In this document: one piece after another, positions 1 to 55,891 of the stretch
How positions within the stretch are numbered: position 1 is the first letter of the stretch
How the letters are laid out: every line of letters begins with the position of its first letter
Assembly: GCA_036405175.1 (NCBI GenBank)
Contig: DASWYC010000002.1
Location: 1-55,891, forward strand
Direction: 5' to 3'
DNA length: 55,891 nt
From: Minisyncoccota bacterium
GTDB taxonomy: Bacteria > Patescibacteriota > Minisyncoccia > Phycocordibacterales > UBA1006
Notes under the pieces: model-generated
What the model was told of the DNA's origin: nothing
Databases searched by the model: none
Seen by the model: the letters and a program-made list of their open reading frames with translations, nothing else
Position numbers and translations under genes: made by a program

Positions 1-58
1 ATTTAGCGATTTTCCTCTCCGATAGTTTGGCTTGAAAGGAATTTTTGTTCAAAAGTTT

Positions 59-1972
59 ATGAATAATTTATCAAAAATACTGCTATTGGCTGTCTTGCTA
101 ATAAATTTTGACATTATTGCTAATGCTCAAGTAAAAAATGCTTCTTTTGGAGTAAATGGGAACAATATATTTATTTATGGACGAAATAGACTATTTAGAT
201 ATGGGCTTGCTACTGTATTAGATAATAAAATTGGCAATTTAAATGACGGTAATAAAAATATAAAACAGGTTCTACTTAATTCAAATATTACGGTTAATCC
301 TTATCCAATTACAGTTTTCCCAAACAATTCAACAACATTATCACTCGCAAGTGTGATTAATACTTATGGGAAAGGTACAGTTAGCGGTAGTACTGTAGTA
401 AATGTTTTATCTGATTGCAAATTACCAAGTGCCAAACTTTTAGGTTCTCAGAATATAATATCAGGGCAGTCTGCCGAACTTGTTGTTGAGTTTACGGGAA
501 AATCACCCTGGTCATTTGTATTAAATGGACAATCCTTTAATAATATACAAACCAATCCTTATAAAATAAATGTAAGCCCTTCAATAACAACCAATTATAG
601 TGTTACAGATCTGAATAACCTTTGTGGATTTGGTAATTCATCAAATACAGTTCAAGTAACTGTTTTGTCTGCTATAACCTGCGATATAACAGAACCCAAT
701 AACACTATTCAAGATGCCTATTTCTTAGGCAATGACAGGAAATATACTTTTGGAAATACAAATACTTATACTTTGGATTTATGTATTGATAATAACAACG
801 ACGAGGATTGGTTTCAGTGGAATAGTAATGGGAAAATGTACTTTATTAGGGTCAGCTTATATTCTGCAGGTTCAAATGGCTACTATAAGTTAATAGTAAC
901 GGTTAATTACAACGCAGTTACTATCACTACTGCACCAATAGAAGGTAAACAATTATTTGATTCATACATTGAGTTATTTGATTCTGATGGCACAACATTA
1001 TTAACTTACGATAATGAAAGTGGAGATGAGTTTTATTCTTCATTTACAGGCGCTTTCTCTAGAATCTCAAATTCATGTGTTGAAACAATGAATGTTGCTT
1101 CACCTCTTAACGATATTACTAATGGAATACAAATAAAAAAAGCCAACAATACGCTTGTAGCGTCAAATAAAATAAAGCCAGAATCAAGTGTCCAATATAG
1201 CGCTGGTAACAGCCTATTATTTACCGAAGGTTTTGTGGTGGACAAAGGCTCTACCTTTGAAACAGCTATTCATACTTGTGCAAACCAATTCCCAACCAAT
1301 GGGATAATTTTTGAACACGCAACAAATAATAATTCCTATAATATTTCGCCACTATTTCCTGAGCCGCTTACGGGAAATGATGGAATAATGGTAACTGATA
1401 GTAGAAAGTATTTAGACCAAAGTCCTACTTTCTATTATAAGGGGCGTTCTGGTCTTAATTCTTCCATCGAAGCCATCAACATTACAACTTATACACTTTC
1501 AGTTTGGGTAAAAACTAATTATAACCAAGTGTTAGAAGGCAAACAGTATGCAATTGCACAATGCAGAGGGGCTACTCCTGGTGTTGGTAAGAGTATAACT
1601 ATGGGATACAATACCGAAAACGGCACCTGGTTTATTGGCGCAGAAAGGGATGGCACTTTAAATGGTATAGAATATCCGTTTATAAACCATAATGAATGGA
1701 TGCATATAGTTGGGGTATGGAATGGAGTAAGTGGCAGTGCCATAACACCCGAACAATTTAGCTTGTATATTAATGGTAAAAAAATACAGAGTACAGATAA
1801 AATACAAATAGGCCCGGCACTTATAGCACCTATTAGTGGTAACGGATCAATTAAAATTGGTTACCACGAAGCATGGAATACGTGCTTTGAAGGAGGCATA
1901 GACGACTTGAGAATTTATAACCGTGTATTATCAGTAGCAGAGATTCAAAACATTTACTTCTATGAAAATTAA
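59..1972 (+). CDS. secreted multidomain protein with PPC-like segment and C-terminal LamG/concanavalin-like domain
   Basis: ORF 32..1972. The first ATG at 59 is followed by a signal-like LSKILLLAVLLINFDIIANA. EPNNTIQDAY..DEDWFQW resembles a pre-peptidase C-terminal domain. The C-terminus GGIDDLRIYNRVLSVAEIQNIY is a typical LamG-domain ending. Confidence 0.6.
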   Translation: MNNLSKILLLAVLLINFDIIANAQVKNASFGVNGNNIFIYGRNRLFRYGLATVLDNKIGNLNDGNKNIKQVLLNSNITVNPYPITVFPNNSTTLSLASVINTYGKGTVSGSTVVNVLSDCKLPSAKLLGSQNIISGQSAELVVEFTGKSPWSFVLNGQSFNNIQTNPYKINVSPSITTNYSVTDLNNLCGFGNSSNTVQVTVLSAITCDITEPNNTIQDAYFLGNDRKYTFGNTNTYTLDLCIDNNNDEDWFQWNSNGKMYFIRVSLYSAGSNGYYKLIVTVNYNAVTITTAPIEGKQLFDSYIELFDSDGTTLLTYDNESGDEFYSSFTGAFSRISNSCVETMNVASPLNDITNGIQIKKANNTLVASNKIKPESSVQYSAGNSLLFTEGFVVDKGSTFETAIHTCANQFPTNGIIFEHATNNNSYNISPLFPEPLTGNDGIMVTDSRKYLDQSPTFYYKGRSGLNSSIEAINITTYTLSVWVKTNYNQVLEGKQYAIAQCRGATPGVGKSITMGYNTENGTWFIGAERDGTLNGIEYPFINHNEWMHIVGVWNGVSGSAITPEQFSLYINGKKIQSTDKIQIGPALIAPISGNGSIKIGYHEAWNTCFEGGIDDLRIYNRVLSVAEIQNIYFYEN

Positions 1973-2057
1973 AATATATTTCCTTTTTACTTTGCTTGGT
2001 CTGGCTCAATATATTTATGCCCAAGCTCAACTTGCTTATTTAAATCAGATATATTAA
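1962..2057 (+). pseudogene. 31-codon remnant encoding only a signal peptide (MKIKIYFLFTLLGLAQYIYAQ..)
   Basis: ATG at 1962 overlaps the stop of the upstream gene (ATGAAAATTAA). It reads as a secretory leader and stops at TAA 2055-2057. No mature domain follows. Confidence 0.3.
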
Positions 2058-2287
2058 AATTTTGATTCAGAACAATCCGGGTTTTAATTGCCTCAATTTC
2101 ACTCAGGGATAAAAGTTTTAAGATTTTAGTAATTATTTCAGCTAAACAACTACCTTATAATAAAAATAGCTTGACATTTTCTTATAAATTTTGATAAGTT
2201 TACTTATTGTCATTAATTCTGCACACCATATACAAACATGGTTTAAGTATCTTTAATAACAATTATAGCTTAATAAACTTCTACAAG

Positions 2288-4168
2288 ATGAAATTTTATA
2301 TAAAAAAAATTGGAAAAATTGCGCTTTTTAGTATTTTATTTTATATATCCTACCCATCCAAAATATTTCCTCAATCCCCGCCAGATATTTTTGATTTAGG
2401 CGTAAACTTCGGCCTTTCCGAGGGGTTTTCTTCTAAAAGCTTAGAGTCTGGATTCGTAAGATTAAGTATAAATCGAGCTCAACATCATTTCAAATCCGCA
2501 CAATTCTTCTCAGAGGCTGATATAAATTTTAAATTTCTATTAAAACCTGAGAATCTAACATTTGTGAATATCGAAAAAACAAGAATAGAGATTGAGCAAA
2601 AACTCAATAAATCACCAAAATATCTTCAATTATTTGACTTAGGAGTAAACCTTGGACAATACGAAGCATTTGCTCACATTCTAAGAACGAAAGGATTAAG
2701 TGAAAATGATATTAACTATCTAAATAAAACTGTTACAAATAAGGCTATTTCTCATGCAAAGAATTACGGTGACTTTAAAAATTTAAATGAACTTTTTGGC
2801 ATTCTTAATACCGATAATGTCAGAAATAAGGTAGATGAGATAGCATTAATGAAGGATAATTTAGAAAGAAAATCATTAGCTCTTAGATTATCTCTTAAGG
2901 AACAATTAAATAAAAAAACCGGCTTTAGAGCTGGTGTATGTAAAATAAATCTTAGATGCGATAAAGGTGAAGGACTGGTTGGATATGAACACCCTGACTC
3001 TATAAAGAGATATGCTTTGCATAATTCTGGTGACTTATCTGTCACAGCGTTAGTTGTTGAGAATAATAATACAAAAGTAGCAATTGTAAGCATTGATGCG
3101 TTATTAATCTATGACAAAAATACACAAAGAATTAAGGCAAAAGTAGGTAATCTAATAGGTTTAAGAAATATAATTATTATTGCTTCCCACACTCATTCTG
3201 GCCCAGAATTTTCTGCAGATGATAATAATCTTACAATTCCTCAATTAGTTAGGGAAGAGCAGATAGTTTCCGCAATCGTAATAGCAGCAGGAAGTTTAAA
3301 AGAAGCTGAAATCGGTGTAGGATGGGGAAATATAAATCAAGGATATAGCCGAGTTGAAAGATTTAAGAATAGTACATCAAAAACTAAATATGTACAGATT
3401 TGCGGAAATAATATTTATAGTAATTTAATAAAGAATGCATATTTAAAACAACATCCTTTGGATTTAATTGATAATTCGATAGGAATTATAAAAATTCAAG
3501 ATAGATTTAATAAAAGCTCCATAGCTTCTTTGATAAATTACGCAATGCACCCTGTCGTATTTAGTAAAAAAAATAAAGTTCTTTCAGCAGATTATGTTGG
3601 TATATTAAGAAAATCTATAGAAAAAAGTACTAATGCTCCATGTCTCTTTTTGCAAGGAGCTGCTGGTGATATTGTACCGTGGTGTTCAACTAAAAAATAT
3701 TCTGAGGCAAAACCTGCAGCACGAGAACTTGGGGTAAGTATCTCTAAGGAAGTACTAAAGGTATCGAATAAGATAAGCACATTTTACAATAATCCTATGG
3801 TCACATTTAATTCAACATTGATTCCAATTAAACATTACGATGGGTCTGACCGTATGCCAGATGTTGGAAATATTGCAGAGATAAATACTTTGTCATTTGG
3901 TAAAGACATAGCTTTGTCTACATTTCCTGGTGAAATGTTTGTAGAGCATGGTTTAAACATAAAAAAGAAAAGTGAATTTAAAAATACATTTGTAATTGGA
4001 TATACGAACCATGCAATTGGGTATATCCCTACAAAAAAATACTTTAATACTGGCGGTTATGGAACTAGGCCAACTGAATGTTATACAGCAATAGGGACAG
4101 GAGAAACCCTTGTTGAAACAGCTTTATATATGTTAAATAAGCAGAAAAATATCCAAAATAATTTTTAA
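2288..4168 (+). CDS. neutral/alkaline ceramidase-like hydrolase, secreted
   Basis: ORF 2207..4168. The internal ATG at 2288 gives MKFYIKKIGKIALFSILFYIS, a signal-like start. IIIASHTHSGPEF and FPGEMFVEHG..IGYTNHAIGYIPT match the conserved neutral ceramidase N-terminal-domain motifs. Confidence 0.55.
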   Translation: MKFYIKKIGKIALFSILFYISYPSKIFPQSPPDIFDLGVNFGLSEGFSSKSLESGFVRLSINRAQHHFKSAQFFSEADINFKFLLKPENLTFVNIEKTRIEIEQKLNKSPKYLQLFDLGVNLGQYEAFAHILRTKGLSENDINYLNKTVTNKAISHAKNYGDFKNLNELFGILNTDNVRNKVDEIALMKDNLERKSLALRLSLKEQLNKKTGFRAGVCKINLRCDKGEGLVGYEHPDSIKRYALHNSGDLSVTALVVENNNTKVAIVSIDALLIYDKNTQRIKAKVGNLIGLRNIIIIASHTHSGPEFSADDNNLTIPQLVREEQIVSAIVIAAGSLKEAEIGVGWGNINQGYSRVERFKNSTSKTKYVQICGNNIYSNLIKNAYLKQHPLDLIDNSIGIIKIQDRFNKSSIASLINYAMHPVVFSKKNKVLSADYVGILRKSIEKSTNAPCLFLQGAAGDIVPWCSTKKYSEAKPAARELGVSISKEVLKVSNKISTFYNNPMVTFNSTLIPIKHYDGSDRMPDVGNIAEINTLSFGKDIALSTFPGEMFVEHGLNIKKKSEFKNTFVIGYTNHAIGYIPTKKYFNTGGYGTRPTECYTAIGTGETLVETALYMLNKQKNIQNNF

Positions 4169-4314
4169 TCTTACCATTTTTTGACTTTAAAAAATAAATT
4201 TAGACTATTTTATTTCACGATTTCATCAATACATTTCTTCCTCATATTTAGTGCTATTTAAATTATAAAGTAAAACAGAGGTTATTTCTAATTACTTTTA
4301 GTCTATCACGCAAT

Positions 4315-4467
4315 TCATAAACGAATTTTATTAGTAGTCAGTGGATTAATAGGAGAAATTAATTTGTTTTTTCTGCTAATATCAACCTCCTCACTTAAAT
4401 CTGGAATGATAAACATATCTTTATTCTCATCTATCCAAGTTCGAATGGCGTCAAAGGTGCTCCACAT
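4315..4467 (-). CDS. small ORF (50 aa) MWSTFDAIRTWIDENKDMFIIPDL.., the longest and only ATG-initiated, uninterrupted version of the repeated gene start
   Basis: ATG at 4467 lies inside direct-repeat copy 1 and overlaps the recombinase stop. The same N-terminus recurs at 12888 and 13815. Confidence 0.35.
   Translation of the reverse strand: MWSTFDAIRTWIDENKDMFIIPDLSEEVDISRKNKLISPINPLTTNKIRL
4333..4466 (-). repeat. direct repeat copy 1 (72-bp core 4395-4466; extended homology to copy 2 from about 4333)
   Basis: The core ..atctttattctcatctatccaagttcgaatggcgtcaaaggtgctccaca differs at 3 positions from copies 2 and 3. Confidence 0.85.
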
Positions 4468-6025
4468 CAAGAGGGTTTGCAGTAGCAAACTCTTCAAATA
4501 ACCTTATGGCACTTGGTATTTCAGTGGTTCGATAACCCTGATTTATCTCATAAGGTATTTTTTGGTCAAAAACAAAATAAAAGAGTTGTTGCTTTTCAAG
4601 AGTACTCGAATTTTCCCATGCAATATATGGGGTTTTTAAAAATGTCTTCGCTTTTGTAAGGGCGGTTCGATAAGGAACATCCAGGTCTACTTTCTGCACA
4701 CTTTCTTCCTTAATCTTTTTCAATTCTTTAACGCTCTCTTCTATTTGTTGCTCATACGCACCTCTAACTTCATCAGAGATTGTTTTAAATGCAATATCAG
4801 TAAGACCTCGTATCTTCTCCTCCAATCTCTCTTTCTCTACTTCTTTGTTAGCATGTTGTTTTTTAATATTGGAAGATTCTTCACCCCAAACACGGTCAAA
4901 AACAGTTAGTAATAGTTTGTCGACTTCATCCTTTAAAATATTCTTCTTAAGAACGGTAGCAAACCCGTCCTCAATATCTTTTTTCTTTATTGATTTTCTA
5001 TAGCAGACACAACTAGTGTTTTGGCAAAAATAATAAGCATAGTGCCCCTTACGTCCCTTTGACCATGCGGCGGTCAAATGCATATTGCACGAGCCGCAGA
5101 CTGTAATGCCGCGCATGGGAAAATCATCAGAGATATCGACTCTGATTTGTTTACCAATTTCAGATTTTCCAAGACGTTTCTGTATAAGTTGGAATGTGTT
5201 TGAAGAAATAATACCTTCATGTTTACCTGGACGCCTCTCAACTTCCCAAGGAAGATACTCAACGTCACCGACATAAAAAGGGTCTTTTAGAATTGCGGCA
5301 AACTTATCAATATAACGAGCAGGTTTTTGTTTTTTCCAAAAACCATGTTCTACCAAAAAAGCACAGGCGTCGACTTTGCGAACAAAGATACCAGTTGCAA
5401 AACCTTCTAACGCTTCTTTTAGAACAATACCCTGAATAGGGTCTGGAATTGCATATTTGCCATGCATAGGGCTTTTTACTATGAGATAGCCCTTCTTACC
5501 TCCAAATGGCCAATAACCGGCTTCCAGACGTGCTCTTTGCTTCTGTATAACCTGTCTACTATTTTGATGTCTCTCGAGTTCAGATTGAGCGGCCATAATA
5601 ATTTCAGCAAATTTACCCTCGGGACTTTCATCAAAATTATAGTTAAGGCATCTCAACAACACATTTCGTGCCTTAAAAGCGGCACGTAGTTTTAAATGGA
5701 ACTCTACATCTCGAGCAAAGCGTTTTAAGTCATCAAATACAACAACAAATTCTTTGTGAGGATGAGCGTCAATATAAGCAATAAGTTCACGCATTGCAGG
5801 ACGTCTCATAAAATCTCCCCCTCCTGTAAAACTGTCTTGAAATGTTTTCTTATGTGGAACACCAATTACGTTTAGGTCAGAAATACAACGACCCTCCTGG
5901 CTCTGTAATCCAGACCCTTCCATTTCTTGTCTTTTGCTAGAAACACGAGCATATACTAGGCCTTCTCGGTTTTCATAGATACTACTCGTTAAATTTATTT
6001 TTTTATGACTTATGTCATTTATCAT
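4451..6025 (-). CDS. large serine recombinase (integrase)
   Basis: The N-terminal resolvase motif is LVYARVSSKRQ (catalytic Ser) with RFARD. It also has a recombinase domain, the zinc ribbon CGSCNMHL..YAYYFCQNTSCVC and a C-terminal coiled coil. Length is 524 aa. Confidence 0.9.
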   Translation of the reverse strand: MINDISHKKINLTSSIYENREGLVYARVSSKRQEMEGSGLQSQEGRCISDLNVIGVPHKKTFQDSFTGGGDFMRRPAMRELIAYIDAHPHKEFVVVFDDLKRFARDVEFHLKLRAAFKARNVLLRCLNYNFDESPEGKFAEIIMAAQSELERHQNSRQVIQKQRARLEAGYWPFGGKKGYLIVKSPMHGKYAIPDPIQGIVLKEALEGFATGIFVRKVDACAFLVEHGFWKKQKPARYIDKFAAILKDPFYVGDVEYLPWEVERRPGKHEGIISSNTFQLIQKRLGKSEIGKQIRVDISDDFPMRGITVCGSCNMHLTAAWSKGRKGHYAYYFCQNTSCVCYRKSIKKKDIEDGFATVLKKNILKDEVDKLLLTVFDRVWGEESSNIKKQHANKEVEKERLEEKIRGLTDIAFKTISDEVRGAYEQQIEESVKELKKIKEESVQKVDLDVPYRTALTKAKTFLKTPYIAWENSSTLEKQQLFYFVFDQKIPYEINQGYRTTEIPSAIRLFEEFATANPLDVEHL

Positions 6026-6188
6026 ATTCTCGTAATTCCGTTTTAATCATATTTCGACAGAATGCTTCAAGATACTCAATACGCTTTATGATTAGTTCTT
6101 TCGGACTAGAATAATCATTTAAAATCTTTCTGTACTCATCTACAGAAACTACAGGTTCTTTCCTTTTTTGCTCGACCAATGGGACCAT
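6015..6188 (-). CDS. 57-aa ORF overlapping the recombinase start (candidate accessory or directionality factor)
   Basis: Hand translation gives MVPLVEQKRKEPVVSVDEYRKILNDYSSPKELIIKRIEYLEAFCRNMIKTELREYDK. Its TGA lies inside ATGATAAATGA, the recombinase start, giving an 11-nt overlap. It is below the 60-aa ORF-track cutoff. Confidence 0.3.
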   Translation of the reverse strand: MVPLVEQKRKEPVVSVDEYRKILNDYSSPKELIIKRIEYLEAFCRNMIKTELREYDK

Positions 6189-6333
6189 ATCCCAATGGTA
6201 AAGTTAGACCTATATACCTCTACAATTCCTCTCACATTAAAAACAGATGAAATGAAATCCTTTATTTACTTGAGTCGAAATAGAATTATTAACAGTCACA
6301 GACCTTTATTTTTGAAGAGGTATACCTCCTTGC

Positions 6334-6978
6334 TCACTTAAGGTTTACGTTGGTCACTCGATAGCCAGAAACATTGTCACTTTCAAACAATACGCTTCTA
6401 GGCAGTTCCCATTTCTTAACGACGATATTTCTGATTTCGTCCACAACCTTGCGAACTCTCGGGACCGGCATATCCAGTTTTTCCGAAATCTCTTTTGTGG
6501 CAACATACTCCTTTTCTTTTGCCAGAAAATAAAGTAGTTGGTAACGGTCACTATCCTTTTCAAGTTGATGCTTTTTATCCACGCCCTCGGGATAAAAGAA
6601 GCCATCGCTATCAAGAATGAAATTGCGAGCACTCATCTCTCGTTCAAGTTTCCTCGCAATCTCATTTCTGTATTCCTTAAACTTCGAATTGTCAGCAACG
6701 TAGAACCAAACCATTACTTCGTGCACAGTTCCGTCCGTAACAGTTGTAATGCCAGAAGGACTTTGGCGAAACTCAATCTTTATATTTTCTTTACTTTCTT
6801 CTCTGATTTGGTCAAAAGAAAACTGTACGAGTTCGCTGTTCTGCAAGAGAGCGTGGAAGTTTGAGAGTTGCCCAGAGCCAAGTGTAAACGCTTCAACATC
6901 GGGGTTTTGCTCAATTTGTTCCTTAAGAAAATCTAAAATCTTCTTAATCCGTTCTAAGGGTTTGTGGGACGCATTCAT
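6334..6978 (-). CDS. DNA-binding protein with C-terminal OmpR/PhoB-type winged helix
   Basis: The C-terminus DRYQLLYFLAKEKEYVATKEISEKLDMPVPRVRKVVDEIRNIV..SGYRV follows the trans_reg_C pattern. The N-terminal 140 aa are unrecognised. Confidence 0.5.
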   Translation of the reverse strand: MNASHKPLERIKKILDFLKEQIEQNPDVEAFTLGSGQLSNFHALLQNSELVQFSFDQIREESKENIKIEFRQSPSGITTVTDGTVHEVMVWFYVADNSKFKEYRNEIARKLEREMSARNFILDSDGFFYPEGVDKKHQLEKDSDRYQLLYFLAKEKEYVATKEISEKLDMPVPRVRKVVDEIRNIVVKKWELPRSVLFESDNVSGYRVTNVNLK

Positions 6979-7002
6979 AACCCTATTTTAACCCATTCGG
7001 CA

Positions 7003-7275
7003 CTACACCTTAAGTTTGGCTTTGGCGGCGTATATGGCGTCCTTAAACGCCTCCTTGTTGTGCCGTATGACTGGGTAGCACAACCTCTCTCCGCTAGTCG
7101 TAGTGACCCATACATTCGATGAGTAATAACCACCGACCTCAACAGAAGCGACCTTTTCTATCGGTACTGATTTCTCACCTTCGAAGAAGGATTTTTTGTA
7201 AATGATTCTGTCTGGAAAAACTGCAATCCTCATTCCAAGAATCTTGAAGTGGCGGTCAAATAATGGCTCGCTCAT
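7003..7275 (-). CDS. small PH-like (bPH-type) protein, 90 aa
   Basis: The pattern ..IAVFPDRIIYKK....SVPIEKVASVEVGG...VWVTTTSGE resembles bacterial PH-domain proteins. It is the first gene after the structured leader. Confidence 0.4.
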   Translation of the reverse strand: MSEPLFDRHFKILGMRIAVFPDRIIYKKSFFEGEKSVPIEKVASVEVGGYYSSNVWVTTTSGERLCYPVIRHNKEAFKDAIYAAKAKLKV

Positions 7276-7328
7276 ATCGTTTTATTTCTTTGATAAAACG
7301 GTCCGATACGACCTTCCCTTAAATATGC

Positions 7329-7478
7329 AAAAAGGGACACCCGGAGCCGGCGTCCCACAGGCTTGAATGCACAAGGCACCAATTGTGGCGGTCGGGTGCC
7401 CCTTTCAGCCCGCAATTGGGGCTTCGAAAAAGAAGCACAAGACCTTGTACATTGAAAATAAACCTATGGGACGCCCGC
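7329..7478 (-). promoter_or_regulatory. GC-rich structured RNA leader with mutually exclusive long-range P1 helix and intrinsic terminator
   Basis: On the minus strand, P1 pairs 7478-7463 with 7361-7346 (14 Watson-Crick pairs, 1 GU and 1 mismatch over 16 positions). P2 pairs 7453-7443 with 7376-7366 (11 bp including 1 GU). The terminator is GGGACGCC-loop-GGGUGUCCC (7356-7334) followed by UUUUU (7333-7329). The terminator 5-prime arm is part of the P1 3-prime strand. One position in each helix (two in total) is GU on the minus strand but A-C on the plus strand. Confidence 0.45.
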
Positions 7479-7517
7479 TAATTATAACAGATTTTCTTTA
7501 AGTAGACCCACACCCCT

Positions 7518-7590
7518 AAATTGGCATTTGAGAAGGCAATTTGCCTTAAAATAAGGGTTTTCCTATTAGGTAAATGCCAATTGCCAATTT
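7518..7590. promoter_or_regulatory. array of TTGGCA/TGCCAA dyads at the 3-prime end of the protease gene
   Basis: aaattggcattt (7518-7529) is the reverse complement of aaatgccaattt within 7572-7590, which also holds tandem gccaatt gccaatt. A central near-palindrome aaggcaatttgcctt sits at 7533-7547. Confidence 0.4.
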
Positions 7591-9859
7591 ATATTCCTGA
7601 TACGACTTCAACAGGAACGGATACATGGGTTTCAACCTCAATCATATTCTGAATCTCTTCGTGCAAATCTACACCCTCGACTTCTTTTATGTCTTCGATA
7701 GTTAGAATTACAGAGTATTTTTGCTTGTAGTCAGCAGGGACCATCAACTCATCTTTGTTTTCGCAGATAATTTTCAATTCCCAGAAACGACCTGTGTGTT
7801 CTTTGGTGTTTTTATCAATAGGCGGATAGTGCTGAACATTAGATTTTGTATGTGCACCACCGTAAGTATCTTTGGTGTTTCTACCTGCAATATTGGCATT
7901 ATCACAACGAACCAATTGGGCTGAAATAATGAGAGGATTATAAATCCTGTGATTTTTTGTATTTACAACAGGGTTATAAACTAGCGTCTTTCTTATTCTT
8001 AATCTCTTATGAGAATCACCTGCAATTGAAGCAGGTATAGGAAACCTCACAGTCTTTTGTTTGCAATCTTTTTCTCCACCAACAACTATCTCGTCTTCAA
8101 TAATTATTGTTGAACTATGGTTTGTTGAGTGCAGAGTTCTTTCTAATTGAGGTATCCCAAAACCAATCATTCGTTCTCTAATCTTCTTGCTAGCAATGCC
8201 TTGTCCGACATCCCTATTCGCAAAGTGTATTATTAAACCCTTGAGTGAATTTGTAGTTAAGTCTGGATATTGATTATGCAAAACCGATAAGTCATGTGCT
8301 ACCAGAGGTGCGGCAAAACTAGTACCACCCATTGAGGTCAAAGTATCATTGTCCTGATGAGCCATAAGTGGCCCGTTGTCTTCACAGGTGAAATCTGTTT
8401 TGTAGTTAGAATCATAATTAACAAGGTCTGGCTTTATGAAAGGAAATTTATCTAGATTGCCTCTCGTGTGAGCAACGGGGCTATTTATTTTTGCCATCGA
8501 ATCAGCAGTTTCAGCAAAAGCAATTGAGCCAACAGAAATATTGTTAATGCTATCTGCAGGAGGTAATATTCGAGCAAATTTTTCAGTGAAGTAATGCGGA
8601 TAGCCCTTTTGTAAACATTTTGTTACCAAATCCCTAGGCCAATTTTTGAATAAGTTGCCCGCAGATACAACAAACAAGCAATTATATTTATTGGCCAAGT
8701 CGTCGAGTAGAATTGTTAACTTATCGACTCCCTTAACTCTCGTGTAAGCAAGATGATAAGTGTTAATCGAAAGATTTATAATTAACACTTTGTATATCAA
8801 AGAATACTTTTTAACCGCATCTTCAATAATTGACTCGAGATTAAGAAAATTATTTTGACTCACCTTAATCGCAATAACTCTGTTGTCTTGCTGTAGAGTG
8901 CCGTTTGCAACTAAATTTCGTCCATTTATGACCAAACTAGCAACAGCAGTTCCGTGTCCCGGTTCAGAACCATCGTTATTAAGAACATCATCGAGAGCAC
9001 CTTTCAATGCAAAATGATTTTGATTTACGTCAGTATCAAAAACGATTGCAGGAGTTAGGGTAGAAGGTGGATTTATAACGCTGATATTCTGGGATTGCTT
9101 TTTAAAAGAAGACAACTCGACAATATAACTTGGACTCTTTTCTATCTTGGTTATTCCTTCAAGTTCATTTACGGTTTCTTCAATCTCATTAAAATTTGCG
9201 TGTACGCGACAAAAATGTAAGGCGTCTCTGTTTATCTTGGAAACAAATCGTTCGCCATACTTTTCAGAAACAATAGTAAGTTTTCGAGCCACATCTTCTG
9301 TTGTGCCCACAAAAGAAATATCAACAAAATGTTCAGTGTCACTAGAACTTCTCATTTCTCCCAATAGTTCTGGTTCAATGATTTCTTCTAGTTCGAGAGG
9401 TTTTATCTCTCGTATGTAATCAAAGTTTGTTTTCCCTTTATCTTTGTCCGATTCTTTGTAAGTAACAATATCTCGTTGTAGACGCTCAAATTGGGAATGT
9501 GTTTGCCCGTCCAGTTTTTTATTGCTTATTCTTCCGTAAACAATCTCGTTTTCTTTTCTATCTTGCTTTACTTTATAAACTTCAATACCGTACTTTTTAA
9601 TAAAGTCCGGTTTACGTGAACCAATAAAAGTAATTTTAAATTCGTTATTACCTTTATCATCAGTCACCAATAATTGTCCTTGTCTGTCTTCATAGAATTT
9701 TTTTATCCGGTTAACATTTCGTACGAGTAACGTCTTATGTCTTTCACGGTTAAAAGTCGGCTTGGGTTGTATATTTCTCTTGGGGCCGGGCGTATATTTA
9801 CCTTCTCGGGAAATTAGTTGTCCTGGCAAATTAAGATGTTTGTAGAGTTTTTTAGGCAT
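7589..9859 (-). CDS. S8 subtilisin-family serine peptidase with unrecognised N- and C-terminal regions (IetS-like)
   Basis: Catalytic-triad motifs are VFDTDVN (Asp), GHGTAVASL (His) and GGTSFAAPLVAH (Ser). The start lies 3 nt after the stop of the upstream ATPase gene. Length is 756 aa. Confidence 0.8.
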   Translation of the reverse strand: MPKKLYKHLNLPGQLISREGKYTPGPKRNIQPKPTFNRERHKTLLVRNVNRIKKFYEDRQGQLLVTDDKGNNEFKITFIGSRKPDFIKKYGIEVYKVKQDRKENEIVYGRISNKKLDGQTHSQFERLQRDIVTYKESDKDKGKTNFDYIREIKPLELEEIIEPELLGEMRSSSDTEHFVDISFVGTTEDVARKLTIVSEKYGERFVSKINRDALHFCRVHANFNEIEETVNELEGITKIEKSPSYIVELSSFKKQSQNISVINPPSTLTPAIVFDTDVNQNHFALKGALDDVLNNDGSEPGHGTAVASLVINGRNLVANGTLQQDNRVIAIKVSQNNFLNLESIIEDAVKKYSLIYKVLIINLSINTYHLAYTRVKGVDKLTILLDDLANKYNCLFVVSAGNLFKNWPRDLVTKCLQKGYPHYFTEKFARILPPADSINNISVGSIAFAETADSMAKINSPVAHTRGNLDKFPFIKPDLVNYDSNYKTDFTCEDNGPLMAHQDNDTLTSMGGTSFAAPLVAHDLSVLHNQYPDLTTNSLKGLIIHFANRDVGQGIASKKIRERMIGFGIPQLERTLHSTNHSSTIIIEDEIVVGGEKDCKQKTVRFPIPASIAGDSHKRLRIRKTLVYNPVVNTKNHRIYNPLIISAQLVRCDNANIAGRNTKDTYGGAHTKSNVQHYPPIDKNTKEHTGRFWELKIICENKDELMVPADYKQKYSVILTIEDIKEVEGVDLHEEIQNMIEVETHVSVPVEVVSGI

Positions 9860-9862
9860 AAA

Positions 9863-10993
9863 TTATTTCTTCCTCGGGGAATACTTTGGATAAGTATTGC
9901 GATGAATACCAAGAACAGACGCAATAACAACCTTCGGATAACCCATACTCTCAACCTCCTTTAGGAGTTTCGTAAGCAGTTTTTCATTTTTGCTTTTGAT
10001 ATTTTTAAGGCTTGATAGATAGCCATCAAACAAAAGAATCTCAAGAAAATCCTTATAAGTAATTTCTTTCCTGTCACCGAGAATCATTTCCATTTTTGCT
10101 TTCTCAATTACACCTTTGATTTCATCAACCGTGTCTAAGTTCAGCAGATTAAATACGCTGAAAATAAAGTCCCACTCTTTCTTGGAAAGTTTCGTTTCAA
10201 TACTCTTATCGTGCTCAATGAGGTAACCCAAGAAATCTTTTTTGTCAGAGTCACTTAAAGCACCGACCTCTATTTTAAATGGGAAACGTCTAAGTATTGC
10301 AGAGTCAATTGTATCTATGAGATTTGTGGCAACGATAACGATTTTATTGCTTGCAGAAAAATCCAAGGTTTGAATAATGGAGTTTACAATTCTTTTTAGT
10401 TCTCCAACATCGTTGTTGTCGGCTCTTGTTTTTGCAAAAGCATCAAACTCGTCAATAAAGATAACTTCTCGTCCTGGTGTGTGGAAAATATCGGCTATGT
10501 TTTTCATTGTCTCTCCAAGACGAGAAGACATGACATCAGTCACCTTTACGTATCGTGTAGGCAATTTCAGTTGCTCTGCAATATAAAAGCCAAGTGTTGT
10601 CTTTCCTGTACCAGGAGGACCGTAGAGTAGGATTCGATTTAGTTTTTGGTCGTCCTGTAATTTTTCTATCCTTCTGTAATATTCAAGAATCCTATCAAGT
10701 CTTTTTTTGAGAGACGATGGAAGCCAAATCTTTTTTACATCAACGTGGTAAGACTGCTTCATCGCACTCGCACTTTGAACGTGTCGAGTGCCTATAGGGG
10801 ACCCTTCAATCTCGGCCAGGAGTTTCATCAAGGAGTTATAGACCTCATGGCGATTATTATTTATTTCACTAACAGCAATCTTTTGAAGTAGGTCGAAAAG
10901 TTCCTGCCTTTCACCAATCAAACCAAGTCGGGCTATTTCAATTAAATTTTTGTTTGATTTAGAAAGCATATAGTCGAGAGTACATCTGCACAT
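9863..10993 (-). CDS. AAA+ ATPase (IetA-like) with possible C-terminal Fis-type HTH
   Basis: Walker A is GPPGTGKTT and Walker B is VIFIDEFD, with the AAA-lid pattern ILRRFPFKIEV. The C-terminus IASVLGIHRNTYPKY looks like a short HTH. The start could be ATG 10993 or ATG 10969. Confidence 0.8.
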   Translation of the reverse strand: MCRCTLDYMLSKSNKNLIEIARLGLIGERQELFDLLQKIAVSEINNNRHEVYNSLMKLLAEIEGSPIGTRHVQSASAMKQSYHVDVKKIWLPSSLKKRLDRILEYYRRIEKLQDDQKLNRILLYGPPGTGKTTLGFYIAEQLKLPTRYVKVTDVMSSRLGETMKNIADIFHTPGREVIFIDEFDAFAKTRADNNDVGELKRIVNSIIQTLDFSASNKIVIVATNLIDTIDSAILRRFPFKIEVGALSDSDKKDFLGYLIEHDKSIETKLSKKEWDFIFSVFNLLNLDTVDEIKGVIEKAKMEMILGDRKEITYKDFLEILLFDGYLSSLKNIKSKNEKLLTKLLKEVESMGYPKVVIASVLGIHRNTYPKYSPRKK

Positions 10994-11022
10994 TTTTATT
11001 ATACACGATTAAAAATGTGCAG
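10986..11022. promoter_or_regulatory. 13-bp perfect inverted repeat overlapping the ATPase promoter and start
   Basis: ctgcacattttta (10986-10998) pairs with taaaaatgtgcag (11010-11022). A minus-strand TATAAT (11004-10999) lies in the 11-bp spacer, and ATG 10993 lies in the left arm. Confidence 0.45.
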
Positions 11023-11392
11023 ACTAGTCCTTATGTTGTGAATATCCCAGAGTTTCTATAAGTTCAATACCCCCATGGTGGAGTACCTGAATTGCTACTT
11101 TATGGAGAAACAAGGGTTTCTTGTAGGTTTTTACTAGTTTGATGAAAATACCAAAAGCGAGAAAGATAACTTTTTAGGCGGTTCGATAAAACCCGACATC
11201 TGTCCACCAAAGTTGTTATTTCTAACAAATTTCAGATACCTATCATTTCAGTCTTTTAAGGAAATAAATTACTATAAGTCGATAATTAAGGAAGTTTGTT
11301 AAACATCTTAATTTTGATAAAATCTTTCTAAGGATATAATTGTTGTGAAAAAGTAGGGTTATCTTTTAACTCAATTAAAAATCCTTATTTAT

Positions 11393-12313
11393 ATGCCTAC
11401 GTTATTAGAATATTACAACAACGATTTTAAAGACCTCAGTATTGACTCAGATATTTCAATGGATTTGAGTAAATCAGATGAAAATGGGCATATTGTCCCA
11501 ATAGGACAGTTGATAATTAAAATGCGAGTTAAAAGTGAAATGAATAGCTCAAGTCTAATTTTTACTTTTTATATTCCTGAAACTACCTTAACGACTAGGA
11601 TGATACTCTCTCTACTTGATAATCTTGATGCATATAAAAAACAAATAAAAGAGGTTGAAGTTATTGGCGGTTTTTTGAATGATATTGATGTTGGAGTTCA
11701 TAATAGTACATTTTCAAGTCGCGTGTTTTTCTATGTAGAAACCCCACCATTAAAAGAAGAGATTTCACAGCTTGAAGTTTACTGTAAAGATAAAAATATT
11801 TATTTAACTATTAGAAGTTTAGATTATGTCAAAACACGTATGAGAAATGAGACACCTTTAGCATTTATCTCGCATGATTCTAGAAATAAGGAATTAATAG
11901 CAAGACCGTTAGCAAATGGCTTAAATTCAAGATTATGTACGGTTTGGTATGATGAATACTCTTTAAAGGTTGGAATGAGTTTAAGAGAATCGATTGAAGA
12001 TGGAATAAAAAAGGCAAAAAAGTGTATTTTGGTTCTCACCAAAGAGTTCCTTGAAAATCCAGGCTGGACCAGAAAAGAATTCAATTCAATTTTCACCAGG
12101 GAGATGATATTTAACGAAAGAGTTGTAATTCCCATATGGTTCAATGTAAAAAAAGAGGAGGTATATGAATATTCACCATCACTGGCTGATACTGTTGCCT
12201 TAATTTGGCCAAATCCTAGTAATCTGACAGATGATGAATACAAAGTAGAAGTAGAGAAGCTTATAAGTAAAATCCATACAGCCGTTACTGCTGAAAATAG
12301 TAAAGATTCTTAG
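11393..12313 (+). CDS. TIR-domain protein with unrecognised 150-aa N-terminal domain
   Basis: The C-terminal half LAFISHDSRNKELIARPLANGL..VWYDEYSLKVGMSLRESIEDGIKKAKKCILVLTKEFLENPGWTRKEFNSI matches the TIR_2 pattern, including the W-x3-E glutamate position. Confidence 0.8.
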   Translation: MPTLLEYYNNDFKDLSIDSDISMDLSKSDENGHIVPIGQLIIKMRVKSEMNSSSLIFTFYIPETTLTTRMILSLLDNLDAYKKQIKEVEVIGGFLNDIDVGVHNSTFSSRVFFYVETPPLKEEISQLEVYCKDKNIYLTIRSLDYVKTRMRNETPLAFISHDSRNKELIARPLANGLNSRLCTVWYDEYSLKVGMSLRESIEDGIKKAKKCILVLTKEFLENPGWTRKEFNSIFTREMIFNERVVIPIWFNVKKEEVYEYSPSLADTVALIWPNPSNLTDDEYKVEVEKLISKIHTAVTAENSKDS

Positions 12314-12319
12314 GAGAGA

Positions 12320-12493
12320 TTATTTATTCGCTATTACTAGGTTCGGCAAAGGTTTACACACCGCCATCAACAGAGTATGTATCTGCTCAAAATACTCAAT
12401 TGCCAACTGTTCAGTAAGCTCAACATCATAGAGTTCTTTATACAACACTTTAAATTTTTCAATATAGAGTGTTTTGTTTGCAAGTGAAGACAT
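12320..12493 (-). CDS. 57-aa ORF downstream of the XRE gene
   Basis: Hand translation gives MSSLANKTLYIEKFKVLYKELYDVELTEQLAIEYFEQIHTLLMAVCKPLPNLVIANK. It starts 44 nt after the XRE stop and ends 7 nt from the convergent TIR stop. It is below the ORF-track cutoff. Confidence 0.3.
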   Translation of the reverse strand: MSSLANKTLYIEKFKVLYKELYDVELTEQLAIEYFEQIHTLLMAVCKPLPNLVIANK

Positions 12494-12537
12494 ATATTAG
12501 GAATATCACATATTCATACATTAAACAATTGAGAAGC

Positions 12538-12744
12538 TTAAAGAGAAGGGTATATATCTTCCGATCTAACATTATATATTTTAGAAAGCGTCATGAGATT
12601 TATGGCACTTGGCATACCTTTACCTCGCTCCCATTCAGATAATCTATCAACACATTTCTTCCCGATAATTTCTGCTACTTGTTTTAGTGTGAGTCCTTTA
12701 TTCTTTCTAATTTCTTTTAGTCTGTTAGGGTATTTCATAATCAA
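12538..12744 (-). CDS. XRE-family helix-turn-helix regulator
   Basis: LKEIRKNKGLTLKQVAEIIGKKCVDRLSEWERGKGMPSAINLMTLSKIY is a canonical HTH_3 pattern. Confidence 0.8.
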   Translation of the reverse strand: MIMKYPNRLKEIRKNKGLTLKQVAEIIGKKCVDRLSEWERGKGMPSAINLMTLSKIYNVRSEDIYPSL

Positions 12745-12752
12745 AGTTTAAA

Positions 12753-12887
12753 TAGTTGTTAGTGGATTAATAAGAGAGGGTAATTTGCTTAATCAGCTAT
12801 CATTAACCTCCTTATTCAAATCGGGAATGATAAATGTATCTTTATTCTCATCTATCCATGTTCGTATGGCATCAAAGGTGCTCCACA
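12753..12887 (-). repeat. direct repeat copy 2 (core 12815-12887), a degenerate gene copy
   Basis: A 51-bp stretch is identical to copy 3. The ORF 12793..12888 starts with TTG instead of ATG and has an in-frame TGA where copy 1 has AGA. Confidence 0.85.
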
Positions 12888-12966
12888 AAATTGCTATTTC
12901 AGCAAATTATCCTCTCTTGAATTTTCTGGGAGAAAGATAATTGACAAAAAGAGCTATAAAACTAGA

Positions 12967-13710
12967 ATGAAGAATAGTATGGAGGACTTGATTAAAGAGG
13001 AACAAGAAATGGCTTTGAATGCTGAAAAGGAATACGGTGAATATTTTGTTCATGCAAAAAGTATGGTCACTCTTTTTAATAATCTTGTCACCCAAATGAA
13101 TATTCCTACCAGATTTATGTTTCTTGCATTTTTTTCTCAAATACGAAAGCATCTAGTATTAGCCTTGTTATCTACGGTTCGCCTTCATCACGTTCAAGCT
13201 GGAATGAATTTACGACAAGTATTAGAAGCAAGTGGGTGGGCTGCCTATGCTTTAGCTCATGAGAATGAGGCATTATTCTGGAGAAAAAATTCCGAAAATA
13301 GAGCTGAGGTTCCTAAGTCCTTAAAGGAAGCAAAAAATACATGGCTAGAAAATAACTATAAAGATGAATCCGATAAAATCAGAATATTGAAGGAATTAAT
13401 AAATGAATCCATTGCACACGCAAATATAGTTTACGCATTTCAGACGTTTGAGCTTGCTGATGACGAAAATGGTTCAGGCTATAATATGCCATATTTTGAT
13501 ATAGGAGATCATTCTTGGGTCAAAATGAACCTTCTAACCGTAGCAAATTTCACAATGAGTATTATTGGACTATTTATAAAAGTAAACCAAAAATACAATG
13601 TCTATAAATCTCCTGCTGACTTAAATCAGCAATATCAAGAGCTCATTGAAGAGCATGAAAATCTTCGTACCAAGATTCAGCAAGATGAGCGCTTTCGGCA
13701 AACAGCCTAG
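12967..13710 (+). CDS. hypothetical protein (247 aa), sole gene between repeat copies 2 and 3
   Basis: Clean ORF with TATAAA (12955-12960) exactly 6 nt before the ATG. No family recognised. Confidence 0.5.
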   Translation: MKNSMEDLIKEEQEMALNAEKEYGEYFVHAKSMVTLFNNLVTQMNIPTRFMFLAFFSQIRKHLVLALLSTVRLHHVQAGMNLRQVLEASGWAAYALAHENEALFWRKNSENRAEVPKSLKEAKNTWLENNYKDESDKIRILKELINESIAHANIVYAFQTFELADDENGSGYNMPYFDIGDHSWVKMNLLTVANFTMSIIGLFIKVNQKYNVYKSPADLNQQYQELIEEHENLRTKIQQDERFRQTA

Positions 13711-13716
13711 CATATT

Positions 13717-13815
13717 TCACTCTTCTTTACATGTCGACCCATTTAAATCTGGAATAATAAAAGTATCTTTATTCTCATCTATCCATGTTCGTATGGCATC
13801 AAAGGTGCTCCACAT
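13717..13815 (-). pseudogene. truncated copy of the repeated small gene (MWSTFDAIRTWIDENKDTFIIPDLNGSTCKEE)
   Basis: ATG at 13815 lies 7 nt downstream of the TfoX_N stop. The sequence diverges from copies 1 and 2 right after IIPDL. Confidence 0.3.
13743..13814 (-). repeat. direct repeat copy 3
   Basis: ttaaatctggaataataaaagtatctttattctcatctatccatgttcgtatggcatcaaaggtgctccaca. Confidence 0.85.
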
Positions 13816-13821
13816 AGTAAA

Positions 13822-14154
13822 TTATTTAATATTTTCTTCAATCGCTTGAGTTGCGATTTTTTCTAGTATTTCTGGAATGTCAAATAAATCTTCCGGCACC
13901 AGCCAGTAGTTCATAGAAACCACTTTCCCATCTTTCTTTTCATAACTAAACTTTTCTGATCCGTACTCTTGAAGCTCATCAATAACTGCTGAGTTTTTTG
14001 TTTTAAGATAGAAATTATTTCCAATGATTGCAGCAAAGGGAATACCATCAGCATAAATTGCCCAACCACTCATCATGGGTTTTGAAGAAATATTTCCGAG
14101 GGATCCTAAAATATCAAAAACAATAAAGTCGTGAAAGTCGAGTGACTTTTTCAT
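13822..14154 (-). CDS. TfoX N-terminal-domain protein
   Basis: ILGSLGNISSKPMMSGWAIYADGIPFAAIIGNNFYLKTK...KFSYEKKDGKVVSMNYWLVPEDL follows the TfoX_N pattern. The start was moved to ATG 14154 (MKKSLDF), which overlaps the upstream stop as TAAtATG. Confidence 0.7.
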   Translation of the reverse strand: MKKSLDFHDFIVFDILGSLGNISSKPMMSGWAIYADGIPFAAIIGNNFYLKTKNSAVIDELQEYGSEKFSYEKKDGKVVSMNYWLVPEDLFDIPEILEKIATQAIEENIK

Positions 14155-14155
14155 A

Positions 14156-14425
14156 TTACTTATAAAATTTTTTAATCCACCAACTTTTAATAAAGGGTAG
14201 TGATAAATTTGAAAGATAGTATCCAAGAGTTGGGATAATGGCTCCAAGCAGTACATTTTCCCCGCCAATAATCCAAAGTGCAAATGCGGCAATGAGATAG
14301 GTAATAACAAGAATTGTAATAAGTTTAATGCGACTTGTTTCCCATGCTTTATCTGACTGCACACGATGGTTGCGCTCTTTAATATTCTCAATTTCTTGTT
14401 CAAGTTGGCGGATTCGTTCTTCCAT
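14156..14425 (-). CDS. small membrane protein with N-terminal coiled-coil segment
   Basis: MEERIRQLEQEIENIKERNH is followed by two hydrophobic helices. The start was chosen at ATG 14425. Confidence 0.45.
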   Translation of the reverse strand: MEERIRQLEQEIENIKERNHRVQSDKAWETSRIKLITILVITYLIAAFALWIIGGENVLLGAIIPTLGYYLSNLSLPFIKSWWIKKFYK

Positions 14426-14489
14426 AATTATATTGGTATAATACACCTGAGTTTGGTAGTGCTGCAATTGACTAAGCCCCACTTTATCT

Positions 14490-15275
14490 ATGGATTTTCA
14501 TCTTATTATAATTTCAGTTATTGAAGGACTTACGGAATTTCTTCCGATTTCTTCAACGGGGCATTTGATCATCGCAGGACACTTAATGCAAGTTGATCTT
14601 GCTGATCCGTATATTAAATTCTATTTGCTATTTATTCAGCTGGGTGCATTGCTTGCTGGGGTTGTGCTGTTTTCAAAAAGAATTCTCACTGACAAAAAAA
14701 CATTCATAAATGTTCTCGTAAGTTTTATTCCAACGGCTATTCTGGGATTTGTACTCTATAAGTTATTTAAGCATTTATTAGAAGGGAATATGATCTTGCT
14801 CGCCAGCATGTTGATTCTTGGTGGAGTGATATTTATGTATTTGGAGCAAGTGTTTATGAAAAAACATGCACTCAAAAGCGGGGAGTTTGGTAAAGAAGAT
14901 ATTTCAATTAAAGATGCTGTAGTGATTGGAGTTGCTCAAGCTGCTGCTATGGTTCCTGGTGTATCGCGTTCTGGTGCTACTATTATTGCTGGAATTTTAC
15001 GTGGTATTAAAAAAGCAAGCATTATTGAATACACATTTTTGCTAGCACTTCCCACACTCGGCGCTGCGGTACTCTATGATATCTACAAATCAAAAGATGT
15101 ATTTGCGCAGATTGGATCGTATCAAGATCTGATCATGGGATTTACCGTTGCGTTTGTTGTTGGGGTTGCTACCTTAAGAATACTTAAAAAGTATTTGCCA
15201 AAGATTTCTCTCACTCATTTTGGATGGTATCGTATTGCCTTGGGAATTATTGTTATTCTGATCTTCGTTATATAA
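14490..15275 (+). CDS. uppP: undecaprenyl-diphosphate phosphatase
   Basis: The BacA/UppP signature EGLTEFLPISSTGHL lies at the N-terminus and PGVSRSGATI in the middle. The protein is polytopic. Confidence 0.9.
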   Translation: MDFHLIIISVIEGLTEFLPISSTGHLIIAGHLMQVDLADPYIKFYLLFIQLGALLAGVVLFSKRILTDKKTFINVLVSFIPTAILGFVLYKLFKHLLEGNMILLASMLILGGVIFMYLEQVFMKKHALKSGEFGKEDISIKDAVVIGVAQAAAMVPGVSRSGATIIAGILRGIKKASIIEYTFLLALPTLGAAVLYDIYKSKDVFAQIGSYQDLIMGFTVAFVVGVATLRILKKYLPKISLTHFGWYRIALGIIVILIFVI

Positions 15276-15284
15276 TTTAGGGGT

Positions 15285-15719
15285 ATGCTCATCAAATCAA
15301 TTTATGTGTACTTAATTTCTGCTGTGACACTTATTATGTCAGTAGTGGGAGGGATTAATTTTGTATCAAATGCACTTTCATTGGCAACATTTACCGGGTA
15401 TGTAGAGACGTATGAGGATTTTGTACGTAATCGCTGTACTAACTATGGCGATCCGCTTGCAATCACAACATCACCTATCGCTGTTGATGCAGTGGGAAGA
15501 ATCAAAGCAACTTCAATCGCAACACCAGCAGCCCCTACATGCAATGTGCAGGAAGCCATTGTTGATCCTGTTTGGAAGGAGCGGTATCAAACATATGTGG
15601 ATGATATGAAGGCATCAGACAAGCGCCAAAAGCTTGATCGCATGCTTAAAGCTATTCCTTTGATTTTGATTCCATTGCCAGTATTTTTCTTGTTCCAAAA
15701 GAAACGTAAGGATTTATAA
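15285..15719 (+). CDS. hypothetical membrane protein
   Basis: It has N- and C-terminal transmembrane helices and lies 9 nt after uppP. Confidence 0.45.
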   Translation: MLIKSIYVYLISAVTLIMSVVGGINFVSNALSLATFTGYVETYEDFVRNRCTNYGDPLAITTSPIAVDAVGRIKATSIATPAAPTCNVQEAIVDPVWKERYQTYVDDMKASDKRQKLDRMLKAIPLILIPLPVFFLFQKKRKDL

Positions 15720-15736
15720 GGTGTATTTGAGATAGA

Positions 15737-15773
15737 GAAGAACGAGCGACGCAGTCGCTCGTTCTTCATTTTA
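15737..15773 (+). terminator. intrinsic terminator
   Basis: A 14-bp perfect stem gaagaacgagcgac / gtcgctcgttcttc is followed by atttta. Confidence 0.75.
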
Positions 15774-15889
15774 TGTCAACCGTTGACGCAACCTTTCAAT
15801 TTGTCTGTACTTGATCATACCTCATAAGGAAGTGGGGATAAGTTAAGAGGCTTGATAAAAATTTTATGTGATAGGTGGGTACAATAACA

Positions 15890-15910
15890 ATACAAGAAGC
15901 AACTTCTTGT
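15890..15910. promoter_or_regulatory. 9-bp perfect inverted repeat upstream of nrdA (candidate operator)
   Basis: tacaagaag caa cttcttgta, about 120 nt upstream of the nrdA ATG. Confidence 0.3.
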
Positions 15911-16028
15911 AGAATTTTAGAACTTTAGTGCAATCGTTTGATATTTAAAGTTTTGATTTTACAAGAGACCACCTCAATGTGTGAGCTTTTTAAACGACCC
16001 TTATTAATTAATATTATTTACCTGTTGT

Positions 16029-18587
16029 ATGGATATTCTCGTAACAAAACGTGACGGTACTCAAGAGCCGTTTGATGCCTCAAGGATTAACAAGTCGATC
16101 GAAGATGCCTGTGCCGGGCTTCCAGATGCTATTTCAATGGTGGTACAGATTGGATCAGAAACTAGCCTGATGCTGTATAGTGGTATTACTACCGAAGAGC
16201 TCGATTTTGCAACTGTGAATGCTGCTCTTCAGAATATTCAAGATGATCCTAATTATGATCATGTAGCAACGAGGCTTTTGGCAAAGACAGTGTATAAACG
16301 CGTTGTTGGAACCTACGACTCGTCAGAAGAGTTAACAACCAAGCACCAGAAACATTTCCCAGCCTACATTAAAGATTATGTTGCGCACAATATTTTGGAT
16401 GCACGCATGATTGAAAAGTTTGATCTTGAGAAACTCAGTAAGGCACTTGATATTGCTCGAGATGAGTTGTTTGGCTATGCAGGTATTTCTACGCTGCTTA
16501 ATCGCTATGCGCTTAAGAATCAGGAGCAAAAGCCAATTGAAACTCCTCAGTATTTCTTTATGCGTATTGCTATGGGGTTGTCATATAACGAAGAAGATCC
16601 AACACATGCGGCTATTGGTTTTTATGAACGCATGTCTCAGCATGAATATTTTGCAGGAGGGTCAACAAATATTGGTGCTGGTACCACACGTCCTGCGCTT
16701 TCAAACTGTTTCTTGATTCAGGTTGAAGATGATATCGAGCACATTGCAAAGTCAGTATCTGATGTAATTAAAATTTCTAAAGCAACAGGAGGTCTTGGAG
16801 TTTCAGTAACTAAGTTGCGTGCAACCGGCTCAATTCTTTCATCAAACAACACTGCTTCAAGCGGGCCAACACCATTTGCAAAAATCATGGATGTTGCTAT
16901 TAGGGCAATTCAGCGTGGAGGAAAAAAGAAAGGAGCACTTTGTTTCTATATGGAAAACTGGCACCTTGATTTTCCTGAGTTCTTGATGTGGAAGCATAAT
17001 GCAGGAGATGATCACTTGCGTATGCGCACCGCAGATACTGCTGTATTCCTTTCTGATGAGTTTATGAAACGCGTTCAGAATGGTGAAGACTGGTATATGT
17101 TTGACCCAAAAGAAACACCTGACTTAGTTGAGCTGTACGGAGCAGCATTCAGTAAACGCTACGCTGAATATATTAAAGAAGCAGAGGCAGGCAAGCTTAA
17201 AATGGTAAAGAAGGTGAAAGCAGAAGATCAATGGCGTCAGATTTTGGTAATGCTTGAATCAGCATCACATCCGTGGCTTACCTGGAAAGATGCAATCAAT
17301 GTTCGTGCACTTAACAACAATACGGGGACTATTCACATGTCTAACTTGTGTACTGAGATTTGTTTGCCACAGGATCGCAACAATATTGCGGTATGTAACT
17401 TGGCATCAATCAACTTATTGCGTCATCTTGAAAACGGAGCAATAAATTACACGCAACTTGAAGCAACTGTACGTGCAGGCGTTCGCCACTTGGATAACTT
17501 GATTGATATTAATATTCTTCCTATCGAAGAAGCGATTCGTTCTGATGCAGAAAATCGTGCGATTGGGCTAGGAGTAATGGGAATGTCCGAAGTAATTGAA
17601 CTCCTCAAATATCCCTATGATTCTGAAGAGTCATATGATTTGGTTGATAAGCTCTTTGAATTTATTAGCTACACCGCAATTGATGAAAGTGCTAATTTGG
17701 CGCAAGCTCGTGGATCATATAAACACTTTGCTGGATCAGGATGGTCAAAGGGGATGGTTCCATTTGATACCATTGCAAAGGTTGAAGAAGATCGCGGAGA
17801 AAAACTCACCGTTTCAAAGGTTAGTCATGCAGAAGAATTGGGAATTAATTGGGACACGCTTCGTGAGAAGGTAAAGAAGGGAATGCGCAATGCAACGCTG
17901 ATGGCTGTTGCACCAAATGCAAATATTGGACTCTTGGGTGATACCACGCCAGGAATTGATCCTCGCTTTGCACAAGTATTTTCACGTAATAAGATTTCTG
18001 GAAAGTATTTGGATATTAATCACAACCTCGTACATGATTTGAAAGAGCTTGGTTTGTGGGAGAAAACACGCGGAGAGATTCTCAAGTCTCAAGGAGATAT
18101 TTCAGACATTGCACTTATTCCTGAGCATCTTAAAAAGATTTATACCTCTGCATTTACCGTGTCACCATACGCATTTATTGAAATTGCAGCACGCGCGCAA
18201 AAGTGGGTTGATCAAGCATTGTCACGAAATATTTACCTGGAGACTCGCAATATTGAGGACATTATGAATGTTTACAAGACAGCGTGGGAGAAAGGACTCA
18301 AGACAACCTATTATCTTCATATGAAGCCACGCCATACCGCTGAGCAAAGTACGGTGACGGTGAATAAAGCTGCGGATATTGGCAAACGAGGATTTGGAGC
18401 ATTGGCTGCAGCTGCTGCACCAGTGATGGCAACCGCAACGATTACCGTTGATAGTGATGAAGGAGTTGTTGTTGCTACTACTACCGCCGCTGCACCAGCT
18501 GCTAACCCAGTCGCTGTAGCGTCAGCAGAACCATTCATGTGTCCGATTGATCCTGCAGAGCGTGCGCTTTGTGATGCATGTCAGTAA
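16029..18587 (+). CDS. nrdA: class Ia ribonucleotide reductase alpha subunit
   Basis: It has an N-terminal ATP-cone (KRDGTQEPFDASRINKSI), the active-site motif NLCTEI and a C-terminal Cys pair CPIDPAERALCDACQ. It is followed by nrdB. Confidence 0.9.
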   Translation: MDILVTKRDGTQEPFDASRINKSIEDACAGLPDAISMVVQIGSETSLMLYSGITTEELDFATVNAALQNIQDDPNYDHVATRLLAKTVYKRVVGTYDSSEELTTKHQKHFPAYIKDYVAHNILDARMIEKFDLEKLSKALDIARDELFGYAGISTLLNRYALKNQEQKPIETPQYFFMRIAMGLSYNEEDPTHAAIGFYERMSQHEYFAGGSTNIGAGTTRPALSNCFLIQVEDDIEHIAKSVSDVIKISKATGGLGVSVTKLRATGSILSSNNTASSGPTPFAKIMDVAIRAIQRGGKKKGALCFYMENWHLDFPEFLMWKHNAGDDHLRMRTADTAVFLSDEFMKRVQNGEDWYMFDPKETPDLVELYGAAFSKRYAEYIKEAEAGKLKMVKKVKAEDQWRQILVMLESASHPWLTWKDAINVRALNNNTGTIHMSNLCTEICLPQDRNNIAVCNLASINLLRHLENGAINYTQLEATVRAGVRHLDNLIDINILPIEEAIRSDAENRAIGLGVMGMSEVIELLKYPYDSEESYDLVDKLFEFISYTAIDESANLAQARGSYKHFAGSGWSKGMVPFDTIAKVEEDRGEKLTVSKVSHAEELGINWDTLREKVKKGMRNATLMAVAPNANIGLLGDTTPGIDPRFAQVFSRNKISGKYLDINHNLVHDLKELGLWEKTRGEILKSQGDISDIALIPEHLKKIYTSAFTVSPYAFIEIAARAQKWVDQALSRNIYLETRNIEDIMNVYKTAWEKGLKTTYYLHMKPRHTAEQSTVTVNKAADIGKRGFGALAAAAAPVMATATITVDSDEGVVVATTTAAAPAANPVAVASAEPFMCPIDPAERALCDACQ

Positions 18588-18591
18588 GCAT

Positions 18592-18915
18592 ATGAATCAG
18601 ACTATTACTCCGGGATTTTATTATCACTATAAGCATAAAGAAGAAGAGGGTGTAGAGCATTATGCTTATGAAGTTGTTGGATTTGGGTTGCACACCGAGA
18701 TAGATAATGAAAGCGACGCAAAAATAGCAATCTATCGTCCGTTGTATGAATCCGCGAATGTGTATGAGATGGGTAAGATGTATTATCTCCGTCCATATAG
18801 CATGTTTGCTGACGAAGTTACAAAAGATGGAGTCACCAGGTTGCGATTCGAAAGAATTACTAATCCAGAACTTATTAGCCACCTTGAATCAGTCAGAAAT
18901 CGAATGTATCAATAA
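18592..18915 (+). CDS. DUF1653-family protein
   Basis: GFYYHYKHKEEEGVEHYAYEVVGFGLHTE..IAIYRPLY...YYLRPYSMFADEV matches the DUF1653 pattern. ATG 18592 lies just after the nrdA stop. Confidence 0.65.
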   Translation: MNQTITPGFYYHYKHKEEEGVEHYAYEVVGFGLHTEIDNESDAKIAIYRPLYESANVYEMGKMYYLRPYSMFADEVTKDGVTRLRFERITNPELISHLESVRNRMYQ

Positions 18916-18933
18916 TTAATTTTTTTAACGTAT

Positions 18934-19914
18934 ATGTCACTCATTGGAAAAGCTTCACCAGAAAATTACAATCTTCATCCGTCTCAGTATCCATGGGCTC
19001 GCAAGCTCTATGATCAGGCAATCGCTAACACATGGTTTCCACACGAGATTGCACTCAAAGAAGATCTTCAAGATTTTGAAACCATGACCGAAGATGAAAA
19101 GCAAGCCGTTTCATTTATTATGGCATTCTTTAATCCTGCGGAACTTATTGTAAATAGGGTGTTGGCGCTTGGTGTATACCCATATTTAACCTCATCAGAA
19201 TGTCATTTATATTTGGCAAAGCAGATGTGGGAAGAGGCAAATCACTGTGTTGCGTTTGAGTATTTGCTTGAGACCATGCCATTTGATCGTTCAACGATTT
19301 ATTCACTTCATACAGAAAATCCTGCCATGAAGGCAAAAGAAGATTTTGTGAATAAATATATGAAGCGCATGACCGAAGAGAATTATGATGTGACGACCGT
19401 GCAAGGGAAGAAAGATTTTGTGAAAAATCTTATTGCATACAACGTGGTGATGGAAGGAATTTGGTTCTATAGCGGATTCATGGTGATGTTGTCATTCCGT
19501 CAGCGTAATAAGTTGCGTAACTTTGGTTCAATGATTAACTGGGTATTGCGCGATGAAAGTTTGCACCTTAAGTTTGGTATGAACTTGGTACTAAATATTC
19601 TTGAAGAGAACCCAGACATTCTTACTCAAGAATTTGCTAACGAGATTAAGCAAATTATTCTTGAAGGAGTTGCGCTTGAAAATGATTACAACAAAGAGCT
19701 CTTTCCACGAGGCATCTTGGGACTCAATGCCGAATATGTAAACCAGTATGTTCAATACATTGCTGATCGTCGTTTGGAAGAGTTGGGACTTGAAGCTCAT
19801 TACAATGTAACTAATCCTGCTAAGTGGATGAGTACGGCAACGGATGTGTATGAATTGGTGAACTTCTTTGAGTCACAAAATACCAACTACGAGGTAAATT
19901 CACGTGCTCACTAA
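18934..19914 (+). CDS. nrdB: class I ribonucleotide reductase beta subunit
   Basis: The di-iron ligand motifs are EEANHCVAFEY and VLRDESLHLKF. Confidence 0.9.
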   Translation: MSLIGKASPENYNLHPSQYPWARKLYDQAIANTWFPHEIALKEDLQDFETMTEDEKQAVSFIMAFFNPAELIVNRVLALGVYPYLTSSECHLYLAKQMWEEANHCVAFEYLLETMPFDRSTIYSLHTENPAMKAKEDFVNKYMKRMTEENYDVTTVQGKKDFVKNLIAYNVVMEGIWFYSGFMVMLSFRQRNKLRNFGSMINWVLRDESLHLKFGMNLVLNILEENPDILTQEFANEIKQIILEGVALENDYNKELFPRGILGLNAEYVNQYVQYIADRRLEELGLEAHYNVTNPAKWMSTATDVYELVNFFESQNTNYEVNSRAH

Positions 19915-19955
19915 TAACAGGGATGTTGCTTACCTGATATAAAATGAGCAACTAA

Positions 19956-19992
19956 GACAAGCCCGCACTTCGTGCGGGCTTGTCCAATTTTA
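19956..19992 (+). terminator. intrinsic terminator after nrdB
   Basis: A 13-bp stem gacaagcccgcac / gtgcgggcttgtc is followed by caatttta. Confidence 0.7.
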
Positions 19993-20006
19993 GGTATACT
20001 AAGAAT

Positions 20007-20561
20007 ATGTTTGATGCGGCTATTATTTCGTGGATTCAGTCATTTGAAAGTCCTATCCTTACTGATTTTTTCCTCCAGATCACAAAGTTTGGCGATATTC
20101 ACGTGATCGTTGTGGTGGGTATTGCTGTGGCTATTCTACTCTATCTTAAGAAAAGATATTTCTACGCTCATGGACTTCTTATTTCATTGTGTGTAGGCGG
20201 CATACTAACGTATAGTATTAAAAACTTAGTGGAACGAGGCAGGCCTTTATATGGCTTAATTATAGAAAGCGGCTATTCATTCCCAAGCGGCCACACACTT
20301 ATGGCAACTGCTCTTATCGGATTCATCATATATATCGTTTACAAATATCCCGATTCAAAAGTTTTCAAAATTACCGCGATTGTACTACTCATACTACTAC
20401 TCATAAGCATTGCGGTTAGTCGCATTTATCTAGGTGTTCATTATCCAACAGATGTTCTTGCAGGATTCTTACTCGGCATCATTTCAGTTCTGATTACACT
20501 CTTATTTAAACGCTATAATGTGCTTCACCGGAAGTTCATGAAAAACCTCTACACTAAATAA
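20007..20561 (+). CDS. PAP2-family phosphatase
   Basis: The PAP2 motifs are SFPSGHT and SRIYLGVHYPTDV. The start was moved to ATG 20007 because the TTG at 19980 lies inside the nrdB terminator. TATACT lies 6 nt upstream. Confidence 0.8.
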   Translation: MFDAAIISWIQSFESPILTDFFLQITKFGDIHVIVVVGIAVAILLYLKKRYFYAHGLLISLCVGGILTYSIKNLVERGRPLYGLIIESGYSFPSGHTLMATALIGFIIYIVYKYPDSKVFKITAIVLLILLLISIAVSRIYLGVHYPTDVLAGFLLGIISVLITLLFKRYNVLHRKFMKNLYTK

Positions 20562-20564
20562 CGT

Positions 20565-21233
20565 ATGAAAGTATTACTTGTTGAAGACAATGAAAAGTTG
20601 TCGAGCACGCTCAAACACGCACTATTACAAGAAGGGTATGCCGTTGATTGCTTGTTTGATGGTGATGATGCGTATCGTCGCATTACGGTAAGTAAAAATG
20701 ACTATGATGTGGTGATTCTTGATCGCATGTTGCCGTCAATGGAAGGAGTAGAAGTATGCCGCCGTTGGCGTGATGAAGGAATTACTGTTCCCGTAATTAT
20801 GCTTACCGCACTTGATGGAACTGAAGAAAAAGTGACCGGACTTACCGCCGGCGCAGATGATTATCTTGCAAAGCCATTTTCATTTGAAGAGTTGCTGGCG
20901 CGTATTCGTGCCGTGCTTCGCCGTCCACCACAGATGGTGAACACCGTGCTTGAGGTTGATGGAGTTCTCCTTGACGCCACATCGCGAACCGTGACGCATC
21001 ATGGAGAAAATGTCACCCTTACGCTTAAGGAGTTTATGGTGCTAGAATATCTTATGAGAAACGCAAGCAAAGTAGTTACGCGTGACGCGCTCTATGATCA
21101 TGCCTGGGACTTTGCTGACTCAAGTTTTAGTAATACCGTAGATGTTCATATTAAGAATCTACGCAAGAAACTACATGATGAAGGAATCCTTATTCAAACA
21201 ATTCGTGGCGTTGGTTACAAAATGGGTGCGTGA
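20565..21233 (+). CDS. OmpR-family response regulator
   Basis: The receiver domain has VVILDRMLP (phospho-Asp) and the C-terminal winged helix ends in IQTIRGVGYKM. Confidence 0.9.
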   Translation: MKVLLVEDNEKLSSTLKHALLQEGYAVDCLFDGDDAYRRITVSKNDYDVVILDRMLPSMEGVEVCRRWRDEGITVPVIMLTALDGTEEKVTGLTAGADDYLAKPFSFEELLARIRAVLRRPPQMVNTVLEVDGVLLDATSRTVTHHGENVTLTLKEFMVLEYLMRNASKVVTRDALYDHAWDFADSSFSNTVDVHIKNLRKKLHDEGILIQTIRGVGYKMGA

Positions 21234-22173
21234 TGAATTTGTCATCGCGTGGACTAAGCTCATTGCCATCTATATTCTTACCTCGGGATTCTTCTTGAGT
21301 ATCTTGAGCTATGTCATCTATATTGCAATCAGAGGAAATCTTATCTCGGTAATCGGTGGACTCTATAATCCATTTACTGAAGAGCTTATTTTAAATCAGG
21401 CACTGAGTGCGCTTAAAGAGCGCATTCTGTTGGCTGATTTTTTTGTGATGATTATTGTAGTAGTGGTTGCTATTTTTATTACCGCTCGCACCTTAAATCC
21501 GATTCGTCGTAACATGCAAAAACAAAAACGTTTTATTGCTGATGCTTCTCATGAACTCCGCACGCCGCTCGCTATTTTAAAACTTGATATTGAAGTATTA
21601 TTGCGTGAAAAGAAATTCAATGAAGAACAAACACGAGATTCTCTTAAAAGTTTAGTAGGGGAAGTTGATTCAATTATTAATCTTACTAACTCACTTCTTT
21701 CATTATCACGTACAAAACTGCATGCAGATCGCGAACAAATAAAAGCTGAGCAACTTCTTAAATCAGTTGTTGATAATTTTCAGACACTTGCACACGAGAA
21801 AGGACTCATGCTTACCTTTACTTCAACGGCACCGCAAGCCACCATTCGTGCACATCGTGCTGATCTTGAACGTATCTATACCAATGTATTAAAAAATGCC
21901 TATCAATATACACCAGCCGGAGGAATGATTACGGTAGATCTTTCAAAAAAAGGTAATTCAATTATCGTAACTATTCAAGACACCGGCATTGGTATTCATG
22001 CTGATAATCTTGAAAGAGTATTTGAGCCATTTTATCAAGAAAAAACTTCTCGAACAGGAGAAGGTTCAGGACTTGGATTATCACTCGTTAAAAAACTTCT
22101 TGAAGAATATCATGGAACAATTGAACTTGAGAGTGAACAGGGGAAAGGAACCAAGGTTACTATCACACTCTAG
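21226..22173 (+). CDS. sensor histidine kinase
   Basis: It has the H-box FIADASHELRTPL, an N/G-box region (DTGIGI, GSGLGLSLV) and two N-terminal transmembrane helices. The proposed GTG start at 21226 overlaps the regulator stop. The track ORF begins at 21142, inside the regulator gene. Confidence 0.8.
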   Translation: MRDEFVIAWTKLIAIYILTSGFFLSILSYVIYIAIRGNLISVIGGLYNPFTEELILNQALSALKERILLADFFVMIIVVVVAIFITARTLNPIRRNMQKQKRFIADASHELRTPLAILKLDIEVLLREKKFNEEQTRDSLKSLVGEVDSIINLTNSLLSLSRTKLHADREQIKAEQLLKSVVDNFQTLAHEKGLMLTFTSTAPQATIRAHRADLERIYTNVLKNAYQYTPAGGMITVDLSKKGNSIIVTIQDTGIGIHADNLERVFEPFYQEKTSRTGEGSGLGLSLVKKLLEEYHGTIELESEQGKGTKVTITL

Positions 22174-22261
22174 TATTCATAGAGAGTTCACAATGGGACG
22201 ATATAATTGAGAGGTACTTTTGAAGAGGGTACACACATTACTGTTTTTAATTTAACTTGAT

Positions 22262-22795
22262 ATGAAAAAAACACTTGCGAAATCAGGACTACTCGCAGTT
22301 GTATTGTTGGGATCATCAGTATTTATGGTACACGCCGCATCTGCTGATACCACTACAACCGTACCAACGGATACCAGGAGGCCAATGCCTCTCATCGGTG
22401 CTGATCTGCTCGGTCAGAACCATGATGCTGTAATGAGGTTTTTGGGAATGTACATGGGCAAAGTAACGGCAGTGTCGGGGACTACCCTGACAATAACCGA
22501 TAAAGATGCTACGACGATCACTGTCCAAGCTGCTAATGCTGCTGTGATGAGAAACGGTGTAGAAACCCCACTCTCATCAGTTGCTGTAAATGATGCACTC
22601 ATGATACGCGGAACCATGTCAGGTTCGACGATCACTGCAGAGAAAATCGTTGCAATGTCTATGTCAGACAAAAAAGAGAAAGTAATGACAACGGTGAAAA
22701 AAATTATGAAGGAAGGTCTTAAAGACATGAAACAAGGTATGAAAGACCGACGCGATGAAGCCAGGCCTCCTAAGCCTGCTGCGCCAACCTCATAG
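22262..22795 (+). CDS. secreted protein with beta-rich core and charged tail
   Basis: Signal peptide MKKTLAKSGLLAVVLLGSSVFMVHAASA. Confidence 0.5.
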   Translation: MKKTLAKSGLLAVVLLGSSVFMVHAASADTTTTVPTDTRRPMPLIGADLLGQNHDAVMRFLGMYMGKVTAVSGTTLTITDKDATTITVQAANAAVMRNGVETPLSSVAVNDALMIRGTMSGSTITAEKIVAMSMSDKKEKVMTTVKKIMKEGLKDMKQGMKDRRDEARPPKPAAPTS

Positions 22796-22909
22796 TGAAA
22801 GGAAATCATAAGAACCACATCGACGGAACTAACTACAGATAGATCTTTACACAAGATTATAATCATAAAAACGCTCACAGTAGCGTTTTTATGATATTTC
22901 TGGTAGAGA

Positions 22910-22938
22910 TTGACAAAACGATGAAAATAGTATATACT
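22910..22938 (+). promoter_or_regulatory. near-consensus sigma70-type promoter for the RRM gene
   Basis: TTGACA (22910-22915), a 17-nt spacer, then TATACT (22933-22938). This implies a 5-prime UTR of about 110 nt before ATG 23057. Confidence 0.55.
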
Positions 22939-23056
22939 GGTAGTACTTTTAGGCTACGTTTCTATTTGAAAGCGGTTATCTAGAAGTTGGATGGTATCGA
23001 ATACCTATCCACATTAATGAGTAGATTTTTTAGCCATTTTGGTGGCAAACGACATT

Positions 23057-23488
23057 ATGTCAGTTAAACTTTATGTTGGAGGTCTTGCATGGGCAACCAA
23101 CGATCAATCATTAGAAGCAGCTTTTGCACAAGCAGGAAACGTACTCTCAGCTCGTGTAGTTATGGAACGCGATCGTCCAGATCGTAGCCGTGGATTTGGA
23201 TTCGTAGAATTTGAATCACAAGAAGAAGCAGATCGCGCAATCTCAATGCTCGACGGAAAGGAACTCGATGGACGCACCATTCAGGTGAACGTTGCTAAGG
23301 AACCTTCAGAGCGTCCTGCACGCACCGGAGGATTCGGTGGTGGAAACCGTGGCGGTTCACGTGGTGGATTCGGCGGAGGTTCACGCGGAGGATTTGGCGG
23401 CGGAAGCCGTGGAGGTTTTGGAGGAGGATCACGCGGTGGTTCATTCGGTGGAAACCGTGGTGGATTCGGCGGAGGTTCAAACTACTAA
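23057..23488 (+). CDS. RRM-type RNA-binding protein with RGG/glycine-rich tail
   Basis: RNP2 is KLYVGGL and RNP1 is RGFGFVEF. The tail is (GGSRGGFGG)n, encoded by imperfect 27-bp tandem repeats at 23330-23480. Confidence 0.85.
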
Positions 23489-23506
23489 TCTCAACCAACT
23501 TCTATT

Positions 23507-23532
23507 AAAAAATACCCGAAAGGGTATTTTTT
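23507..23532 (+). terminator. intrinsic (bidirectional-type) terminator
   Basis: aaaaaataccc gaaa gggtatttttt. Confidence 0.75.
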
Positions 23533-23578
23533 GTTGTTTCAATTTGAAGAGGAATATTTTTAGGAATATACTAATTAC

Positions 23579-24088
23579 ATGACTAAAGAAGAAATCATTG
23601 CACGGTATCCAGACATTGAAATTAATGAAAGTGGTGGACCAGATTCTTTTAACCCAGATGCTCCTATTGTTGAACGTGATCCGATTGCGGTAATTATTAA
23701 GCATCCTACAGAAGAGTTGTTCTTAATCGCACAATGGAAAAAGGGCGGTTGGAATGGATGGCTGACTGGTGGTATTGAAGAGGGTGATACGCTTGAGCAA
23801 ACCGTTCACAAAGAAATTCACGAAGAAGCTGGATACAAAAATGTTGGAGAGATTAAAGAGCTTGATTGTGTGTCTCATGGATTATTCTTTCATCCTGTTA
23901 AGAATGTAAATAGATTGGCACATTATCATGCTGTGTTTGCTCAGCTGAAGGATCTAGAACAAGATGAAGTTTCAGAAGAAGAAAAAGCGATTGCAGAGTT
24001 TGTGTGGATTCAAAAAGATGAGGTAAATACTACTTTGAGTGCAGACAATATGAGAAAGTTGTGGAATTATTATTTAGAAAATAATTAA
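23579..24088 (+). CDS. NUDIX hydrolase
   Basis: The Nudix box is GGIEEGDTLEQTVHKEIHEEAGY. TATACT lies exactly 6 nt before the ATG. Confidence 0.85.
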   Translation: MTKEEIIARYPDIEINESGGPDSFNPDAPIVERDPIAVIIKHPTEELFLIAQWKKGGWNGWLTGGIEEGDTLEQTVHKEIHEEAGYKNVGEIKELDCVSHGLFFHPVKNVNRLAHYHAVFAQLKDLEQDEVSEEEKAIAEFVWIQKDEVNTTLSADNMRKLWNYYLENN

Positions 24089-24127
24089 AGCTCCGCATAA
24101 TGGAGCTTTAATAAAATACCAAGTGGG

Positions 24128-24685
24128 TTATTCTGAAAAACTACTAAGTATATTTGTAATCGTATTGCCAAGAAAAGCCTTAGTTTTTTGCGGGCAACAA
24201 TATCGATACCAAGCTTTTATGGACTTTTCTCTTGATGAATTTTGATGAATACGTACATCATAAGAAATAGAAAATACCTTCTGTTTATTACGATCAATAT
24301 TTTCACCCTGCATGAATGCTACGTCTTTATCGTAATGAGTTTTAATAAAATGTTTTCGTTTTTTACGTAAGAAAACTTGAATAGATGAGCGTGTTTCTTG
24401 TGTTATGAAAATCCGTATACATAGGATAATCTCTTGGGTTGTGTCTTTTGTTTCAAAAAGTACCAGCATGGTGGGGCCGAATGTATCTTCTGAGAAACTT
24501 GCAATCTTAAAAACAAATGATGCTTTTAGGACATTAAGTCTTTTTTGTGAGTCTTCTACGAAAGAAAACCGCTCAAGAAGCTTTGTAGATACTTCTTCGA
24601 AATCCGAATAATATTTTATCTCGAGCTTATTCAGATAATTGCTCCCCAGTATGAAGAAGCTATTTAGATTTTTTGAGTTTTTCAT
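24128..24685 (-). CDS. hypothetical protein (AT-rich orphan)
   Basis: ORF only; no recognisable motif. Confidence 0.4.
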   Translation of the reverse strand: MKNSKNLNSFFILGSNYLNKLEIKYYSDFEEVSTKLLERFSFVEDSQKRLNVLKASFVFKIASFSEDTFGPTMLVLFETKDTTQEIILCIRIFITQETRSSIQVFLRKKRKHFIKTHYDKDVAFMQGENIDRNKQKVFSISYDVRIHQNSSREKSIKAWYRYCCPQKTKAFLGNTITNILSSFSE

Positions 24686-24743
24686 TATTAAAAGGATTTA
24701 TTTACTTGCATGAATACCATAAAAATGCTACTATTGTCAAACT

Positions 24744-26528
24744 ATGGAAATTCGCAACATCGCAATCATTGCCCACGTGGACCATGGAAAAACCACTCTT
24801 ACTGACGCGCTCTTGAAGCAGTGCGGTGTTGTTGAGGAAGGCGTTTCAATGGACTCAAACCAGATTGAAAAAGAGCGAGGTATTACTATTTACTCAAAAA
24901 ACACCTCACTCATGTACAAGGGTACAAAAATTAATATTGTAGACACTCCAGGTCACGCCGACTTTGGTGGAGAAGTTGAGCGTGTGCTTCGTGCAATCGA
25001 TACCGTTCTTTTGATTGTGGATGCGCAGGAAGGACCGATGCCGCAAACTCGTTTTGTGCTTCGTAAATCTCTTGAGCTTGGACTTAAGCCTATTTTGGTA
25101 ATTAACAAAATTGATAAGCCTGCGGCAAATCCTCAGAAAGCTCATGATGATGTATATATTCTTATGATGGAACTTGGAGCTACCGATGAACAGCTCGACT
25201 TCACTACTGTGTACGCAATTGGACGTGAAGGTGTTGCAAAGCGTAATCTTTCTGATGAATCAAAAGATTTGAATCCATTGCTTGATGTGATTCTTGAAAA
25301 AGTTCCTGTTTCATCAACTCGTATTGATGGAGACTTTGTTGCGCAGGTATTTAATCTTGGATACGACAACTTCCTTGGACGTCTTGGAGTTACTCGTGTA
25401 TATGAAGGCTCAGTAAAACTCACTGATACTATTACCGTAAAGTCTGGAGACACTTCAACTAAAGGAAAGGCAACTAAACTCTTTACCTTCAATGGAACAG
25501 AACGTGTTGAAGTTGAAGAAGTTTCTGCAGGAGACATTGTGCTTGTTGCAGGATTCCCAGAAATTTCTATTGGAGACACCTTTGTGCTTAATCCTGAAAC
25601 TCCAGCAATGAAAGCAATCTCTATTGATGAGCCAACCATTTCGGTTCGTCTCTTGGTGAACGATTCACCACTTTCTGGAAAAGATGGAAAGTTTGTGACT
25701 ACTCGTCAGATTAAAGAGCGTCTTGAAAAAGAACTTCAGATTAACGTTGGGCTCAAAGTTGATTTTGATGGAGGAGATTCATATACCGTATATGGACGTG
25801 GAGAATTGCACATTGCGGTGCTTCTTGAAAACATGCGTCGTGAAGGATTTGAAATTCAGGTGTCTCAACCGGAAGCAATCATTAAGGAAGTTGACGGCGT
25901 GAAAGTTGAGCCATGGGAAGAATTGGTAATTGATACACCGGATGAATATTCTGGAACCGTGATTGATAAAATTGGTCGCCGTAAGGGACTTATGCAGTCA
26001 CTTAATGTTGATAAAGGAATTGCACGCATTGTATTTGAAATTCCTACCCGTGGACTCATGGGATACCGCGGACAGTTTGTTGTGGATACCAAAGGTCAGG
26101 GAATTCTTTCTTCACGGTTTATTGCCTTTAAGGAATTTGCGGGAGAAATTAAGAAGAAGGAAACCGGTGCAATGATTTCTATGGAAAATGGAAAAGCCTT
26201 GGCGTACGCACTCTGGAACTTGCAGGATCGTGGAACTCTATACATTGGTCCGCAGGCAGAAGTATATGAAGGGATGGTGATTGGAAACACTGTTAAAGGG
26301 GAAGAAATGACGGTGAATCCAACCAAAGGAAAGAATCAATCAAATGTTCGTTCATCTGGAAACGATGAGGCAATTGTATTGAAGCCGTTTGTTGAAGTTA
26401 CGATTGAGCGTGGACTTGAACTTATGTCTGACGATGAATACTTGGAAATTACTCCAAAGATTGTGCGTTTGCGTAAACAGATTTTGAATGAATCAATCCG
26501 CAATCGAGCAGCAAAAAGTAAGGAATAA
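24744..26528 (+). CDS. typA: translational GTPase TypA/BipA
   Basis: [32 protein letters not shown] and NKID; length and domain order are typical. Confidence 0.95.
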
Positions 26529-26541
26529 AATTGATTTCTTT

Positions 26542-26571
26542 ATAAAAACCCTGGATATCCAGGGTTTTTAT
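26542..26571 (+). terminator. intrinsic bidirectional-type terminator
   Basis: ataaaaaccctgg atat ccagggtttttat. Confidence 0.7.
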
Positions 26572-26618
26572 AAAGAAGAAATCAGTAACAAGAAGAGTGG
26601 TATAATCATGAAGTACAT

Positions 26619-29600
26619 ATGAATTTTGAGAGTTCATTTAAGCCAAAAGAAGAGGCTATTACCCCTGAGATTGAGCAAGGTATTCAGATAACACCAGAAA
26701 ACCAAGTACTTTCTTCTGAATTTAAAGTTGATCAACAAGAGGTAGTTTCTTTACCAAAGATTCTAAAACTACTACGCACCTCAAGGCTAGGGATTGATAG
26801 TAAAAGGTTTATTGACATTCTCAACAAACAATTTTTTCGTAACGGATTTCTCTATGATCAAGAAAAAAATGAAGCACTGAGAATAAATGGTGATCTTCTT
26901 AATGATTTTGATTATCAGGGAGTAACGCTGAATCAAGAGAACGATAAAGAACTGGTCGATATATATAATCAAATATCTATTGAAATAGATAAAAATTATA
27001 CAAATGATTTAAAAAACCTAGAAGGGATTTCAAAGTTTACAAAGACTTGTTTGCTAAACAATCGAGTCGTGGATTCTTTGCCCGCAAAGTTTTTCAACAT
27101 TCTCAACAAACAATTTTTTCGTAACGGATTTCTCTATGATCAAGAAAAAAATGAAGCACTGAGAATAAATGGTGATCTTCTTAATGATTTTGATTATCAG
27201 GGGATGATTGTATCCCCTCAGCAAGAAGGTGAGATTACTCCACTTATAGATAATCAGAAAAAAATAAACGCCGAAAGAGAGGATGGGAAATTAAATTACC
27301 AGTCACTTAGAAAGTTTAAACAAATTTACATCAGCAAGCTTCTTAAACAGGAAACCTCTAACCTGAAATTTTTCAACATTCTCAACAAACAATTTTTTCG
27401 TAACGGATTTCTCTATGATCAAGAAAAAAATGAAGCACTGAGAATAAATGGTGATCTTCTTAATGATTTTGATTATCAGGGAGCCTTTGTAAAAGACCAG
27501 CAACTCAGAACATTATATGAGAAATTCTTGAACCTCTATCAAGAAAGCCTACCTGAAGGAATGCGCGAAGCAATGCTTGCCTATATAAATACTCCTGAAG
27601 ATCTGTTTATGGGAAGGATGGAACAGCTCATGGATGAGGAAAATAGCATGGATAAATTCCAGGAAATTCAAGATACGCTTGTAGAGATACAAAATGTAGA
27701 AAGAAGAATCAACTTCAAAAAAGAATTCTTTGATGTTTTTATATCAGATCCAGAGTCAGCTGCTGTTGATGAATTATTAACTACTTTTGAGCAGAAAGAT
27801 AATGAAGATATTGAGTTTATACGTGATCTTGCACAACTTGTAGAAAAGAAGCGCTATCTAGAAAAGCTAAAAAGAGCCTTAGACACCGCAAAGAGTCAGT
27901 TCGCTGGGCTCAGGGCTCCGTATGTCCGAGATAATTTTGACAAGACATATACTTCTTTTGACGGTCTTATTTCTGGAAATAGTCGTGAAATTCAAATAGC
28001 AATTCCTTTCCTTGAAACAATTGCAGAGTTTGAAGTTGCTTCTTTTGAAAAAACTCTCTGGGATTTAATTAAGCAGCAGGATATTTTTTCTGAATTTGAA
28101 GATGAGATTCGTCAACAGCTTGCCCTCTATCCTGATCGGCAAAGTATTGGTAGTGTCAGCTTTATTGATTCATTTGAGAAGTTTAAGGAGGAAATTGAAG
28201 AGTATTTGCTATATGTTAAATATATTAAGCGCATTAAAAAAGCTGTTGATATTAGACAATTGTTTACTATAAATTCTGCAGAGGAAGTTCTTAAAAGCAT
28301 AGAAGAATTACCTCGAGAATCAGAAGAAGATTTAATTGTAGCTAAGCAGCTGATTGAGTTTTACAAAAATTATGCAGCAAAAAATAGTGTTGAAGATTTT
28401 GATAAATATTTTGGCGCAGATATTGAATTACGACTTGATAAAAAATTTGAAAGCAAATTTATCAATCCAGAGCGTGGAAGAAATAGAGATGCCATGCAGT
28501 ACTTGCGAGAAAATCTTAAGGCTACACTGTTCCCATTGATTGAATTTTATAAGCAAGAAAATGATCCAGAAATTCAAAAGGTTGTTGAATCTGTTTTGGG
28601 AGATACTACCGAGAAACGACGCTATGAGCAGCGACTCATTCACATTGCAAGTCAGCGACAACTTTCTGATCGTGAGCTTTCATATCTTCAATCAGTAGAG
28701 CTACTCTCATTGTTTAATCCGTTTGTTGTAACAACCCTTTTGGCTGATTTTGGTGTAACTCAGGAGTTCCTTAAACACCACTTTACGCAACAATCAGAAA
28801 AAACTCTTCAAGAACTTGATGAGAATCCATACGTGCCAATGGTGGTTATTGGTACTGGACCAAGTGGTGTAACTGCAATGGGAGAAATCACAAGAAATAA
28901 TCCTCTGCTTGCTCAACAAACATTGGTAGTTGATGATGGTCTTGTGCCGGGTGGTCCATTTGCAATACCGGAAGGGCCGGCCTGGGAACTTAACAGTGCT
29001 AATCGTAGAGGATTGGGAGGATATATTTTGCCAGATAGTGTGCCTGTGAAAAAAGAAAAAGCATCTGTGCGTGGATATGGTAGCCCATTTAGATATTATC
29101 CTGGAGAGCGTAATGAGGGTGAAACGGTACGTGCAGGAAGTATTAATACAGCGGTAGATTACTTGCCGGTGCCAGATGATCTTTCAAATGCACGCTATCC
29201 AACCAATGAAGAATTGCAAGCCGTACTTGCAACACAAACGGCATTGCTGACTAAAAAACTTGCTTTATCTACGAAAGTTCTTCGTGTTGAACCGAATGAA
29301 GACCATAGTCAGCAGGGTACTAAAAAAGTTACTTTGGAAATTAGAAACGGTGATCAATCGTACACAAAAACTATTTTCACTGATGCAATGATTGTTTCTA
29401 CGGGGCTTGGAGAGGCAAACTTGGGAATTAATCTTCCTGGCTCAAAACTCGAGAAGGTTTTGGAAATACAAAAAGGAGTAGAAGGATTTCCTCGTGTTAC
29501 CACAACACTAGAGGCATTTAATAAACTTGCATCTCGTACTCAAGAGCCGTTGTCTCCGGGAGAGACCATTGTAATTTATGGAGATGGAAACTCTGCTGAT

Positions 29601-30695
29601 ACGATGATTGAGTTTATTGGAAATATTTTTAACTCAACAAATCCTCGTGTTCGTGAGACTACAAAGATCTATGTAATTTCTAAGGGGCAATTTAGTACGC
29701 GTCCCCGCTACTCATTGATTGGAGATATTAAGGCGCGTAATGGCCGAGGGAATTTGGTTGAAATTATTCAGGGGCGTGTTGGCGATGTTGGTTTTAGTGA
29801 TCAAAATGATCCTGAAAGCCCTCTTGCGCTCTATGATGCCCAAGGCAATGAAATCACTGACAATAATGGAAAAGTTATTCGCGCAAATAGTGTTATTGCT
29901 GCAACCGGGTTTAAGCCAGAGCTTACTCAAGTTTTTGAAGAGTTGATTGATGATGGTGATAATTTAAATGCCAAGAATAAAACAGGGACCACTCCTTTGG
30001 TGCTTCCAACAAATAATGATGTTGCTGTTGCTGAAACACTTACCAATGATCCAACAATCTTGTTTGTAGGAACTGCATCAAATCCTGCATTTAATCTAGA
30101 AAAATATGCTCAATTGCCCCAAGAAGCACGTGAAGCATTGTTGCGTAATGGTGCAGAAAATGCAGTTGCTATTGGATTTAGAGCTCCCGATACACAGGCT
30201 GCGCTCAATATTTGGCTTAATAAACAGGAAATTACTCTTAATCCAGTTGAGCCTGAAGTAAAAAAGAAGATTGTTTTGTCTGAGGATGACTTAGTAAATG
30301 GACCCCATAAATTGGGTATTATACAAGAAGAAGTTTCTATCCCTAATAATGTGCGACGATTTGAATTAATTATAGCCCCAGTTATTGCCTATAATTTGGG
30401 AAATGCAATAGAGATTTTTGATACAGAAGGAAAAGGCATAACGCAGGACTTTGAATTTACGATTGTCCAGGGTGAAGATGGAATGCTCTCTTTGGAATAT
30501 CCAGAAGGTCAGAAGCCTATTAATCAAGAACTCTATAGATCAGTTATTGATGCTGTTTCTGACGATACAGTTCTAACGTATGTAGGCATGGTTCTTAAGA
30601 GAAAAAGAGTACGGTCTGGGCGACTTAAGAATTTAATGTTTAATATTAGTTTTAAGAATGGTAAGTGTAATCCAGGAGGCTTCTTTGTGGAATAA
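26619..30695 (+). CDS. 1358-aa protein: N-terminal triple repeat module, helical middle, C-terminal FAD/NAD(P)-binding oxidoreductase-like region
   Basis: Uninterrupted ORF. The first dinucleotide-binding motif is VVIGTGPSGVTAMGE, the second is IVIYGDGNSADTMIEF, and ATGFKPE follows later, as in flavin monooxygenase/oxidoreductase folds. No signal peptide. Confidence 0.65.
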   Translation: MNFESSFKPKEEAITPEIEQGIQITPENQVLSSEFKVDQQEVVSLPKILKLLRTSRLGIDSKRFIDILNKQFFRNGFLYDQEKNEALRINGDLLNDFDYQGVTLNQENDKELVDIYNQISIEIDKNYTNDLKNLEGISKFTKTCLLNNRVVDSLPAKFFNILNKQFFRNGFLYDQEKNEALRINGDLLNDFDYQGMIVSPQQEGEITPLIDNQKKINAEREDGKLNYQSLRKFKQIYISKLLKQETSNLKFFNILNKQFFRNGFLYDQEKNEALRINGDLLNDFDYQGAFVKDQQLRTLYEKFLNLYQESLPEGMREAMLAYINTPEDLFMGRMEQLMDEENSMDKFQEIQDTLVEIQNVERRINFKKEFFDVFISDPESAAVDELLTTFEQKDNEDIEFIRDLAQLVEKKRYLEKLKRALDTAKSQFAGLRAPYVRDNFDKTYTSFDGLISGNSREIQIAIPFLETIAEFEVASFEKTLWDLIKQQDIFSEFEDEIRQQLALYPDRQSIGSVSFIDSFEKFKEEIEEYLLYVKYIKRIKKAVDIRQLFTINSAEEVLKSIEELPRESEEDLIVAKQLIEFYKNYAAKNSVEDFDKYFGADIELRLDKKFESKFINPERGRNRDAMQYLRENLKATLFPLIEFYKQENDPEIQKVVESVLGDTTEKRRYEQRLIHIASQRQLSDRELSYLQSVELLSLFNPFVVTTLLADFGVTQEFLKHHFTQQSEKTLQELDENPYVPMVVIGTGPSGVTAMGEITRNNPLLAQQTLVVDDGLVPGGPFAIPEGPAWELNSANRRGLGGYILPDSVPVKKEKASVRGYGSPFRYYPGERNEGETVRAGSINTAVDYLPVPDDLSNARYPTNEELQAVLATQTALLTKKLALSTKVLRVEPNEDHSQQGTKKVTLEIRNGDQSYTKTIFTDAMIVSTGLGEANLGINLPGSKLEKVLEIQKGVEGFPRVTTTLEAFNKLASRTQEPLSPGETIVIYGDGNSADTMIEFIGNIFNSTNPRVRETTKIYVISKGQFSTRPRYSLIGDIKARNGRGNLVEIIQGRVGDVGFSDQNDPESPLALYDAQGNEITDNNGKVIRANSVIAATGFKPELTQVFEELIDDGDNLNAKNKTGTTPLVLPTNNDVAVAETLTNDPTILFVGTASNPAFNLEKYAQLPQEAREALLRNGAENAVAIGFRAPDTQAALNIWLNKQEITLNPVEPEVKKKIVLSEDDLVNGPHKLGIIQEEVSIPNNVRRFELIIAPVIAYNLGNAIEIFDTEGKGITQDFEFTIVQGEDGMLSLEYPEGQKPINQELYRSVIDAVSDDTVLTYVGMVLKRKRVRSGRLKNLMFNISFKNGKCNPGGFFVE
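26815..26920 (+). repeat. intragenic perfect repeat copy 1 (106 bp)
   Basis: Identical base for base to 27097-27202 and 27376-27481. It encodes ILNKQFFRNGFLYDQEKNEALRINGDLLNDFDYQG. Confidence 0.95.
27097..27202 (+). repeat. intragenic perfect repeat copy 2
   Basis: Starts 282 bp after the start of copy 1. Confidence 0.95.
27376..27481 (+). repeat. intragenic perfect repeat copy 3
   Basis: Starts 279 bp after the start of copy 2. Copies 2 and 3 also share tttttcaac upstream. Confidence 0.95.
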
Positions 30696-30741
30696 AATAC
30701 CATGCAACTGAAAAGTTGCATGGTATTTTACGTGATAGGAT

Positions 30742-31263
30742 TTATCGATGCCAGCGAGATCCTCCAACGGCAACAATTGCTCGTTCAATAACATTTTTTA
30801 CATATTCAGGATCGTTCACCATTTTGAAATCAAATTCACGCGTAGTTCCTGAAGACTGAATATTGATGTCTCCATATTTAAGAATGGTTGCTAGGAATCC
30901 TCGGGTATCAATAACAAGATCTTGAATATCATCTAAACGTATAACCGCAATGTTTCTCGAGAACAAACCACGCTGTTCAATATCAATGACACGTTCCGTC
31001 GTAATCACCCACGTATCAAGTACTCTATCTGTCCATGCAACAAAAAAGAAATTCCAGATTACCATTGCAAATGCAATAGCACTGCCCCATAAATATCGGA
31101 GAGAATCTTCGCTCAAATATGAATTTGAGAAATTGGTAATATAGAGTGCAATTAAAAACGGAATACCTCCAAGAATTGCTGCACGTAATGCATCAAGGAA
31201 AATTGCAAGCCAGTGCACGCGAGCAATATAGATAATTTTTTCATTCGGGTTAAGCTGAATCAT
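30742..31263 (-). CDS. membrane protein with bacterial PH domain (YdbS/YdbT-like)
   Basis: NEKIIYIARVHWLAIF is followed by two transmembrane helices and a C-terminal PH-like beta region. Confidence 0.55.
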   Translation of the reverse strand: MIQLNPNEKIIYIARVHWLAIFLDALRAAILGGIPFLIALYITNFSNSYLSEDSLRYLWGSAIAFAMVIWNFFFVAWTDRVLDTWVITTERVIDIEQRGLFSRNIAVIRLDDIQDLVIDTRGFLATILKYGDINIQSSGTTREFDFKMVNDPEYVKNVIERAIVAVGGSRWHR

Positions 31264-31484
31264 ATAAATGGTGAGAATTGATTAAGAAGCGCAACAATAC
31301 CAAGCGCAAGTCCGAACAAATAAATAAGTACGCCAAAAGTAAGCTCTTTGCTGATGCTAAAGCTAAACCAGTGATACAACAGTGCTGCGGCGCAGATAGC
31401 GGAAATGGCCAACACCATGCCTAAAATAATAACTGCCATAGGGATAGTATAGCGCATTAGTCTTTTAAGAGAATACCCACGCAC
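31260..31484 (-). CDS. small two-helix membrane protein
   Basis: Hydrophobic 74-aa ORF with a 4-nt overlap onto the downstream gene. Confidence 0.4.
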   Translation of the reverse strand: MRGYSLKRLMRYTIPMAVIILGMVLAISAICAAALLYHWFSFSISKELTFGVLIYLFGLALGIVALLNQFSPFI

Positions 31485-32119
31485 ATCATCTTGAAATAGC
31501 CTGTTTTTGCGAGGAGATTCTGGGCAGCACGCATGGTTGAACCGGAGGTGATAATATCATCAAGGATAATAAGGTGAGAAGTTTGAGGTGGAAGGGTGCT
31601 GCCAAGCTTAAACTGCTTAAGCGATGCTTGTTCCCGCTCAGCTTTTGTTGAAAGACTATGATGCGTTTTGGTGCCGACATTTAAGAGCGTTTTTGGATAG
31701 ACGTTTACACGATACCTATACCTGGCAAGAAGATAAGCAAATTCATGTGCAATTAATAACGTCTGATCGTGTCCAAACTCTTGAACATTCTTTTTGGTGC
31801 GAGGAAGTGGAATAACGGCAATTTGTTCGGATTTTAGATTTTGTAAGAGAGGTTTTAACCGTAGGACTAATAATATTGCACATAGCTTTGCAATAGCATG
31901 AGAAGGAAATCGCTTAATCAACAACATGTAGGAGCGGATCAGTTTTTGGGAATATGAACAGCATGCATAAAATCCATCAACTGATACAAAGTTATTTTGT
32001 ACTATCTTGGTGGCACATGAGTTGCAAATTTGTGATCCATAAACTCGGCATACCTTACAATATGTTGGATACCAAACTGCAAGTACCGTTCGTATCATCC
32101 TCATAATACTTCTCATCAT
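31457..32119 (-). CDS. comFC: ComF-family phosphoribosyltransferase-fold protein
   Basis: An N-terminal Cys cluster (CKVCRVYGSQICNSC) is combined with the PRTase motif LIILDDIITSGSTMRAA. Confidence 0.75.
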   Translation of the reverse strand: MMRSIMRMIRTVLAVWYPTYCKVCRVYGSQICNSCATKIVQNNFVSVDGFYACCSYSQKLIRSYMLLIKRFPSHAIAKLCAILLVLRLKPLLQNLKSEQIAVIPLPRTKKNVQEFGHDQTLLIAHEFAYLLARYRYRVNVYPKTLLNVGTKTHHSLSTKAEREQASLKQFKLGSTLPPQTSHLIILDDIITSGSTMRAAQNLLAKTGYFKMMCVGILLKD

Positions 32120-32133
32120 GATATACTTTGTAC

Positions 32134-33210
32134 ATGATTCCGCTCTTAGATACTATTAAAAAATCACTAGGTTCTTTGTTGCCACAAGAGCGTCCTTCAA
32201 AGGTGCTGGGTATTGATATCGGGACTTCATCGCTTAAGATTGTTGAGCTTACCAATGCATTTGGAAAACTTTCACTTTCAACCTATGGAGAGGTGGTGCT
32301 TGGTCCATACGACAGCAAGGAAGCATGGGAAGTGGTTACCCCTACTTCAGATATGATTGATAAAGCACTCGGTGATATTATGCGCGAGGCTCAAGCAACA
32401 GCACCCGTTGCTGGGATTGGAATTTCATCAGTTTCATCATTTATTTTTATCCTTAACCTTCCGAATGTTCCTGAAGAAATGCTTGGACCTGCTGTGGTGA
32501 ACGAAGTGCGTAAATTCTTACCAATTGATCCATCACAAATTTCACTTGATTGGTATGAGTTGCCAAAGCTTTCTTTTCAAAATGTAGATACCAAAGAGGT
32601 ACTCGTTGCAGCTATTAAAAACGACATTCTTTCAACGATGAAAGTGGGAATTCCTTCAACACTTTTCACGCAATCGTTCTATGAGATTGAGACTTTTTCA
32701 ATCTTACGCTCTGCCTATAAGCGTGAACTTTCAACTACGGCACTCATTGACTGCGGAGCATCAGCAACACGTGTGGCCTGTACGCAGTTTGGTATTTTAC
32801 GCACCATTCAAACTATTAAACGCGGAGGATATCAGCTTACGGAAGCACTCCGTGTTGAACTTGGTAATGTAAATTTTAAGGATGCTGAAATTCATAAAAA
32901 GAAAAATGCTAGTCCGGCAAATTCTCAAGCGGTAAAAACCTATTGTGATGCACTTATTAGTGAAATCATGGGAGTTATTAATAAATATGAACAGACTGAA
33001 AAATCAACGGTGTCGCGCATTATTCTTTCTGGTGGAGCATCACGCCTGCAAGGGTTTAAAGAAATGATTGAAGCAAAGTCAAAAAAGGAAGTGGTTTTTA
33101 TAAATCCATTCGAAAAAGTTGAAACACCGTCAATGCTTCATGATCCGTTGTATCAAAGCGGTCCAGAATTTGGGCAAGCTGCTGGTTTGGCACTCAAACT
33201 TTTTTCATAA
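32134..33210 (+). CDS. pilM: type IV pilus assembly protein PilM (actin-like ATPase fold)
   Basis: VLGIDIGTSSLKIVEL, ILSGGASRL. The start was moved to ATG 32134, with TGaTATACT exactly 6 nt upstream. The track uses TTG 32128. Confidence 0.85.
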   Translation: MIPLLDTIKKSLGSLLPQERPSKVLGIDIGTSSLKIVELTNAFGKLSLSTYGEVVLGPYDSKEAWEVVTPTSDMIDKALGDIMREAQATAPVAGIGISSVSSFIFILNLPNVPEEMLGPAVVNEVRKFLPIDPSQISLDWYELPKLSFQNVDTKEVLVAAIKNDILSTMKVGIPSTLFTQSFYEIETFSILRSAYKRELSTTALIDCGASATRVACTQFGILRTIQTIKRGGYQLTEALRVELGNVNFKDAEIHKKKNASPANSQAVKTYCDALISEIMGVINKYEQTEKSTVSRIILSGGASRLQGFKEMIEAKSKKEVVFINPFEKVETPSMLHDPLYQSGPEFGQAAGLALKLFS

Positions 33211-33267
33211 AAGAGTGGATATCACTAAACGTATCAAACATGTACGGTATACTTATATTTGATAGCT

Positions 33268-34077
33268 ATGCCTGAGAATTTTCAAACTTCGTTCATCCCA
33301 AAAACACCATTTGCACCATTGCCTGACCGCGTGGTGGTTGATGATATTCATCGAGGTCCAGGATTCTTAGGAATTCTTGCATATTTTTTGTTGTTTATTT
33401 CTGTCGCAGTATCGGGAGGAATTTTGTGGTATCGCACCTCAATTTCTCAGGCAATTGACCGTGATCTTCTGTTGCTTGAAAAAGCAGAAACAACACTTGA
33501 CCAAACTTTGCTTCAAGAGGTTCGTAATTTAGATAATCGCATTGCAATTTCTCAGCGTATTATGGATCGTCACTACTCGGTGGCGTATGTACTTGATATG
33601 CTCGGAAAAGAAACCACGCCGTCCGTTCAATTTGAATCATTCCGCTTTGGACAAGAGGAAGGAAATTATGTGATGCAACTTGATGGATTTGCAAAGAACT
33701 ATACGGCAATTGCGGAACAGTCACGTTCATTTTCTGAAACGGCATACTTTAAAGATCACTTGTTCTCAGGAATTGCACTTGATGATATGAAGGAGCAAGT
33801 ACGATTCAAGCTTGAGATTGTTGTTCCTCTTGCTGAGATTTCATTTAAAAAAGTTATTGGTGAACGTGCACCAATGGTAGTACCTGCTACTCCAATAATC
33901 ACACCAACTGAGCCAATGTTGCCAGTTGTTGATGGTCCGGTTCCTCCTGCAAATCAAACACAGACTGGTATTGATCAGATTCGTGAGATTTTTGAAGGGA
34001 ATAGTGGAGTGAGCACTACGCCGGTTGGTCCAACTGCTCCAATGTCGACCCCGACCACTACCGTTCCTCAGAATTAA
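33268..34077 (+). CDS. PilN-like bitopic pilus assembly protein with Pro/Thr-rich tail
   Basis: Called from its position after pilM and a single transmembrane helix (FLGILAYFLLFISVAVSGGILWY). ATG at 33268. Confidence 0.5.
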   Translation: MPENFQTSFIPKTPFAPLPDRVVVDDIHRGPGFLGILAYFLLFISVAVSGGILWYRTSISQAIDRDLLLLEKAETTLDQTLLQEVRNLDNRIAISQRIMDRHYSVAYVLDMLGKETTPSVQFESFRFGQEEGNYVMQLDGFAKNYTAIAEQSRSFSETAYFKDHLFSGIALDDMKEQVRFKLEIVVPLAEISFKKVIGERAPMVVPATPIITPTEPMLPVVDGPVPPANQTQTGIDQIREIFEGNSGVSTTPVGPTAPMSTPTTTVPQN

Positions 34078-34080
34078 TAT

Positions 34081-34650
34081 ATGTCAAAAAGCATCATCTC
34101 AATCTTAGTTATGGCACTCTCGGTTGGAATCTTCATACTTGTGGGAAAGCCTGCGTATGATGAAATTGCACTTCTTAAAGAACAGAAGACGGTAATTTCT
34201 GCTGCAGGAGAAACTGCAAAAAGTCTTCAGGCATCATGGGGTGATTTGGTGAATCGATACAATGCAGTATCGGATACTGATAAGGAGCGTCTTGAACTCA
34301 TGACACCAAGCTTTGTTGATAATGTAAAACTCATGATTGAAATTGAAGAGCTTGCAAAGAAGCATAAGCTCAGCCTTAAGGACATTGATATTGATAAAGA
34401 TAAGGAGACTCAATCAGGATCAGTTCAGGATGTGAGCAATGCAGAAAAATCTATTGGTATTAAGTTTAAAGTAACAGGTAAGTATCAAGATTTCCTAGGA
34501 TTCTTAGCCGAGCTCGAATATAGTTTGCGCGTGGTGGATGTTAAATCACTTTCATTCCGTCCAGAGCGTGGTACGGTTAAAGATCTTAAGAAACCGATTG
34601 ATTACTACAGCTACGATGTCGAAGTAACTACCTATTGGCTCCCTCAATAA
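34081..34650 (+). CDS. PilO-like bitopic pilus assembly protein
   Basis: N-terminal transmembrane helix, coiled-coil segment, and position in the pil operon. Confidence 0.5.
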   Translation: MSKSIISILVMALSVGIFILVGKPAYDEIALLKEQKTVISAAGETAKSLQASWGDLVNRYNAVSDTDKERLELMTPSFVDNVKLMIEIEELAKKHKLSLKDIDIDKDKETQSGSVQDVSNAEKSIGIKFKVTGKYQDFLGFLAELEYSLRVVDVKSLSFRPERGTVKDLKKPIDYYSYDVEVTTYWLPQ

Positions 34651-34654
34651 TTGT

Positions 34655-34993
34655 ATGAATAAGAACCTTCTCGTAATCCTCATCATTGCACTCTTTGGCG
34701 GCGCTATCTACTTTGTTCAGCGTTCAGGGGTAATTAATCTCGGTGAACTTTCTGCTGAAGACAGTAACACGCTTATCCAAGAAATTCAGGATCGCTCATC
34801 AGCAATTTCATTAATGCTTTCAAGTGTTCAGGCAATTAAAATGGATACAACTTTTTTGCAAAGTCCTGAATTCCAGGCACTTATCCCGCTCAATGCTGTA
34901 ATTTTGTTACCAAGCAATCTTGGGCGTGAAAATCCATTCTTGGAAATGGCAGGTTCTGCCAAAACTACTACAACTACTACCAAAACTAACTAA
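34655..34993 (+). CDS. small bitopic membrane protein of the pil operon
   Basis: Transmembrane helix LLVILIIALFGGAIYFV with a Thr-rich tail. Confidence 0.4.
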   Translation: MNKNLLVILIIALFGGAIYFVQRSGVINLGELSAEDSNTLIQEIQDRSSAISLMLSSVQAIKMDTTFLQSPEFQALIPLNAVILLPSNLGRENPFLEMAGSAKTTTTTTKTN

Positions 34994-35015
34994 GAGGCAG
35001 TGATATACTGATACT

Positions 35016-36770
35016 ATGTCGTTTCTTGAGTATTTGTTACAACAAGGAGTTATCACTCAGGAGGAAAGTATTGAAATCCTGCGCAAAAAAGAAGAAGAAA
35101 ATGCATCTGTTGTTGTTGAGGTGTATAAGCTCGGCAAGGAAAAAGATGTTATTGAGTCATTCATAGAAAAATTTTATGGTTTACCCCATGGTGTGGTAAA
35201 TGAAGAAGAGGTATCGCCGGATATTATGCAGCTCATTCCGGAGGAAGCTGCTCGTCATTATTATATGGTGCCGCTTCGTCGCAAGGTAAATGGTGTGATG
35301 GAGATTGGAATTGTTGATCCAGAAAACGCGGTTGCAAAAAACGTGCTGGATTTTATTTTTAGCCAATCAGGTACAGCATATGTGGTGTCGTTTATTTCAT
35401 TAACAGAATTCAATGAACTTGTTGATCGCTATGGCTCAATCCATGATGCTGTTTCAAGTGTTGAAGATGTTGTAGATGAGGATCAGGTTTCCGGGACTCT
35501 TGCAGATGATGAAAACGCCGCTGAGTCACTTGAAGAAATTGTTTCTCGTTCAGAAAAAGCAAAGCCAGAAGAGAAGGATGAAAAGATTACTGAATCTGCT
35601 CCAATTACTAAAATGGTGGCGTCTATTTTGTTGAAAGCAATCGATGATCGTGCGTCAGATATTCATATTGAACGTAGTCGCAATAATACTAAAGTTCGTT
35701 ATCGTATTGATGGTACGCTTGAAACGGCATTGACTCTTCCTAAAACGGTGCATGGTGCAATTATTGCGCGTATTAAAATTATCACCAAGTTGAAGCTTGA
35801 TGAAAAACGCAAACCACAAGACGGACGTTTTCCTGCAAAGATTAAGGGGCGCACCGTTGATTTTCGTGTTTCAACCATGCCAACATTCTACGGAGAAAAA
35901 GCCGTGATTCGTATTCTTGACCCAGAAACAGGAATTAAAACGCTTGATGATACCGGAATGACACCTGAACACCTCGAAACAATTCGCAAAGCACTTAAGC
36001 GTCCTTATGGAATTATTCTTATCTGTGGACCAACCGGATCTGGAAAGTCTACCACCTTGTATGGAATGTTGTCTGAAGTTGATCGTGATGGATCAAACGT
36101 GGTATCCCTTGAAGATCCAGTTGAATATTCTATTGATGGCGTAAGCCAGTCACAGGTGCATCCAGAAATTGGATATACGTTTGCTAATGGACTCCGCTCA
36201 ATTCTTCGTCAGGATCCTGATGTGATCATGGTGGGAGAAATTCGTGATGCAGAAACCGCACAGCTTGCTATTCAGGCGGCACTTACCGGACACATGGTGC
36301 TTTCAACACTTCACACCAATAGTTCTCTTGGAGTGGTTCCTCGTTTGATCGATATGGGAATTGATCCATATTTGATTGCACCAACTCTTACGCTTGCAAT
36401 TGCGCAGCGTTTGGTGCGCCGTATTGCACCAGAAGCAGGTGAAGCGATTCCAGAATCAGAGAGCTATCGTTCAATGATTACTAAACAATTTGATGATCTC
36501 CCTGCTGAATATAAATCAAAACTTGATCTTACTAAAATGCCGTACGAAGCTCATCCAACGCCAACGGCACCAATGGGAACCAAGGGGCGTATTGCGGTAT
36601 ATGAAATGTTTGAAATTGATAAAGATATTGAACACATCATCTTGCAGCGTCCAAGTGAAATGGATATGTATAAAGCTGCACGCGCAAAGGGAATGCTGAC
36701 CATGAAAGAGGATGCACTGATTAAATCGATGCAAGGGTTGTTGCCAATGGAAGATGTGAATACGCTCTAG
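35016..36770 (+). CDS. pilB: type IV pilus extension ATPase PilB/GspE
   Basis: T2SSE N-terminal domain, Walker A GPTGSGKSTTLY, and the VGEIRD and TGHMVLSTLHTN boxes. TGaTATACT lies 6 nt before the ATG. Confidence 0.9.
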   Translation: MSFLEYLLQQGVITQEESIEILRKKEEENASVVVEVYKLGKEKDVIESFIEKFYGLPHGVVNEEEVSPDIMQLIPEEAARHYYMVPLRRKVNGVMEIGIVDPENAVAKNVLDFIFSQSGTAYVVSFISLTEFNELVDRYGSIHDAVSSVEDVVDEDQVSGTLADDENAAESLEEIVSRSEKAKPEEKDEKITESAPITKMVASILLKAIDDRASDIHIERSRNNTKVRYRIDGTLETALTLPKTVHGAIIARIKIITKLKLDEKRKPQDGRFPAKIKGRTVDFRVSTMPTFYGEKAVIRILDPETGIKTLDDTGMTPEHLETIRKALKRPYGIILICGPTGSGKSTTLYGMLSEVDRDGSNVVSLEDPVEYSIDGVSQSQVHPEIGYTFANGLRSILRQDPDVIMVGEIRDAETAQLAIQAALTGHMVLSTLHTNSSLGVVPRLIDMGIDPYLIAPTLTLAIAQRLVRRIAPEAGEAIPESESYRSMITKQFDDLPAEYKSKLDLTKMPYEAHPTPTAPMGTKGRIAVYEMFEIDKDIEHIILQRPSEMDMYKAARAKGMLTMKEDALIKSMQGLLPMEDVNTL

Positions 36771-36870
36771 TCCTAAATTGAAAAAATGGTGGTATATTTA
36801 CATAATATGGTATTTGTGGTATAAAATATACATCTAAAACGTTAAAAACTTAAACCCAGTCATTATAATA

Positions 36871-39393
36871 ATGAAAAAACAAAATCAGATCTTGGAAAAT
36901 CTTCTGGTGTACTGGAGTACATACCAGAAACATGTCGAGGTCTTTGCGGATGCATGGAAATTGCAATTCTCGCAAAGGTTTATTCCTGGCACGTACGTTA
37001 ACGACATAGGTAGACAGATGAGGCCAGCATCCCTAAAACCAGAAGCTTTTGAGTATCGGCTTGTAAATGGCAGCACTAAAGGTGTCAGGGAATTTCTCCC
37101 TATCGACTTGGCTGCATGTACGGAAGCCAACTTGGCTCAGGTAATTCGTGATGGACAGTCACAGATCTGGATACCGAGGATGTTGGACAGCTTTAGCAGA
37201 GGTGATAGAAATGTTTTTAAATTTGAGGAAAAGTCGCTTTCGGGCAACTTTGACTTAGACTTTCTTTCAAATTCTTTCCTGTTTAAATTTGTTGATGGAA
37301 AAAAGTCGACAGGTTTTATTATAGAAGTGGAAGGCCTGAAAGAAGTAGAAACTATTTTAGTTGAAGTAAGTTCGTCAAAAATGGTTTTTGTTATGCCGAT
37401 TGCAAATAAGCTTTTAGCGAATGTTTCTGACTATAAAGAATATGGAAAAGTATTGGATAGTCTTATTAAAGCTAAAGAGGAGAAGCGTAACAAAACCTAT
37501 GAAACGAGTAAAGAGTCAGAGCTTTTAGAAACAATAAAAGAAAAGTTCGGCAGCCTTCGTTTTGATTGTGCTGGATTTGATATTATTGATTTCACAGAAG
37601 GTGAAGTTTCTCTTAAAAATACTGAAGGTAAGAGAATGGCCTATAGTTTAAAAAGTAAAATTAATCTTTCAGATGTAGTAAAAGAGTCTTACATTCTACC
37701 TTTACTAAATGCTCTTGGTTGTATTGTAAAAAGCTTTGACAATGCAACAAGAAGATATACTCATTCGGATGTCTTTGATAGCATTAAAAGGGAAGAAGTT
37801 CCTAAAAAAGGAGAGACGTATAGTACTATTCTGGAAGAGAAGCTTAAGTGGTTTGAATCGCCTAAAAGTTCAATGTTTAAAGTGAAGATTGAAAAAGGTC
37901 TTGTTAAGCCTATTCAGCTCAAGAAAAGACCAATATTAAAGAATGAGAAGGTTCACAAGACTACTCTTGTTCAAAAGAAAACTTTCAGGACTCTGGGCAT
38001 TGAAACGTTTGTAAGAGAGTATCATATTATTGCTTTATTTGAAAAGTACTTTATTAAGATGGTAGAGCTTGCTAAAAAGAAAAACTTTAAAACAGATCAT
38101 CTTTATAAAAAGTTTATAAGTTTTGATAATAGTAAGCACTTGGCAGTAGATGAAAAGTCTCTCTATTACATTCTTAAAGACTTATCTAAGGACTATCTTC
38201 AGAAGCTCGATGATTTTGTTAATGAGTTTAGTCCACTCATTAGTAACTCCATAGCACTGCATACTATTACGCAGTTCTATAAGACTGGCAGGAACCTTCT
38301 GTACTTAACAAAAGAGATACAATCTGACTTTCTCCAGGAAGAGAATGTGGCCTTAATATCCTTAGGCTCACTATCTTCAATGGCGGTACAGTTGGAATCT
38401 CCTCTGGTCGTGTCGCAGAAAGAAGAGGATAAAGGGAATCTTGCGTCAATGAAGATGCTCTCACCTGATGCGCTTTTGGAAAGCTTGCCTGCAGAGAAGA
38501 GACATCCTATTCGTGAGATTTTATATCTTAAGCAGGATGGATATCTGTACTTTTGCGGACTACCAGAAAACGCAGCCATCTGCCAAGATGAAAAGTTCTC
38601 GTACTATCTCAACAAATTTAACAACCTGCTGAGGGATATCAAGGAAAGACCAAATGTTGTAACAAAACGCCTTAGAAAGTTCGGGGGTTCATATCAAGCT
38701 GCCATGAAGAAAGGCGGGCGTTTTGCGACAGCTCAGGACAGGGATTATCTAAGCAAGAGAATGCAAGACGGCGAATTTATGGTTGACTCAGCGTTCACTG
38801 ACCTGGTAAACGAGTTACCTTATAAAGAGAAGGGGTTGCTATTGATGGGTAAAGTGAGATTAAGCGATTACTTTGTGGGTACTAATGAGTTTCTTGATGG
38901 TGTAAGTTGGGACGAGTTTCGGTCAGGTGCCAGTGAGCATCATAAGAATATTCTTAAGATAATTTATTGCTATGCCAATATCTCAAGAGTACTCAAAGAG
39001 ATTGATCATGATGCATTCTTGGATTCTTTTGAGCGTCATGAATTAGGTAGCAAGGCACCCGAGTCAGATATAAGGAAAGGTGGCTCTTCTGGTGTGACAA
39101 CAAATAGCCCTGCTGAAATATACACCTGGAATCAAGTTCCTTTCAAGGGTGTGATTCAGCTTTCTGAAGTTCAAGTCAAAACAAGGAAAAGGGTATCTAC
39201 AAATCAGGAGGAGGATAGAAAAGAGTATGCTGTGTATGTGGGAAATAAATGTTGCCACTCACGCAGAGCTCATACAAGAAGGATTTTTAAGCAAACTCAG
39301 GAAGGTAGAGTAGCTTATAAAGTGGTTAACATTAAATCTACTACGGTAAATGCTCATTTACCGCTAGGTGGCATTGGAAAGAAAATCAAATAG
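36871..39393 (+). CDS. 840-aa orphan protein, Lys-rich, with no signal peptide or recognised domain
   Basis: Long clean ORF with its own extended -10 (TGgTATAAA, 36817-36825) and its own terminator. It interrupts pilB and pilT. Confidence 0.6.
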   Translation: MKKQNQILENLLVYWSTYQKHVEVFADAWKLQFSQRFIPGTYVNDIGRQMRPASLKPEAFEYRLVNGSTKGVREFLPIDLAACTEANLAQVIRDGQSQIWIPRMLDSFSRGDRNVFKFEEKSLSGNFDLDFLSNSFLFKFVDGKKSTGFIIEVEGLKEVETILVEVSSSKMVFVMPIANKLLANVSDYKEYGKVLDSLIKAKEEKRNKTYETSKESELLETIKEKFGSLRFDCAGFDIIDFTEGEVSLKNTEGKRMAYSLKSKINLSDVVKESYILPLLNALGCIVKSFDNATRRYTHSDVFDSIKREEVPKKGETYSTILEEKLKWFESPKSSMFKVKIEKGLVKPIQLKKRPILKNEKVHKTTLVQKKTFRTLGIETFVREYHIIALFEKYFIKMVELAKKKNFKTDHLYKKFISFDNSKHLAVDEKSLYYILKDLSKDYLQKLDDFVNEFSPLISNSIALHTITQFYKTGRNLLYLTKEIQSDFLQEENVALISLGSLSSMAVQLESPLVVSQKEEDKGNLASMKMLSPDALLESLPAEKRHPIREILYLKQDGYLYFCGLPENAAICQDEKFSYYLNKFNNLLRDIKERPNVVTKRLRKFGGSYQAAMKKGGRFATAQDRDYLSKRMQDGEFMVDSAFTDLVNELPYKEKGLLLMGKVRLSDYFVGTNEFLDGVSWDEFRSGASEHHKNILKIIYCYANISRVLKEIDHDAFLDSFERHELGSKAPESDIRKGGSSGVTTNSPAEIYTWNQVPFKGVIQLSEVQVKTRKRVSTNQEEDRKEYAVYVGNKCCHSRRAHTRRIFKQTQEGRVAYKVVNIKSTTVNAHLPLGGIGKKIK

Positions 39394-39407
39394 ACTTTTT
39401 TTTAAGA

Positions 39408-39436
39408 GAGCTCTCATTGAGAGCTTTTTTATTTGT
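39408..39436 (+). terminator. intrinsic terminator of the orphan gene
   Basis: agagctctc att gagagct followed by ttttttat. Confidence 0.65.
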
Positions 39437-39486
39437 CCTGTGTACATTGTCATTAAATATTGCTTATGTTGGGGTATAATAGATCT

Positions 39487-40554
39487 ATGGATGAGACTAT
39501 CAAACAACTCCTTGATCGGTTGATGCATATTGTGGGTGACCAGGGTGCATCGGATCTTCACCTTATGGAGGGACGCCTTCCTATTGTTCGCTATAAGCGT
39601 GAACTTATTCCACTTACTACTGAACAGCCATTAACTCGTGAAGTAATGCAAGCATTTTTGATGGAAATGATTGGAGAAGAAAAACTTCAGCAACTTACTA
39701 AACAGCGTATTGAAGCTGACTTCTCATATCACTATCACGATACATTGCGTCTTCGTGGAAATTCATTTTTATCATCAGGAAAAATTGGGATCGCGCTTCG
39801 TGCAATTCCAAAAGTAAAAACTATTGAAGATCTTAATCTTCCTGCAATTTTGAAAGACTTTACCAAGAAAGAGCAAGGATTCTTTTTGGTGGTGGGGCCA
39901 ACCGGACATGGAAAATCAACCACGCTTGCAGCGATGATTGATCTTATTAACTCAACATCAAAAAAGCACATTGTTACGATTGAAAACCCGGTGGAATTTA
40001 TCTTTGAAGATAAAATGTCTATTGTTGATCAGCGTGAACTTGATGTTGATACTAATTCATTTCCACGTGCGCTTCGTGCGGCATTCCGTGAAGATATTGA
40101 TGTAGTGTTGATTGGAGAAATGCGTGACCCAGATACGATTTCTATTGCGGTGACTGCTGCGGAAACAGGACACTTGGTATTTTCAACACTTCACACCAAC
40201 GATGCAATTCAAAGTATCGATCGTATTGTGGACTCATTCCCTGGAGCAGAGCAGCAGCAGATTCGTAATCAGCTTGCAGAATCACTTATTGGAATTTTCT
40301 CAATCCGTCTCATTCCTTCACAAAAAGGAGTGCTCATGCCAGCATATGAGCTCTTGATTGCCAACGATGCAGTCGCTAACCTTATTCGTGAAAATCGCAC
40401 ACATGAAATTGTTACCGTTATTGAAACATCACGTGACGCAGGAATGATCACCTTGAACGGATCATTGCTTGAGTTAGTGCGTAATGGTGACATTACGGTT
40501 GAAGATGCAATCCACTATTCACCAGATCCGCTCACGTTGCGACGTCTTTTGTAG
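39487..40554 (+). CDS. pilT: twitching-motility retraction ATPase PilT
   Basis: GASDLHL, Walker A GPTGHGKSTTLAAMI, IGEMRD, TGHLVFSTLHTNDA. ATG 39487 has TATAAT exactly 6 nt upstream. Confidence 0.9.
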   Translation: MDETIKQLLDRLMHIVGDQGASDLHLMEGRLPIVRYKRELIPLTTEQPLTREVMQAFLMEMIGEEKLQQLTKQRIEADFSYHYHDTLRLRGNSFLSSGKIGIALRAIPKVKTIEDLNLPAILKDFTKKEQGFFLVVGPTGHGKSTTLAAMIDLINSTSKKHIVTIENPVEFIFEDKMSIVDQRELDVDTNSFPRALRAAFREDIDVVLIGEMRDPDTISIAVTAAETGHLVFSTLHTNDAIQSIDRIVDSFPGAEQQQIRNQLAESLIGIFSIRLIPSQKGVLMPAYELLIANDAVANLIRENRTHEIVTVIETSRDAGMITLNGSLLELVRNGDITVEDAIHYSPDPLTLRRLL

Positions 40555-40557
40555 TAT

Positions 40558-41769
40558 ATGTTGTATAAGTATAAAGCTTTTGAACAAAATGGAACCGAGC
40601 GTAAAGGTGAGATTGAAGCCGGTAGTATTGATATCGCAATCTCAAATCTTCAGCGTAAGAATTTGATTGTGGTGACACTTGATCCTGTGGCAACATCACG
40701 TAAAGGCGCAAATATTTTGCCATTCCTTGATCATGTTCCGCTTAAAGACGTGGTGATCATGTCGCGTCAGTTGGCGATTTTGTTCCAAGCACAGATCTCC
40801 GCAGCAAAGGCATTTGAATTGGTTTCAACTAACGTAACCAATCCGTATTTGCGTAATGCGCTTGAAGCGGTAACTGCAGAAATTCAAGGAGGAGGAGGAT
40901 TAGCATTGGCAATGAAGAAGTATCCAAAAATCTTCTCGGATTTTTATGTGAACATGGTTGCCGCGGGAGAAGAATCAGGAAAACTCACCGATGTATTGCT
41001 CTTCTTGGCGGATTATCTTGAGCGTCAGCAACAGCTTGAATCAAAGACTAAGAATGCATTGGTATACCCGGCATTCGTTATTGTTACGTTCTTGGGAGTT
41101 ATTGGACTCATGGTTACGGTGGTAATTCCAAAGTTGGGAGCCGTAATTTTGGATAGTGGTGCTGAGCCTCCGGTGTATACCAGGATTGTGTTGTCTGCAA
41201 GTAATTTTATCCGTGAATACTGGTTCTTGTTCGCAGTGCTTTTTGTAGGAGGAATTTTAATGCTCTTCTATTTCTTGAATTCAAAGAAATATCGCTATCA
41301 AGTTGATGAGCTTAAACTTGGTTTGCCAGCATTTGGTGATCTCTTTAAGAAATTGTATTTGTCGCGTATTTCAGAAAACGTATATACGATGTTGATGGCA
41401 GGAATCCCGGTGGTTCGTACGCTTGAAATTACTGCTAACTTGGTAGGCAATGAAGTGTATAAACGTATTCTTGAGCATGCAATTGAAGGAATTAAAGGAG
41501 GACAGATGATTTCTCAAGCAATTGAGCCATACAAAGAAATCCCAAAGTTGCTTTCATCGATGATTCGTGTGGGAGAAGAAACAGGACAGTTGGCAACCAT
41601 TTTGAAAACACTTGGAGAATTTTATCGTCAGGAAGTGTACCGTGCGGTAGATACCTTGATTGGATTGATTGAACCAGCAATGATCGTAGGTCTTGGACTT
41701 ATGGTTGGATTATTGCTTACGTCCGTGCTTATTCCGATGTATAACCTTGTTTCAACATTTGCGGGATAA
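40558..41769 (+). CDS. pilC: type IV pilus platform protein PilC/GspF
   Basis: Duplicated GspF domains (..AGEESGKL.., ..VGEETGQL..) and three transmembrane segments. Confidence 0.9.
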   Translation: MLYKYKAFEQNGTERKGEIEAGSIDIAISNLQRKNLIVVTLDPVATSRKGANILPFLDHVPLKDVVIMSRQLAILFQAQISAAKAFELVSTNVTNPYLRNALEAVTAEIQGGGGLALAMKKYPKIFSDFYVNMVAAGEESGKLTDVLLFLADYLERQQQLESKTKNALVYPAFVIVTFLGVIGLMVTVVIPKLGAVILDSGAEPPVYTRIVLSASNFIREYWFLFAVLFVGGILMLFYFLNSKKYRYQVDELKLGLPAFGDLFKKLYLSRISENVYTMLMAGIPVVRTLEITANLVGNEVYKRILEHAIEGIKGGQMISQAIEPYKEIPKLLSSMIRVGEETGQLATILKTLGEFYRQEVYRAVDTLIGLIEPAMIVGLGLMVGLLLTSVLIPMYNLVSTFAG

Positions 41770-41787
41770 CATATTAACAGCCAAAAA

Positions 41788-41826
41788 GTTCAAGATAGGA
41801 GTACATGCTCCTATCTTGAACTTTTT
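41788..41826 (+). terminator. intrinsic terminator after pilC
   Basis: A 14-bp stem gttcaagataggag / ctcctatcttgaac followed by ttttt. Confidence 0.8.
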
Positions 41827-41895
41827 AAAAAGAAGAGTATGATGTATTTAGTACTCATTATTTGAAAAATTATGTGAACTGTTTATAAGGGTGAA

Positions 41896-42038
41896 CGATA
41901 CGAGATCTGAAAGGGTTGGGGTGTCAGCTCCGCTCCGATTCCTTTCTCTCTCGTTTTTGCCTGACAGTCGCTAAAGATATGTTGTGTGGATTTAGTAACG
42001 GAAAGGCTGGAATCATCTGTGATTCCAGTCCTTTTTTA
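41896..42038 (+). ncRNA. candidate sRNA of about 140 nt with a CU-rich loop and its own terminator
   Basis: Possible promoter TTGAAA (41862-41867), 16-nt spacer, TATAAG (41884-41889). The stem TGTCAG/CTGACA (41922-41927 / 41961-41966) encloses the 33-nt loop ctccgctccgattcctttctctctcgtttttgc. The terminator is ggctggaatca tctg tgattccagtc + tttttt (42005-42038). Confidence 0.3.
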
Positions 42039-42044
42039 TTAATA

Positions 42045-42274
42045 TTGCTACTCAAAATAAGAAATGATATATTCTCCGTAGGACTCCTTGGTGGCGCGGA
42101 CCGTTTAAGGATTAGAGGGGGATTTCGCACAAACTCTAAGACCCAATTTCAACATACGCAAAAACAGGGTTGATTCCGGCTGGTAATAGATGATATTACC
42201 AGTCTTTTTATTGCCAAAATCCAGAATCTTTGATATAGTTATCCCACTCGACTCCCGTCGAGCCTTATACTAAG
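42045..42274 (+). promoter_or_regulatory. promoter plus 5-prime leader of about 195 nt with internal intrinsic terminator upstream of infC-rpmI-rplT (L20-type attenuator candidate)
   Basis: TTGCTA (42045-42050), 17-nt spacer, TGaTATATT (42065-42073). The terminator ggctggtaata gatga tattaccagtc + ttttt lies at 42178-42210, 65 nt before the infC ATG. Confidence 0.4.
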
Positions 42275-42802
42275 ATGCGAAAAGTAGACAACAAAATTCG
42301 TATCAATGAGTCGATACGTGCAGATCAAGTGCGCGTCATCCACCACGAAAAGGGAAACCTTGGCGTTATGAACACCGAGGATGCCCTCAAAATGGCAATG
42401 GATGAAGGATGCGATCTTATTGAGGTAACCGCAGAAGCAAATCCACCCGTGGTAAAAATCATGGATTATGGAAAGTACCAATATGAGGTTAAGAAAAAAC
42501 TCAAAGAGATTAAATCACGCGCCGCACATACGACCGAAGTTAAAAGTATCCAGGTTAAAACCGGTACCGGAGAAGGAGATTTGATGACTAAAGCCAAGCG
42601 CGCTATGGAGTGGTTGGAAGAAGGTCATCGAATTAAAATCGAACTCTACCTAGTTGGTCGATCAAAGTTTATCGAGAAAGATTTTCTTCAATCACGCCTT
42701 GAACGTTTTCTTGAATATATTGAGACACCGTTTAAGATCGTGGAAGATTTTCGAGCTTCTCCAAAAGGTATCGACGTTTTAATCGAAAGGTCAAAGAAAT
42801 AA
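42275..42802 (+). CDS. infC: translation initiation factor IF-3
   Basis: IRINESIRADQVRVI..., GCDLIEV...NPPVVKIMDYGKYQYE. Confidence 0.9.
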   Translation: MRKVDNKIRINESIRADQVRVIHHEKGNLGVMNTEDALKMAMDEGCDLIEVTAEANPPVVKIMDYGKYQYEVKKKLKEIKSRAAHTTEVKSIQVKTGTGEGDLMTKAKRAMEWLEEGHRIKIELYLVGRSKFIEKDFLQSRLERFLEYIETPFKIVEDFRASPKGIDVLIERSKK

Positions 42803-42818
42803 ATTCTTTATTACTTAT

Positions 42819-43013
42819 ATGAGTAGTGCAAAGACCAATAAATCATTCACCAAGCGACTCAAGATTACCGCAACCGGTAAATTGAAAGCGAGAAAGCCGG
42901 GGTTTAACCACTTCAATTCTCGCCAAACACGTCGCGAACAATTAGAAGGTAAAGTCTCTCAAGATTTTCGCATGACGAATAAGGAGAGAGCGCGGTTCCT
43001 CCCGCACAACTAG
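42819..43013 (+). CDS. rpmI: ribosomal protein L35
   Basis: KTNKSFTKRLKITATGKLKARKPGFNH; position between infC and rplT. Confidence 0.9.
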   Translation: MSSAKTNKSFTKRLKITATGKLKARKPGFNHFNSRQTRREQLEGKVSQDFRMTNKERARFLPHN

Positions 43014-43031
43014 AGGAATTAAAGTGAGGCT

Positions 43032-43379
43032 ATGACACGTGTAAAACGCGGAGTTATCTCCAACAAACGAAGAAAGAGCGTTCTTAAAATGGCAAAAGGT
43101 TTCCGCAACGGACGAAAGTCTAAGGAACGTCTTGCCAAAGAACAGCTTGCTCACTCGTACAACAGTGCATTCCGTGATCGTCGCGATAAGAAAAACAATT
43201 TCCGACGTCTCTGGACCATTAAAATCAATGCCGAAGTTCGCAAGTATGATCTCTCGTACTCACGCTTCATCGACATGCTCAAGAAGAAGAACATCGTTAT
43301 CGATCGTAAGATTCTTGCAGAACTTGCGCAGAATACTCCAGAAGTATTTGCAAAAGTTGTTGAAATGGCAAAAGCATAA
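43032..43379 (+). CDS. rplT: ribosomal protein L20
   Basis: MTRVKRGVISNKRRKSVLKMAKGFRNGRK. Confidence 0.95.
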   Translation: MTRVKRGVISNKRRKSVLKMAKGFRNGRKSKERLAKEQLAHSYNSAFRDRRDKKNNFRRLWTIKINAEVRKYDLSYSRFIDMLKKKNIVIDRKILAELAQNTPEVFAKVVEMAKA

Positions 43380-43382
43380 TTT

Positions 43383-43406
43383 AAAACCCACAGCAATGTG
43401 GGTTTT
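43383..43406 (+). terminator. intrinsic terminator after rplT
   Basis: aaaacccaca gcaa tgtgggtttt. Confidence 0.7.
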
Positions 43407-43407
43407 A

Positions 43408-43965
43408 TTATGCGTCAGAAGTCTCTAAATTTTTTACGCTATTTTTTTCAAGAAACTTAATTACTTTTTTAAAGTTTTTAGACGAAGCATACTCATTATA
43501 TCTTCCTGAAGAAAATTGAAACTTTTCAGAAAATATAATTTCACTGTTCTTTCCAAATAGCTTAATATGGTAGAGATATTCTACGGTTCTATTATATGAA
43601 TCTGTTTGAACGCTAAATTTAGAAAGCTCCTTAAAACTAAAAGAAACAACATTTTTAATTTTGAAACTTCTTTTCCAGAATAAGTATTTAAATCGAATGT
43701 GCTCTTCGTCTATAAGAATTGCATAAAATTTTACATTAAAATATACCAATAAAGTTGTAAGCCCAGTTAAAAAATAAAGAGAGAATTCTTGAACAGATTG
43801 CCAGTTAACGTAGTTCGTATCTTTAATTTTAATAAACATTAAAAGAACTCCCAAGCATATAATAAACCAGATATTGGGTGTAAGGAGCTTGCAGGCAACA
43901 ATCTTAAATTTCTCCCTTCTTATTCCAGTTATTAATTCTTCACAAAAAGAAATTAGATTTTTCAT
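43408..43965 (-). CDS. hypothetical membrane protein (very AT-rich)
   Basis: Two or three hydrophobic helices followed by a PH-like soluble region. No family recognised. Confidence 0.4.
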   Translation of the reverse strand: MKNLISFCEELITGIRREKFKIVACKLLTPNIWFIICLGVLLMFIKIKDTNYVNWQSVQEFSLYFLTGLTTLLVYFNVKFYAILIDEEHIRFKYLFWKRSFKIKNVVSFSFKELSKFSVQTDSYNRTVEYLYHIKLFGKNSEIIFSEKFQFSSGRYNEYASSKNFKKVIKFLEKNSVKNLETSDA

Positions 43966-43986
43966 AATTGGATTTTAGCATAAACT

Positions 43987-44901
43987 TTACGAGTTCTCAT
44001 TTTCCATAAAGTCGTAGACAACTTGAGCAAGCTTTTTAAGGGGAAATCTTTTATGAGGATTTAAGCTTTTGGTTACGGTAAATACAGAAATTGCATAATG
44101 AGAATTCTTGCCGGTAATTACTGCGGCATCATTCATCCAGCAGATATATGCCCAACCTTTGGTAAAAATACTTTTAACCAAACTAGTAAACTTTTTTGTA
44201 TAAAGATTTGTCTCTAGGTAGCCGCCTTTTCTATAAATTGAGTAATCGGGAAGTGAAAGTCCTCCACGGCCGGTACGGCTCCAGCGTTCCATGTATGATT
44301 TAAGATGTTGTGATACAAATGGGGAAATAAGTTGGTCAGTCTCAACTAAATACATAAATTCTGTTACATGGCGAGCGCAAGTTTTTGTGGTCTCGCTAAA
44401 CTGATATTTTTTATCTTCTTTAATACGATCAAGAAACTTTCTCGTGACTTCACTGCCATGCCAATTGTTTGCGTGAATAACATTGGTGATAATATTTTCT
44501 CGTCCAACAAGATCAATCAGTTGATTTGATGCTGTATTGTCACTGCGGGTAATCATAAGGTCAATAAGATAATCAATCGTAACTTCTTCACCAGCATTCA
44601 AAAGCTTCCGAGTATCGCCGGGAAAAATTCGAGCATCTTTATCTACATCATTAGGTGCTTTGATAATTACTTTTTGGTAAAATGAAAAGTTTCCGATTTC
44701 AATTTGTCGTAACATTTCTGCGCCAATAAAAACCTTATACACGGAAGCCGGATATATAAAGTGACCAAGATTGTATCCAAAAATTTCTGGTGCCGCATTT
44801 TTAAGATCAATAATTCCAATTCCCATTTCGTAATCAGTAAAACCATGTTGTTTCAAGATTTCAACAAGTTGAGCACTCTTTGTGTGATTTTCAGGGATCA
44901 T
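43987..44901 (-). CDS. class A beta-lactamase-fold serine hydrolase
   Basis: SxxK is ASVYKVF, SDN is TRSDNTASN, and the KTG-like motif is YRKGGY. Confidence 0.65.
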   Translation of the reverse strand: MIPENHTKSAQLVEILKQHGFTDYEMGIGIIDLKNAAPEIFGYNLGHFIYPASVYKVFIGAEMLRQIEIGNFSFYQKVIIKAPNDVDKDARIFPGDTRKLLNAGEEVTIDYLIDLMITRSDNTASNQLIDLVGRENIITNVIHANNWHGSEVTRKFLDRIKEDKKYQFSETTKTCARHVTEFMYLVETDQLISPFVSQHLKSYMERWSRTGRGGLSLPDYSIYRKGGYLETNLYTKKFTSLVKSIFTKGWAYICWMNDAAVITGKNSHYAISVFTVTKSLNPHKRFPLKKLAQVVYDFMENENS

Positions 44902-44904
44902 AGA

Positions 44905-46236
44905 TTATTGTTTCAAGACATTTTCTTTGCCGTACTCCATTACTGCAGCATCAATGCCAAGATGGAATTTAATACGCTGCGCCAAAAAGTTACATGATGA
45001 TGGTTCGCCAAGAATAGTGAAAACCTTTTTTGGTTTTTTGGGAAGATGTTCAATAAATGAAACAAGTCCGTTCACATCACGGTGACCAGAATATCCGGTT
45101 ACGGTGTCAAACTGAGCATTCACATGCACGGTCTTATCTTGAAGCTCAACAACTTTTACACCATCTTGCAACCGTCGTCCCAGTGTTCCCGGTGCTTGAT
45201 AGCCAACAAATACCACTGTTACATCTTTTTGCTTCAGCATGGTTTGATAGAGCGATAAGATTCTTCCACCATGAGACATTCCTGATCCTGCCAAAATAAT
45301 GCGGGGACCTTTTTGTTTTTTTAATGCTTCAGACTCATCTGCGGTTTGAATAACTTTAAGACCAGGGAAATTAAAAATATCATCGTGTTTAAGTTCGTTT
45401 TGAGAATCTTGATTAAGGTATTCTGGATAGCTTTCATAAATAGCGGTAACTTTTTGCCCAAGCGGCGTATCAAAAAATACGGGTACTCTATGGATCTGTT
45501 CTTCTTCAATAAGGTGATCAAGCGTATAGAGAATTTCCTGTGAGCGCTCTAAAGAAAATACTGGAATCAAGACGGTGTGACCATGGGTAAGTGGTCCTGT
45601 AATAGCACGTTTGAGTTGTTCTTCGCGAGAACCTGAAGCTTCGTGTTCGCGTGAACCGTACACGCATTCGGTAAATACAAAATCTGCACCAACTTCTTCG
45701 GTGTCTTTTAGCAATTGTGTTGGTGAATTTCCCATGTCTCCGGTATAAAGCGTCTTCACTCCTTCTGATTCAACCAAAGTAAGTGCTGACCCCAAAATGT
45801 GTCCCGCATCAAAATAGGTGAGGGTAGTTTGCTCAATAGTAAACGGTTGGTGATATTCGTGCGTAGTCCACAACGACATCACCGTCTCAACCGTTGAAAT
45901 AGGAAGCTTATCTTCTGGATTATTTTGATTATGAATCTTAAGTTGATCAATCAGCATGATCTCGGTGAGATCTTTAGTTGGTGGCGTTGAATGGATTGGG
46001 CCGCGATATCCTTGATCAATTAAAAAGAGGAGGGCGCCAATATGGTCAAGGTGAGCGTGAGAAATTGAAACGGCAGTGATTTCATTAATATTGAACGTGA
46101 ATTTACCGTTGTCTTTTTCTCGAAAATTTCCCTGAAACATCCCGCAGTCTAAAAGAATAGAAGTATTGTTATGTTTATAGATAAAACGAGCACCAGTAAC
46201 GGTGTCTGCGCCACCGTGAGAGGTCATTGAGATCAT
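44905..46236 (-). CDS. MBL-fold beta-CASP ribonuclease
   Basis: HxHxDH appears as ISHAHLDHIGAL. Length and later His/Asp motifs fit the RNA-metabolising metallo-beta-lactamase family. Confidence 0.75.
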   Translation of the reverse strand: MISMTSHGGADTVTGARFIYKHNNTSILLDCGMFQGNFREKDNGKFTFNINEITAVSISHAHLDHIGALLFLIDQGYRGPIHSTPPTKDLTEIMLIDQLKIHNQNNPEDKLPISTVETVMSLWTTHEYHQPFTIEQTTLTYFDAGHILGSALTLVESEGVKTLYTGDMGNSPTQLLKDTEEVGADFVFTECVYGSREHEASGSREEQLKRAITGPLTHGHTVLIPVFSLERSQEILYTLDHLIEEEQIHRVPVFFDTPLGQKVTAIYESYPEYLNQDSQNELKHDDIFNFPGLKVIQTADESEALKKQKGPRIILAGSGMSHGGRILSLYQTMLKQKDVTVVFVGYQAPGTLGRRLQDGVKVVELQDKTVHVNAQFDTVTGYSGHRDVNGLVSFIEHLPKKPKKVFTILGEPSSCNFLAQRIKFHLGIDAAVMEYGKENVLKQ

Positions 46237-46337
46237 AGAATTAGTATATCACTGGCAAATTTGAGTCATGCCGGTCTGTATTGACAACCCTACCGCTTTG
46301 CTTGCGAAATAACGGTTTTGGCATATACTAAACGCAT

Positions 46338-48002
46338 ATGAAGACATATTCATTTCGTTCAATAATCGCTGCTGTGGTGGTGATTGCGGGCATGGTAGGC
46401 TTTGCATCATCTGCTCAGGCGGCAACCTATACCAGTACATCAAGTTATTGCCGTATGGGAAGTGCAACGCTACGCGTTGGTTCACGCGGAAACTCTGTAT
46501 CAAAATTACAGGAAATTTTGAGTAATTACTTTGATGAAGATATTTCGCAAGATGGCGTATTTGGTCGTATGACTCGCCAATATGTGAGAGACTTTCAATC
46601 AAGTGAAGGTTTGTATGCTGATGGCGTAGTTGGATCACAAACTCGTGCTGCATTAACTGATTGGTGTGAACAAGATATTGATGGTGATAATAACAATAAT
46701 GGAAACGGGAATAATAACGGACAATATCCCACCAGTCGTACCGGATCATTCGGACAAAGTATTACGCTTTACCGAGGTGATTCAGTAAAGTTTACCGACG
46801 GAATGGTTCTTGATGTTGTATCAATCGATGACTCACGCTGTTCTGGAAATAATCAATGTTTCTGGCAGGGTGATCTTGCAGCAACTGTTCGATTGTATGG
46901 CGGAAGTAGCGGAACTTCACGAGAAGTACGTTTGAGTACCTATAGCGGAAGCAGTCAAACGATTGATGGCTATACCATTAAATTGTATGGCGCATCATCT
47001 AAGAGTATTCAGGTTGTGGTAACAAGTTCATACAATAATGTATCAAACACCGTAGAAGTTGGACGAGAATTCTCACTCTACCGCGGACAAAGCGCAACCA
47101 TTCAGGGGCGTTCAATCACATTGACCCTTGAAGGCACCTACGGAAATCTTTGTGAAGCACAAAATAACGGTAATTACTGTACTATGCAGTATCAGCCAGT
47201 TGCTAAAGTGAATATTAATCAGGCCAACACTAATCGCTATGGTGTTACCTTGACTACGGACCGTGATGAAAATGTTGATAATCTTTATTTGCGTCTTATT
47301 TCAATTGAGAATCCTTCAGGGCAGCAAAGTGCGCGTTTTATCTTGAAGTATTCTAATGACTACTACAATACTGGTAGTGTTAACTACGATACCGTAAGCG
47401 GAATTACTAACAATTCAGCAACGCTTAGTGCTTCATTCTTGAGTAGCTATTACAGCCAAACAGGATACTTTGAATATGGAACAAGTTCAAATAATCTTTA
47501 CCAAAAGACCAGTACTACCAGTTTGTCTCAAGGACGCATGAATAAAACATTGTATGATTTGACTTCAAACACTACCTACTATTACCGAGCAGTGATTATT
47601 GAATATCCAAATGGATCAAATACTCCTAATTATAAATATGGAGATGTGAGAAGTTTTACTACTTCAAATAACTACAATAACAATGGATATACAACGTTGA
47701 CTACCAACTCTGCAACGAATGTAACCTATAATTCTGCAACATTGAGTGGATATATTGATGGTGTTTCAAATTACAATAATGGAACTGTGTACTTTGAATA
47801 CGGAACCAATTCAAATGATCTCTATCAAAAGACATCATCAAATAGTGTTTCAAACTCATCAGTTACCCAGAGTGTTTATAGTCTTCAACCAAATACAACT
47901 TATTACTATCGCATCGTGGTAGACACATTGGTGTACGGTGGGGATGGTGCACGCTTTAAGTACGGAGATATTCGTAGCTTTACCACCAGCTACTCATATT
48001 AA
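46338..48002 (+). CDS. secreted protein: peptidoglycan-binding domain, two Cys-containing beta modules, two FN3-like repeats
   Basis: Signal peptide. The PG_binding_1 pattern is GSRGNSVSKLQEIL..DGVFGRMTRQYVRDFQSSEGLYADGVVGSQTRAAL. The repeats end in NTTYYYR....YGD(V/I)RSFTT. Confidence 0.7.
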   Translation: MKTYSFRSIIAAVVVIAGMVGFASSAQAATYTSTSSYCRMGSATLRVGSRGNSVSKLQEILSNYFDEDISQDGVFGRMTRQYVRDFQSSEGLYADGVVGSQTRAALTDWCEQDIDGDNNNNGNGNNNGQYPTSRTGSFGQSITLYRGDSVKFTDGMVLDVVSIDDSRCSGNNQCFWQGDLAATVRLYGGSSGTSREVRLSTYSGSSQTIDGYTIKLYGASSKSIQVVVTSSYNNVSNTVEVGREFSLYRGQSATIQGRSITLTLEGTYGNLCEAQNNGNYCTMQYQPVAKVNINQANTNRYGVTLTTDRDENVDNLYLRLISIENPSGQQSARFILKYSNDYYNTGSVNYDTVSGITNNSATLSASFLSSYYSQTGYFEYGTSSNNLYQKTSTTSLSQGRMNKTLYDLTSNTTYYYRAVIIEYPNGSNTPNYKYGDVRSFTTSNNYNNNGYTTLTTNSATNVTYNSATLSGYIDGVSNYNNGTVYFEYGTNSNDLYQKTSSNSVSNSSVTQSVYSLQPNTTYYYRIVVDTLVYGGDGARFKYGDIRSFTTSYSY

Positions 48003-48008
48003 ATTTGA

Positions 48009-48053
48009 GGGCCCAGCAAAAAATCCGCTTTTGGCGGATTTTTTGCTGGGCCC
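48009..48053 (+). terminator. 20-bp perfect-stem bidirectional-type terminator
   Basis: gggcccagcaaaaaatccgc ttttg gcggattttttgctgggccc. Confidence 0.8.
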
Positions 48054-48090
48054 GTTTGACAAGTTTCAATTATGGTACACTACAAGTATT

Positions 48091-50697
48091 ATGAAACCGC
48101 ACAAGCTCTTTGCAGCAAGTATTTCATTTATTTTAGCATTAACATTATTTATTAGTTTTAATAGTTCAGCGTCGGCACAAACAGCTTCATCGTCAGATCT
48201 TAGCTGTGCACCATTTTCAACACGTCTTCAGCGAGGTTCTCGCGGATCATACGTAGTATGGCTCCAGCAAGTGCTTGGGCGCTATCTTGGCACCAGCGTT
48301 GATGCCGATGGAGTATTTGGTCGCGGAACACTTAAATATGTAAGCGACTTCCAATCAGGCGAAGGGCTTACCGCTGACGGTGTTGTGGGAACACAAACTC
48401 GTGCAGCACTCTTTAACTGGTGTAATCAAAATCAAACAGGTGGCATTAAATCACCAAACGCTTTGTATCCAGCTTACGACTCACAATTCACCATGCGTCC
48501 TGGACAACGGGCAACGTTCCCAGATAATATGACCATTCATCTTGCTCGTATTATTGACTCTCGTTGTAATTATGCAAGCGGAGTTGAATGCGTGTGGGCA
48601 GGAGAAATTTCTGCAACCATGAGTGTTTCAGGAGGAGTATTTGGTAATAGTGTTCAGCAGGTTCAATTGGGAACCAGCACACGTAATTCAACCACCATCT
48701 CAGGATACACATTTACTCTTATGAATGGTGAAGCAAATCAGATCACTCTCGTAGTTTCAAGTAAAAATCCTGGAACGACTCGACAAACCGTAAATGTGGG
48801 AGATACATTTACTCTTAAAAAGAATGAAACCGTAAATGTTAGAAACCAAGCAATTGAGCTAACCCTTGATAGTATATATAACAGTGGGTGTTCAAGAGCA
48901 TCTACTAGTGTTCCATGTACTACCGTATATATTGAAACAGCAAAAGTTAATGCAGTACTGGGAGGTGACGTTTCAATTCCTGTACCAGCCCTTATTGTTG
49001 GACAAGAAAAAACTTTATATGGTGATTTATCAATTAAATTCTTAGGATCAAGTAACAGTAATACATCTGGACGCTTTGTTATAACGAATAAACAAACGGG
49101 AACAACCCCTGTAGTTACAAGCAGTTACGTTGATAGCCTTGCAACCAATACCGCTCGATTGAACATGTACGTTGATCTTGGTAAATACTCATCATCTTCT
49201 ACAACAGCTCACTTTACGTACTTTGCATCAGGGCGTGACTACATTGAGGTAAGTCCAAATGCGACCTATTCAAATGGAACATATAGTTATGTTCTTACCA
49301 ACCTCAACTCATCAACCACCTACTCATATACTCCAGTAGTTGTATATAGAGATTCTTCAGGAGCTGAACGACGCGTAGAAGGAACCAGCAAGAGCTTTAC
49401 TACGGAAGCTGCTAACGGTGGACCAGGAGTACGTACCGACTCGGGTACCAATGTTACTGCAACCACGGCAACCTTGAATGGATATGTAGTAAGTACTTCT
49501 CCTTCAGAGGTTATGTTCTTCCAATATGGAACATCGGACACTAACTTCAACAACTCAACACCACAAAAAACAGCTGCTACCGGAGACTTCACGGCTAACC
49601 TTACTGGCCTTACTCCAAATACCACCTATTACTTCCGAGGTGTAGTTATTACCTCAAATGGTGCATATCGCTACGGATCAAACTCAACATTTAAAACTGA
49701 TAGCAGCATAAAAGGATTAGATCCTATTGCTCAGACTAACGCTGCAACAGCAATTACTCAAACAGGAGCAACTCTTAACGGAAATGCATCAGGGGTAGTT
49801 GAAGAAAATGCTGCGTGTACCAACAGTATTCCTCCTAGCTGTACGAGCACCAGCAATATGAAGATGCACTTCCAATACGGAACTTCAAGTGCTAATCTCA
49901 ACGCGTTTACTCCTCAGCAAACAGCAACGAATGGAAACTTTACCGCAAACCTTGCTGGACTTACTGCAAACACCACGTACTACTTCCGCGCAGCGCTTAG
50001 ACTCGTAGATGGATCATATGTGTATGGAGAAATACGCAGCTTTACCACTACCGCAGCATCAAATAACGCTGTGACGGTGCAGACAAAAGGCTCAAGTTCG
50101 ATTGACGCTGGAGGGGCAATATTGGATGGATATATAACCGGTCTTCCAGATTACTTCACAACCAACAACAAGGAGAAGCGCTATTTCCAGTATGGAACTA
50201 CTCAGTCTCTTGGAATTGATAGTGCTAAAGAGCCTGCATATAACGGAGGATATACAACAAGGCTTACTAGTCTTCTCTCAAATACCACATACTACTTCCG
50301 AGCAGTAGTAGATATGGGGGATGGAACATTTAAGTATGGATCAATTCTTAGCTTTAAAACAACTGCGCCAGTTGATAATTCAGCAATGACCGTAGAAACA
50401 CTTGCTGCAACAAATATCGTACCAGTATCAGCAATTCTTAACGGACGTGCTGCAGGAATTCCAGCCTATTTTGCACAAAATAATGTAGAAAAGGTATTCT
50501 TCCAGTATGGAACAAGTCGAACAAGCCTTTCATTCTCTACAAAAGAAGAATCGGCGTATTCGGGTGACTTTAATACCCCCGTAAGCGGACTTACTCCCGG
50601 AAATACTTACTATTTCCGTGCCGCCCTTAAACTCGGCAATGGTACTGTAAAATACGGATCAACCCTATTCTTTACAACCAGTGCTGCAGATTGGTAA
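48091..50697 (+). CDS. paralogous secreted protein: PG-binding domain, two beta modules, five FN3-like repeats
   Basis: ATG 48091 gives the signal peptide MKPHKLFAASISFILALTLFISF. The architecture matches 46338..48002, with five ..NTTYYFRA.....YGS...F(K/T)T repeat endings. Confidence 0.7.
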   Translation: MKPHKLFAASISFILALTLFISFNSSASAQTASSSDLSCAPFSTRLQRGSRGSYVVWLQQVLGRYLGTSVDADGVFGRGTLKYVSDFQSGEGLTADGVVGTQTRAALFNWCNQNQTGGIKSPNALYPAYDSQFTMRPGQRATFPDNMTIHLARIIDSRCNYASGVECVWAGEISATMSVSGGVFGNSVQQVQLGTSTRNSTTISGYTFTLMNGEANQITLVVSSKNPGTTRQTVNVGDTFTLKKNETVNVRNQAIELTLDSIYNSGCSRASTSVPCTTVYIETAKVNAVLGGDVSIPVPALIVGQEKTLYGDLSIKFLGSSNSNTSGRFVITNKQTGTTPVVTSSYVDSLATNTARLNMYVDLGKYSSSSTTAHFTYFASGRDYIEVSPNATYSNGTYSYVLTNLNSSTTYSYTPVVVYRDSSGAERRVEGTSKSFTTEAANGGPGVRTDSGTNVTATTATLNGYVVSTSPSEVMFFQYGTSDTNFNNSTPQKTAATGDFTANLTGLTPNTTYYFRGVVITSNGAYRYGSNSTFKTDSSIKGLDPIAQTNAATAITQTGATLNGNASGVVEENAACTNSIPPSCTSTSNMKMHFQYGTSSANLNAFTPQQTATNGNFTANLAGLTANTTYYFRAALRLVDGSYVYGEIRSFTTTAASNNAVTVQTKGSSSIDAGGAILDGYITGLPDYFTTNNKEKRYFQYGTTQSLGIDSAKEPAYNGGYTTRLTSLLSNTTYYFRAVVDMGDGTFKYGSILSFKTTAPVDNSAMTVETLAATNIVPVSAILNGRAAGIPAYFAQNNVEKVFFQYGTSRTSLSFSTKEESAYSGDFNTPVSGLTPGNTYYFRAALKLGNGTVKYGSTLFFTTSAADW

Positions 50698-50700
50698 AAA

Positions 50701-50742
50701 GCACACTAAAAAATCCACCAAATGGTGGATTTTTTAGTGTGC
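50701..50742 (+). terminator. 20-bp perfect-stem bidirectional-type terminator
   Basis: gcacactaaaaaatccacca aa tggtggattttttagtgtgc. Confidence 0.8.
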
Positions 50743-50929
50743 TCGCTTTGCGAGAAGTTCTTGCAAATGCTAAGACGTGGTATCCATATGATATATTCCA
50801 AAGGAATCTATCAAAGCCGGACCCAAAAATTTTTTGTTCAAAAACATTCTTATACGAGCACTCTTTAATCCTAGCAGACTTCATCAGTTTTGAGACGTTG
50901 ACGCCAACAATAATTTTTGTTGTGAAAAA

Positions 50930-51526
50930 CTATTCTGTATATCCATCAATATCAACATCTTTAATCATTGCTTCATTGATATGACGATAACTCAGGAGTT
51001 CTTCTTTTTTGAACCACAGATTGATTTCAAAATCAGATTCTTCAGATTCACCGGTGCAGTGAATAAGGTTGCGTGTTGAGCGATTCATGGCGTTTGCGAG
51101 CTCATATGAGTCAATCGTAAAGTCTCCACGGATCGTTCCAACATCAGAGGTAAGCGGTTCGGTTCCTCCAACAAGCTTTTTAACAATCGCAACTGCGTGA
51201 TTTCCTTCAAGTACCAATTGAACCACTGGCCCCGAGGTAATGTATTTGATAAGGGTATCAACAATATCTCGTCCATATTCAACGGCAGACTTTGTTGGGG
51301 TCTTGCCAAGCCGCTCCATGTCTTTAATTTGATTAGCACCTTTACGTTCGCACCAGGCATCGTCCTTTCCGTAGTGGGTAAGTGCGCGCTCACGATCAGG
51401 AATTATCATTTTCATTCCTACAATCTTGAGTCCTGCTCGTTCAAAGCGGCCAACGATTTCACCAACAAGACTTCGTTGGATTCCATCGTGTTTAATCATC
51501 ACAAAACTTCGTTCAATGGTATGCAT
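50930..51526 (-). CDS. ndk: nucleoside diphosphate kinase (long form)
   Basis: ERSFVMIKHDGIQRSLVGEIVGRFERAGLKIVGMKM and GTIRGDF. The start was chosen at ATG 51526. Confidence 0.8.
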   Translation of the reverse strand: MHTIERSFVMIKHDGIQRSLVGEIVGRFERAGLKIVGMKMIIPDRERALTHYGKDDAWCERKGANQIKDMERLGKTPTKSAVEYGRDIVDTLIKYITSGPVVQLVLEGNHAVAIVKKLVGGTEPLTSDVGTIRGDFTIDSYELANAMNRSTRNLIHCTGESEESDFEINLWFKKEELLSYRHINEAMIKDVDIDGYTE

Positions 51527-51662
51527 ATGAAGGTATGGTATCACTATTTAGACAAGGTTGCCATGCAGAATAGGGTGAATTTTGGGCAGTTTTGTAGGAT
51601 TGAAATTTATATAAAATACGGTATACTAGGAAAGCTTTAGAAATGAGCTTTCTAAACAATAT

Positions 51663-51734
51663 TCCTCGGTAGCTCAGTGGTAGAGCAGGCGACTGTTAAT
51701 CGCTTGGTCGTAGGTTCGAATCCTACCCGGGGAG
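51663..51734 (+). tRNA. tRNA-Asn (anticodon GTT)
   Basis: Manual cloverleaf: acceptor tcctcgg/ccgggga (one GU), D arm gctc-agtggta-gagc, anticodon stem-loop ggcga-ctGTTaa-tcgct, T arm gtagg-ttcgaat-cctac. CCA is not encoded. Confidence 0.9.
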
Positions 51735-51742
51735 CAAGTTAT

Positions 51743-52534
51743 ATGGAAAAACTATCAATAAGCAGCCTAGCTCCAGATATTGAAGTAGAAGAAAAAGTGG
51801 AATTGCCTGAGACTAATTCTTTTTTGAATCAAGAAAAAAATATACAGGAAGTATTTAAGCTGAATCCTGAATTACGAGAAATAGCCCTAAAGTCTAGTGG
51901 AATTTCTGATGGTACATTGAGTATTGAAAAGCAAAATCAGGAAGCTGTAAAAAAATACGCTGAATATCTTGAAACTATATTTCCTGAAAGTAGGGTTAAG
52001 GAGATTGTGTGGCATGGCACAAATGGAGACTGGTATAAGACAGATAATTTCAACTTAGAGTTATCTGGAACAGGTAGTGGTAACAATAGTAACACAGAAG
52101 GTATTTATTTTATCAAGTATCCTTCTGCTGCAAAAGGTTTTGGAGATAAAAAAACAATTTTCCCCGCTATTATTGATATTAAGAATCCAAATATCGTTGG
52201 GTTAAGTAAGTTTAACCAGACTTGGTTTAATAAGGAAGAGTATCTTAAATTAAAGACAGGAGACGGTATAATTGCAGAACAAGAGAAAACTCCAGAGGAA
52301 TATTATGATGAAGCCTTGGCTAAGTATGAGGAGGGCCTTGATAGATATCAAAAAATGGAAAATCCTACAGTCTGGGACTATAAGATTTTAAACAAACCAA
52401 AAAGTCCTGAAGATTTTCATGAAGAGCAATTATCTACAACCTATGTTGTATTTAGACCTGAGCAAATTCATATCCTTGGCTCACAATCAGATAGCGAAAG
52501 ATTTAAAGAATTCGTTGACAAGGTTGAATCTTAG
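51743..52534 (+). CDS. hypothetical protein, possibly ADP-ribosyltransferase-like (weak)
   Basis: ATG 51743 lies 8 nt after the tRNA; the track ORF start at 51677 runs through the tRNA. VWHGTN...EGIYF resembles the H..Y part of some ART folds. AT-rich. Confidence 0.4.
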   Translation: MEKLSISSLAPDIEVEEKVELPETNSFLNQEKNIQEVFKLNPELREIALKSSGISDGTLSIEKQNQEAVKKYAEYLETIFPESRVKEIVWHGTNGDWYKTDNFNLELSGTGSGNNSNTEGIYFIKYPSAAKGFGDKKTIFPAIIDIKNPNIVGLSKFNQTWFNKEEYLKLKTGDGIIAEQEKTPEEYYDEALAKYEEGLDRYQKMENPTVWDYKILNKPKSPEDFHEEQLSTTYVVFRPEQIHILGSQSDSERFKEFVDKVES

Positions 52535-52607
52535 GTTAGAGAGCTTTACGGAAAGTAGTTGCTGAAGAAAATTCTATTTATGAAAAGAAAGAATTACAAA
52601 GCCTTTT

Positions 52608-53033
52608 TTATATAACGGCATATTTCTTTTTCATCTCAACAAAAGATTTTTTAATAATTTGTTTAAGAACAGCAATATCAATATCTGCAAGTTTTTTGAT
52701 ATAGAGACAGCCTTTACTTGTCTTATGCTTGCCAAGTTTTTCTAAAAGAGGAGTGAAGTCAGATAAATTAAACATAATATAGAGGGTGAGATTTTGTTTG
52801 CGAGGTGAAAATCCAGTAAGCGGCCAAACACCTTTTTGCGTACTGTGCTCAGATTCATAATGGTACTTTCCAAAGCCAATAATGCTGGTACCCCACATCA
52901 CAGACTTTTCTCCTGTAACTTCTTTGAAAATTTTAAGGAGTTCTTGGGCATCCTTACGCTTTGCCTCATCGGGAAGAGATTTAATAAATTCAAGAGCGCT
53001 TGCTTTGGTTGCTTTTGTTTTGAGCTCTGCCAT
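52608..53033 (-). CDS. DUF1801 (YdhG-like) domain protein
   Basis: Begins at MAELKTKATK; SALEFIKSLPDEAKRKDAQELLKIFKEVTGEKSVMWGTSIIGFGKYHY fits DUF1801. Confidence 0.65.
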   Translation of the reverse strand: MAELKTKATKASALEFIKSLPDEAKRKDAQELLKIFKEVTGEKSVMWGTSIIGFGKYHYESEHSTQKGVWPLTGFSPRKQNLTLYIMFNLSDFTPLLEKLGKHKTSKGCLYIKKLADIDIAVLKQIIKKSFVEMKKKYAVI

Positions 53034-53083
53034 TAGGGTAAGTATATCAAATGTGTGGTTTTGTAATCCTATATAATATGGGT

Positions 53084-53665
53084 ATGAAAAAACAAACAAC
53101 TACTTCATCTAAAAAAGAACTCTCTTCAAAACAAGCCGAAGAGCTCATTAAAATTTTAAAAGCTCGTTTTGAAAAGAATATGAATCGTCACAAGGGAATT
53201 GGGTGGTCTAAGGTACAAGCAAAACTTGAATCAAATCCTAAAAAATTATGGTCACTCAATGAAATGGAAATAAGTGGCGGAGAACCGGATGTTGTTGGGT
53301 TTGATAAAAAGACCGGTGAATATATTTTTTATGATTGCTCAGCAGAAAGTCCAAAAGGTCGCAGAAGTCTTTGTTATGATGGCAAAGCACTAGAATCTCG
53401 AAAAGAGTTTAAGCCAAAAAGTAATGCCCTTGATATGGCTACAACGATGGGGATTGAAATGCTTGCCGTTGAAGAATATAGTAACCTACAAAAACTTGGT
53501 GAATTTGATCTTAAAACTTCAAGCTGGATAACAACGCCAGCTGATATTAGAAAACTTGGCGGGGCTATCTTTGCTGATCGTCGCTATGATAACGTTTTCA
53601 TTTATCACAATGGTGCAGAATCATACTATGCTGCACGTGGATTCCGTGGATCATTACGAGTTTAA
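53084..53665 (+). CDS. DUF4256-family protein
   Basis: LIKILKARFEKNMNRHKGIGWSKVQAKLE...MEISGGEPDVVGFD...YIFYDCSAESP. TATAAT lies 6 nt before ATG 53084. Confidence 0.65.
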   Translation: MKKQTTTSSKKELSSKQAEELIKILKARFEKNMNRHKGIGWSKVQAKLESNPKKLWSLNEMEISGGEPDVVGFDKKTGEYIFYDCSAESPKGRRSLCYDGKALESRKEFKPKSNALDMATTMGIEMLAVEEYSNLQKLGEFDLKTSSWITTPADIRKLGGAIFADRRYDNVFIYHNGAESYYAARGFRGSLRV

Positions 53666-53712
53666 ACAGTGTATAAAGTTCATGAGTGTAAGAGTGATAT
53701 ACTGAGCGTAAT

Positions 53713-54105
53713 ATGTATATATTAGACACAACACAAATTATTGCTCAGGTATTTGGTCTTATTATTACTATCTTTGGACTTTCAATTATCGTTAATCAAA
53801 CAAGTGTCATCGCGAGTTTGCAGAAGACGATTGAAAGCAAGGCAGTTCTGTGGGTGCTTGGATTTATAACCCTTATTATCGGTGCTGTGATGGTTGTATT
53901 TCATAATTTGTGGACAACTGGCCTGGAATTATTTATTACAATCTTGGGATGGCTCACCTTGATAAAAGGAATCATTATTTTAACCTTTCCAAATATCGCT
54001 GCACGTTGGTACCGAAAGGTGATGACGCACAATGTTATTATTATTCACGCATTCATCGTCACGATTATTGGAGCAGGGTTACTCTATTTTGGTTTTTGTG
54101 CGTAA
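53713..54105 (+). CDS. four-helix membrane protein
   Basis: Hydrophobic 130-aa ORF. Confidence 0.45.
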   Translation: MYILDTTQIIAQVFGLIITIFGLSIIVNQTSVIASLQKTIESKAVLWVLGFITLIIGAVMVVFHNLWTTGLELFITILGWLTLIKGIIILTFPNIAARWYRKVMTHNVIIIHAFIVTIIGAGLLYFGFCA

Positions 54106-54196
54106 AAAATAGGTGATTTTTAATACAATAAAAATATATTGATTTACGATAAATACTATGATACGATGAAACTATTAATCAATTAGTATTTATTGT

Positions 54197-54679
54197 ATGA
54201 AACAAGGATCAACATTCATTCTAAAAACTGCACTGATTATTATCGGTGCAATCGTGCTTGCTATCTGTATTTTTTTGCTTCCAGGTTTTGGAATTGAGTT
54301 TGCTATTGAATTCCCAAGCGCTGCTCATTTGTCACATTTTATTGTTGCTATAGCGTATGCAACGACTATTCCGTTTTTTATTGCGCTCTATCAGGCATTC
54401 AAACTCTTGATTGCTATTGATAAGAATACTGCATTTTCCGAAGCTTCTATTCGTGCGCTCAAGAATATAAAGTATTGCGGAATTGCTATCAGTCTTTTGT
54501 ATATAATGACCCTACCTGCTTTTTACTATGTTGCTGATGCTGAAGATGCGCCGGGTGTGATTATCATGGGAATGTTTATTGTCTTTGCGCCGTTTGTGAT
54601 TGCAACATTTGCGGGCGTGCTTCAAAAACTTTTAAAAAGTGCGATCGATATGAAGGAGGAAAACGAACTCACGGTATAA
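54197..54679 (+). CDS. DUF2975-like membrane protein
   Basis: Four transmembrane helices, immediately followed by a YozG-type HTH gene. This is the usual DUF2975/HTH pairing. Confidence 0.55.
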   Translation: MKQGSTFILKTALIIIGAIVLAICIFLLPGFGIEFAIEFPSAAHLSHFIVAIAYATTIPFFIALYQAFKLLIAIDKNTAFSEASIRALKNIKYCGIAISLLYIMTLPAFYYVADAEDAPGVIIMGMFIVFAPFVIATFAGVLQKLLKSAIDMKEENELTV

Positions 54680-54682
54680 TGT

Positions 54683-54889
54683 ATGGCAATTGTAATTAAT
54701 ATCGATGTGATGCTCGCTAAGCGCAAGATGAGCGTCACTGAACTCACTGAAAAAGTTGGCATTACGATGGCTAATATTTCTATTTTGAAAAATGGAAAAG
54801 CAAAAGCGATTCGCCTTTCAACATTAGAAGCAATTTGCAAAGCATTGGATTGCCAGCCGGGGGATGTTTTGGAATATAAGGATAAGTAG
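54683..54889 (+). CDS. XRE/YozG-type HTH transcriptional regulator
   Basis: VMLAKRKMSVTELTEKVGITMANISILKNGKAKAIRLSTLEAICKALDCQPGDVLEY. Confidence 0.85.
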   Translation: MAIVINIDVMLAKRKMSVTELTEKVGITMANISILKNGKAKAIRLSTLEAICKALDCQPGDVLEYKDK

Positions 54890-54947
54890 GTGTGTCTACG
54901 CTGCTATTCTGCTATGCTTAAGATATATCAGTAATAACATAGAGCTT

Positions 54948-55415
54948 ATGAATAAAACGCTTAAAGTTATTCTCATAGTTATTATCGTAATTGGAGTAAT
55001 TGCAGTCGCTAATTTCTTTATGAAGGACAGTCATCGCAATGAGGCTGATCCGTCAAAAACGACAACTACAGAAACCAAGCCAGAAGGTGCACCGGTATTT
55101 GCATGGTCATATACTCCTTCTGAAAAGAATGAAATTCCTCAATCAACTATTAGCCTAACGGCAACGTATCCAAACGGTGCAAAGCAGACCAAAGAAATTG
55201 AAACCATTGAAGGGGGATGCAACGAATATCCTGAACCAGACAAAGATGTATACAAGCAATCTCAAATGATTATCTGTTACTACGCAGGATTTGGACGCTA
55301 CTATAAGGTAGTTGAATCAAACGGTGCATATTTAGTGCAGCGAAAAGAATTTGAAGAAGGATCTCCAGAATATAATCCGCCACAACAAGAGTTTAAAACA
55401 ATTGCACAATTCTAG
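54948..55415 (+). CDS. membrane-anchored hypothetical protein
   Basis: ATG 54948 gives MNKTLKVILIVIIVIGVIAV, an N-terminal anchor. Confidence 0.45.
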   Translation: MNKTLKVILIVIIVIGVIAVANFFMKDSHRNEADPSKTTTTETKPEGAPVFAWSYTPSEKNEIPQSTISLTATYPNGAKQTKEIETIEGGCNEYPEPDKDVYKQSQMIICYYAGFGRYYKVVESNGAYLVQRKEFEEGSPEYNPPQQEFKTIAQF

Positions 55416-55473
55416 CCTGAGGGCTAGTTTTGTTTGTCTGTATGAGTAACAGAATTCTTGATATACTGCTTTT

Positions 55474-55891
55474 ATGATCCGCATTCTTAAGACCACTATA
55501 GCTATCATGTTTTTGATACTCTGTGCGGTTGTATTGGCAAGTCCACGAGCAGTACCGCTTAATAGCGCTGAGGAGCTTCCGCTCTATCCACCTATTAAAA
55601 TAGAAGCACCAACACCAAGTGCGCCAGTGCAGCTTTCTATTGATAAGATCGGAATTTATACAACAATAGAATCAGTTGGGATTTCTATTGGGGGATCAAT
55701 GGCCGTTCCAGAGAATGTAAACAATGTTGGTTGGTATAATAAAGGTGCCGTACCGGGTGAACCGGGAACTGCCGTATTGGCGGGGCATGTAAATTCTCGT
55801 GGAGGAGGTGATGCGGTTTTTACTCGATTACATGAGCTTGAGATTGGTGACAAGATACGAGTTACAAATGATCAGGGTAGAGTTGAAACAT
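55474..55891 (+). CDS. sortase-family transpeptidase (class E/F-like), 3-prime partial at window end
   Basis: Hand translation gives MIRILKTTIAIMFLILCAVV...LSIDKIGIYTTIESVG....VPENVNNVGWYNKGAVPGEPGTAVLAGHVNSRGGGDAVFTRLHELEIGDKIRV. It is absent from the ORF track because it has no stop in the window. TGaTATACT lies 6 nt before the ATG. Confidence 0.7.
   Translation, partial: MIRILKTTIAIMFLILCAVVLASPRAVPLNSAEELPLYPPIKIEAPTPSAPVQLSIDKIGIYTTIESVGISIGGSMAVPENVNNVGWYNKGAVPGEPGTAVLAGHVNSRGGGDAVFTRLHELEIGDKIRVTNDQGRVET

What the first reader, a model, noticed from the sequence alone, without database searches (positions are those of the whole stretch)
4315..13815. Three direct copies of a gene-start segment bracket and subdivide a serine-recombinase island
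Core copies lie at 4395-4466, 12815-12887 and 13743-13814, all in one orientation. Copies 2 and 3 share an identical 51-bp stretch (tatctttattctcatctatccatgttcgtatggcatcaaaggtgctccaca), and copy 1 differs at 3 positions. Copies 1 and 2 stay homologous for about 134 bp. On the minus strand each copy is the start of a small ORF, (M/L)WSTFDAIRTWIDENKD(M/T)FIIPDL. Copy 3 sits 7 nt downstream of a TfoX_N gene and diverges right after IIPDL. Copy 2 has TTG in place of ATG and an in-frame TGA. Copy 1 is the longest version with an ATG start and no internal stop. The recombinase ORF ends inside copy 1: its last codons VEHL-stop overlap ATGTGGAGCACCTTTGA in another frame. This fits att-type junctions in which incoming DNA carries a replacement copy of the target gene start. 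Two segments would then be stacked at one site: about 8.3 kb of multi-gene cargo and about 0.85 kb carrying a single gene.
Basis: partly seen in the sequence, partly recalled or inferred. Interest (0 to 1): 0.7.

Follow-up and report, generated by a model that had tools for sequence, protein, structure and literature searches.

The report
Recombinase island in a repeated target
The three repeats are real, but only one is a junction of the recombinase-carrying defence island: the other two are unoccupied copies of the sequence it inserts into, and the island's true far end is marked by the detached last 34 codons of its own recombinase gene.

Summary
Three direct copies of a ~72-nt sequence (R) lie at 4395-4466, 12815-12887 and 13743-13814, with none expected by chance.

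The large serine recombinase (LSR, 4451-6025, minus strand) belongs to a very large Patescibacteria family. In that family attP lies inside the 3' end of the recombinase ORF, so integration cuts off a conserved ~33-aa C-terminal tail and leaves it at the far end of the element.

In this window the tail lies at 11103-11207, not at repeat copy 2. The mobile element is therefore 6.74 kb (4461-11207). It carries IetA/IetS defence genes and a conserved 90-aa/214-aa/57-aa/LSR backbone.

Copy 1 is the target-side half of its attR. A metagenomic contig (L005) and copy 2 both carry the same site uninterrupted, so copies 2 and 3 are unoccupied copies of the target. The XRE, TIR and 247-aa genes lie outside the element.

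Why the target is multi-copy is unresolved. Its substitutions look like those of coding sequence, and its geometry resembles an attL.

The closest known system is the Dehalococcoides ssrA genomic islands (DsiB). I rate this a new variant of a known kind, of moderate interest.

The parts
4395..4466 (-). Repeat copy 1 (R1): the target-side (B') half of attR of the recombinase element. The small ORF MWSTF... (50 aa, 4315-4467) starts here.
4461..4465 (-). attR core GTGGA. This is the only stretch shared by attL, attR and the uninterrupted site, so the crossover lies within it.
4200..4394 (-). Extension of copy 1: a spacer, then a decayed XRE HTH gene (MNCVID*), 77% identical to 12646-12814.
   Evidence: (D5, D6)
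4451..6025 (-). Large serine recombinase in its integrated (truncated) form: 524 aa, ending ...NPLDVEHL*.
   Evidence: Pfam Resolvase, Recombinase and Zn_ribbon_recom. Family alignment A3 has invariant Y25, R27-V28-S29-S30 and Q33.
6015..6188 (-). 57-aa ORF that overlaps the recombinase start. Part of the integration module; function unknown.
   Evidence: relatives also carry a small gene overlapping the LSR start
6334..6978 (-). 214-aa backbone protein, 63% identical to its counterpart in L108.
7003..7275 (-). 90-aa backbone protein, 76% identical to its counterpart in L108.
7290..7480 (.). GC-rich, strongly folding non-coding stretch of the backbone, about 96% identical to L108.
7589..9859 (-). 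IetS-like S8 protease (defence cargo).
   Evidence: PADLOC IetS E=1.9e-58; Pfam Peptidase_S8
9863..10993 (-). IetA-like AAA ATPase (defence cargo).
   Evidence: PADLOC IetA E=5.5e-60
11100..11207 (-). attL core (11203-11207) followed by the P' arm. The P' arm holds the detached last 34 codons of the recombinase, (V)DRCRVLSNRLKSYLSRFWYFHQTSKNLQETLVSP, and its stop (11100-11102).
   Evidence: tail HMM E=1.1e-11; sequence; reconstruction of a 555-aa ORF
11208..11240 (-). Left (B) arm of the occupied target site, 28/30 identical to the arm in front of R in L005.
   Evidence: A5
11393..12313 (+). TIR-domain protein (ThsB-like / PDC-S66-like). It lies outside the recombinase element.
12538..12744 (-). 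Intact XRE-family HTH gene following copy 2. A 57-aa ORF follows at 12320-12493.
12815..12920 (-). Repeat copy 2 (12815-12887) with its homologous left arm (12888-12920). This is an uninterrupted paralogue of the target site.
12967..13710 (+). 247-aa ORF of unknown function between copies 3 and 2. The likely start is 12979.
   Evidence: no Pfam, PADLOC or NCBIfam hit; promoter-like site at 12941-12968
13743..13814 (-). Repeat copy 3, 6 nt after the TfoX_N stop. Target-type sequence extends only to +72.
13822..14154 (-). TfoX_N gene (110 aa), the conserved right flank.
   Evidence: Pfam TfoX_N E=1.8e-19

Best explanation
The recombinase island is a 6.74-kb integrative element (window 4461-11207, read on the minus strand). 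It belongs to a large, mostly Patescibacteria family of large serine recombinase (LSR) elements.

How the family works. attP lies inside the 3' end of the recombinase ORF. The free form encodes a full-length LSR (555 aa here) whose last ~33 residues, ...V[DE]xxxxxLSNRLKxYLSRFWxYxQxSxxLQxxL..., are encoded by the P' arm. Recombination at a GTGGA core splits the gene. The truncated LSR stays at one end, where it reads into the target. The tail-coding piece ends up several kb away at the other end.

Usual and actual target. Most relatives insert at the extreme 3' end of a tmRNA or tRNA gene. This element, and a few relatives, use a non-tRNA sequence instead. That sequence is the repeat R, preceded by a ~35-nt left arm.

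The three copies. Copy 1 is the target half of attR. Its former left arm now sits at 11208-11240, next to the tail piece. Copies 2 and 3 are further, unoccupied copies of the same target. They belong to short modules (left arm - GTGGAG - R - spacer - XRE HTH gene) that sit between defence-gene blocks of a composite island.

Shown: the repeats, the family architecture, both junctions, an uninterrupted site, and cargo exchange on a conserved backbone.

Inferred:
- the crossover lies within GTGGA;
- loss of the tail changes recombinase activity after integration;
- the R modules are relics of earlier insertions of related elements.
For: (1) Family. More than 980 homologues have E<1e-20, and 389 loci occur among GTDB species representatives, mostly Patescibacteria.

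(2) Overlap with tmRNA or tRNA. In relatives the LSR 3' end (...LDVE/LDVD = GATGTGGAG/C) runs antisense into a tmRNA gene. ARAGORN finds this in 27 of 80 GTDB loci, and Rfam finds tmRNA in L011, L013 and L016. In others it runs into a tRNA-like 3' end.

(3) The tail. An HMM built from five tails finds the tail on the LSR strand, upstream of the LSR, in 40 of 76 relatives. The implied element sizes are 3.3-10.6 kb, median 6.4 kb. Four loci have two LSRs in tandem. In three of them (L030, L032, L046) the upstream LSR is uninterrupted and ends in the tail.

(4) The window. The only tail copy is at 11103-11207 (E=1.1e-11). Joining it to the LSR at the core gives an open 555-aa ORF collinear with the uninterrupted relatives.

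(5) Closest relative. L108 (LSR 80% identical) shows homology running from the tail to the core. It has the same 90-aa, ~215-aa and LSR backbone and a near-identical non-coding stretch, but different cargo.

(6) Uninterrupted sites. L005 reads GATAATTTGTTAAAAATAACAACTTTG-GTGGA-GCACCTTTGATGCC. This equals the window's left arm (28/30) joined directly to R. Copy 2 has a homologous left arm (A5).

(7) Other assemblies. attL and attR are reproduced in other samples' contigs (L006, L007, L009).
Against: - No excised circle or empty site from the same locus and population was found. L005 is a paralogous or foreign copy of the site with different flanks.
- R and the element's P' arm share little beyond the core and a CGAAC motif at +18..22. 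That is unusual for attB/attP pairs, so the insertion could be at a secondary site.
- The reason for three target copies is not explained by the recombination model itself.
- R shows a coding-like substitution pattern: 7 of 8 variable sites are at third codon positions, P=0.0026. A pure DNA-site reading does not predict this.
- Activity of the recombinase, and any role of the tail, are untested.
Confidence: 0.78

Rival explanations
1. The three R copies are att junctions of two insertions stacked at one site: an 8.4-kb element from copy 2 to copy 1, and a 0.93-kb single-gene element from copy 3 to copy 2. Each insertion brought a replacement copy of the start of a small target gene.
For: - The copies are direct repeats with a sharp common 5' boundary.
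- The LSR ends inside copy 1.
- Copies 2 and 3 are nearly identical (94.6% over 74 nt), as expected after a recent event.
- The k=31 graph is equally compatible with a 0.93-kb circle plus an empty site.
- Tandem arrays and recombinase-less islands bounded by repeats are known for related systems (PMC3146451).
Against: - The family-wide split-ORF architecture puts the left end at 11203-11207.
- L108 shares nothing with the window between 11208 and 12887.
- Copies 2 and 3 carry target-type sequence on both sides of the core and no P' tail.
- Copy 1 and copy 2 modules are only 77% identical over 244 nt. That indicates old paralogy, not a fresh target duplication.
Confidence: 0.1
2. R and its left arm are relics of earlier insertions. 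In this reading they are the P' arm (a recombinase tail read in another frame) plus the last codons of a second, now lost lineage of the same kind of element. The island would then be an array of decayed stacked elements, and the intact element inserted into an attL-like relic.
For: - R carries the GAAC motif at +19..22 from the core, the spacing seen in P' arms. tmRNA-type B' arms carry it at +13..17.
- The coding-like constraint applies in a frame that begins at the core.
- Uninterrupted copies (L005, and the pre-insertion copy 1) lack a start codon.
- Similar peptides in the same frame occur at the B' arms of L108, L046 and L050.
- Relatives do accumulate tail relics: three are seen in L011, and one with an LSR 3' end remnant in L077.
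- A further decayed XRE gene lies just beyond the window (L006:12990-13170).
Against: - No recombinase with a WSTFDAIRTW... tail exists among 5.8 billion proteins.
- The resemblance of the left arm to an LSR 3' end is weak.
- It requires attP x attL-type recombination, which classical serine integrases do not perform.
Confidence: 0.25
3. R is the start of a genuine small gene (or leader peptide) in a regulatory module upstream of XRE repressors that control neighbouring defence genes. The modules multiplied by segmental duplication. The recombinase element hit one of them as a one-off secondary site.
For: - Of 8 variable sites, 7 are at third codon positions and 6 are synonymous.
- R lies in the spacer between a divergently oriented cargo gene and the XRE gene in unit 2 and in L005. 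Septu genes lie convergently beyond the decayed XRE gene in L005.
- The XRE protein hits regulator models (PADLOC).
Against: - There is no start codon in L005 or in the pre-insertion copy 1, and the C-termini vary with early stops.
- No homologue is known.
- Three other elements of the family sit at similar sequences (L108, L046, L050). This argues for a recognised target class rather than a chance hit.
Confidence: 0.15
4. The repeat arrangement is an assembly artefact, a mis-join at repeated sequence.
For: Copies 2 and 3 share more than 31 identical bases, and every k=31 contig breaks there. The order TfoX_N - copy 3 - 247-aa gene - copy 2 therefore rests on the window's own assembly.
Against: - attL, the whole element, attR and the left flank are contiguous in independent contigs from several samples (L006, L007, L009).
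- Copy 1 has private substitutions and is crossed by six contigs at 100% identity.
Confidence: 0.05

Closest known systems
Dehalococcoides ssrA-specific genomic islands with the DsiB recombinase (McMurdie et al. 2011, PMC3146451)
   Same: - A ~540-aa CcrB-like large serine recombinase whose 3' end overlaps the att site, at the tmRNA gene or at its direct repeat.
- Small non-conjugative islands carrying accessory cargo.
- Tandem arrays and recombinase-less islands.
- The authors already suggested that the gene may be complete only on the circular form.
- The relatives of the window's LSR behave the same way at tmRNA.
   Different: - Here a conserved 33-aa tail is demonstrably encoded at the far end in dozens of species. 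The authors found DsiB C-termini divergent.
- No second small serine recombinase (DsiA) is present, nor the ParB, Mom or tRNA-Gly-like module genes.
- The window's element sits at a non-tRNA, multi-copy sequence rather than at ssrA.
- The cargo is phage-defence genes.
- The host is Patescibacteria.
- Sequence relatedness to DsiB was not tested.
Staphylococcal cassette chromosome (SCC) elements with CcrAB/CcrC (own knowledge; also summarised in PMC3146451)
   Same: - Cargo cassettes mobilised by a large serine recombinase.
- Composite arrays subdivided by direct repeats of the integration-site sequence.
- Cassettes without their own recombinase.
   Different: - SCC inserts at the 3' end of rlmH (orfX).
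- The ccr genes are internal and are not split by integration.
- The NCBIfam CcrB model scores only 69 bits against a cut-off of 900.
tRNA/tmRNA-targeting genomic islands in general (Islander, PMC4383910)
   Same: Relatives of this element insert at tRNA or tmRNA 3' ends and regenerate the gene end.
   Different: - Those islands are mostly driven by tyrosine integrases.
- The window's element is not at a tRNA or tmRNA. No such gene or fragment was found in 3900-14600.
SSV-type archaeal integrases, whose gene is partitioned by integration (own knowledge)
   Same: attP lies inside the integrase ORF, so integration splits the gene.
   Different: - They are tyrosine recombinases of archaeal viruses and plasmids.
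- The split there is near the 5' part of the gene and leaves two large fragments.

Membership tests
Large serine recombinase (serine integrase) element | N-terminal resolvase catalytic domain with the serine nucleophile | tested here: met
   Pfam Resolvase E=1.5e-17. R27-V28-S29-S30 are invariant in 24 family members (A3). PDB hit to the TP901-1 integrase catalytic domain.
Large serine recombinase (serine integrase) element | C-terminal recombinase domain plus zinc-ribbon domain | tested here: met
   Pfam Recombinase (E=2e-4, 22.0 bits vs cut-off 21.1) and Zn_ribbon_recom (E=9.6e-6, 26.3 bits vs cut-off 25.3).
Large serine recombinase (serine integrase) element | Element bounded by attL and attR that share only a short core, with an uninterrupted attB elsewhere | tested here: met
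   The GTGGA core is shared by 11203-11207, 4461-4465 and L005. L005 and copy 2 are uninterrupted.
Large serine recombinase (serine integrase) element | Catalysis of attP x attB recombination | not testable with these tools
   Needs an in vivo or in vitro assay.
ssrA/tDNA-specific LSR islands (DsiB-like) | Recombinase 3' end overlaps the att site | tested here: met
   The LSR stop lies 8 nt past the core inside copy 1. Relatives overlap tmRNA or tRNA.
ssrA/tDNA-specific LSR islands (DsiB-like) | Integration at the tmRNA (or a tRNA) gene | tested here: not met
   ARAGORN and Rfam find no tRNA or tmRNA in 3900-14600, even at E<=10. This feature is met in many relatives.
ssrA/tDNA-specific LSR islands (DsiB-like) | Integration module with a second small serine recombinase (DsiA) plus ParB, Mom and RecF-like genes | tested here: not met
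   The 57-aa, 90-aa and 214-aa ORFs have no Pfam or NCBIfam hit.
SCC (CcrB/CcrC) elements | Recombinase is a CcrB/CcrC equivalog and insertion is in rlmH | tested here: not met
   NCBIfam SCCmet_CcrB scores 69 bits against a cut-off of 900. No rlmH gene is nearby.
IetAS (Ietat) defence system (cargo) | Adjacent IetA AAA ATPase and IetS S8 protease genes | tested here: met
   PADLOC IetA E=5.5e-60 and IetS E=1.9e-58. The genes are 3 nt apart on one strand. Defence activity was not tested.
Integron-like cassette platform | IntI tyrosine recombinase with attI and attC sites | tested here: not met
   The only recombinase is a serine recombinase. The stem flanking R in copy 2 is not conserved in L005.

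The most novel reading that the evidence does not exclude
R modules are dedicated multi-copy docking sites inside a Patescibacteria defence island. Small serine-recombinase cassettes with interchangeable defence cargo plug into them. Each cassette's recombinase switches itself off or changes direction on arrival, because integration removes its conserved C-terminal tail. At the same time the insertion donates a start codon to a short conserved ORF at the target. This would amount to a serine-recombinase counterpart of an integron platform, with a built-in integration-state switch.
Probability: 0.15. Interest if true: 0.8.

Novelty: new variant of a known kind. Interest (0 to 1): 0.55.

Why it matters
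1. Annotation. It corrects the anatomy of the island. The mobile unit is the 6.74-kb IetAS cassette, not everything between the repeats.

2. Candidate Phyla Radiation (CPR/Patescibacteria) biology. A single recombinase family, present in hundreds of Patescibacteria species, moves small cassettes with exchangeable defence cargo: IetAS here, CBASS-like, type I restriction-modification and other genes in relatives.

3. Recombinase mechanism. The recombinase gene spans attP, so its conserved last ~33 residues are physically removed on integration. This was suspected for Dehalococcoides DsiB. Here it is supported by conservation across dozens of species. It makes a simple, testable hypothesis for how a serine integrase could sense its own integration state without a separate directionality factor. 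That is relevant to the use of such enzymes as genome-engineering tools.

4. Open question. The multi-copy non-tRNA target with coding-like constraint remains unexplained.

Tried and rejected
- **Small-ORF homologues.** The 50-aa ORF was searched against 5.8 billion proteins. Only itself was found.
- **R elsewhere.**
  - A 22-mer of R gave 0 hits in GTDB genomes and 0 in IMG/VR.
  - A codon-degenerate 48-mer gave one JGI contig, L005.
- **Empty site next to TfoX_N.** The nearest TfoX_N relatives (59-65% identity) have different neighbours, so they are uninformative.
- **Is R a tRNA or tmRNA piece?** ARAGORN and Rfam give no hit, including at permissive thresholds.
  - R keeps only GTGGAG and a CGAAC motif, displaced by 5 nt relative to tmRNA-type sites.
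- **Crossover near the T-loop motif.** This was my first hypothesis, based on 17-20-nt repeats in L032, L033, L077, L090 and L097.
  - I dropped it when attL, attR and L005 showed only GTGGA in common.
- **Inverted repeat around copy 2.** The 29-nt repeat folds strongly (z=-6.25), but it is not conserved in L005 (z=-0.9).
- **XRE gene as part of the element family.** It is absent from relatives.
- **Look-up of the 247-aa protein.** It is not on record, and it has no family hit in Pfam, PADLOC or NCBIfam.
- **Tail piece against 1.84 billion representatives.** The query was too short. It returned one genuine attL-piece ORF and one spurious repeat protein.
- **Recombinase family in viral contigs.** Only one distant relative (36% identity) was found, also next to a tRNA-like end.
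- **Promoter scan.** Nothing was found in R.

Full report
**1. The observation**

The region holds three direct copies of one sequence, here called R. The repeat finder reports them in register at 4326-4466, 12747-12887 and 13674-13814. A 49-mer of the core matches at 4416-4464 (3 mismatches), 12837-12885 and 13764-13812 (0 mismatches), all on the minus strand, with none in 100 shuffles.

Read on the minus strand, homology begins abruptly at (A/T)TGTGGAGC in all three copies (A1). Copy 3 diverges after about 72 nt. Copies 1 and 2 continue for 244 nt at 77% identity. On the copy-2 side this reaches an XRE-family HTH gene that is intact (12538-12744; Pfam HTH_3). On the copy-1 side the gene is decayed.

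**2. Gene content**

In minus-strand order:
- TfoX_N (13822-14154).
- Copy 3.
- A 247-aa ORF on the other strand, with no family hit.
- Copy 2.
- XRE HTH gene, then a 57-aa ORF.
- A TIR protein on the other strand (ThsB-like / PDC-S66-like).
- IetA and IetS (PADLOC E=5.5e-60 and 1.9e-58).
- ORFs of 90, 214 and 57 aa.
- A 524-aa large serine recombinase (LSR; Pfam Resolvase, Recombinase, Zn_ribbon_recom).
- Copy 1.
- The decayed XRE gene.
- A convergent ceramidase-like gene.

**3. The small ORF and R elsewhere**

The 50-aa ORF has no homologue among 5.8 billion proteins except itself. R was not found in GTDB genomes or in IMG/VR.

One JGI contig, L005, carries R in a fourth context. It lies between an unknown gene and Septu genes (PtuA/PtuB), and it has no start codon in front of it.

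**4. The recombinase family**

The LSR has more than 980 homologues with E<1e-20, and 389 loci among GTDB species representatives. Nearly all come from Patescibacteria.

In these relatives the LSR ends ...LDVE or ...LDVD (GATGTGGAG/C). It then reads, antisense, straight into the 3' end of a tmRNA gene. ARAGORN finds this in 27 of 80 GTDB loci, and Rfam finds tmRNA in L011, L013 and L016. In other relatives it reads into a tRNA-like 3' end.

Four loci have two LSR genes in tandem. In three of them (L030, L032, L046) the upstream gene does not stop after DVE/DVD. It continues for about 33 codons...LNRLKxYLSRFWxYYQxSPxLQKALxxx*.

I built a profile from five such tails and searched the six-frame translations of all loci. 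It finds the tail on the LSR strand, several kb upstream of the LSR, in 40 of 76 relatives that have a complete LSR end. The implied element sizes are 3.3-10.6 kb, with a median of 6.4 kb.

The family rule is therefore that attP lies inside the recombinase ORF. Integration separates the last ~33 codons (the P' arm) from the rest of the gene.

**5. The window's element**

The same profile hits the window once, at 11103-11207 on the minus strand (E=1.1e-11). This lies between IetA and the TIR gene. The sequence there reads ...AAATTTGTTAGAAATAACAACTTTG-GTGGA-CAGATGTCGGGTTTTATCGAACCGCC....

Joining the LSR at its GTGGA (4461-4465) to this point gives an open 555-aa ORF. It ends ...NPLDVDRCRVLSNRLKSYLSRFWYFHQTSKNLQETLVSP* and is collinear with the uninterrupted relatives.

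The 30 nt in front of the core match, at 28 of 30 positions, the 30 nt in front of R in L005. There they are joined directly to R...AATTTGTTAAAAATAACAACTTTG-GTGGA-GCACCTTTGATGCC... (A5). L005 is thus an uninterrupted copy of the site.
- attL is at 11203-11207.
- attR is at 4461-4465.
- The only sequence common to attL, attR and the uninterrupted site is GTGGA.
- The element is 6742 bp long.

Copy 2 also has a homologous left arm (12888-12920, A5). It is an unoccupied paralogue in the same genome.

**6. Independent support from the closest relative**

L108 is a 6.4-kb contig from another study, with an LSR 80% identical to the window's. It starts with ...GTGGAC-ACATGTCGGGTTTTATCGAACC... and the tail VDTCRVLSNRLKTYLSRFWYFHQTSKVLQEMQ*. 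It ends with ...CCTCTTGAT-GTGGAG-CTTACTTACCGAAGTTAGAACTT.

Between these ends it shares several features with the window:
- The 90-aa protein (76% identical).
- The ~215-aa protein (63% identical).
- The LSR.
- A ~190-nt non-coding stretch (about 96% identical).

Its cargo is different: four ORFs, one of them PDC-M19A-like, in place of IetAS.

Other samples' contigs reproduce the window's attL, element and attR (L006, L007, L009).

**7. Consequence for the finding**

Copy 1 is a true junction. It is the target half of attR, and the AT of its ATG comes from the element's P arm.

Copies 2 and 3 are not junctions of this recombinase family. They have target-type sequence after the core and no tail. 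The XRE, 57-aa and TIR genes lie outside the mobile element.

It is untested for the 0.93-kb unit, whose order in the assembly I could not confirm. All k=31 contigs break in the sequence shared by copies 2 and 3.

**8. What R is remains open**

Facts that any explanation must accommodate:

(a) Among copies 1, 2, 3 and L005, 7 of 8 variable sites in the first 72 nt fall at third codon positions of the small-ORF frame. Six of them are synonymous (binomial P=0.0026).

(b) L005 and the pre-insertion copy 1 read TAA CAA CTT TGG TGG AGC, with no start codon.

(c) R carries CGAAC at +18..22 from the core. This is the spacing of the family's P' arms. tmRNA-type targets carry it at +13..17.

(d) Three other family members with non-tRNA targets have B' arms with GAAC at the same distance. 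They give similar peptides in the same frame:
- Window: MWSTFDAIRTWIDEN
- L108: MWSLLTEVRT
- L046: MWCLLEKVRTYYEQN
- L050: MWTTSYSIGTILPEN

(e) A further decayed XRE gene lies just beyond the window's left edge (L006:12990-13170).

One reading is that R modules are relics of earlier insertions of a related lineage, so that the target is attL-like. Relatives do accumulate such relics (L011, L077). However, no recombinase with an R-type tail is known. The resemblance of the left arm to an LSR 3' end is weak.

Another reading is a genuine small gene or leader in an XRE regulatory module. I rank these below the main model and leave the origin unresolved.

**9. Comparison with known systems**

The closest described system is the Dehalococcoides ssrA genomic islands. 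They have the following features:
- A CcrB-like LSR (DsiB) whose 3' end overlaps ssrA or its 20-bp repeat.
- Tandem arrays.
- Recombinase-less islands.
- An explicit suggestion by the authors that dsiB may be complete only on the circular form (PMC3146451).

The Patescibacteria family works like that. The window's element differs in four respects:
- It lacks the DsiA, ParB and Mom module.
- It has a demonstrably conserved detached tail.
- It carries defence cargo.
- It sits at a non-tRNA, multi-copy target.

SCC elements are a looser analogue. The NCBIfam CcrB model scores far below its cut-off. Two literature searches aimed at this architecture in Patescibacteria returned no paper describing it.

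**10. Verdict**

The island is a new variant of a known kind of serine-recombinase cassette.

The points of wider interest are the integration-dependent truncation of a conserved recombinase tail across a large Candidate Phyla Radiation (CPR/Patescibacteria) family, and the unexplained multi-copy target.

Noticed in passing
window 7290-7480: A GC-rich non-coding stretch of about 190 nt lies between IetS and the 90-aa gene. It is about 96% identical to L108:3340-3540, although the flanking proteins are only 63-80% identical. It folds strongly (MFE -86 kcal/mol, z=-5.6 on the minus strand; z=-4.3 on the plus strand). There is no Rfam match. It is a candidate structured RNA or DNA element of the integration module.
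   Followed up: partly
L013:9381-9517 and L016:8310-8428: LOOT RNA (RF03000) matches above the gathering score lie just upstream of the recombinase module in two distant relatives, on the strand opposite to the recombinase. This suggests that the orphan RNA family is part of these elements.
   Followed up: no
L006:12990-13170 (about 130-300 nt beyond window position 1): A third, more decayed copy of the XRE HTH gene (DRISEWERG...) lies beyond the ceramidase-like and Laminin_G genes, with no recognisable R in front. The modular island probably extends past the window's left edge.
   Followed up: partly
window 4395-4466, 12815-12887, 13743-13814; L005:1248-1320: Of the 8 variable sites among the four R copies, 7 are at third codon positions of the small-ORF frame and 6 are synonymous (P=0.0026). 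Yet two uninterrupted copies lack a start codon.
   Followed up: partly
L011:1350-1526, 2960-3124, 3828-4085: Three tail (P') copies lie in a row upstream of one recombinase element at a tmRNA gene. Two sit in 129-nt repeats 961 bp apart. This looks like a relic array of earlier insertions. L030, L032, L046 and L056 have two recombinase genes in tandem.
   Followed up: partly
window 11182-11248 (L104 end, L008 start): In sample SRR11449177 the contigs stop 41 nt before the attL core and resume 21 nt after it, leaving 65 nt uncovered. Other samples cross it. The cause (strain variation or low coverage) is unknown.
   Followed up: no
window 12941-12968: The best promoter-like site in 11000-14000 (TTGACA-16-TAGAAT, 11 of 12) ends on the first ATG of the 247-aa ORF. 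The real start is therefore probably the ATG at 12979. This may explain why the 247-aa product is not on record.
   Followed up: no
L005:3-1049: The only other context of R found in public data is next to Septu defence genes (PtuA C-terminus and PtuB, PADLOC E=1e-11 and 8e-28). R modules therefore recur in defence-gene neighbourhoods.
   Followed up: partly
L066 (Caulobacter segnis CC215), L033, L042, L091: Relatives of the recombinase at 44-56% identity occur in a Caulobacter isolate genome and in MAGs labelled Gammaproteobacteria, Bdellovibrionales and Cytophagales. These are either transfers outside Patescibacteria or binning errors.
   Followed up: no
window 32-4168 and L006:13232-16888: The left flank encodes secreted-looking Laminin_G_3 and ceramidase-like proteins. 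Beyond the window it encodes a 1000-aa GDSL lipase / Peptidase_S74 protein, a Dam-like methyltransferase and RadC. This may be further accessory or mobile DNA.
   Followed up: no

Follow-up and report, generated by a model that had tools for sequence, protein, structure and literature searches.

Previous work first reported IetAS as a plasmid-stability toxin–antitoxin system (PMC13069673, PMC8562856), and anti-phage activity of the family has been validated in E. coli (PMC13069673; 10.1101/2022.08.21.504612). In the published IetAS work and in that on mycoplasma AAA/subtilase toxin–antitoxin systems, an AAA+ ATPase keeps the protease harmless, and the mycoplasma homologs are chromosomal toxin–antitoxin pairs whose antitoxin is essential (PMC13069673, PMC8562856). 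IetAS functions elsewhere as a two-gene system (PMC13069673, PMC8562856), and a third gene can join it, as in ietHAS, in which an SNF2 helicase encoded in the operon was shown to be required (PMC13069673). TIR proteins are paired with a caspase-like protease in type IV Thoeris, a system mentioned in PMC13069673.

Here, we analyze an 8.4-kb unit (~4470–12890) in a 55,891-nt window (the whole stretch of DNA that was analyzed) from a Minisyncoccota bacterium, in which an ATPase gene and an S8 protease gene lie beside a TIR gene. A first-pass annotation had joined the three into one module with a protease-licensed TIR protein. We find that the linkage of these genes is not conserved, and consider it likely that the locus is a small composite integrative element whose IetAS cassette and stand-alone TIR gene are two autonomous cargo systems (Table 1).

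Table 1. Features of the unit and its surroundings, in window positions; L numbers denote compared loci.
Feature	Coordinates	Strand	Description
Direct-repeat copy A	4225..4466	.	Left boundary of the 8.4-kb unit
Large serine recombinase, 524 aa	4451..6025	-	Integrase of the element
57-aa ORF	6015..6188	-	Overlaps the recombinase start; also gene-called in L001
214-aa protein	6334..6978	-	GC 41%
90-aa protein	7003..7275	-	GC 45%
GC-rich intergenic region	7276..7588	-	~140-nt imperfect hairpin, from folding against shuffles
ietS	7589..9859	-	756-aa S8 (subtilisin-like) serine protease; predicted toxin/effector
ietA	9863..10969	-	AAA+ ATPase, classical clade, C-terminal HTH; predicted antitoxin and autoregulator
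ietA promoter and operator	10985..11023	-	14-bp inverted repeat with an extended -10 box in the spacer
Stand-alone TIR protein, 306 aa	11393..12313	+	N-terminal alpha/beta domain 1–150 and AbTir-class TIR domain ~155–300
57-aa ORF	12320..12493	-	Also gene-called in L001–L003
XRE-family HTH regulator, 68 aa	12538..12744	-	Pfam HTH_3 7.4e-12; PHROG transcriptional repressor families
Direct-repeat copy B	12646..12887	.	Right boundary of the 8.4-kb unit; overlaps the XRE 5' part and a small ORF
Third ~75-bp core copy	13740..13815	.	91% identity to core A (blastn)

The ATPase–protease pair

The ATPase and protease genes share the minus strand, with the ATPase upstream and 3 nt between its stop and the protease start; this gap, the two reading frames (9863–10993 and 7589–9859) and the Walker and D/H/S motifs were all found as the first-pass annotation had described them. 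IetA contains Walker A (GPPGTGKTT, K131) and Walker B (IFIDEFD), and its K131, D181 and E182 show no variation in 71 homologs, while D275, H302, N402 and S514 (GTSFAAP) of IetS show none in 22. Pfam matched the ATPase to AAA (5.4e-28) and the protease to Peptidase_S8 (1.2e-22). The proposed assignment of the pair to IetAS was borne out by PADLOC, in which the IetA profile PDLC02196 aligned with residues 82–367 of the ATPase over positions 84–363 of 374 (5.5e-60), three more IetA profiles matched, and the IetS profile PDLC02197 aligned with residues 121–746 of the protease over positions 108–737 of 749 (1.9e-58). PHROG matches were found for IetA (phrog_3757, 1.7e-60) and over the full length of IetS (phrog_3964, 1e-65, residues 8–751). 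The top NCBIfam matches, IteA for the ATPase (175 bits, equivalog cut-off 510) and IteS for the protease (151 bits, equivalog cut-off 900), lie well under their cut-offs, indicating a divergent subfamily rather than equivalogs of the reference proteins. As the strong, near full-length HMM matches, the gene order, the spacing and the catalytic residues all fit, we conclude from sequence that the two genes are a true IetA/IetS pair of a divergent clade.

The pair resembles IetAS from Agrobacterium pTiC58 and E. coli in its same-strand, nearly abutting order of ATPase and then protease, its near full-length HMM matches, its intact Walker A/B motifs and D/H/S triad, the C-terminal HTH of its ATPase, and its setting, since IetAS pairs are often found on mobile elements and prophages. 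In contrast, the protease of the present clade is just 22–28% identical to canonical S8 partners, the precomputed N-terminal Pfam families PF27210 and PF27160 of canonical IetS relatives are unlisted for it, and the closest named relatives of the pair come from Patescibacteria-type MAGs. TA132/133 of Mycoplasma mycoides (PMC8562856) is nearly the same in size (353 and 757 aa, against 368 or 376 and 756 aa here), has the antitoxin gene upstream with an essentially zero intergenic gap, and is likewise chromosomal in a reduced-genome bacterium with direct repeats at its flanks, although it belongs to another host lineage; the comparison covers size and layout.

The ATPase frame is readable over 376 aa, and its most likely start is M9 at 10969, giving 368 aa, because the upstream ATG falls inside a conserved operator arm and the gene call on a 668-kb contig has the shorter form. 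In the AlphaFold2 model of IetA (pLDDT 87.8) the C-terminus forms three helices at residues 337–370 (pLDDT >94), in keeping with the short HTH that the first-pass annotation had placed there as a feature beyond IetAS. Distant IetA homologs score Pfam HTH_24, HTH_7 and HTH_11 at this same position; the HTH belongs to the IetA family as a whole and is no add-on. The top Foldseek structures for IetA were Rpt, FtsH, Vps4 and p97, and a GIHRN(T/S)Y motif is nearly invariant among its homologs.

The ietA promoter and operator

Upstream of ietA, a repeat search revealed a perfect 14-bp inverted repeat, TCTGCACATTTTTA N11 TAAAAATGTGCAGA, whose spacer contains TGTATAAT, an extended -10 box, with a TGCACA...TGTGCA palindrome flanking the TATAAT box on both sides. 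Upstream DNA could be read in 17 distinct homologous loci, none of which has TIR; the TGCACA-N-TATAAT-N-TGTGCA layout recurs 5–25 nt 5' of the ietA start in 16 of them, and the 17th has a degenerate copy. The IetA HTH variant (HRNT/HRNS) co-varies with the operator variant (TGCACAT/TGCACAA), and from this co-conservation we infer that IetA binds the TGCACA...TGTGCA operator. The 400 bp between ietA and the TIR gene had been taken as a shared control region; that view gives way to a compact promoter/operator that sits at most 60 nt from ietA and is kept in loci without TIR. A promoter-like site at 11296–11323, separate from the ietA promoter, precedes the TIR gene, and together with the conserved operator it argues for separate control of IetAS and TIR.

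In the model we favor, IetS would be the toxin/effector of a two-gene cassette, and IetA, a classical-clade AAA+ protein of the protein-remodelling type, would hold it harmless while repressing its own promoter through the C-terminal HTH on the operator around the -10 box. Infection or loss of the element may disturb the balance between IetA and IetS and free the protease, which could then bring about growth arrest or abortive infection, or else post-segregational killing. The TIR gene would run from its own candidate promoter; its AbTir-class domain (E229) is predicted to cleave NAD+, and its private N-domain may control activation through sensing or oligomerisation.

A different weighting of these roles, possible if somewhat doubtful, is that the chief role of ietAS in this host is addiction (post-segregational killing), which would stabilise the element, while phage defence takes second place or is missing and the actual defence cargo is the TIR gene. 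The predicted toxin–antitoxin-like autoregulated promoter of ietA would suit such a role, as would the history of IetAS as a plasmid-stability system, the chromosomal toxin–antitoxin homologs of mycoplasma (PMC13069673, PMC8562856) and the location of ietAS on serine-recombinase elements at several loci (serine recombinases adjoin IetAS in ~8 related loci). However, addiction and defence are not mutually exclusive, and the anti-phage validation of the family in E. coli (PMC13069673; 10.1101/2022.08.21.504612) speaks for defence.

The TIR protein and its linkage to IetAS

ietA and the TIR gene point away from each other across 399 bp. The N-terminal 150 aa of the TIR protein, unrecognised in the first-pass annotation, have no match in Pfam, PADLOC or PHROGs, and none was seen in PDB or BFVD; this N-domain is rare, as a search of 1.84 billion proteins yielded just 37 representative clusters. 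The protein matched Pfam TIR_2 (1.7e-14, residues 158–253), and with this match the PADLOC and Pfam runs that the annotation had proposed recovered IetA, IetS, AAA, Peptidase_S8 and TIR_2. PADLOC further matched PDC-S66 (4.7e-40, restricted to profile positions 151–271 of 282, the TIR part, leaving the N-domain unmatched) and ThsB1 (2.4e-26, residues 79–270). A PDB profile search retrieved AbTir (1.4e-35, 35–38% identity), and Foldseek with the AlphaFold2 model (pLDDT 84.8) retrieved 7uxu (5e-10, TM-score 0.84 on the target). W225 and E229 are unchanged across 77 homologs; E229, which from the PDB alignment and the W-x3-E motif we take to correspond to the AbTir catalytic Glu, is the predicted catalytic residue. 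The protein is similar to the single-gene PADLOC candidate PDC-S66 and to bacterial TIR NADases of the AbTir/BtTir/BtpA class in its TIR domain match, its W-x3-E motif, its length (~300 aa, with an N-terminal region of ~150 aa) and its status as a lone gene without a conserved partner, whereas its N-domain fits neither the PDC-S66 profile nor the AbTir coiled coil.

To gauge linkage we compared ~170 loci: 62 genome loci of the TIR family (35 matching from the N-domain onward, 45 with at least 4 kb upstream), 28 loci of close IetS relatives (~20 distinct, mainly short metagenome contigs) and 80 IMG/VR IetA loci. Neither IetA nor IetS was found near the N-domain+TIR gene in any of the 62 genome loci, nor did any neighbor family recur within 5 kb of it. 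No TIR lies near the close IetS relatives in the 28 loci, where ietA is directly 5' of ietS wherever upstream DNA is present, and an IetS-like gene follows IetA in 60 of the 80 distant IMG/VR loci. Across all 108 IetAS-type loci (28 close and 80 IMG/VR), a TIR HMM detected one TIR ORF, in IMG/VR locus L105; this ORF differs in architecture and is found near a canonical IetAS pair, two genes off and on the same strand. The first-pass annotation had itself named a lack of conserved TIR adjacency as evidence against its proposal; with adjacency in 0/62, 0/28 and 1/80 loci, the three-part module is unsupported. The conserved linkage of components required of the three-gene NTPase/peptidase/effector class, to which the annotation had pointed in the comparative-genomics literature, is not seen in these comparisons.

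Composition and ancestry point the same way. The GC content of ietAS is 36–37% and that of the TIR gene 32%, and the closest TIR relatives are Prolixibacteraceae, Sphingobacteriaceae and Gracilibacteria MAGs, those of IetAS with a name being Patescibacteria MAGs, which argues for separate origins. The N-domain+TIR protein is kept at 34–70% identity in genomes without IetAS in the 10-kb flanks and, as the gene is absent from the flanks examined, the N-domain there cannot depend on IetS.

It is thus improbable that the three genes form one module in which, upon infection, cleavage of the TIR protein by IetS, such as removal of the N-domain, would license NAD+ depletion. The missing linkage in 62/62 TIR-family and 28/28 close IetAS loci, the persistence of the TIR protein without nearby IetAS, the conserved promoter/operator of ietA itself, and the differences in GC and nearest relatives weigh more heavily with us than the adjacency of the genes, divergent over 399 bp within one mobile unit, or the idea that the N-domain could be an inhibitory pro-domain. 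L105 likewise has TIR near canonical IetAS, but differs in architecture, spacing and strand arrangement. Validated ietHAS demonstrates that accessory recruitment to IetAS does occur (PMC13069673) and is a precedent for a third gene, whereas here the extra gene is divergent, has a promoter of its own and lacks conserved linkage.

Less credible still is a Thoeris-like order, in which TIR would sense infection and a cyclic ADP-ribose-type signal would switch on the IetA/IetS protease: despite the ThsB1 match, the TIR gene lying beside a protease gene, the AbTir-class structure solved with the NAD+ analogue 3AD (PDB 7uxu) and the TIR–protease pairing of type IV Thoeris mentioned in PMC13069673, adjacency is conserved in neither direction, Pfam and PADLOC scans found no SLOG, Macro or SAVED-type nucleotide sensor in IetA or IetS, the S8 protease here has its own ATPase partner in a system that works elsewhere with two genes (PMC13069673, PMC8562856), and neither ThsA (SIR2, Macro or SLOG) nor any other extra PADLOC match was found in the island or the other large window ORFs tested.

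Synergy of ietAS with unrelated systems has been published (10.1101/2022.08.21.504612), and a missing conserved linkage is still compatible with a locally evolved or synergistic interaction between IetAS and TIR.

The putative mobile unit and the region downstream of ietS

Mobile elements gather defence cargo, and we read the side-by-side position of the autonomous IetAS and TIR systems in this way rather than as one machine. In the unit that holds both, the large serine recombinase and the XRE regulator occupy opposite ends; the genome is low in GC, and the neighbors of the region are a ceramidase gene on one side and uppP on the other. The recombinase matches Pfam Resolvase (1.5e-17), Recombinase and Zn_ribbon_recom and the PHROG integrase family phrog_95 (9.6e-55), with NCBIfam XisF and CcrB matches under their cut-offs; the XRE-family protein is probably the regulator of the element. 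Neither 57-aa ORF has a family match in Pfam, PADLOC or PHROGs. The one at the recombinase start, where L066 has a 67-aa ORF at the equivalent place, might conceivably be a recombinase accessory.

The first-pass annotation had also listed a structured RNA leader, a 'PH-like' gene and a 'winged-helix' gene, all downstream of ietS, among the features beyond IetAS. The 90-aa protein, labelled PH-like, has no match in Pfam, PADLOC, PHROGs or NCBIfam and none among PDB sequences below E 0.08; the 214-aa protein, labelled winged-helix, has none in Pfam, PHROGs, NCBIfam or phage genomes and none among PDB sequences below E 0.08, with just one marginal PADLOC line (E 0.0089). Neither label could be verified by these searches, and homologs of the two proteins are absent from the 28 IetAS loci. 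Compared with shuffled sequence, the intergenic region is much more stably folded, with z -4.5 for the minus strand (minimum free energy -111 kcal/mol), but the plus strand behaves alike (z -4.7), and the region has no Rfam match at E<=1 and no similar DNA in any fetched related locus. Rather than a demonstrated leader, it is a long, imperfect palindrome whose 3' end resembles a terminator, with a stem and T-run at 7356–7334 that ends the hairpin; its probable identity is either the terminator of ietAS or a palindromic element.

The boundaries of the unit are ~240-bp direct repeats, 80–83% identical and spaced 8421 bp apart (repeat search and alignment), and these repeats suggest that the element is mobile. 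A search for an empty site or circular form found neither. Copy A looks like the remnant of an older unit, comprising a decayed XRE 5' fragment riddled with stop codons, a small ORF and a ~75-bp core that starts with the final 4 codons and stop of the recombinase gene. Within copy B, two Logan contigs terminate at window position 12865. The third core keeps the VEHL-stop codons of a recombinase 3' end and closes a 0.9-kb remnant unit containing a 247-aa ORF (12967–13710).

The divergent IetAS pair

All of the open reading frames named in the first-pass annotation are present at the coordinates it gave, and its reading of the ATPase and protease genes as an IetAS defense pair is borne out by three resources. 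The ATPase matches the PADLOC IetA profile PDLC02196 at 5.5e-60, and the protease matches the IetS profile PDLC02197 at 1.9e-58, with residues 121-746 covering positions 108-737 of the 749-position profile. PHROGs contain a full-length counterpart pair (phrog_3757 and phrog_3964), and the best NCBIfam matches are IteA (175 bits; equivalog cut-off 510) and IteS (151 bits; cut-off 900), both far below their cut-offs. Around IetAS and the TIR gene lie further ORFs of 214 aa and 90 aa, two of 57 aa, and a 247-aa orphan; the island is flanked by a ceramidase gene (ending at 4168) on one side and uppP (from 14490) on the other.

Features of the IetAS-TIR island and of the type IV pilus genes elsewhere in the window
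Feature	Coordinates	Strand	Description
Large serine recombinase	4451-6025	-	524 aa
S8 protease (ietS)	7589-9859	-	756 aa, 3 nt downstream of the ATPase; Pfam Peptidase_S8 1.2e-22
AAA+ ATPase (ietA)	9863-10993	-	376 aa as ORF; Pfam AAA 5.4e-28
TIR protein	11393-12313	+	306 aa, divergent from the ATPase over 399 bp; Pfam TIR_2 1.7e-14
XRE regulator	12538-12744	-	68 aa
Intact 8.4-kb unit	~4470-12890		Order: recombinase, ietAS, TIR, XRE, core
PilB (type IV pilus)	35016-36770
PilC (type IV pilus)	40558-41769

Both enzymes retain their catalytic residues: Walker A K131 and Walker B D181/E182 of the ATPase are invariant across 71 homologs, as are D275, H302, N402 and S514 of the protease across 22. 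The predicted IetA model (pLDDT 87.8) adopts a classical-clade AAA+ fold whose top structural matches, the proteasomal Rpt subunits, FtsH, Vps4 and p97, are all protein-remodeling ATPases. Proteases of the IetS type are toxic and IetA-type ATPases neutralize this toxicity; defense requires protease activity, and how IetAS acts against phage is not yet known (PMC13069673, PMC8562856).

The protease has about 45 near relatives in the protein database, at 35-75% identity and 741-763 aa, followed by a gap and then by canonical S8 partners at only 22-28% identity. Named members of this close IetS clade come from Patescibacteria-type metagenome-assembled genomes (Paceibacterota, Yanofskybacteria, Beckwithbacteria and Saccharimonadales), and an IetS-clade scan of IMG/VR found no relatives. 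The type IV pilus genes in the window and a 668-kb contig that carries these proteins would both suit a Patescibacteria-type host. By sequence comparison, the pair belongs to a divergent IetAS clade.

A TIR gene without conserved linkage to IetAS

The predicted model of the TIR protein (pLDDT 84.8) comprises an alpha/beta N-terminal domain (residues 1-150) and a TIR domain whose nearest kin are AbTir, BtTir, BtpA and PdTIR (1.4e-35 in a profile search against PDB sequences; 35-38% identity in Foldseek structural alignments, with a TM-score of 0.84 on the target for 7uxu). No variation in the W225-x3-E229 motif is seen among 77 sequences, and E229 aligns with the glutamate in the AbTir 'WTNYE' segment. 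Given this AbTir-class fold and invariant motif, we predict that the protein is an active enzyme with NAD+ as its substrate.

The N-domain is rare, with just 37 representative clusters in 1.84 billion proteins, and its partner region, where identifiable, is again TIR. A Pfam scan of relatives of other lengths returned TIR or no match, and thus gave no evidence of fusion to other effectors. Searching the whole model against the PDB and BFVD returned TIR-domain matches and none for the N-domain, and no ThsA-type partner was detected in the island or among the other large window ORFs tested. A rare domain found almost always with an AbTir-class TIR in a stand-alone gene is a candidate sensor for single-gene TIR defense.

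The first-pass annotation had proposed that the TIR protein may be the third component of the IetAS module, licensed by the protease, and we examined this linkage from both sides. As a family, the full 306-aa architecture is well conserved: it has 660 matches in the database, the best 120 of which show 46-70% identity and are mostly about 300 aa long. Scanning one genome per species yielded 62 TIR loci with flanks of up to 10 kb per side; at least 4 kb of upstream sequence was available in 45, and 35 were matched from the N-domain onward. Tblastn with IetA and IetS recovered no IetAS in these 62 loci, the sole notable match being an AAA protein at 31% identity, 9 kb away in one locus. Clustering of neighbors within 5 kb likewise gave not one recurrent partner family, which argues that the TIR gene acts as a stand-alone unit and agrees with its top PADLOC match, the single-gene candidate PDC-S66.

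From the other side, we collected 28 close loci (about 20 distinct) with IetS relatives at 36-75% identity. Wherever the DNA directly upstream of ietS is present it encodes ietA, and none of the 28 contains a TIR gene or either of the genes for the 214-aa and 90-aa proteins. The two-gene linkage extends to IetA-like ATPase loci in IMG/VR, where an IetS-like gene lies immediately downstream in 60 of 80. A TIR HMM built on 77 family members found a single TIR ORF among all 108 IetAS-type loci, in L105, a locus from IMG/VR (UViG 3300027858_000012; L105 5078-11127). This TIR protein has a different architecture (268 aa, N-terminal TIR). Its gene shares the strand of a canonical IetA/IetS pair and is two genes upstream of that pair, with two unannotated ORFs (158 and 342 aa) in between.

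The counts are 0 of 62 TIR-family loci with IetAS, 0 of 28 close IetAS loci with TIR, and 1 of 108 IetAS-type loci overall. Adjacency of the TIR gene is not conserved, the outcome that the first-pass annotation itself had named as refuting its proposal. A three-part module is not supported, and the comparative evidence speaks against a protease-licensed TIR. In our reading the locus combines an IetAS pair from a divergent clade with a TIR gene resembling PDC-S66, both riding as cargo on a small integrative element. It is very improbable that the TIR gene was instead newly recruited to IetAS on this element, whether its product is a substrate or effector that IetS licenses or a synergistic partner whose depletion of NAD+ tips the IetA/IetS balance. 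Were such recruitment true, the locus would capture a nascent three-component system at its origin, L105 would represent a second, independent recruitment, and a protease-licensed TIR would constitute a new immune logic.

A probable repeat-bounded integrative element

The co-residence of IetAS and TIR is set within a repeat structure. Some 240 bp of sequence at 4225-4466 (copy A) are repeated 8421 bp further on, at 12646-12887 (copy B), with the two copies 80-83% identical, and the roughly 75-bp core of this repeat has a third copy at 13740-13815; all three copies are direct. Each core starts with GTGGAGCACCTTTGA, which corresponds to the recombinase gene's final four codons plus its stop, and similarity breaks off exactly there. 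Copy A also contains a decayed XRE 5' fragment, and two Logan metagenome contigs terminate at 12865, inside copy B. The three cores and the decayed XRE point to a composite island of tandem units, which we read as a remnant (4225-4470), the intact 8.4-kb unit, and a 0.9-kb remnant that contains the 247-aa ORF. The layout resembles composite islands made by large serine recombinases; the recombinase here has weak NCBIfam matches to CcrB and XisF.

Base composition varies along the unit, with 41-45% GC in the genes for the 214-aa and 90-aa proteins and in the hairpin beside them, 36-37% in ietAS, and 32-34% in the TIR, 57-aa and XRE genes. Serine recombinases also lie beside IetAS in related loci. 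The closest IetAS relative, at 75-80% identity (L066, Logan SRR22388314, 2-8867), sits in an element inserted beside ychF that carries a primase-helicase (Prim-Pol/PriCT_1/AAA_25) as well as a serine recombinase of 547 aa. The GC mosaic and recombinase-adjacent relatives fit a mosaic, mobile origin, and small integrative elements seem to carry IetAS of this clade repeatedly. The locus documents a divergent IetAS clade on serine-recombinase elements, with named relatives in reduced-genome Patescibacteria-like bacteria.

Exact-protein look-up found no empty integration site or circular junction, so we infer mobility rather than observe it; the 247-aa ORF had no record in this look-up, and the ceramidase occurred on one contig only, with the island included. 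Upstream of the ceramidase on the same contig (L174, 1-9685) are genes for a 1000-aa GDSL lipase/Peptidase_S74 protein, a Dam-type methyltransferase, RadC and an HTH protein, suggesting that the island may adjoin older prophage-like material.

The ietA operator and neighboring sequences

Upstream of ietA we identified a perfect 14-bp inverted repeat (10985-11023). The TGCACA...TGTGCA palindrome around TATAAT occurs at the equivalent positions (L067-L087) in 16 of the 17 distinct homologous loci whose upstream DNA is readable; the remaining locus has a degenerate copy. The layout, TTGAyTGCACAwwTTT - N7-8 - TATAAT - N - AAAwwTGTGCA, lies 5-25 nt ahead of the ietA start codon, and its arms flank the -10 box, as is classic for repressors that act by promoter occlusion. 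As the upstream ATG (10993) falls within the right operator arm, ietA probably starts at 10969.

The candidate binder is IetA itself. The C-terminal HTH proposed in the first-pass annotation exists, forming three helices in the predicted model (residues 337-370, pLDDT >94) and including a nearly invariant GIHRN(T/S)Y motif, but it is not an addition to the IetAS architecture: the PADLOC IetA profile spans it, and IetA-like proteins at 27% identity have Pfam HTH_24, HTH_7 and HTH_11 matches at residues 333-371. Neither the outer half-site (TGCACA) nor the H-R-N residues of the recognition helix vary, and the HTH variants pair with operator variants (HRNT with TGCACAT, HRNS with TGCACAA), a correlation confounded by phylogeny. 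Because these loci share no other conserved DNA-binding protein, IetA is the most likely operator binder, and the tracking of operator variants with HRNT/HRNS suggests that IetA represses its own promoter in a toxin-antitoxin-style autoregulation of the ietAS operon. The conserved operator, paired with the conserved IetA HTH, is a testable regulatory feature and the most useful by-product of this analysis.

A working model can be sketched in which IetA represses its own promoter, and infection or loss of the element would disturb IetA and free IetS. The TIR protein would be activated via its own N-domain and deplete NAD+.

The region of about 400 bp is not a control region common to ietA and TIR: ietA uses its proximal 60 nt of the 399 bp, and the TIR gene is preceded by a separate promoter-like site (11296-11323). 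Among all fetched loci, relatives of the divergent region occurred only in the same organism's own contigs. Two repeat matches within it (D2 and D19), considered as a further XRE or recombinase scar, were rejected as probably due to chance, since they span 17-21 nt and their order is wrong. Short contigs in two metagenome samples start at 11248 (the start of contig L003), between the ietA and TIR promoters, and end at 12865; population variants with another left neighbor for the TIR/57-aa/XRE module could explain them, as could simply low coverage.

Downstream of ietS, the 313-nt spacer (7276-7588) forms a long imperfect hairpin with a terminator-like end on the gene strand (7356-7334). The strong fold of the proposed structured RNA leader stands, but it is alike on both strands (z -4.5 minus, z -4.7 plus); scanning 3800-15000 against Rfam (E<=1) gave no hairpin family, only a chance-level isrK line within ietA, and relatives across all fetched loci came only from the organism's own contigs. 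We read the spacer as a palindromic element or operon terminator rather than a demonstrated leader. Its GC-rich imperfect palindrome of about 140 nt (7335-7480; 44% GC versus 38% for the window), whose fold is strong on either strand, may represent a terminator, a MITE-like element or a recombination site. The 'PH-like' (90 aa) and 'winged-helix' (214 aa) labels found no backing, as neither protein matched family libraries, PDB sequences or related loci; the 214-aa protein also had no match in phage genomes.

Elsewhere in the window, two large ORFs near the type IV pilus genes, of 1358 aa (26619-30695, plus strand) and 840 aa (36871-39393, plus strand), had no NCBIfam or PADLOC match. The top NCBIfam model for a 443-aa beta-CASP/MBL nuclease (44905-46236, minus strand) is the type VII CRISPR-associated Cas14 (1.4e-117; 394 bits, cut-off 800), followed by aCPSF1; the nuclease has no PADLOC match and is probably a housekeeping RNase J/CPSF-like enzyme.

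Follow-up and report, generated by a model that had tools for sequence, protein, structure and literature searches.

On the minus strand of the window, that is, the whole stretch of 55,891 nucleotides analysed (positions 1 to 55,891 of contig DASWYC010000002.1 of a Minisyncoccota bacterium), a leader RNA of about 150 nt (7474–7329) folds into nested helices, P1 to P4, and a long pseudoknot, and the 5' strand of its outer helix (segment A) reappears at the beginning of the coding sequence of a winged-helix regulator in the same operon (segment A'). The 3' strand of the outer helix (segment C) is complementary to both copies. We give a probability of about one half to the reading in which this RNA derives from the leader and acts as a self-masked switch, antisense and attenuator in one, like P4 CI or P1 c4. 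It would thus be a new RNA family working like a known kind, with a mechanism that we infer.

Fold, strand and homologues of the leader RNA

A preliminary description of this region had proposed a GC-rich structured leader, formed by two helices of a minus-strand RNA and belonging to no recognised class. All of its sequence features were located. The GC content of the leader RNA region is 0.56–0.58 vs approximately 0.37–0.40 in the surroundings. The outer helix (P1) joins 7478–7463 with 7361–7346, with 15 of 16 positions paired, one G.G mismatch and one U.G wobble, and continues for three further pairs, up to 7460/7364. The second helix joins 7453–7443 with 7376–7366 (11 bp, one G.U). In the complete fold the loop of P4 (segment B) pairs with the 3' tail, including the U-run (segment D), in the pseudoknot. 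The parts of the RNA and of the operon to which it belongs are the following:

7481–7489, minus strand: extended -10 promoter element, TGTTATAAT (TATAAT at 7486–7481 with the preceding TG)
7460–7474, minus strand: 5' strand of P1, segment A, GCGUCCCAUAGGUUU; helix 1, 13 pairs, 98.6% paired, three changed on both sides
7451–7459, minus strand: J1/2, the 5' side of an asymmetric internal loop, AUUUUCAAU, from homologue alignments
7443–7450, minus strand: 5' strand of P2, GUACAAGG, partner 7376–7369; helix 2, eight pairs, 97.7% paired, five changed on both sides
7421–7436, minus strand: P3 hairpin, GCUUC-UUUUUC-GAAGC; helix 3, one compensatory pair (L028, UCUC/GAGG)
7413–7419, minus strand: 5' strand of P4, CCAAUUG, partner 7385–7379; helix 4, seven pairs, 100% paired, three changed on both sides (L020, UCCGUUG/CAACGGA)
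7393–7406, minus strand: 5' strand of the pseudoknot, segment B, in the apical loop of P4, GAAAGGGGCACCCG; helix 5
7379–7385, minus strand: 3' strand of P4, CAAUUGG; helix 4
7369–7376, minus strand: 3' strand of P2, CCUUGUGC; helix 2
7350–7364, minus strand: 3' strand of P1, segment C, AAGCCUGUGGGACGC; its core UGUGGGACGC (7359–7350) is the proposed antisense element
7330–7343, minus strand: 3' strand of the pseudoknot, segment D, CGGGUGUCCCUUUU, holding most of the invariant U-run (7333–7329)
7276–7328, minus strand: spacer of 53 nt from the U-run to the first ORF, with a small hairpin, GGUC-GUAUCG-GACC, inside
6963–6972, minus strand: segment A', codons 3–6 of the winged-helix gene, GCG UCC CAC A; copy of the 5' strand of P1 and proposed target of its 3' strand
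6334–6978, minus strand: gene of 214 aa with a C-terminal winged helix (HTH_11 in relatives), the protein partner always found beside the leader RNA
4451–6025, minus strand: large serine recombinase, last gene of the operon (Pfam Resolvase, Recombinase and Zn_ribbon_recom)

Across 11 distinct homologues, which represent about five lineages and in which the divergent lineage L020 contributes most of the double changes, 98.1% of the cells of the five helices are paired and 15 pairs are changed on both sides. The covariation total was reached by none of 500 shuffles, and slid controls were 38–50% paired, with zero or one double-changed pair. P3 is optional, being absent from L020, which retains UGCUUCUU single-stranded, and its lower percentage of pairing is partly due to an alignment shift in the rows of the window and of L006. 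J1/2 varies in sequence and measures 8–10 nt in the homologues, while segment A can be extended to 7478 in the window only and not in the other loci. In the main class the leader RNA is more than 90% identical while the accompanying protein is 43–64% identical; few unpaired nucleotides are common to the main class and L020.

Folding of the single sequence cannot choose the strand, since the minus-strand fold of 7276–7588 (-111.2 kcal/mol, z = -4.5 vs shuffles) is nearly equalled by that of the plus strand (z = -4.7). The GU wobbles had already been put forward as a sign of a minus-strand RNA. G.U pairs are confined to the minus strand and the homologues score 124–196 bits with the CM in the sense orientation vs 12–29 bits in the antisense one, so that the RNA strand is the minus strand. 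The homologues also differ by insertions and deletions of one and two nucleotides within the core of the leader RNA, which, together with the covariation, rules out that the region is a remnant of coding sequence, as had been considered.

No known class was recognised in the searches performed, in agreement with the preliminary description. At the gathering threshold, Rfam cmscan of the 55.9-kb window retrieved a tRNA-Asn only and no family for the leader RNA. A permissive scan of 7200–7650 gave chance-level matches only (the best being BjrC1505, with 18.3 bits vs a gathering score of 50), and the scan of seven related loci retrieved tRNA and tmRNA only. Blastn of the leader RNA against phage and plasmid collections did not match anything, no second copy was found in the window, and a full-text literature search did not find a description of this RNA.

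Pattern scanning of viral contigs at the DNA level gave nine matches, attributable to chance and lying inside GC-rich coding sequence, and the only pattern match in metagenome contigs (L017) is likewise a chance match, inside an ORF of 691 aa. The candidate L008, from viral contigs, has 27 of 29 core bases in common with the leader RNA, yet the CM matched it only at positions 63–97 (19.7 bits); by eye, this stretch is part of a terminator-like hairpin on the opposite strand, and L008 was rejected as a homologue, as was L029, from a second viral pattern, which had no CM match. The scan of genome contigs gave zero matches with a pattern too strict for the L018-type sequence, while a locus search guided by the winged-helix protein alignment gave a single marginal match, in genome contigs, and nothing among the viral ones.

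Promoter, pseudoknot and local hairpin

The TATAAT box previously placed at 7486–7481 is present and extended by TG, and the motif TGnTA(T/C)A(A/G)T is kept in 11 of 11 loci, always at 6 nt from the conserved GCG that opens P1. Given this constant spacing, transcription probably begins with the first base of P1 or with one adjoining it. A consensus scan for a -35 element gave no match.

At the 3' end, the 3' strand of the outer helix had been described as having competing partners, P1 and a local terminator hairpin, GGGACGCC/GGUGUCCC (7356–7334), followed by UUUUU (7333–7329). The possibility of alternative pairing stands: the core of segment C doubles as the 5' arm of the hairpin, which therefore overlaps P1 in the window, and the layout, with a GC-rich helix directly before UUUUU, is that of an intrinsic terminator and is found by a terminator scan too. 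The hairpin as the conserved partner is not supported. It shows no compensatory pairs, is broken wherever its columns vary, weakens from -16.0 kcal/mol in the window to -10.7 (L018 type) and -6.8 (L020), and is less stable than the P1 conformer by 7–17.5 kcal/mol; the U-tract does not vary.

The conserved helix adjoining the U-tract is the pseudoknot GAAAGGGGCACCCG/CGGGUGUCCCUUUU, missed in the earlier reading, whose strand D overlaps the 3' arm of the hairpin. No other stretch of the leader RNA pairs with the 3' tail as well as segment B does, the duplex energies being -23.9 to -27.5 kcal/mol, values matched by zero or one of 1000 shuffled tails. In the homologues the B:D helix spans 13–16 bp, is 99.4% paired with three compensatory pairs, and a GG insertion in B has its counterpart in a UC insertion of the tail. 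This helix might be able to terminate transcription and transcripts may end at the U-run; the 5' and 3' ends of the RNA, as well as termination, are predicted from the sequence.

The operon and the copy of segment A in the regulator gene

As anticipated from the arrangement of the genes, the RNA lies at the head of an operon, followed by a small ORF, the winged-helix regulator, (a mini ORF) and the large serine recombinase, in an order that is identical in all related loci. The length of the spacer is kept at 52–54 nt in nine loci despite the different ORF that follows; this first ORF is of three unrelated kinds. The recombinases of the loci fall into two clades, and relatives of the recombinase use tRNA-Glu or tmRNA genes as integration sites. 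The operon is part of a small integrative island with variable defence cargo. In the window the cargo is IetA/IetS and a TIR protein, while among the loci it includes IetAS, a KAP NTPase with deaminase, UvrD, DUF4238 and methylases with HNH. Whatever the cargo upstream, the leader RNA always precedes the winged-helix gene and the recombinase. It is with the regulator and recombinase module that the leader RNA goes, not with the neighbouring protease, and its membership in the IetAS defence system is ruled out, the upstream cargo being different in every lineage. No metabolic gene was found downstream of the leader RNA. The winged-helix protein itself is rare, with only 14 clusters among 5.8 billion proteins.

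The first 8–12 nt of segment A repeat codons 3–6 of the winged-helix gene. Segment C is complementary to this copy over 8–12 contiguous pairs in 11 of 11 loci (over only 8 nt in L006), and the A-C-A' arrangement, with complementary copies upstream and downstream of the antisense segment, is likewise kept in all 11. Segment A' was found in 12 of 12 loci and reads GCG ACC CAC in L020 and L025, matching the RNA of L020. In L020, the sole source of a three-way change in the sample, all three sites differ together, a U being replaced by A in both A and A' and an A by U in C. On this strand of the 55.9-kb window the 8-mer GCGTCCCA has two copies only, in A and A', and its reverse complement a single one. 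In particular, the Ala-GCG and Ser-UCC codons are among only 5 of 84 conserved-residue columns in which all 12 genes use one and the same codon; the mean majority-codon fraction is 0.65. Between the leader RNA and the approximately 3 kb of operon downstream, C:A' is the only positionally conserved complementarity. Segment A' (6972–6963), the most informative feature, lies outside the coordinates covered by the preliminary description.

Two other pairings were considered and discarded. A second RNA-mRNA pairing, of UGCUUCUU with AAGAAGCA at position +79 of the recombinase gene (a stretch encoding Q-E-A), is found only in L020 and L021, is absent from the other recombinase clade and was treated as chance. 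A four-segment attenuator (A:B plus C:D) is possible by eye in the main class and is not kept in L020.

The energies of P1 (-24 to -29 kcal/mol), C:A' (-20.6 to -25.1 kcal/mol) and B:D, reported above, are in balanced competition. Segment A' lies where base pairing is able to block the initiation of translation, about 490 nt downstream and past an intervening ORF. Segment C, on the other hand, is buried in a helix of 13–17 bp with no obvious toehold beside it, so that its pairing with A' would need an event opening P1. The relation with A', with its three-way covariation, points to antisense control rather than to ligand sensing.

Proposed mechanism, related systems and alternatives

In the antisense reading, the leader RNA would be transcribed from its own extended -10 promoter as the 5' leader of the regulator/recombinase operon, and segment C would be an antisense element able to pair equally well with either of two partners, the 5' end of the RNA itself (A) or A'. 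The A:C pairing would give P1 and, as long as C is held there, the start of the regulator would be free. With P1 open, C could pair with A' and would then block translation initiation of the winged-helix mRNA, acting in trans if it belongs to a short, terminated RNA or in cis if the transcript reads through. Termination ahead of the operon would also be favoured by a free C or by the B:D helix beside the U-tract, and the outcome of the switch would set the amounts of regulator and recombinase. The occurrence of the C:A' pairing, its action in cis or in trans and the existence of an opener of P1 are what we infer from these relations.

A more far-reaching version, which we regard as rather improbable, makes of the RNA a bistable, self-reinforcing immunity switch with a new architecture. 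Since the linker between P1 and the pseudoknot is only about 5–6 nt, P1 and the loop-to-tail helix of 13–16 bp would be mutually exclusive and the latter would act as a pseudoknot-type intrinsic terminator; in terminated RNAs with P1 open, the exposed C would then capture segment A of nascent leaders, which would cause further termination, and silence A', thus locking the operon off until the RNA is titrated.

The antisense reading has precedents in mobile elements. The P4 CI RNA is made from a leader and leads to termination by pairing with two sites, seqA on its upstream and seqC on its downstream side, and IsrK of Gifsy-1 is a terminated leader RNA acting in trans on its own read-through isoform (PMC4825925). 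Like P4 CI, the RNA described here derives from the untranslated leader of the operon it would control, in a mobile element, has an antisense segment with copies on both sides (A, 7474–7463; C, 7359–7350; A', 6972–6963) and would act through premature termination; as with IsrK, a terminated short form is proposed to act in trans on the read-through form. The analogy is one of layout only, the Rfam C4 antisense RNA family model, which covers P1/P7 c4, P4 CI and IsrK, giving no match in sequence or structure to the leader RNA. Unlike in P4 CI, the upstream copy pairs intramolecularly and closes a four-helix pseudoknotted RNA, the downstream copy is in the coding region (codons 3–6) and not in the leader, the host belongs to the Patescibacteria, an island with a serine recombinase takes the place of a phage or satellite, and RNase P processing is not indicated.

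The c4 RNA lies upstream of its targets in a common transcript and pairs where translation of icd is initiated, presenting its antisense segments in loops to a ribosome-binding site. In the leader RNA, by contrast, a long helix sequesters the antisense segment, the target comes shortly after the start of the ORF and the fold is different. Phage P1 encodes c4 in one operon with icd and ant (immI, c4-icd-ant), and the RNA is needed for full repression of ant (PMC8198154). What the two have in common is an antisense RNA encoded in the operon of its targets. Leaders of the rpoS type contain an internal antisense element and have anti-antisense RNAs, DsrA and RprA, and some sRNAs repress by pairing within the first five codons. 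Here too the antisense can cover the translation-initiation region and a mimic competes for it, and the target lies at +7 to +18, in the window where pairing blocks 30S binding; unlike in rpoS-type leaders, mimic (A) and antisense (C) are in one small RNA. Recombinase guide RNAs such as the IS110 bridge RNA accompany an IS110-type DEDD enzyme and have loops complementary to target and donor DNA; here the recombinase is a large serine enzyme, and A' is the only conserved complementarity found in the operon.

The identity of A and A' could also reflect a common protein-binding site, with the C:A' complementarity as a by-product. In such a protein-responsive attenuator, which we consider unlikely, a protein, most simply the winged-helix protein, would recognise GCGUCCCAC in RNA at both places. 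Its binding at A would prevent P1 and lead to C:D or B:D pairing by the U-tract and to a stop, and its binding at A' would repress its own translation. This would agree with A and A' being near-identical in every locus and changed jointly in L020, with A' lying in the gene of a nucleic-acid-binding protein that is the constant companion of the leader RNA, and with the local hairpin or the pseudoknot directly preceding the U-run when A is unavailable. The N-terminal domain of the predicted structure has a beta-alpha-alpha-beta-beta-alpha order, and several KH domains are among its top matches in the PDB fold search; however, no match of either the whole protein or the N-terminal domain model was significant (all E > 0.006), no GXXG motif was seen by eye and no RNA-binding family was found with Pfam. 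Moreover, a winged helix suggests DNA rather than RNA binding, and a sequence-specific RNA-binding protein is an extra assumption when base pairing is directly visible.

The idea of a ligand riboswitch, entertained in the preliminary description, fares worse. Here P1–P4 and the pseudoknot would be the aptamer and a metabolite or ion would set read-through vs termination at the U-run, which seems improbable to us even if the leader has covarying helices, a pseudoknot using the 3' tail and an invariant U-tract, lies on the strand of the regulated genes at 52–54 nt from the first ORF in nine loci, and keeps its loop sequence very conserved in the main class. As in the preQ1-I, fluoride and ZTP riboswitches, a 3' tail by the U-tract pairs with an upstream hairpin loop, and mutually exclusive pairings surround a terminator-like element in a 5' leader. 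Unlike in those, the switching helices are 13–17 bp long and worth about -25 kcal/mol each, where metabolite riboswitches use short, marginal ones. None of the riboswitch classes in Rfam matches, conservation of the local terminator hairpin is not supported, and unpaired nucleotides common to the main class and L020 are few. The genes controlled, a regulator and a recombinase, give no metabolic or ligand hint, and the extra copy of the 5' strand of P1 in the coding region is left unexplained.

Control at the DNA level is very doubtful. In that case the winged-helix protein would bind GCGTCCCACAGT as an operator in three copies, the first at the transcription start, the second 115 bp downstream in inverted orientation and the third where the gene of this protein begins. 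The copies would serve repression or looping, and the A-C pairing of the RNA would be incidental. Three copies of a 10–12 bp motif near the promoter and the gene of the regulator, changed in concert in L020, as well as the winged helix of the partner protein, would fit. Nevertheless, A and C are inside a multi-helix RNA in which the covarying P2, P4 and pseudoknot cannot be operators, P1 runs 3–5 pairs past the common motif with compensatory changes, its U.G wobbles would be A.C mismatches in a DNA inverted repeat, and the CM scores are strongly strand-specific.

Equally hard to sustain is a stand-alone stable RNA, terminated constitutively at the pseudoknot/U-run and serving as a structural or guide cofactor of recombination with J1/2 as the specificity element: the strong-looking promoter box, the compact, nuclease-resistant design (5' end closed in P1, 3' end in the pseudoknot), the variable J1/2 on a nearly invariant scaffold and the constant vicinity of a serine recombinase with relatives integrating at tRNA-Glu or tmRNA genes would suit it, but nearly the same RNA accompanies two recombinase clades with different integration targets, no downstream complementarity besides A' is conserved, and the variable loop is short, AU-rich and carries little information. 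Large serine recombinases are not known to require RNA.

If the antisense reading is true, the leader RNA would represent a regulatory RNA class in Patescibacteria, reduced and mostly uncultured bacteria of the Candidate Phyla Radiation. No other part is as conserved in this family of small islands, which have a serine recombinase and shuttle defence systems (IetAS, TIR, KAP NTPase with deaminase, UvrD and restriction-modification genes). Its logic would be a compact one, made of a self-masked antisense, a decoy copy at the 5' end, a target in early codons and a pseudoknot at the U-tract, and the natural U/A variants of the main class and of the L020 class are a ready orthogonality pair. It would also account for the control that an island exerts over its own regulator and recombinase, and through these over its excision and stability.

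RNA features and the genes of the island

The elements listed in the preliminary description were all found at 7489–7329 when the sequence was read on the minus strand.

RNA and gene features in the window
7486–7481, minus: −10 box TATAAT with TG in front, giving TGTTATAAT at 7489–7481
7478–7463 with 7361–7346, minus: outer helix (P1), 15 of 16 positions paired, extending to 7460/7364
7453–7443 with 7376–7366, minus: inner helix (P2)
7436–7421, minus: hairpin GCUUC-UUUUUC-GAAGC
7356–7334, minus: local hairpin GGGACGCC/GGUGUCCC, then UUUUU at 7333–7329; also found by a terminator scan
11393–12313, divergent, beyond IetA: TIR-domain protein matching PADLOC models PDC-S66 and ThsB
9863–10993, minus: IetA (PADLOC E = 5.5e-60)
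7589–9859, minus: IetS, S8 protease (PADLOC E = 1.9e-58)
Between IetS and the 90-aa ORF: 313-nt intergenic gap containing the RNA
7003–7275, minus: 90-aa ORF
6334–6978, minus: 214-aa protein with a C-terminal winged helix
6015–6188, minus: 57-aa ORF overlapping the recombinase start
4451–6025, minus: large serine recombinase

GC content is 0.56–0.58 in the RNA region versus ≈0.38 in the flanks. The single-sequence fold is significant on either strand (z = −4.5 and −4.7), thus single-sequence folding alone cannot pick the strand. No Rfam match was retrieved in the RNA region at either the gathering or a permissive threshold, and a full-text search of the literature found no description of the RNA; the structured RNA is real and absent from Rfam.

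The cargo of the window's island (7589–12313) consists of the defence pair IetA (AAA ATPase)/IetS and the TIR protein. No tRNA adjoins this island, which comes after a ceramidase-like gene (2207–4168), and elsewhere the window is ordinary chromosomal sequence, with genes for ribonucleotide reductase, BipA, type IV pili and tRNA-Asn. The 214-aa protein belongs to no Pfam family, and no PDB structure matches it significantly (KH domains and RepE are among the non-significant matches only); its N-terminal domain (≈120 aa) is predicted to have the order beta-alpha-alpha-beta-beta-alpha. By position, the 57-aa ORF is a possible directionality factor; its place is taken by 60–81-aa ORFs in the related loci L020, L022, L023, L024 and L025.

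Among 5.8 billion proteins, only two other clusters were found for the 90-aa protein and 14 for the winged-helix protein. All contigs encoding them share one module order, namely variable cargo, a non-coding gap (≈310–700 nt), a small ORF, the winged-helix gene, in some loci a 60-aa ORF, and a large serine recombinase. Depending on the locus, the cargo is co-directional or divergent, and comprises IetAS and TIR, KAP NTPase with deaminase and DUF5680, UvrD helicase, DUF4238, or two DNA methylases with HNH. First ORFs fall into three kinds without relation to one another (a 90-aa ORF in the window and in L006, L007 and L028; an 84-aa hydrophobic one; one of 147 aa in L020), although the spacer between the U-run and this ORF (7276–7328 in the window) measures 52–54 nt in nine loci. 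This spacer always carries a small GC-rich hairpin, together with a purine-rich AAGGG, AAAGGGG or AGGAG stretch distant from the start codon.

The RNA was found in every locus whose contig extends far enough upstream, and is therefore part of the winged-helix and recombinase backbone, not of the protease. The leader position originally proposed, between protease and 90-aa gene, holds. The recombinases fall into two clades; that of the window and those of L018, L020–L022 and L024 are clearly different (N-termini LVYARVSSKRQE... and YAIIDCRVSDPQQLKGGSL..., respectively), both being paired with an almost identical RNA and winged-helix module, which suggests modular swapping of the recombinase. 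L018 derives from a Candidatus Vogelbacteria genome (Parcubacteria group of Patescibacteria). Islands of relatives lie at the 3' end of tRNA-Glu (L018, 8651–8725; L020, 7916–7990) or tmRNA (L027, 10522–10905; L028, 4196–4568), with this RNA gene on the opposite strand and its 3' end overlapped by the last 40–64 nt of the recombinase gene. In L020, there is also a second, partial tRNA-like repeat just beyond.

Comparative support for fold, strand and pseudoknot

A covariance model built from nine sequences scored 124–196 bits in the sense versus 12–29 bits in the antisense orientation, and retrieved no second copy of the RNA in the window. In an alignment of 11 distinct homologues, which was fitted to the nested model and leans toward that structure, 98.1% of cells are paired across the nested helices P1, P2, P3 and P4 and a pseudoknot. 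Fifteen pairs are changed on both sides, a figure reached by none of 500 shuffles, the 11 sequences amounting to about five lineages with L020 contributing most double changes and the sole three-way change. Sliding the structure by 1–3 columns as a control left 38–50% of cells paired and 0–1 double-changed pairs. Compensatory changes number three in P1, five in P2, one in P3, three in P4 and three in the pseudoknot, so that covariation backs both helices first noticed in the single sequence; P1, P2 and P4 were recovered alike by RNAalifold on an independent MAFFT alignment. A coding-sequence remnant is ruled out by one- and two-base indels within the core of homologues.

The extended −10 element is present in 11/11 loci at a constant 6 nt ahead of the GCG opening P1; given this spacing, the transcript should start at P1, where its 5' end is predicted. 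Further upstream lie units of ≈75–85 bp, one in the window (7517–7591; arms 7519–7529 and 7572–7582) and up to three, with a period of roughly 103 bp, in relatives (L020, 4276–4562; L021, 5219–5501; L024, 948–1222; L027, 7240–7500). Each has inverted-repeat arms of 9–13 nt, 37–57 nt apart, flanking a conserved AAGAAAnCCTTATTTTGCAA core; the arms vary yet remain complementary (GGAGTTAG/CTAACTCC, GGCATTAG/CTAATGCC, ACGGTTGG/CTAACCGT), and in the L018–L027 lineages the last one stops 17–18 nt upstream of P1, at the −35 position. These units could be operators, iterons or additional RNA hairpins.

The tail CGGGUGUCCCUUUU (7343–7330), which comprises the 3' arm of the local hairpin and the U-run, is complementary over 14 bp to the P4 apical loop GAAAGGGGCACCCG (7406–7393). 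Within the whole RNA, the tail pairs best with this loop (−23.9 to −27.5 kcal/mol; matched by 0–1 of 1000 shuffled tails), and the pseudoknot helix is retained in all lineages: the L018 type has C-G changed to U-A, L028 has G.U changed to A-U and C-G changed to U.G, GG inserted in the loop is coupled to UC inserted in the tail, and L020 has a completely rewritten helix (GGGGCGGCUGU/ACGGCCGUCCC). The local hairpin, on the contrary, shows no compensatory change and loses pairs exactly at variable columns. It is worth −16.0 kcal/mol in the window sequence but weakens to −10.7 for the L018 type and −6.8 for L020, and its conformer is 7–17.5 kcal/mol worse than that with P1. The competition between outer helix and terminator postulated in the preliminary description is thus not what is conserved. 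The U-run CCCUUUUUG is invariant, and the conserved helix abutting it is terminator-like (A-tract, GC-rich stem, U-tract), with the 5' arm supplied by a distant loop. The stretch between the end of P1 and the 3' strand of the pseudoknot measures only about 5–6 nt, which fits either an RNA folded back with P1 (13–17 bp) alongside P2 and P4 (about 15–17 bp), or P1 and the pseudoknot as alternative states.

In L008, a GC-rich viral contig, GCGGGCUGAAAGGGGCGGCACCCGACCGCC (1449–1484) equals the P4-loop core save for a 2-nt insertion; it has none of the flanking helices, by eye lies inside a terminator-like hairpin of the other strand, and is probably a chance match.

Complementarity to the winged-helix gene

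The RNA was screened against the downstream gene starts, then, for perfect complements of at least 8 nt, against ≈3 kb of the operon. The sole positionally conserved complement joins the P1 3' strand (C) to codons 3–6 of the winged-helix gene, whose start, ATG (nnn) GCG TCC CAC/T in 12/12 loci, repeats the P1 5' strand (A); this copy is termed A'.

Strands A, C and A'
Window: A GCGUCCCAUAGG; C CCUGUGGGACGC; A' GCGUCCCACA (6972–6963)
L020: A GCGACCC; C GGGUCGC; A' GCG ACC CAC

In L020, a rewritten RNA lineage, all three are changed together; its A' variant is shared by L025, where the RNA region falls off the contig. Contiguous C:A' complementarity spans 8–12 nt in 11/11 loci, and within the 55.9-kb window GCGTCCCA occurs at A and A' only, with its reverse complement at C only. 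Across 12 genes, just 5 of 84 conserved-residue columns use one codon (mean majority-codon fraction, 0.65), and two of the five are the adjacent Ala-GCG and Ser-UCC; being frozen despite four-fold and six-fold degeneracy, respectively, they indicate selection on the nucleotides at A'. Predicted energies are balanced, at −24 to −29 kcal/mol for P1, −20.6 to −25.1 for C:A' and −24 to −27.5 for the pseudoknot.

Proposed mechanism and alternatives

In phage P4, the leader gives rise to the CI RNA, whose pairing with seqA on its upstream side and seqC on its downstream side causes premature termination, and IsrK is a terminated leader RNA acting on its own read-through isoform (PMC4825925). As in P4 CI, an antisense segment here lies between two copies of its complement in a single transcription unit of a mobile element, and the layout also resembles that of c4 in the c4-icd-ant operon of phage P1 (PMC8198154); the self-masking helix of the present RNA, and its pseudoknot adjoining the U-tract, are unusual. 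On the basis of this layout and these resemblances, we propose that the RNA derives from the leader and acts as a self-masked antisense and attenuator. With helix P1 closed, antisense strand C would be concealed and the regulator start accessible; with P1 open, C could cover codons 3–6 of the winged-helix gene. These codons fall in the stretch where pairing blocks initiation. Opening would also permit a helix directly ahead of the U-tract, and transcription would then stop before the regulator and recombinase genes. P1 might be opened by strand C from other molecules that have terminated, by the winged-helix protein or through competition by the pseudoknot. Fold, strand, promoter box, pseudoknot, the A/C/A' relation, codon freezing and energetics are shown by the sequences; termination, actual C:A' pairing, action in cis or in trans and the trigger are what we infer from these features.

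A protein-responsive attenuator, in which A and A' are binding sites of the winged-helix protein and C:A' complementarity is a by-product, is a lead only, to which the order of the N-terminal domain and the KH domains among its non-significant matches point. The attenuator part of the original attenuator or riboswitch idea survives in spirit, whereas a metabolite riboswitch is disfavoured by long, stable helices, a terminator without support, no hint of a ligand and an unexplained A'. A cofactor RNA of the recombinase is hard to reconcile with an RNA that stays nearly identical although the recombinases belong to two clades and the sites of integration differ. DNA operators cannot explain the covarying helices (P2, P4, pseudoknot) or the wobble pairs.

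By analogy, the best reading is a new RNA family that would work in the manner of the immunity RNAs CI of P4 and c4 of P1 and, as such, would control both regulator and recombinase in patescibacterial islands that carry defence genes.
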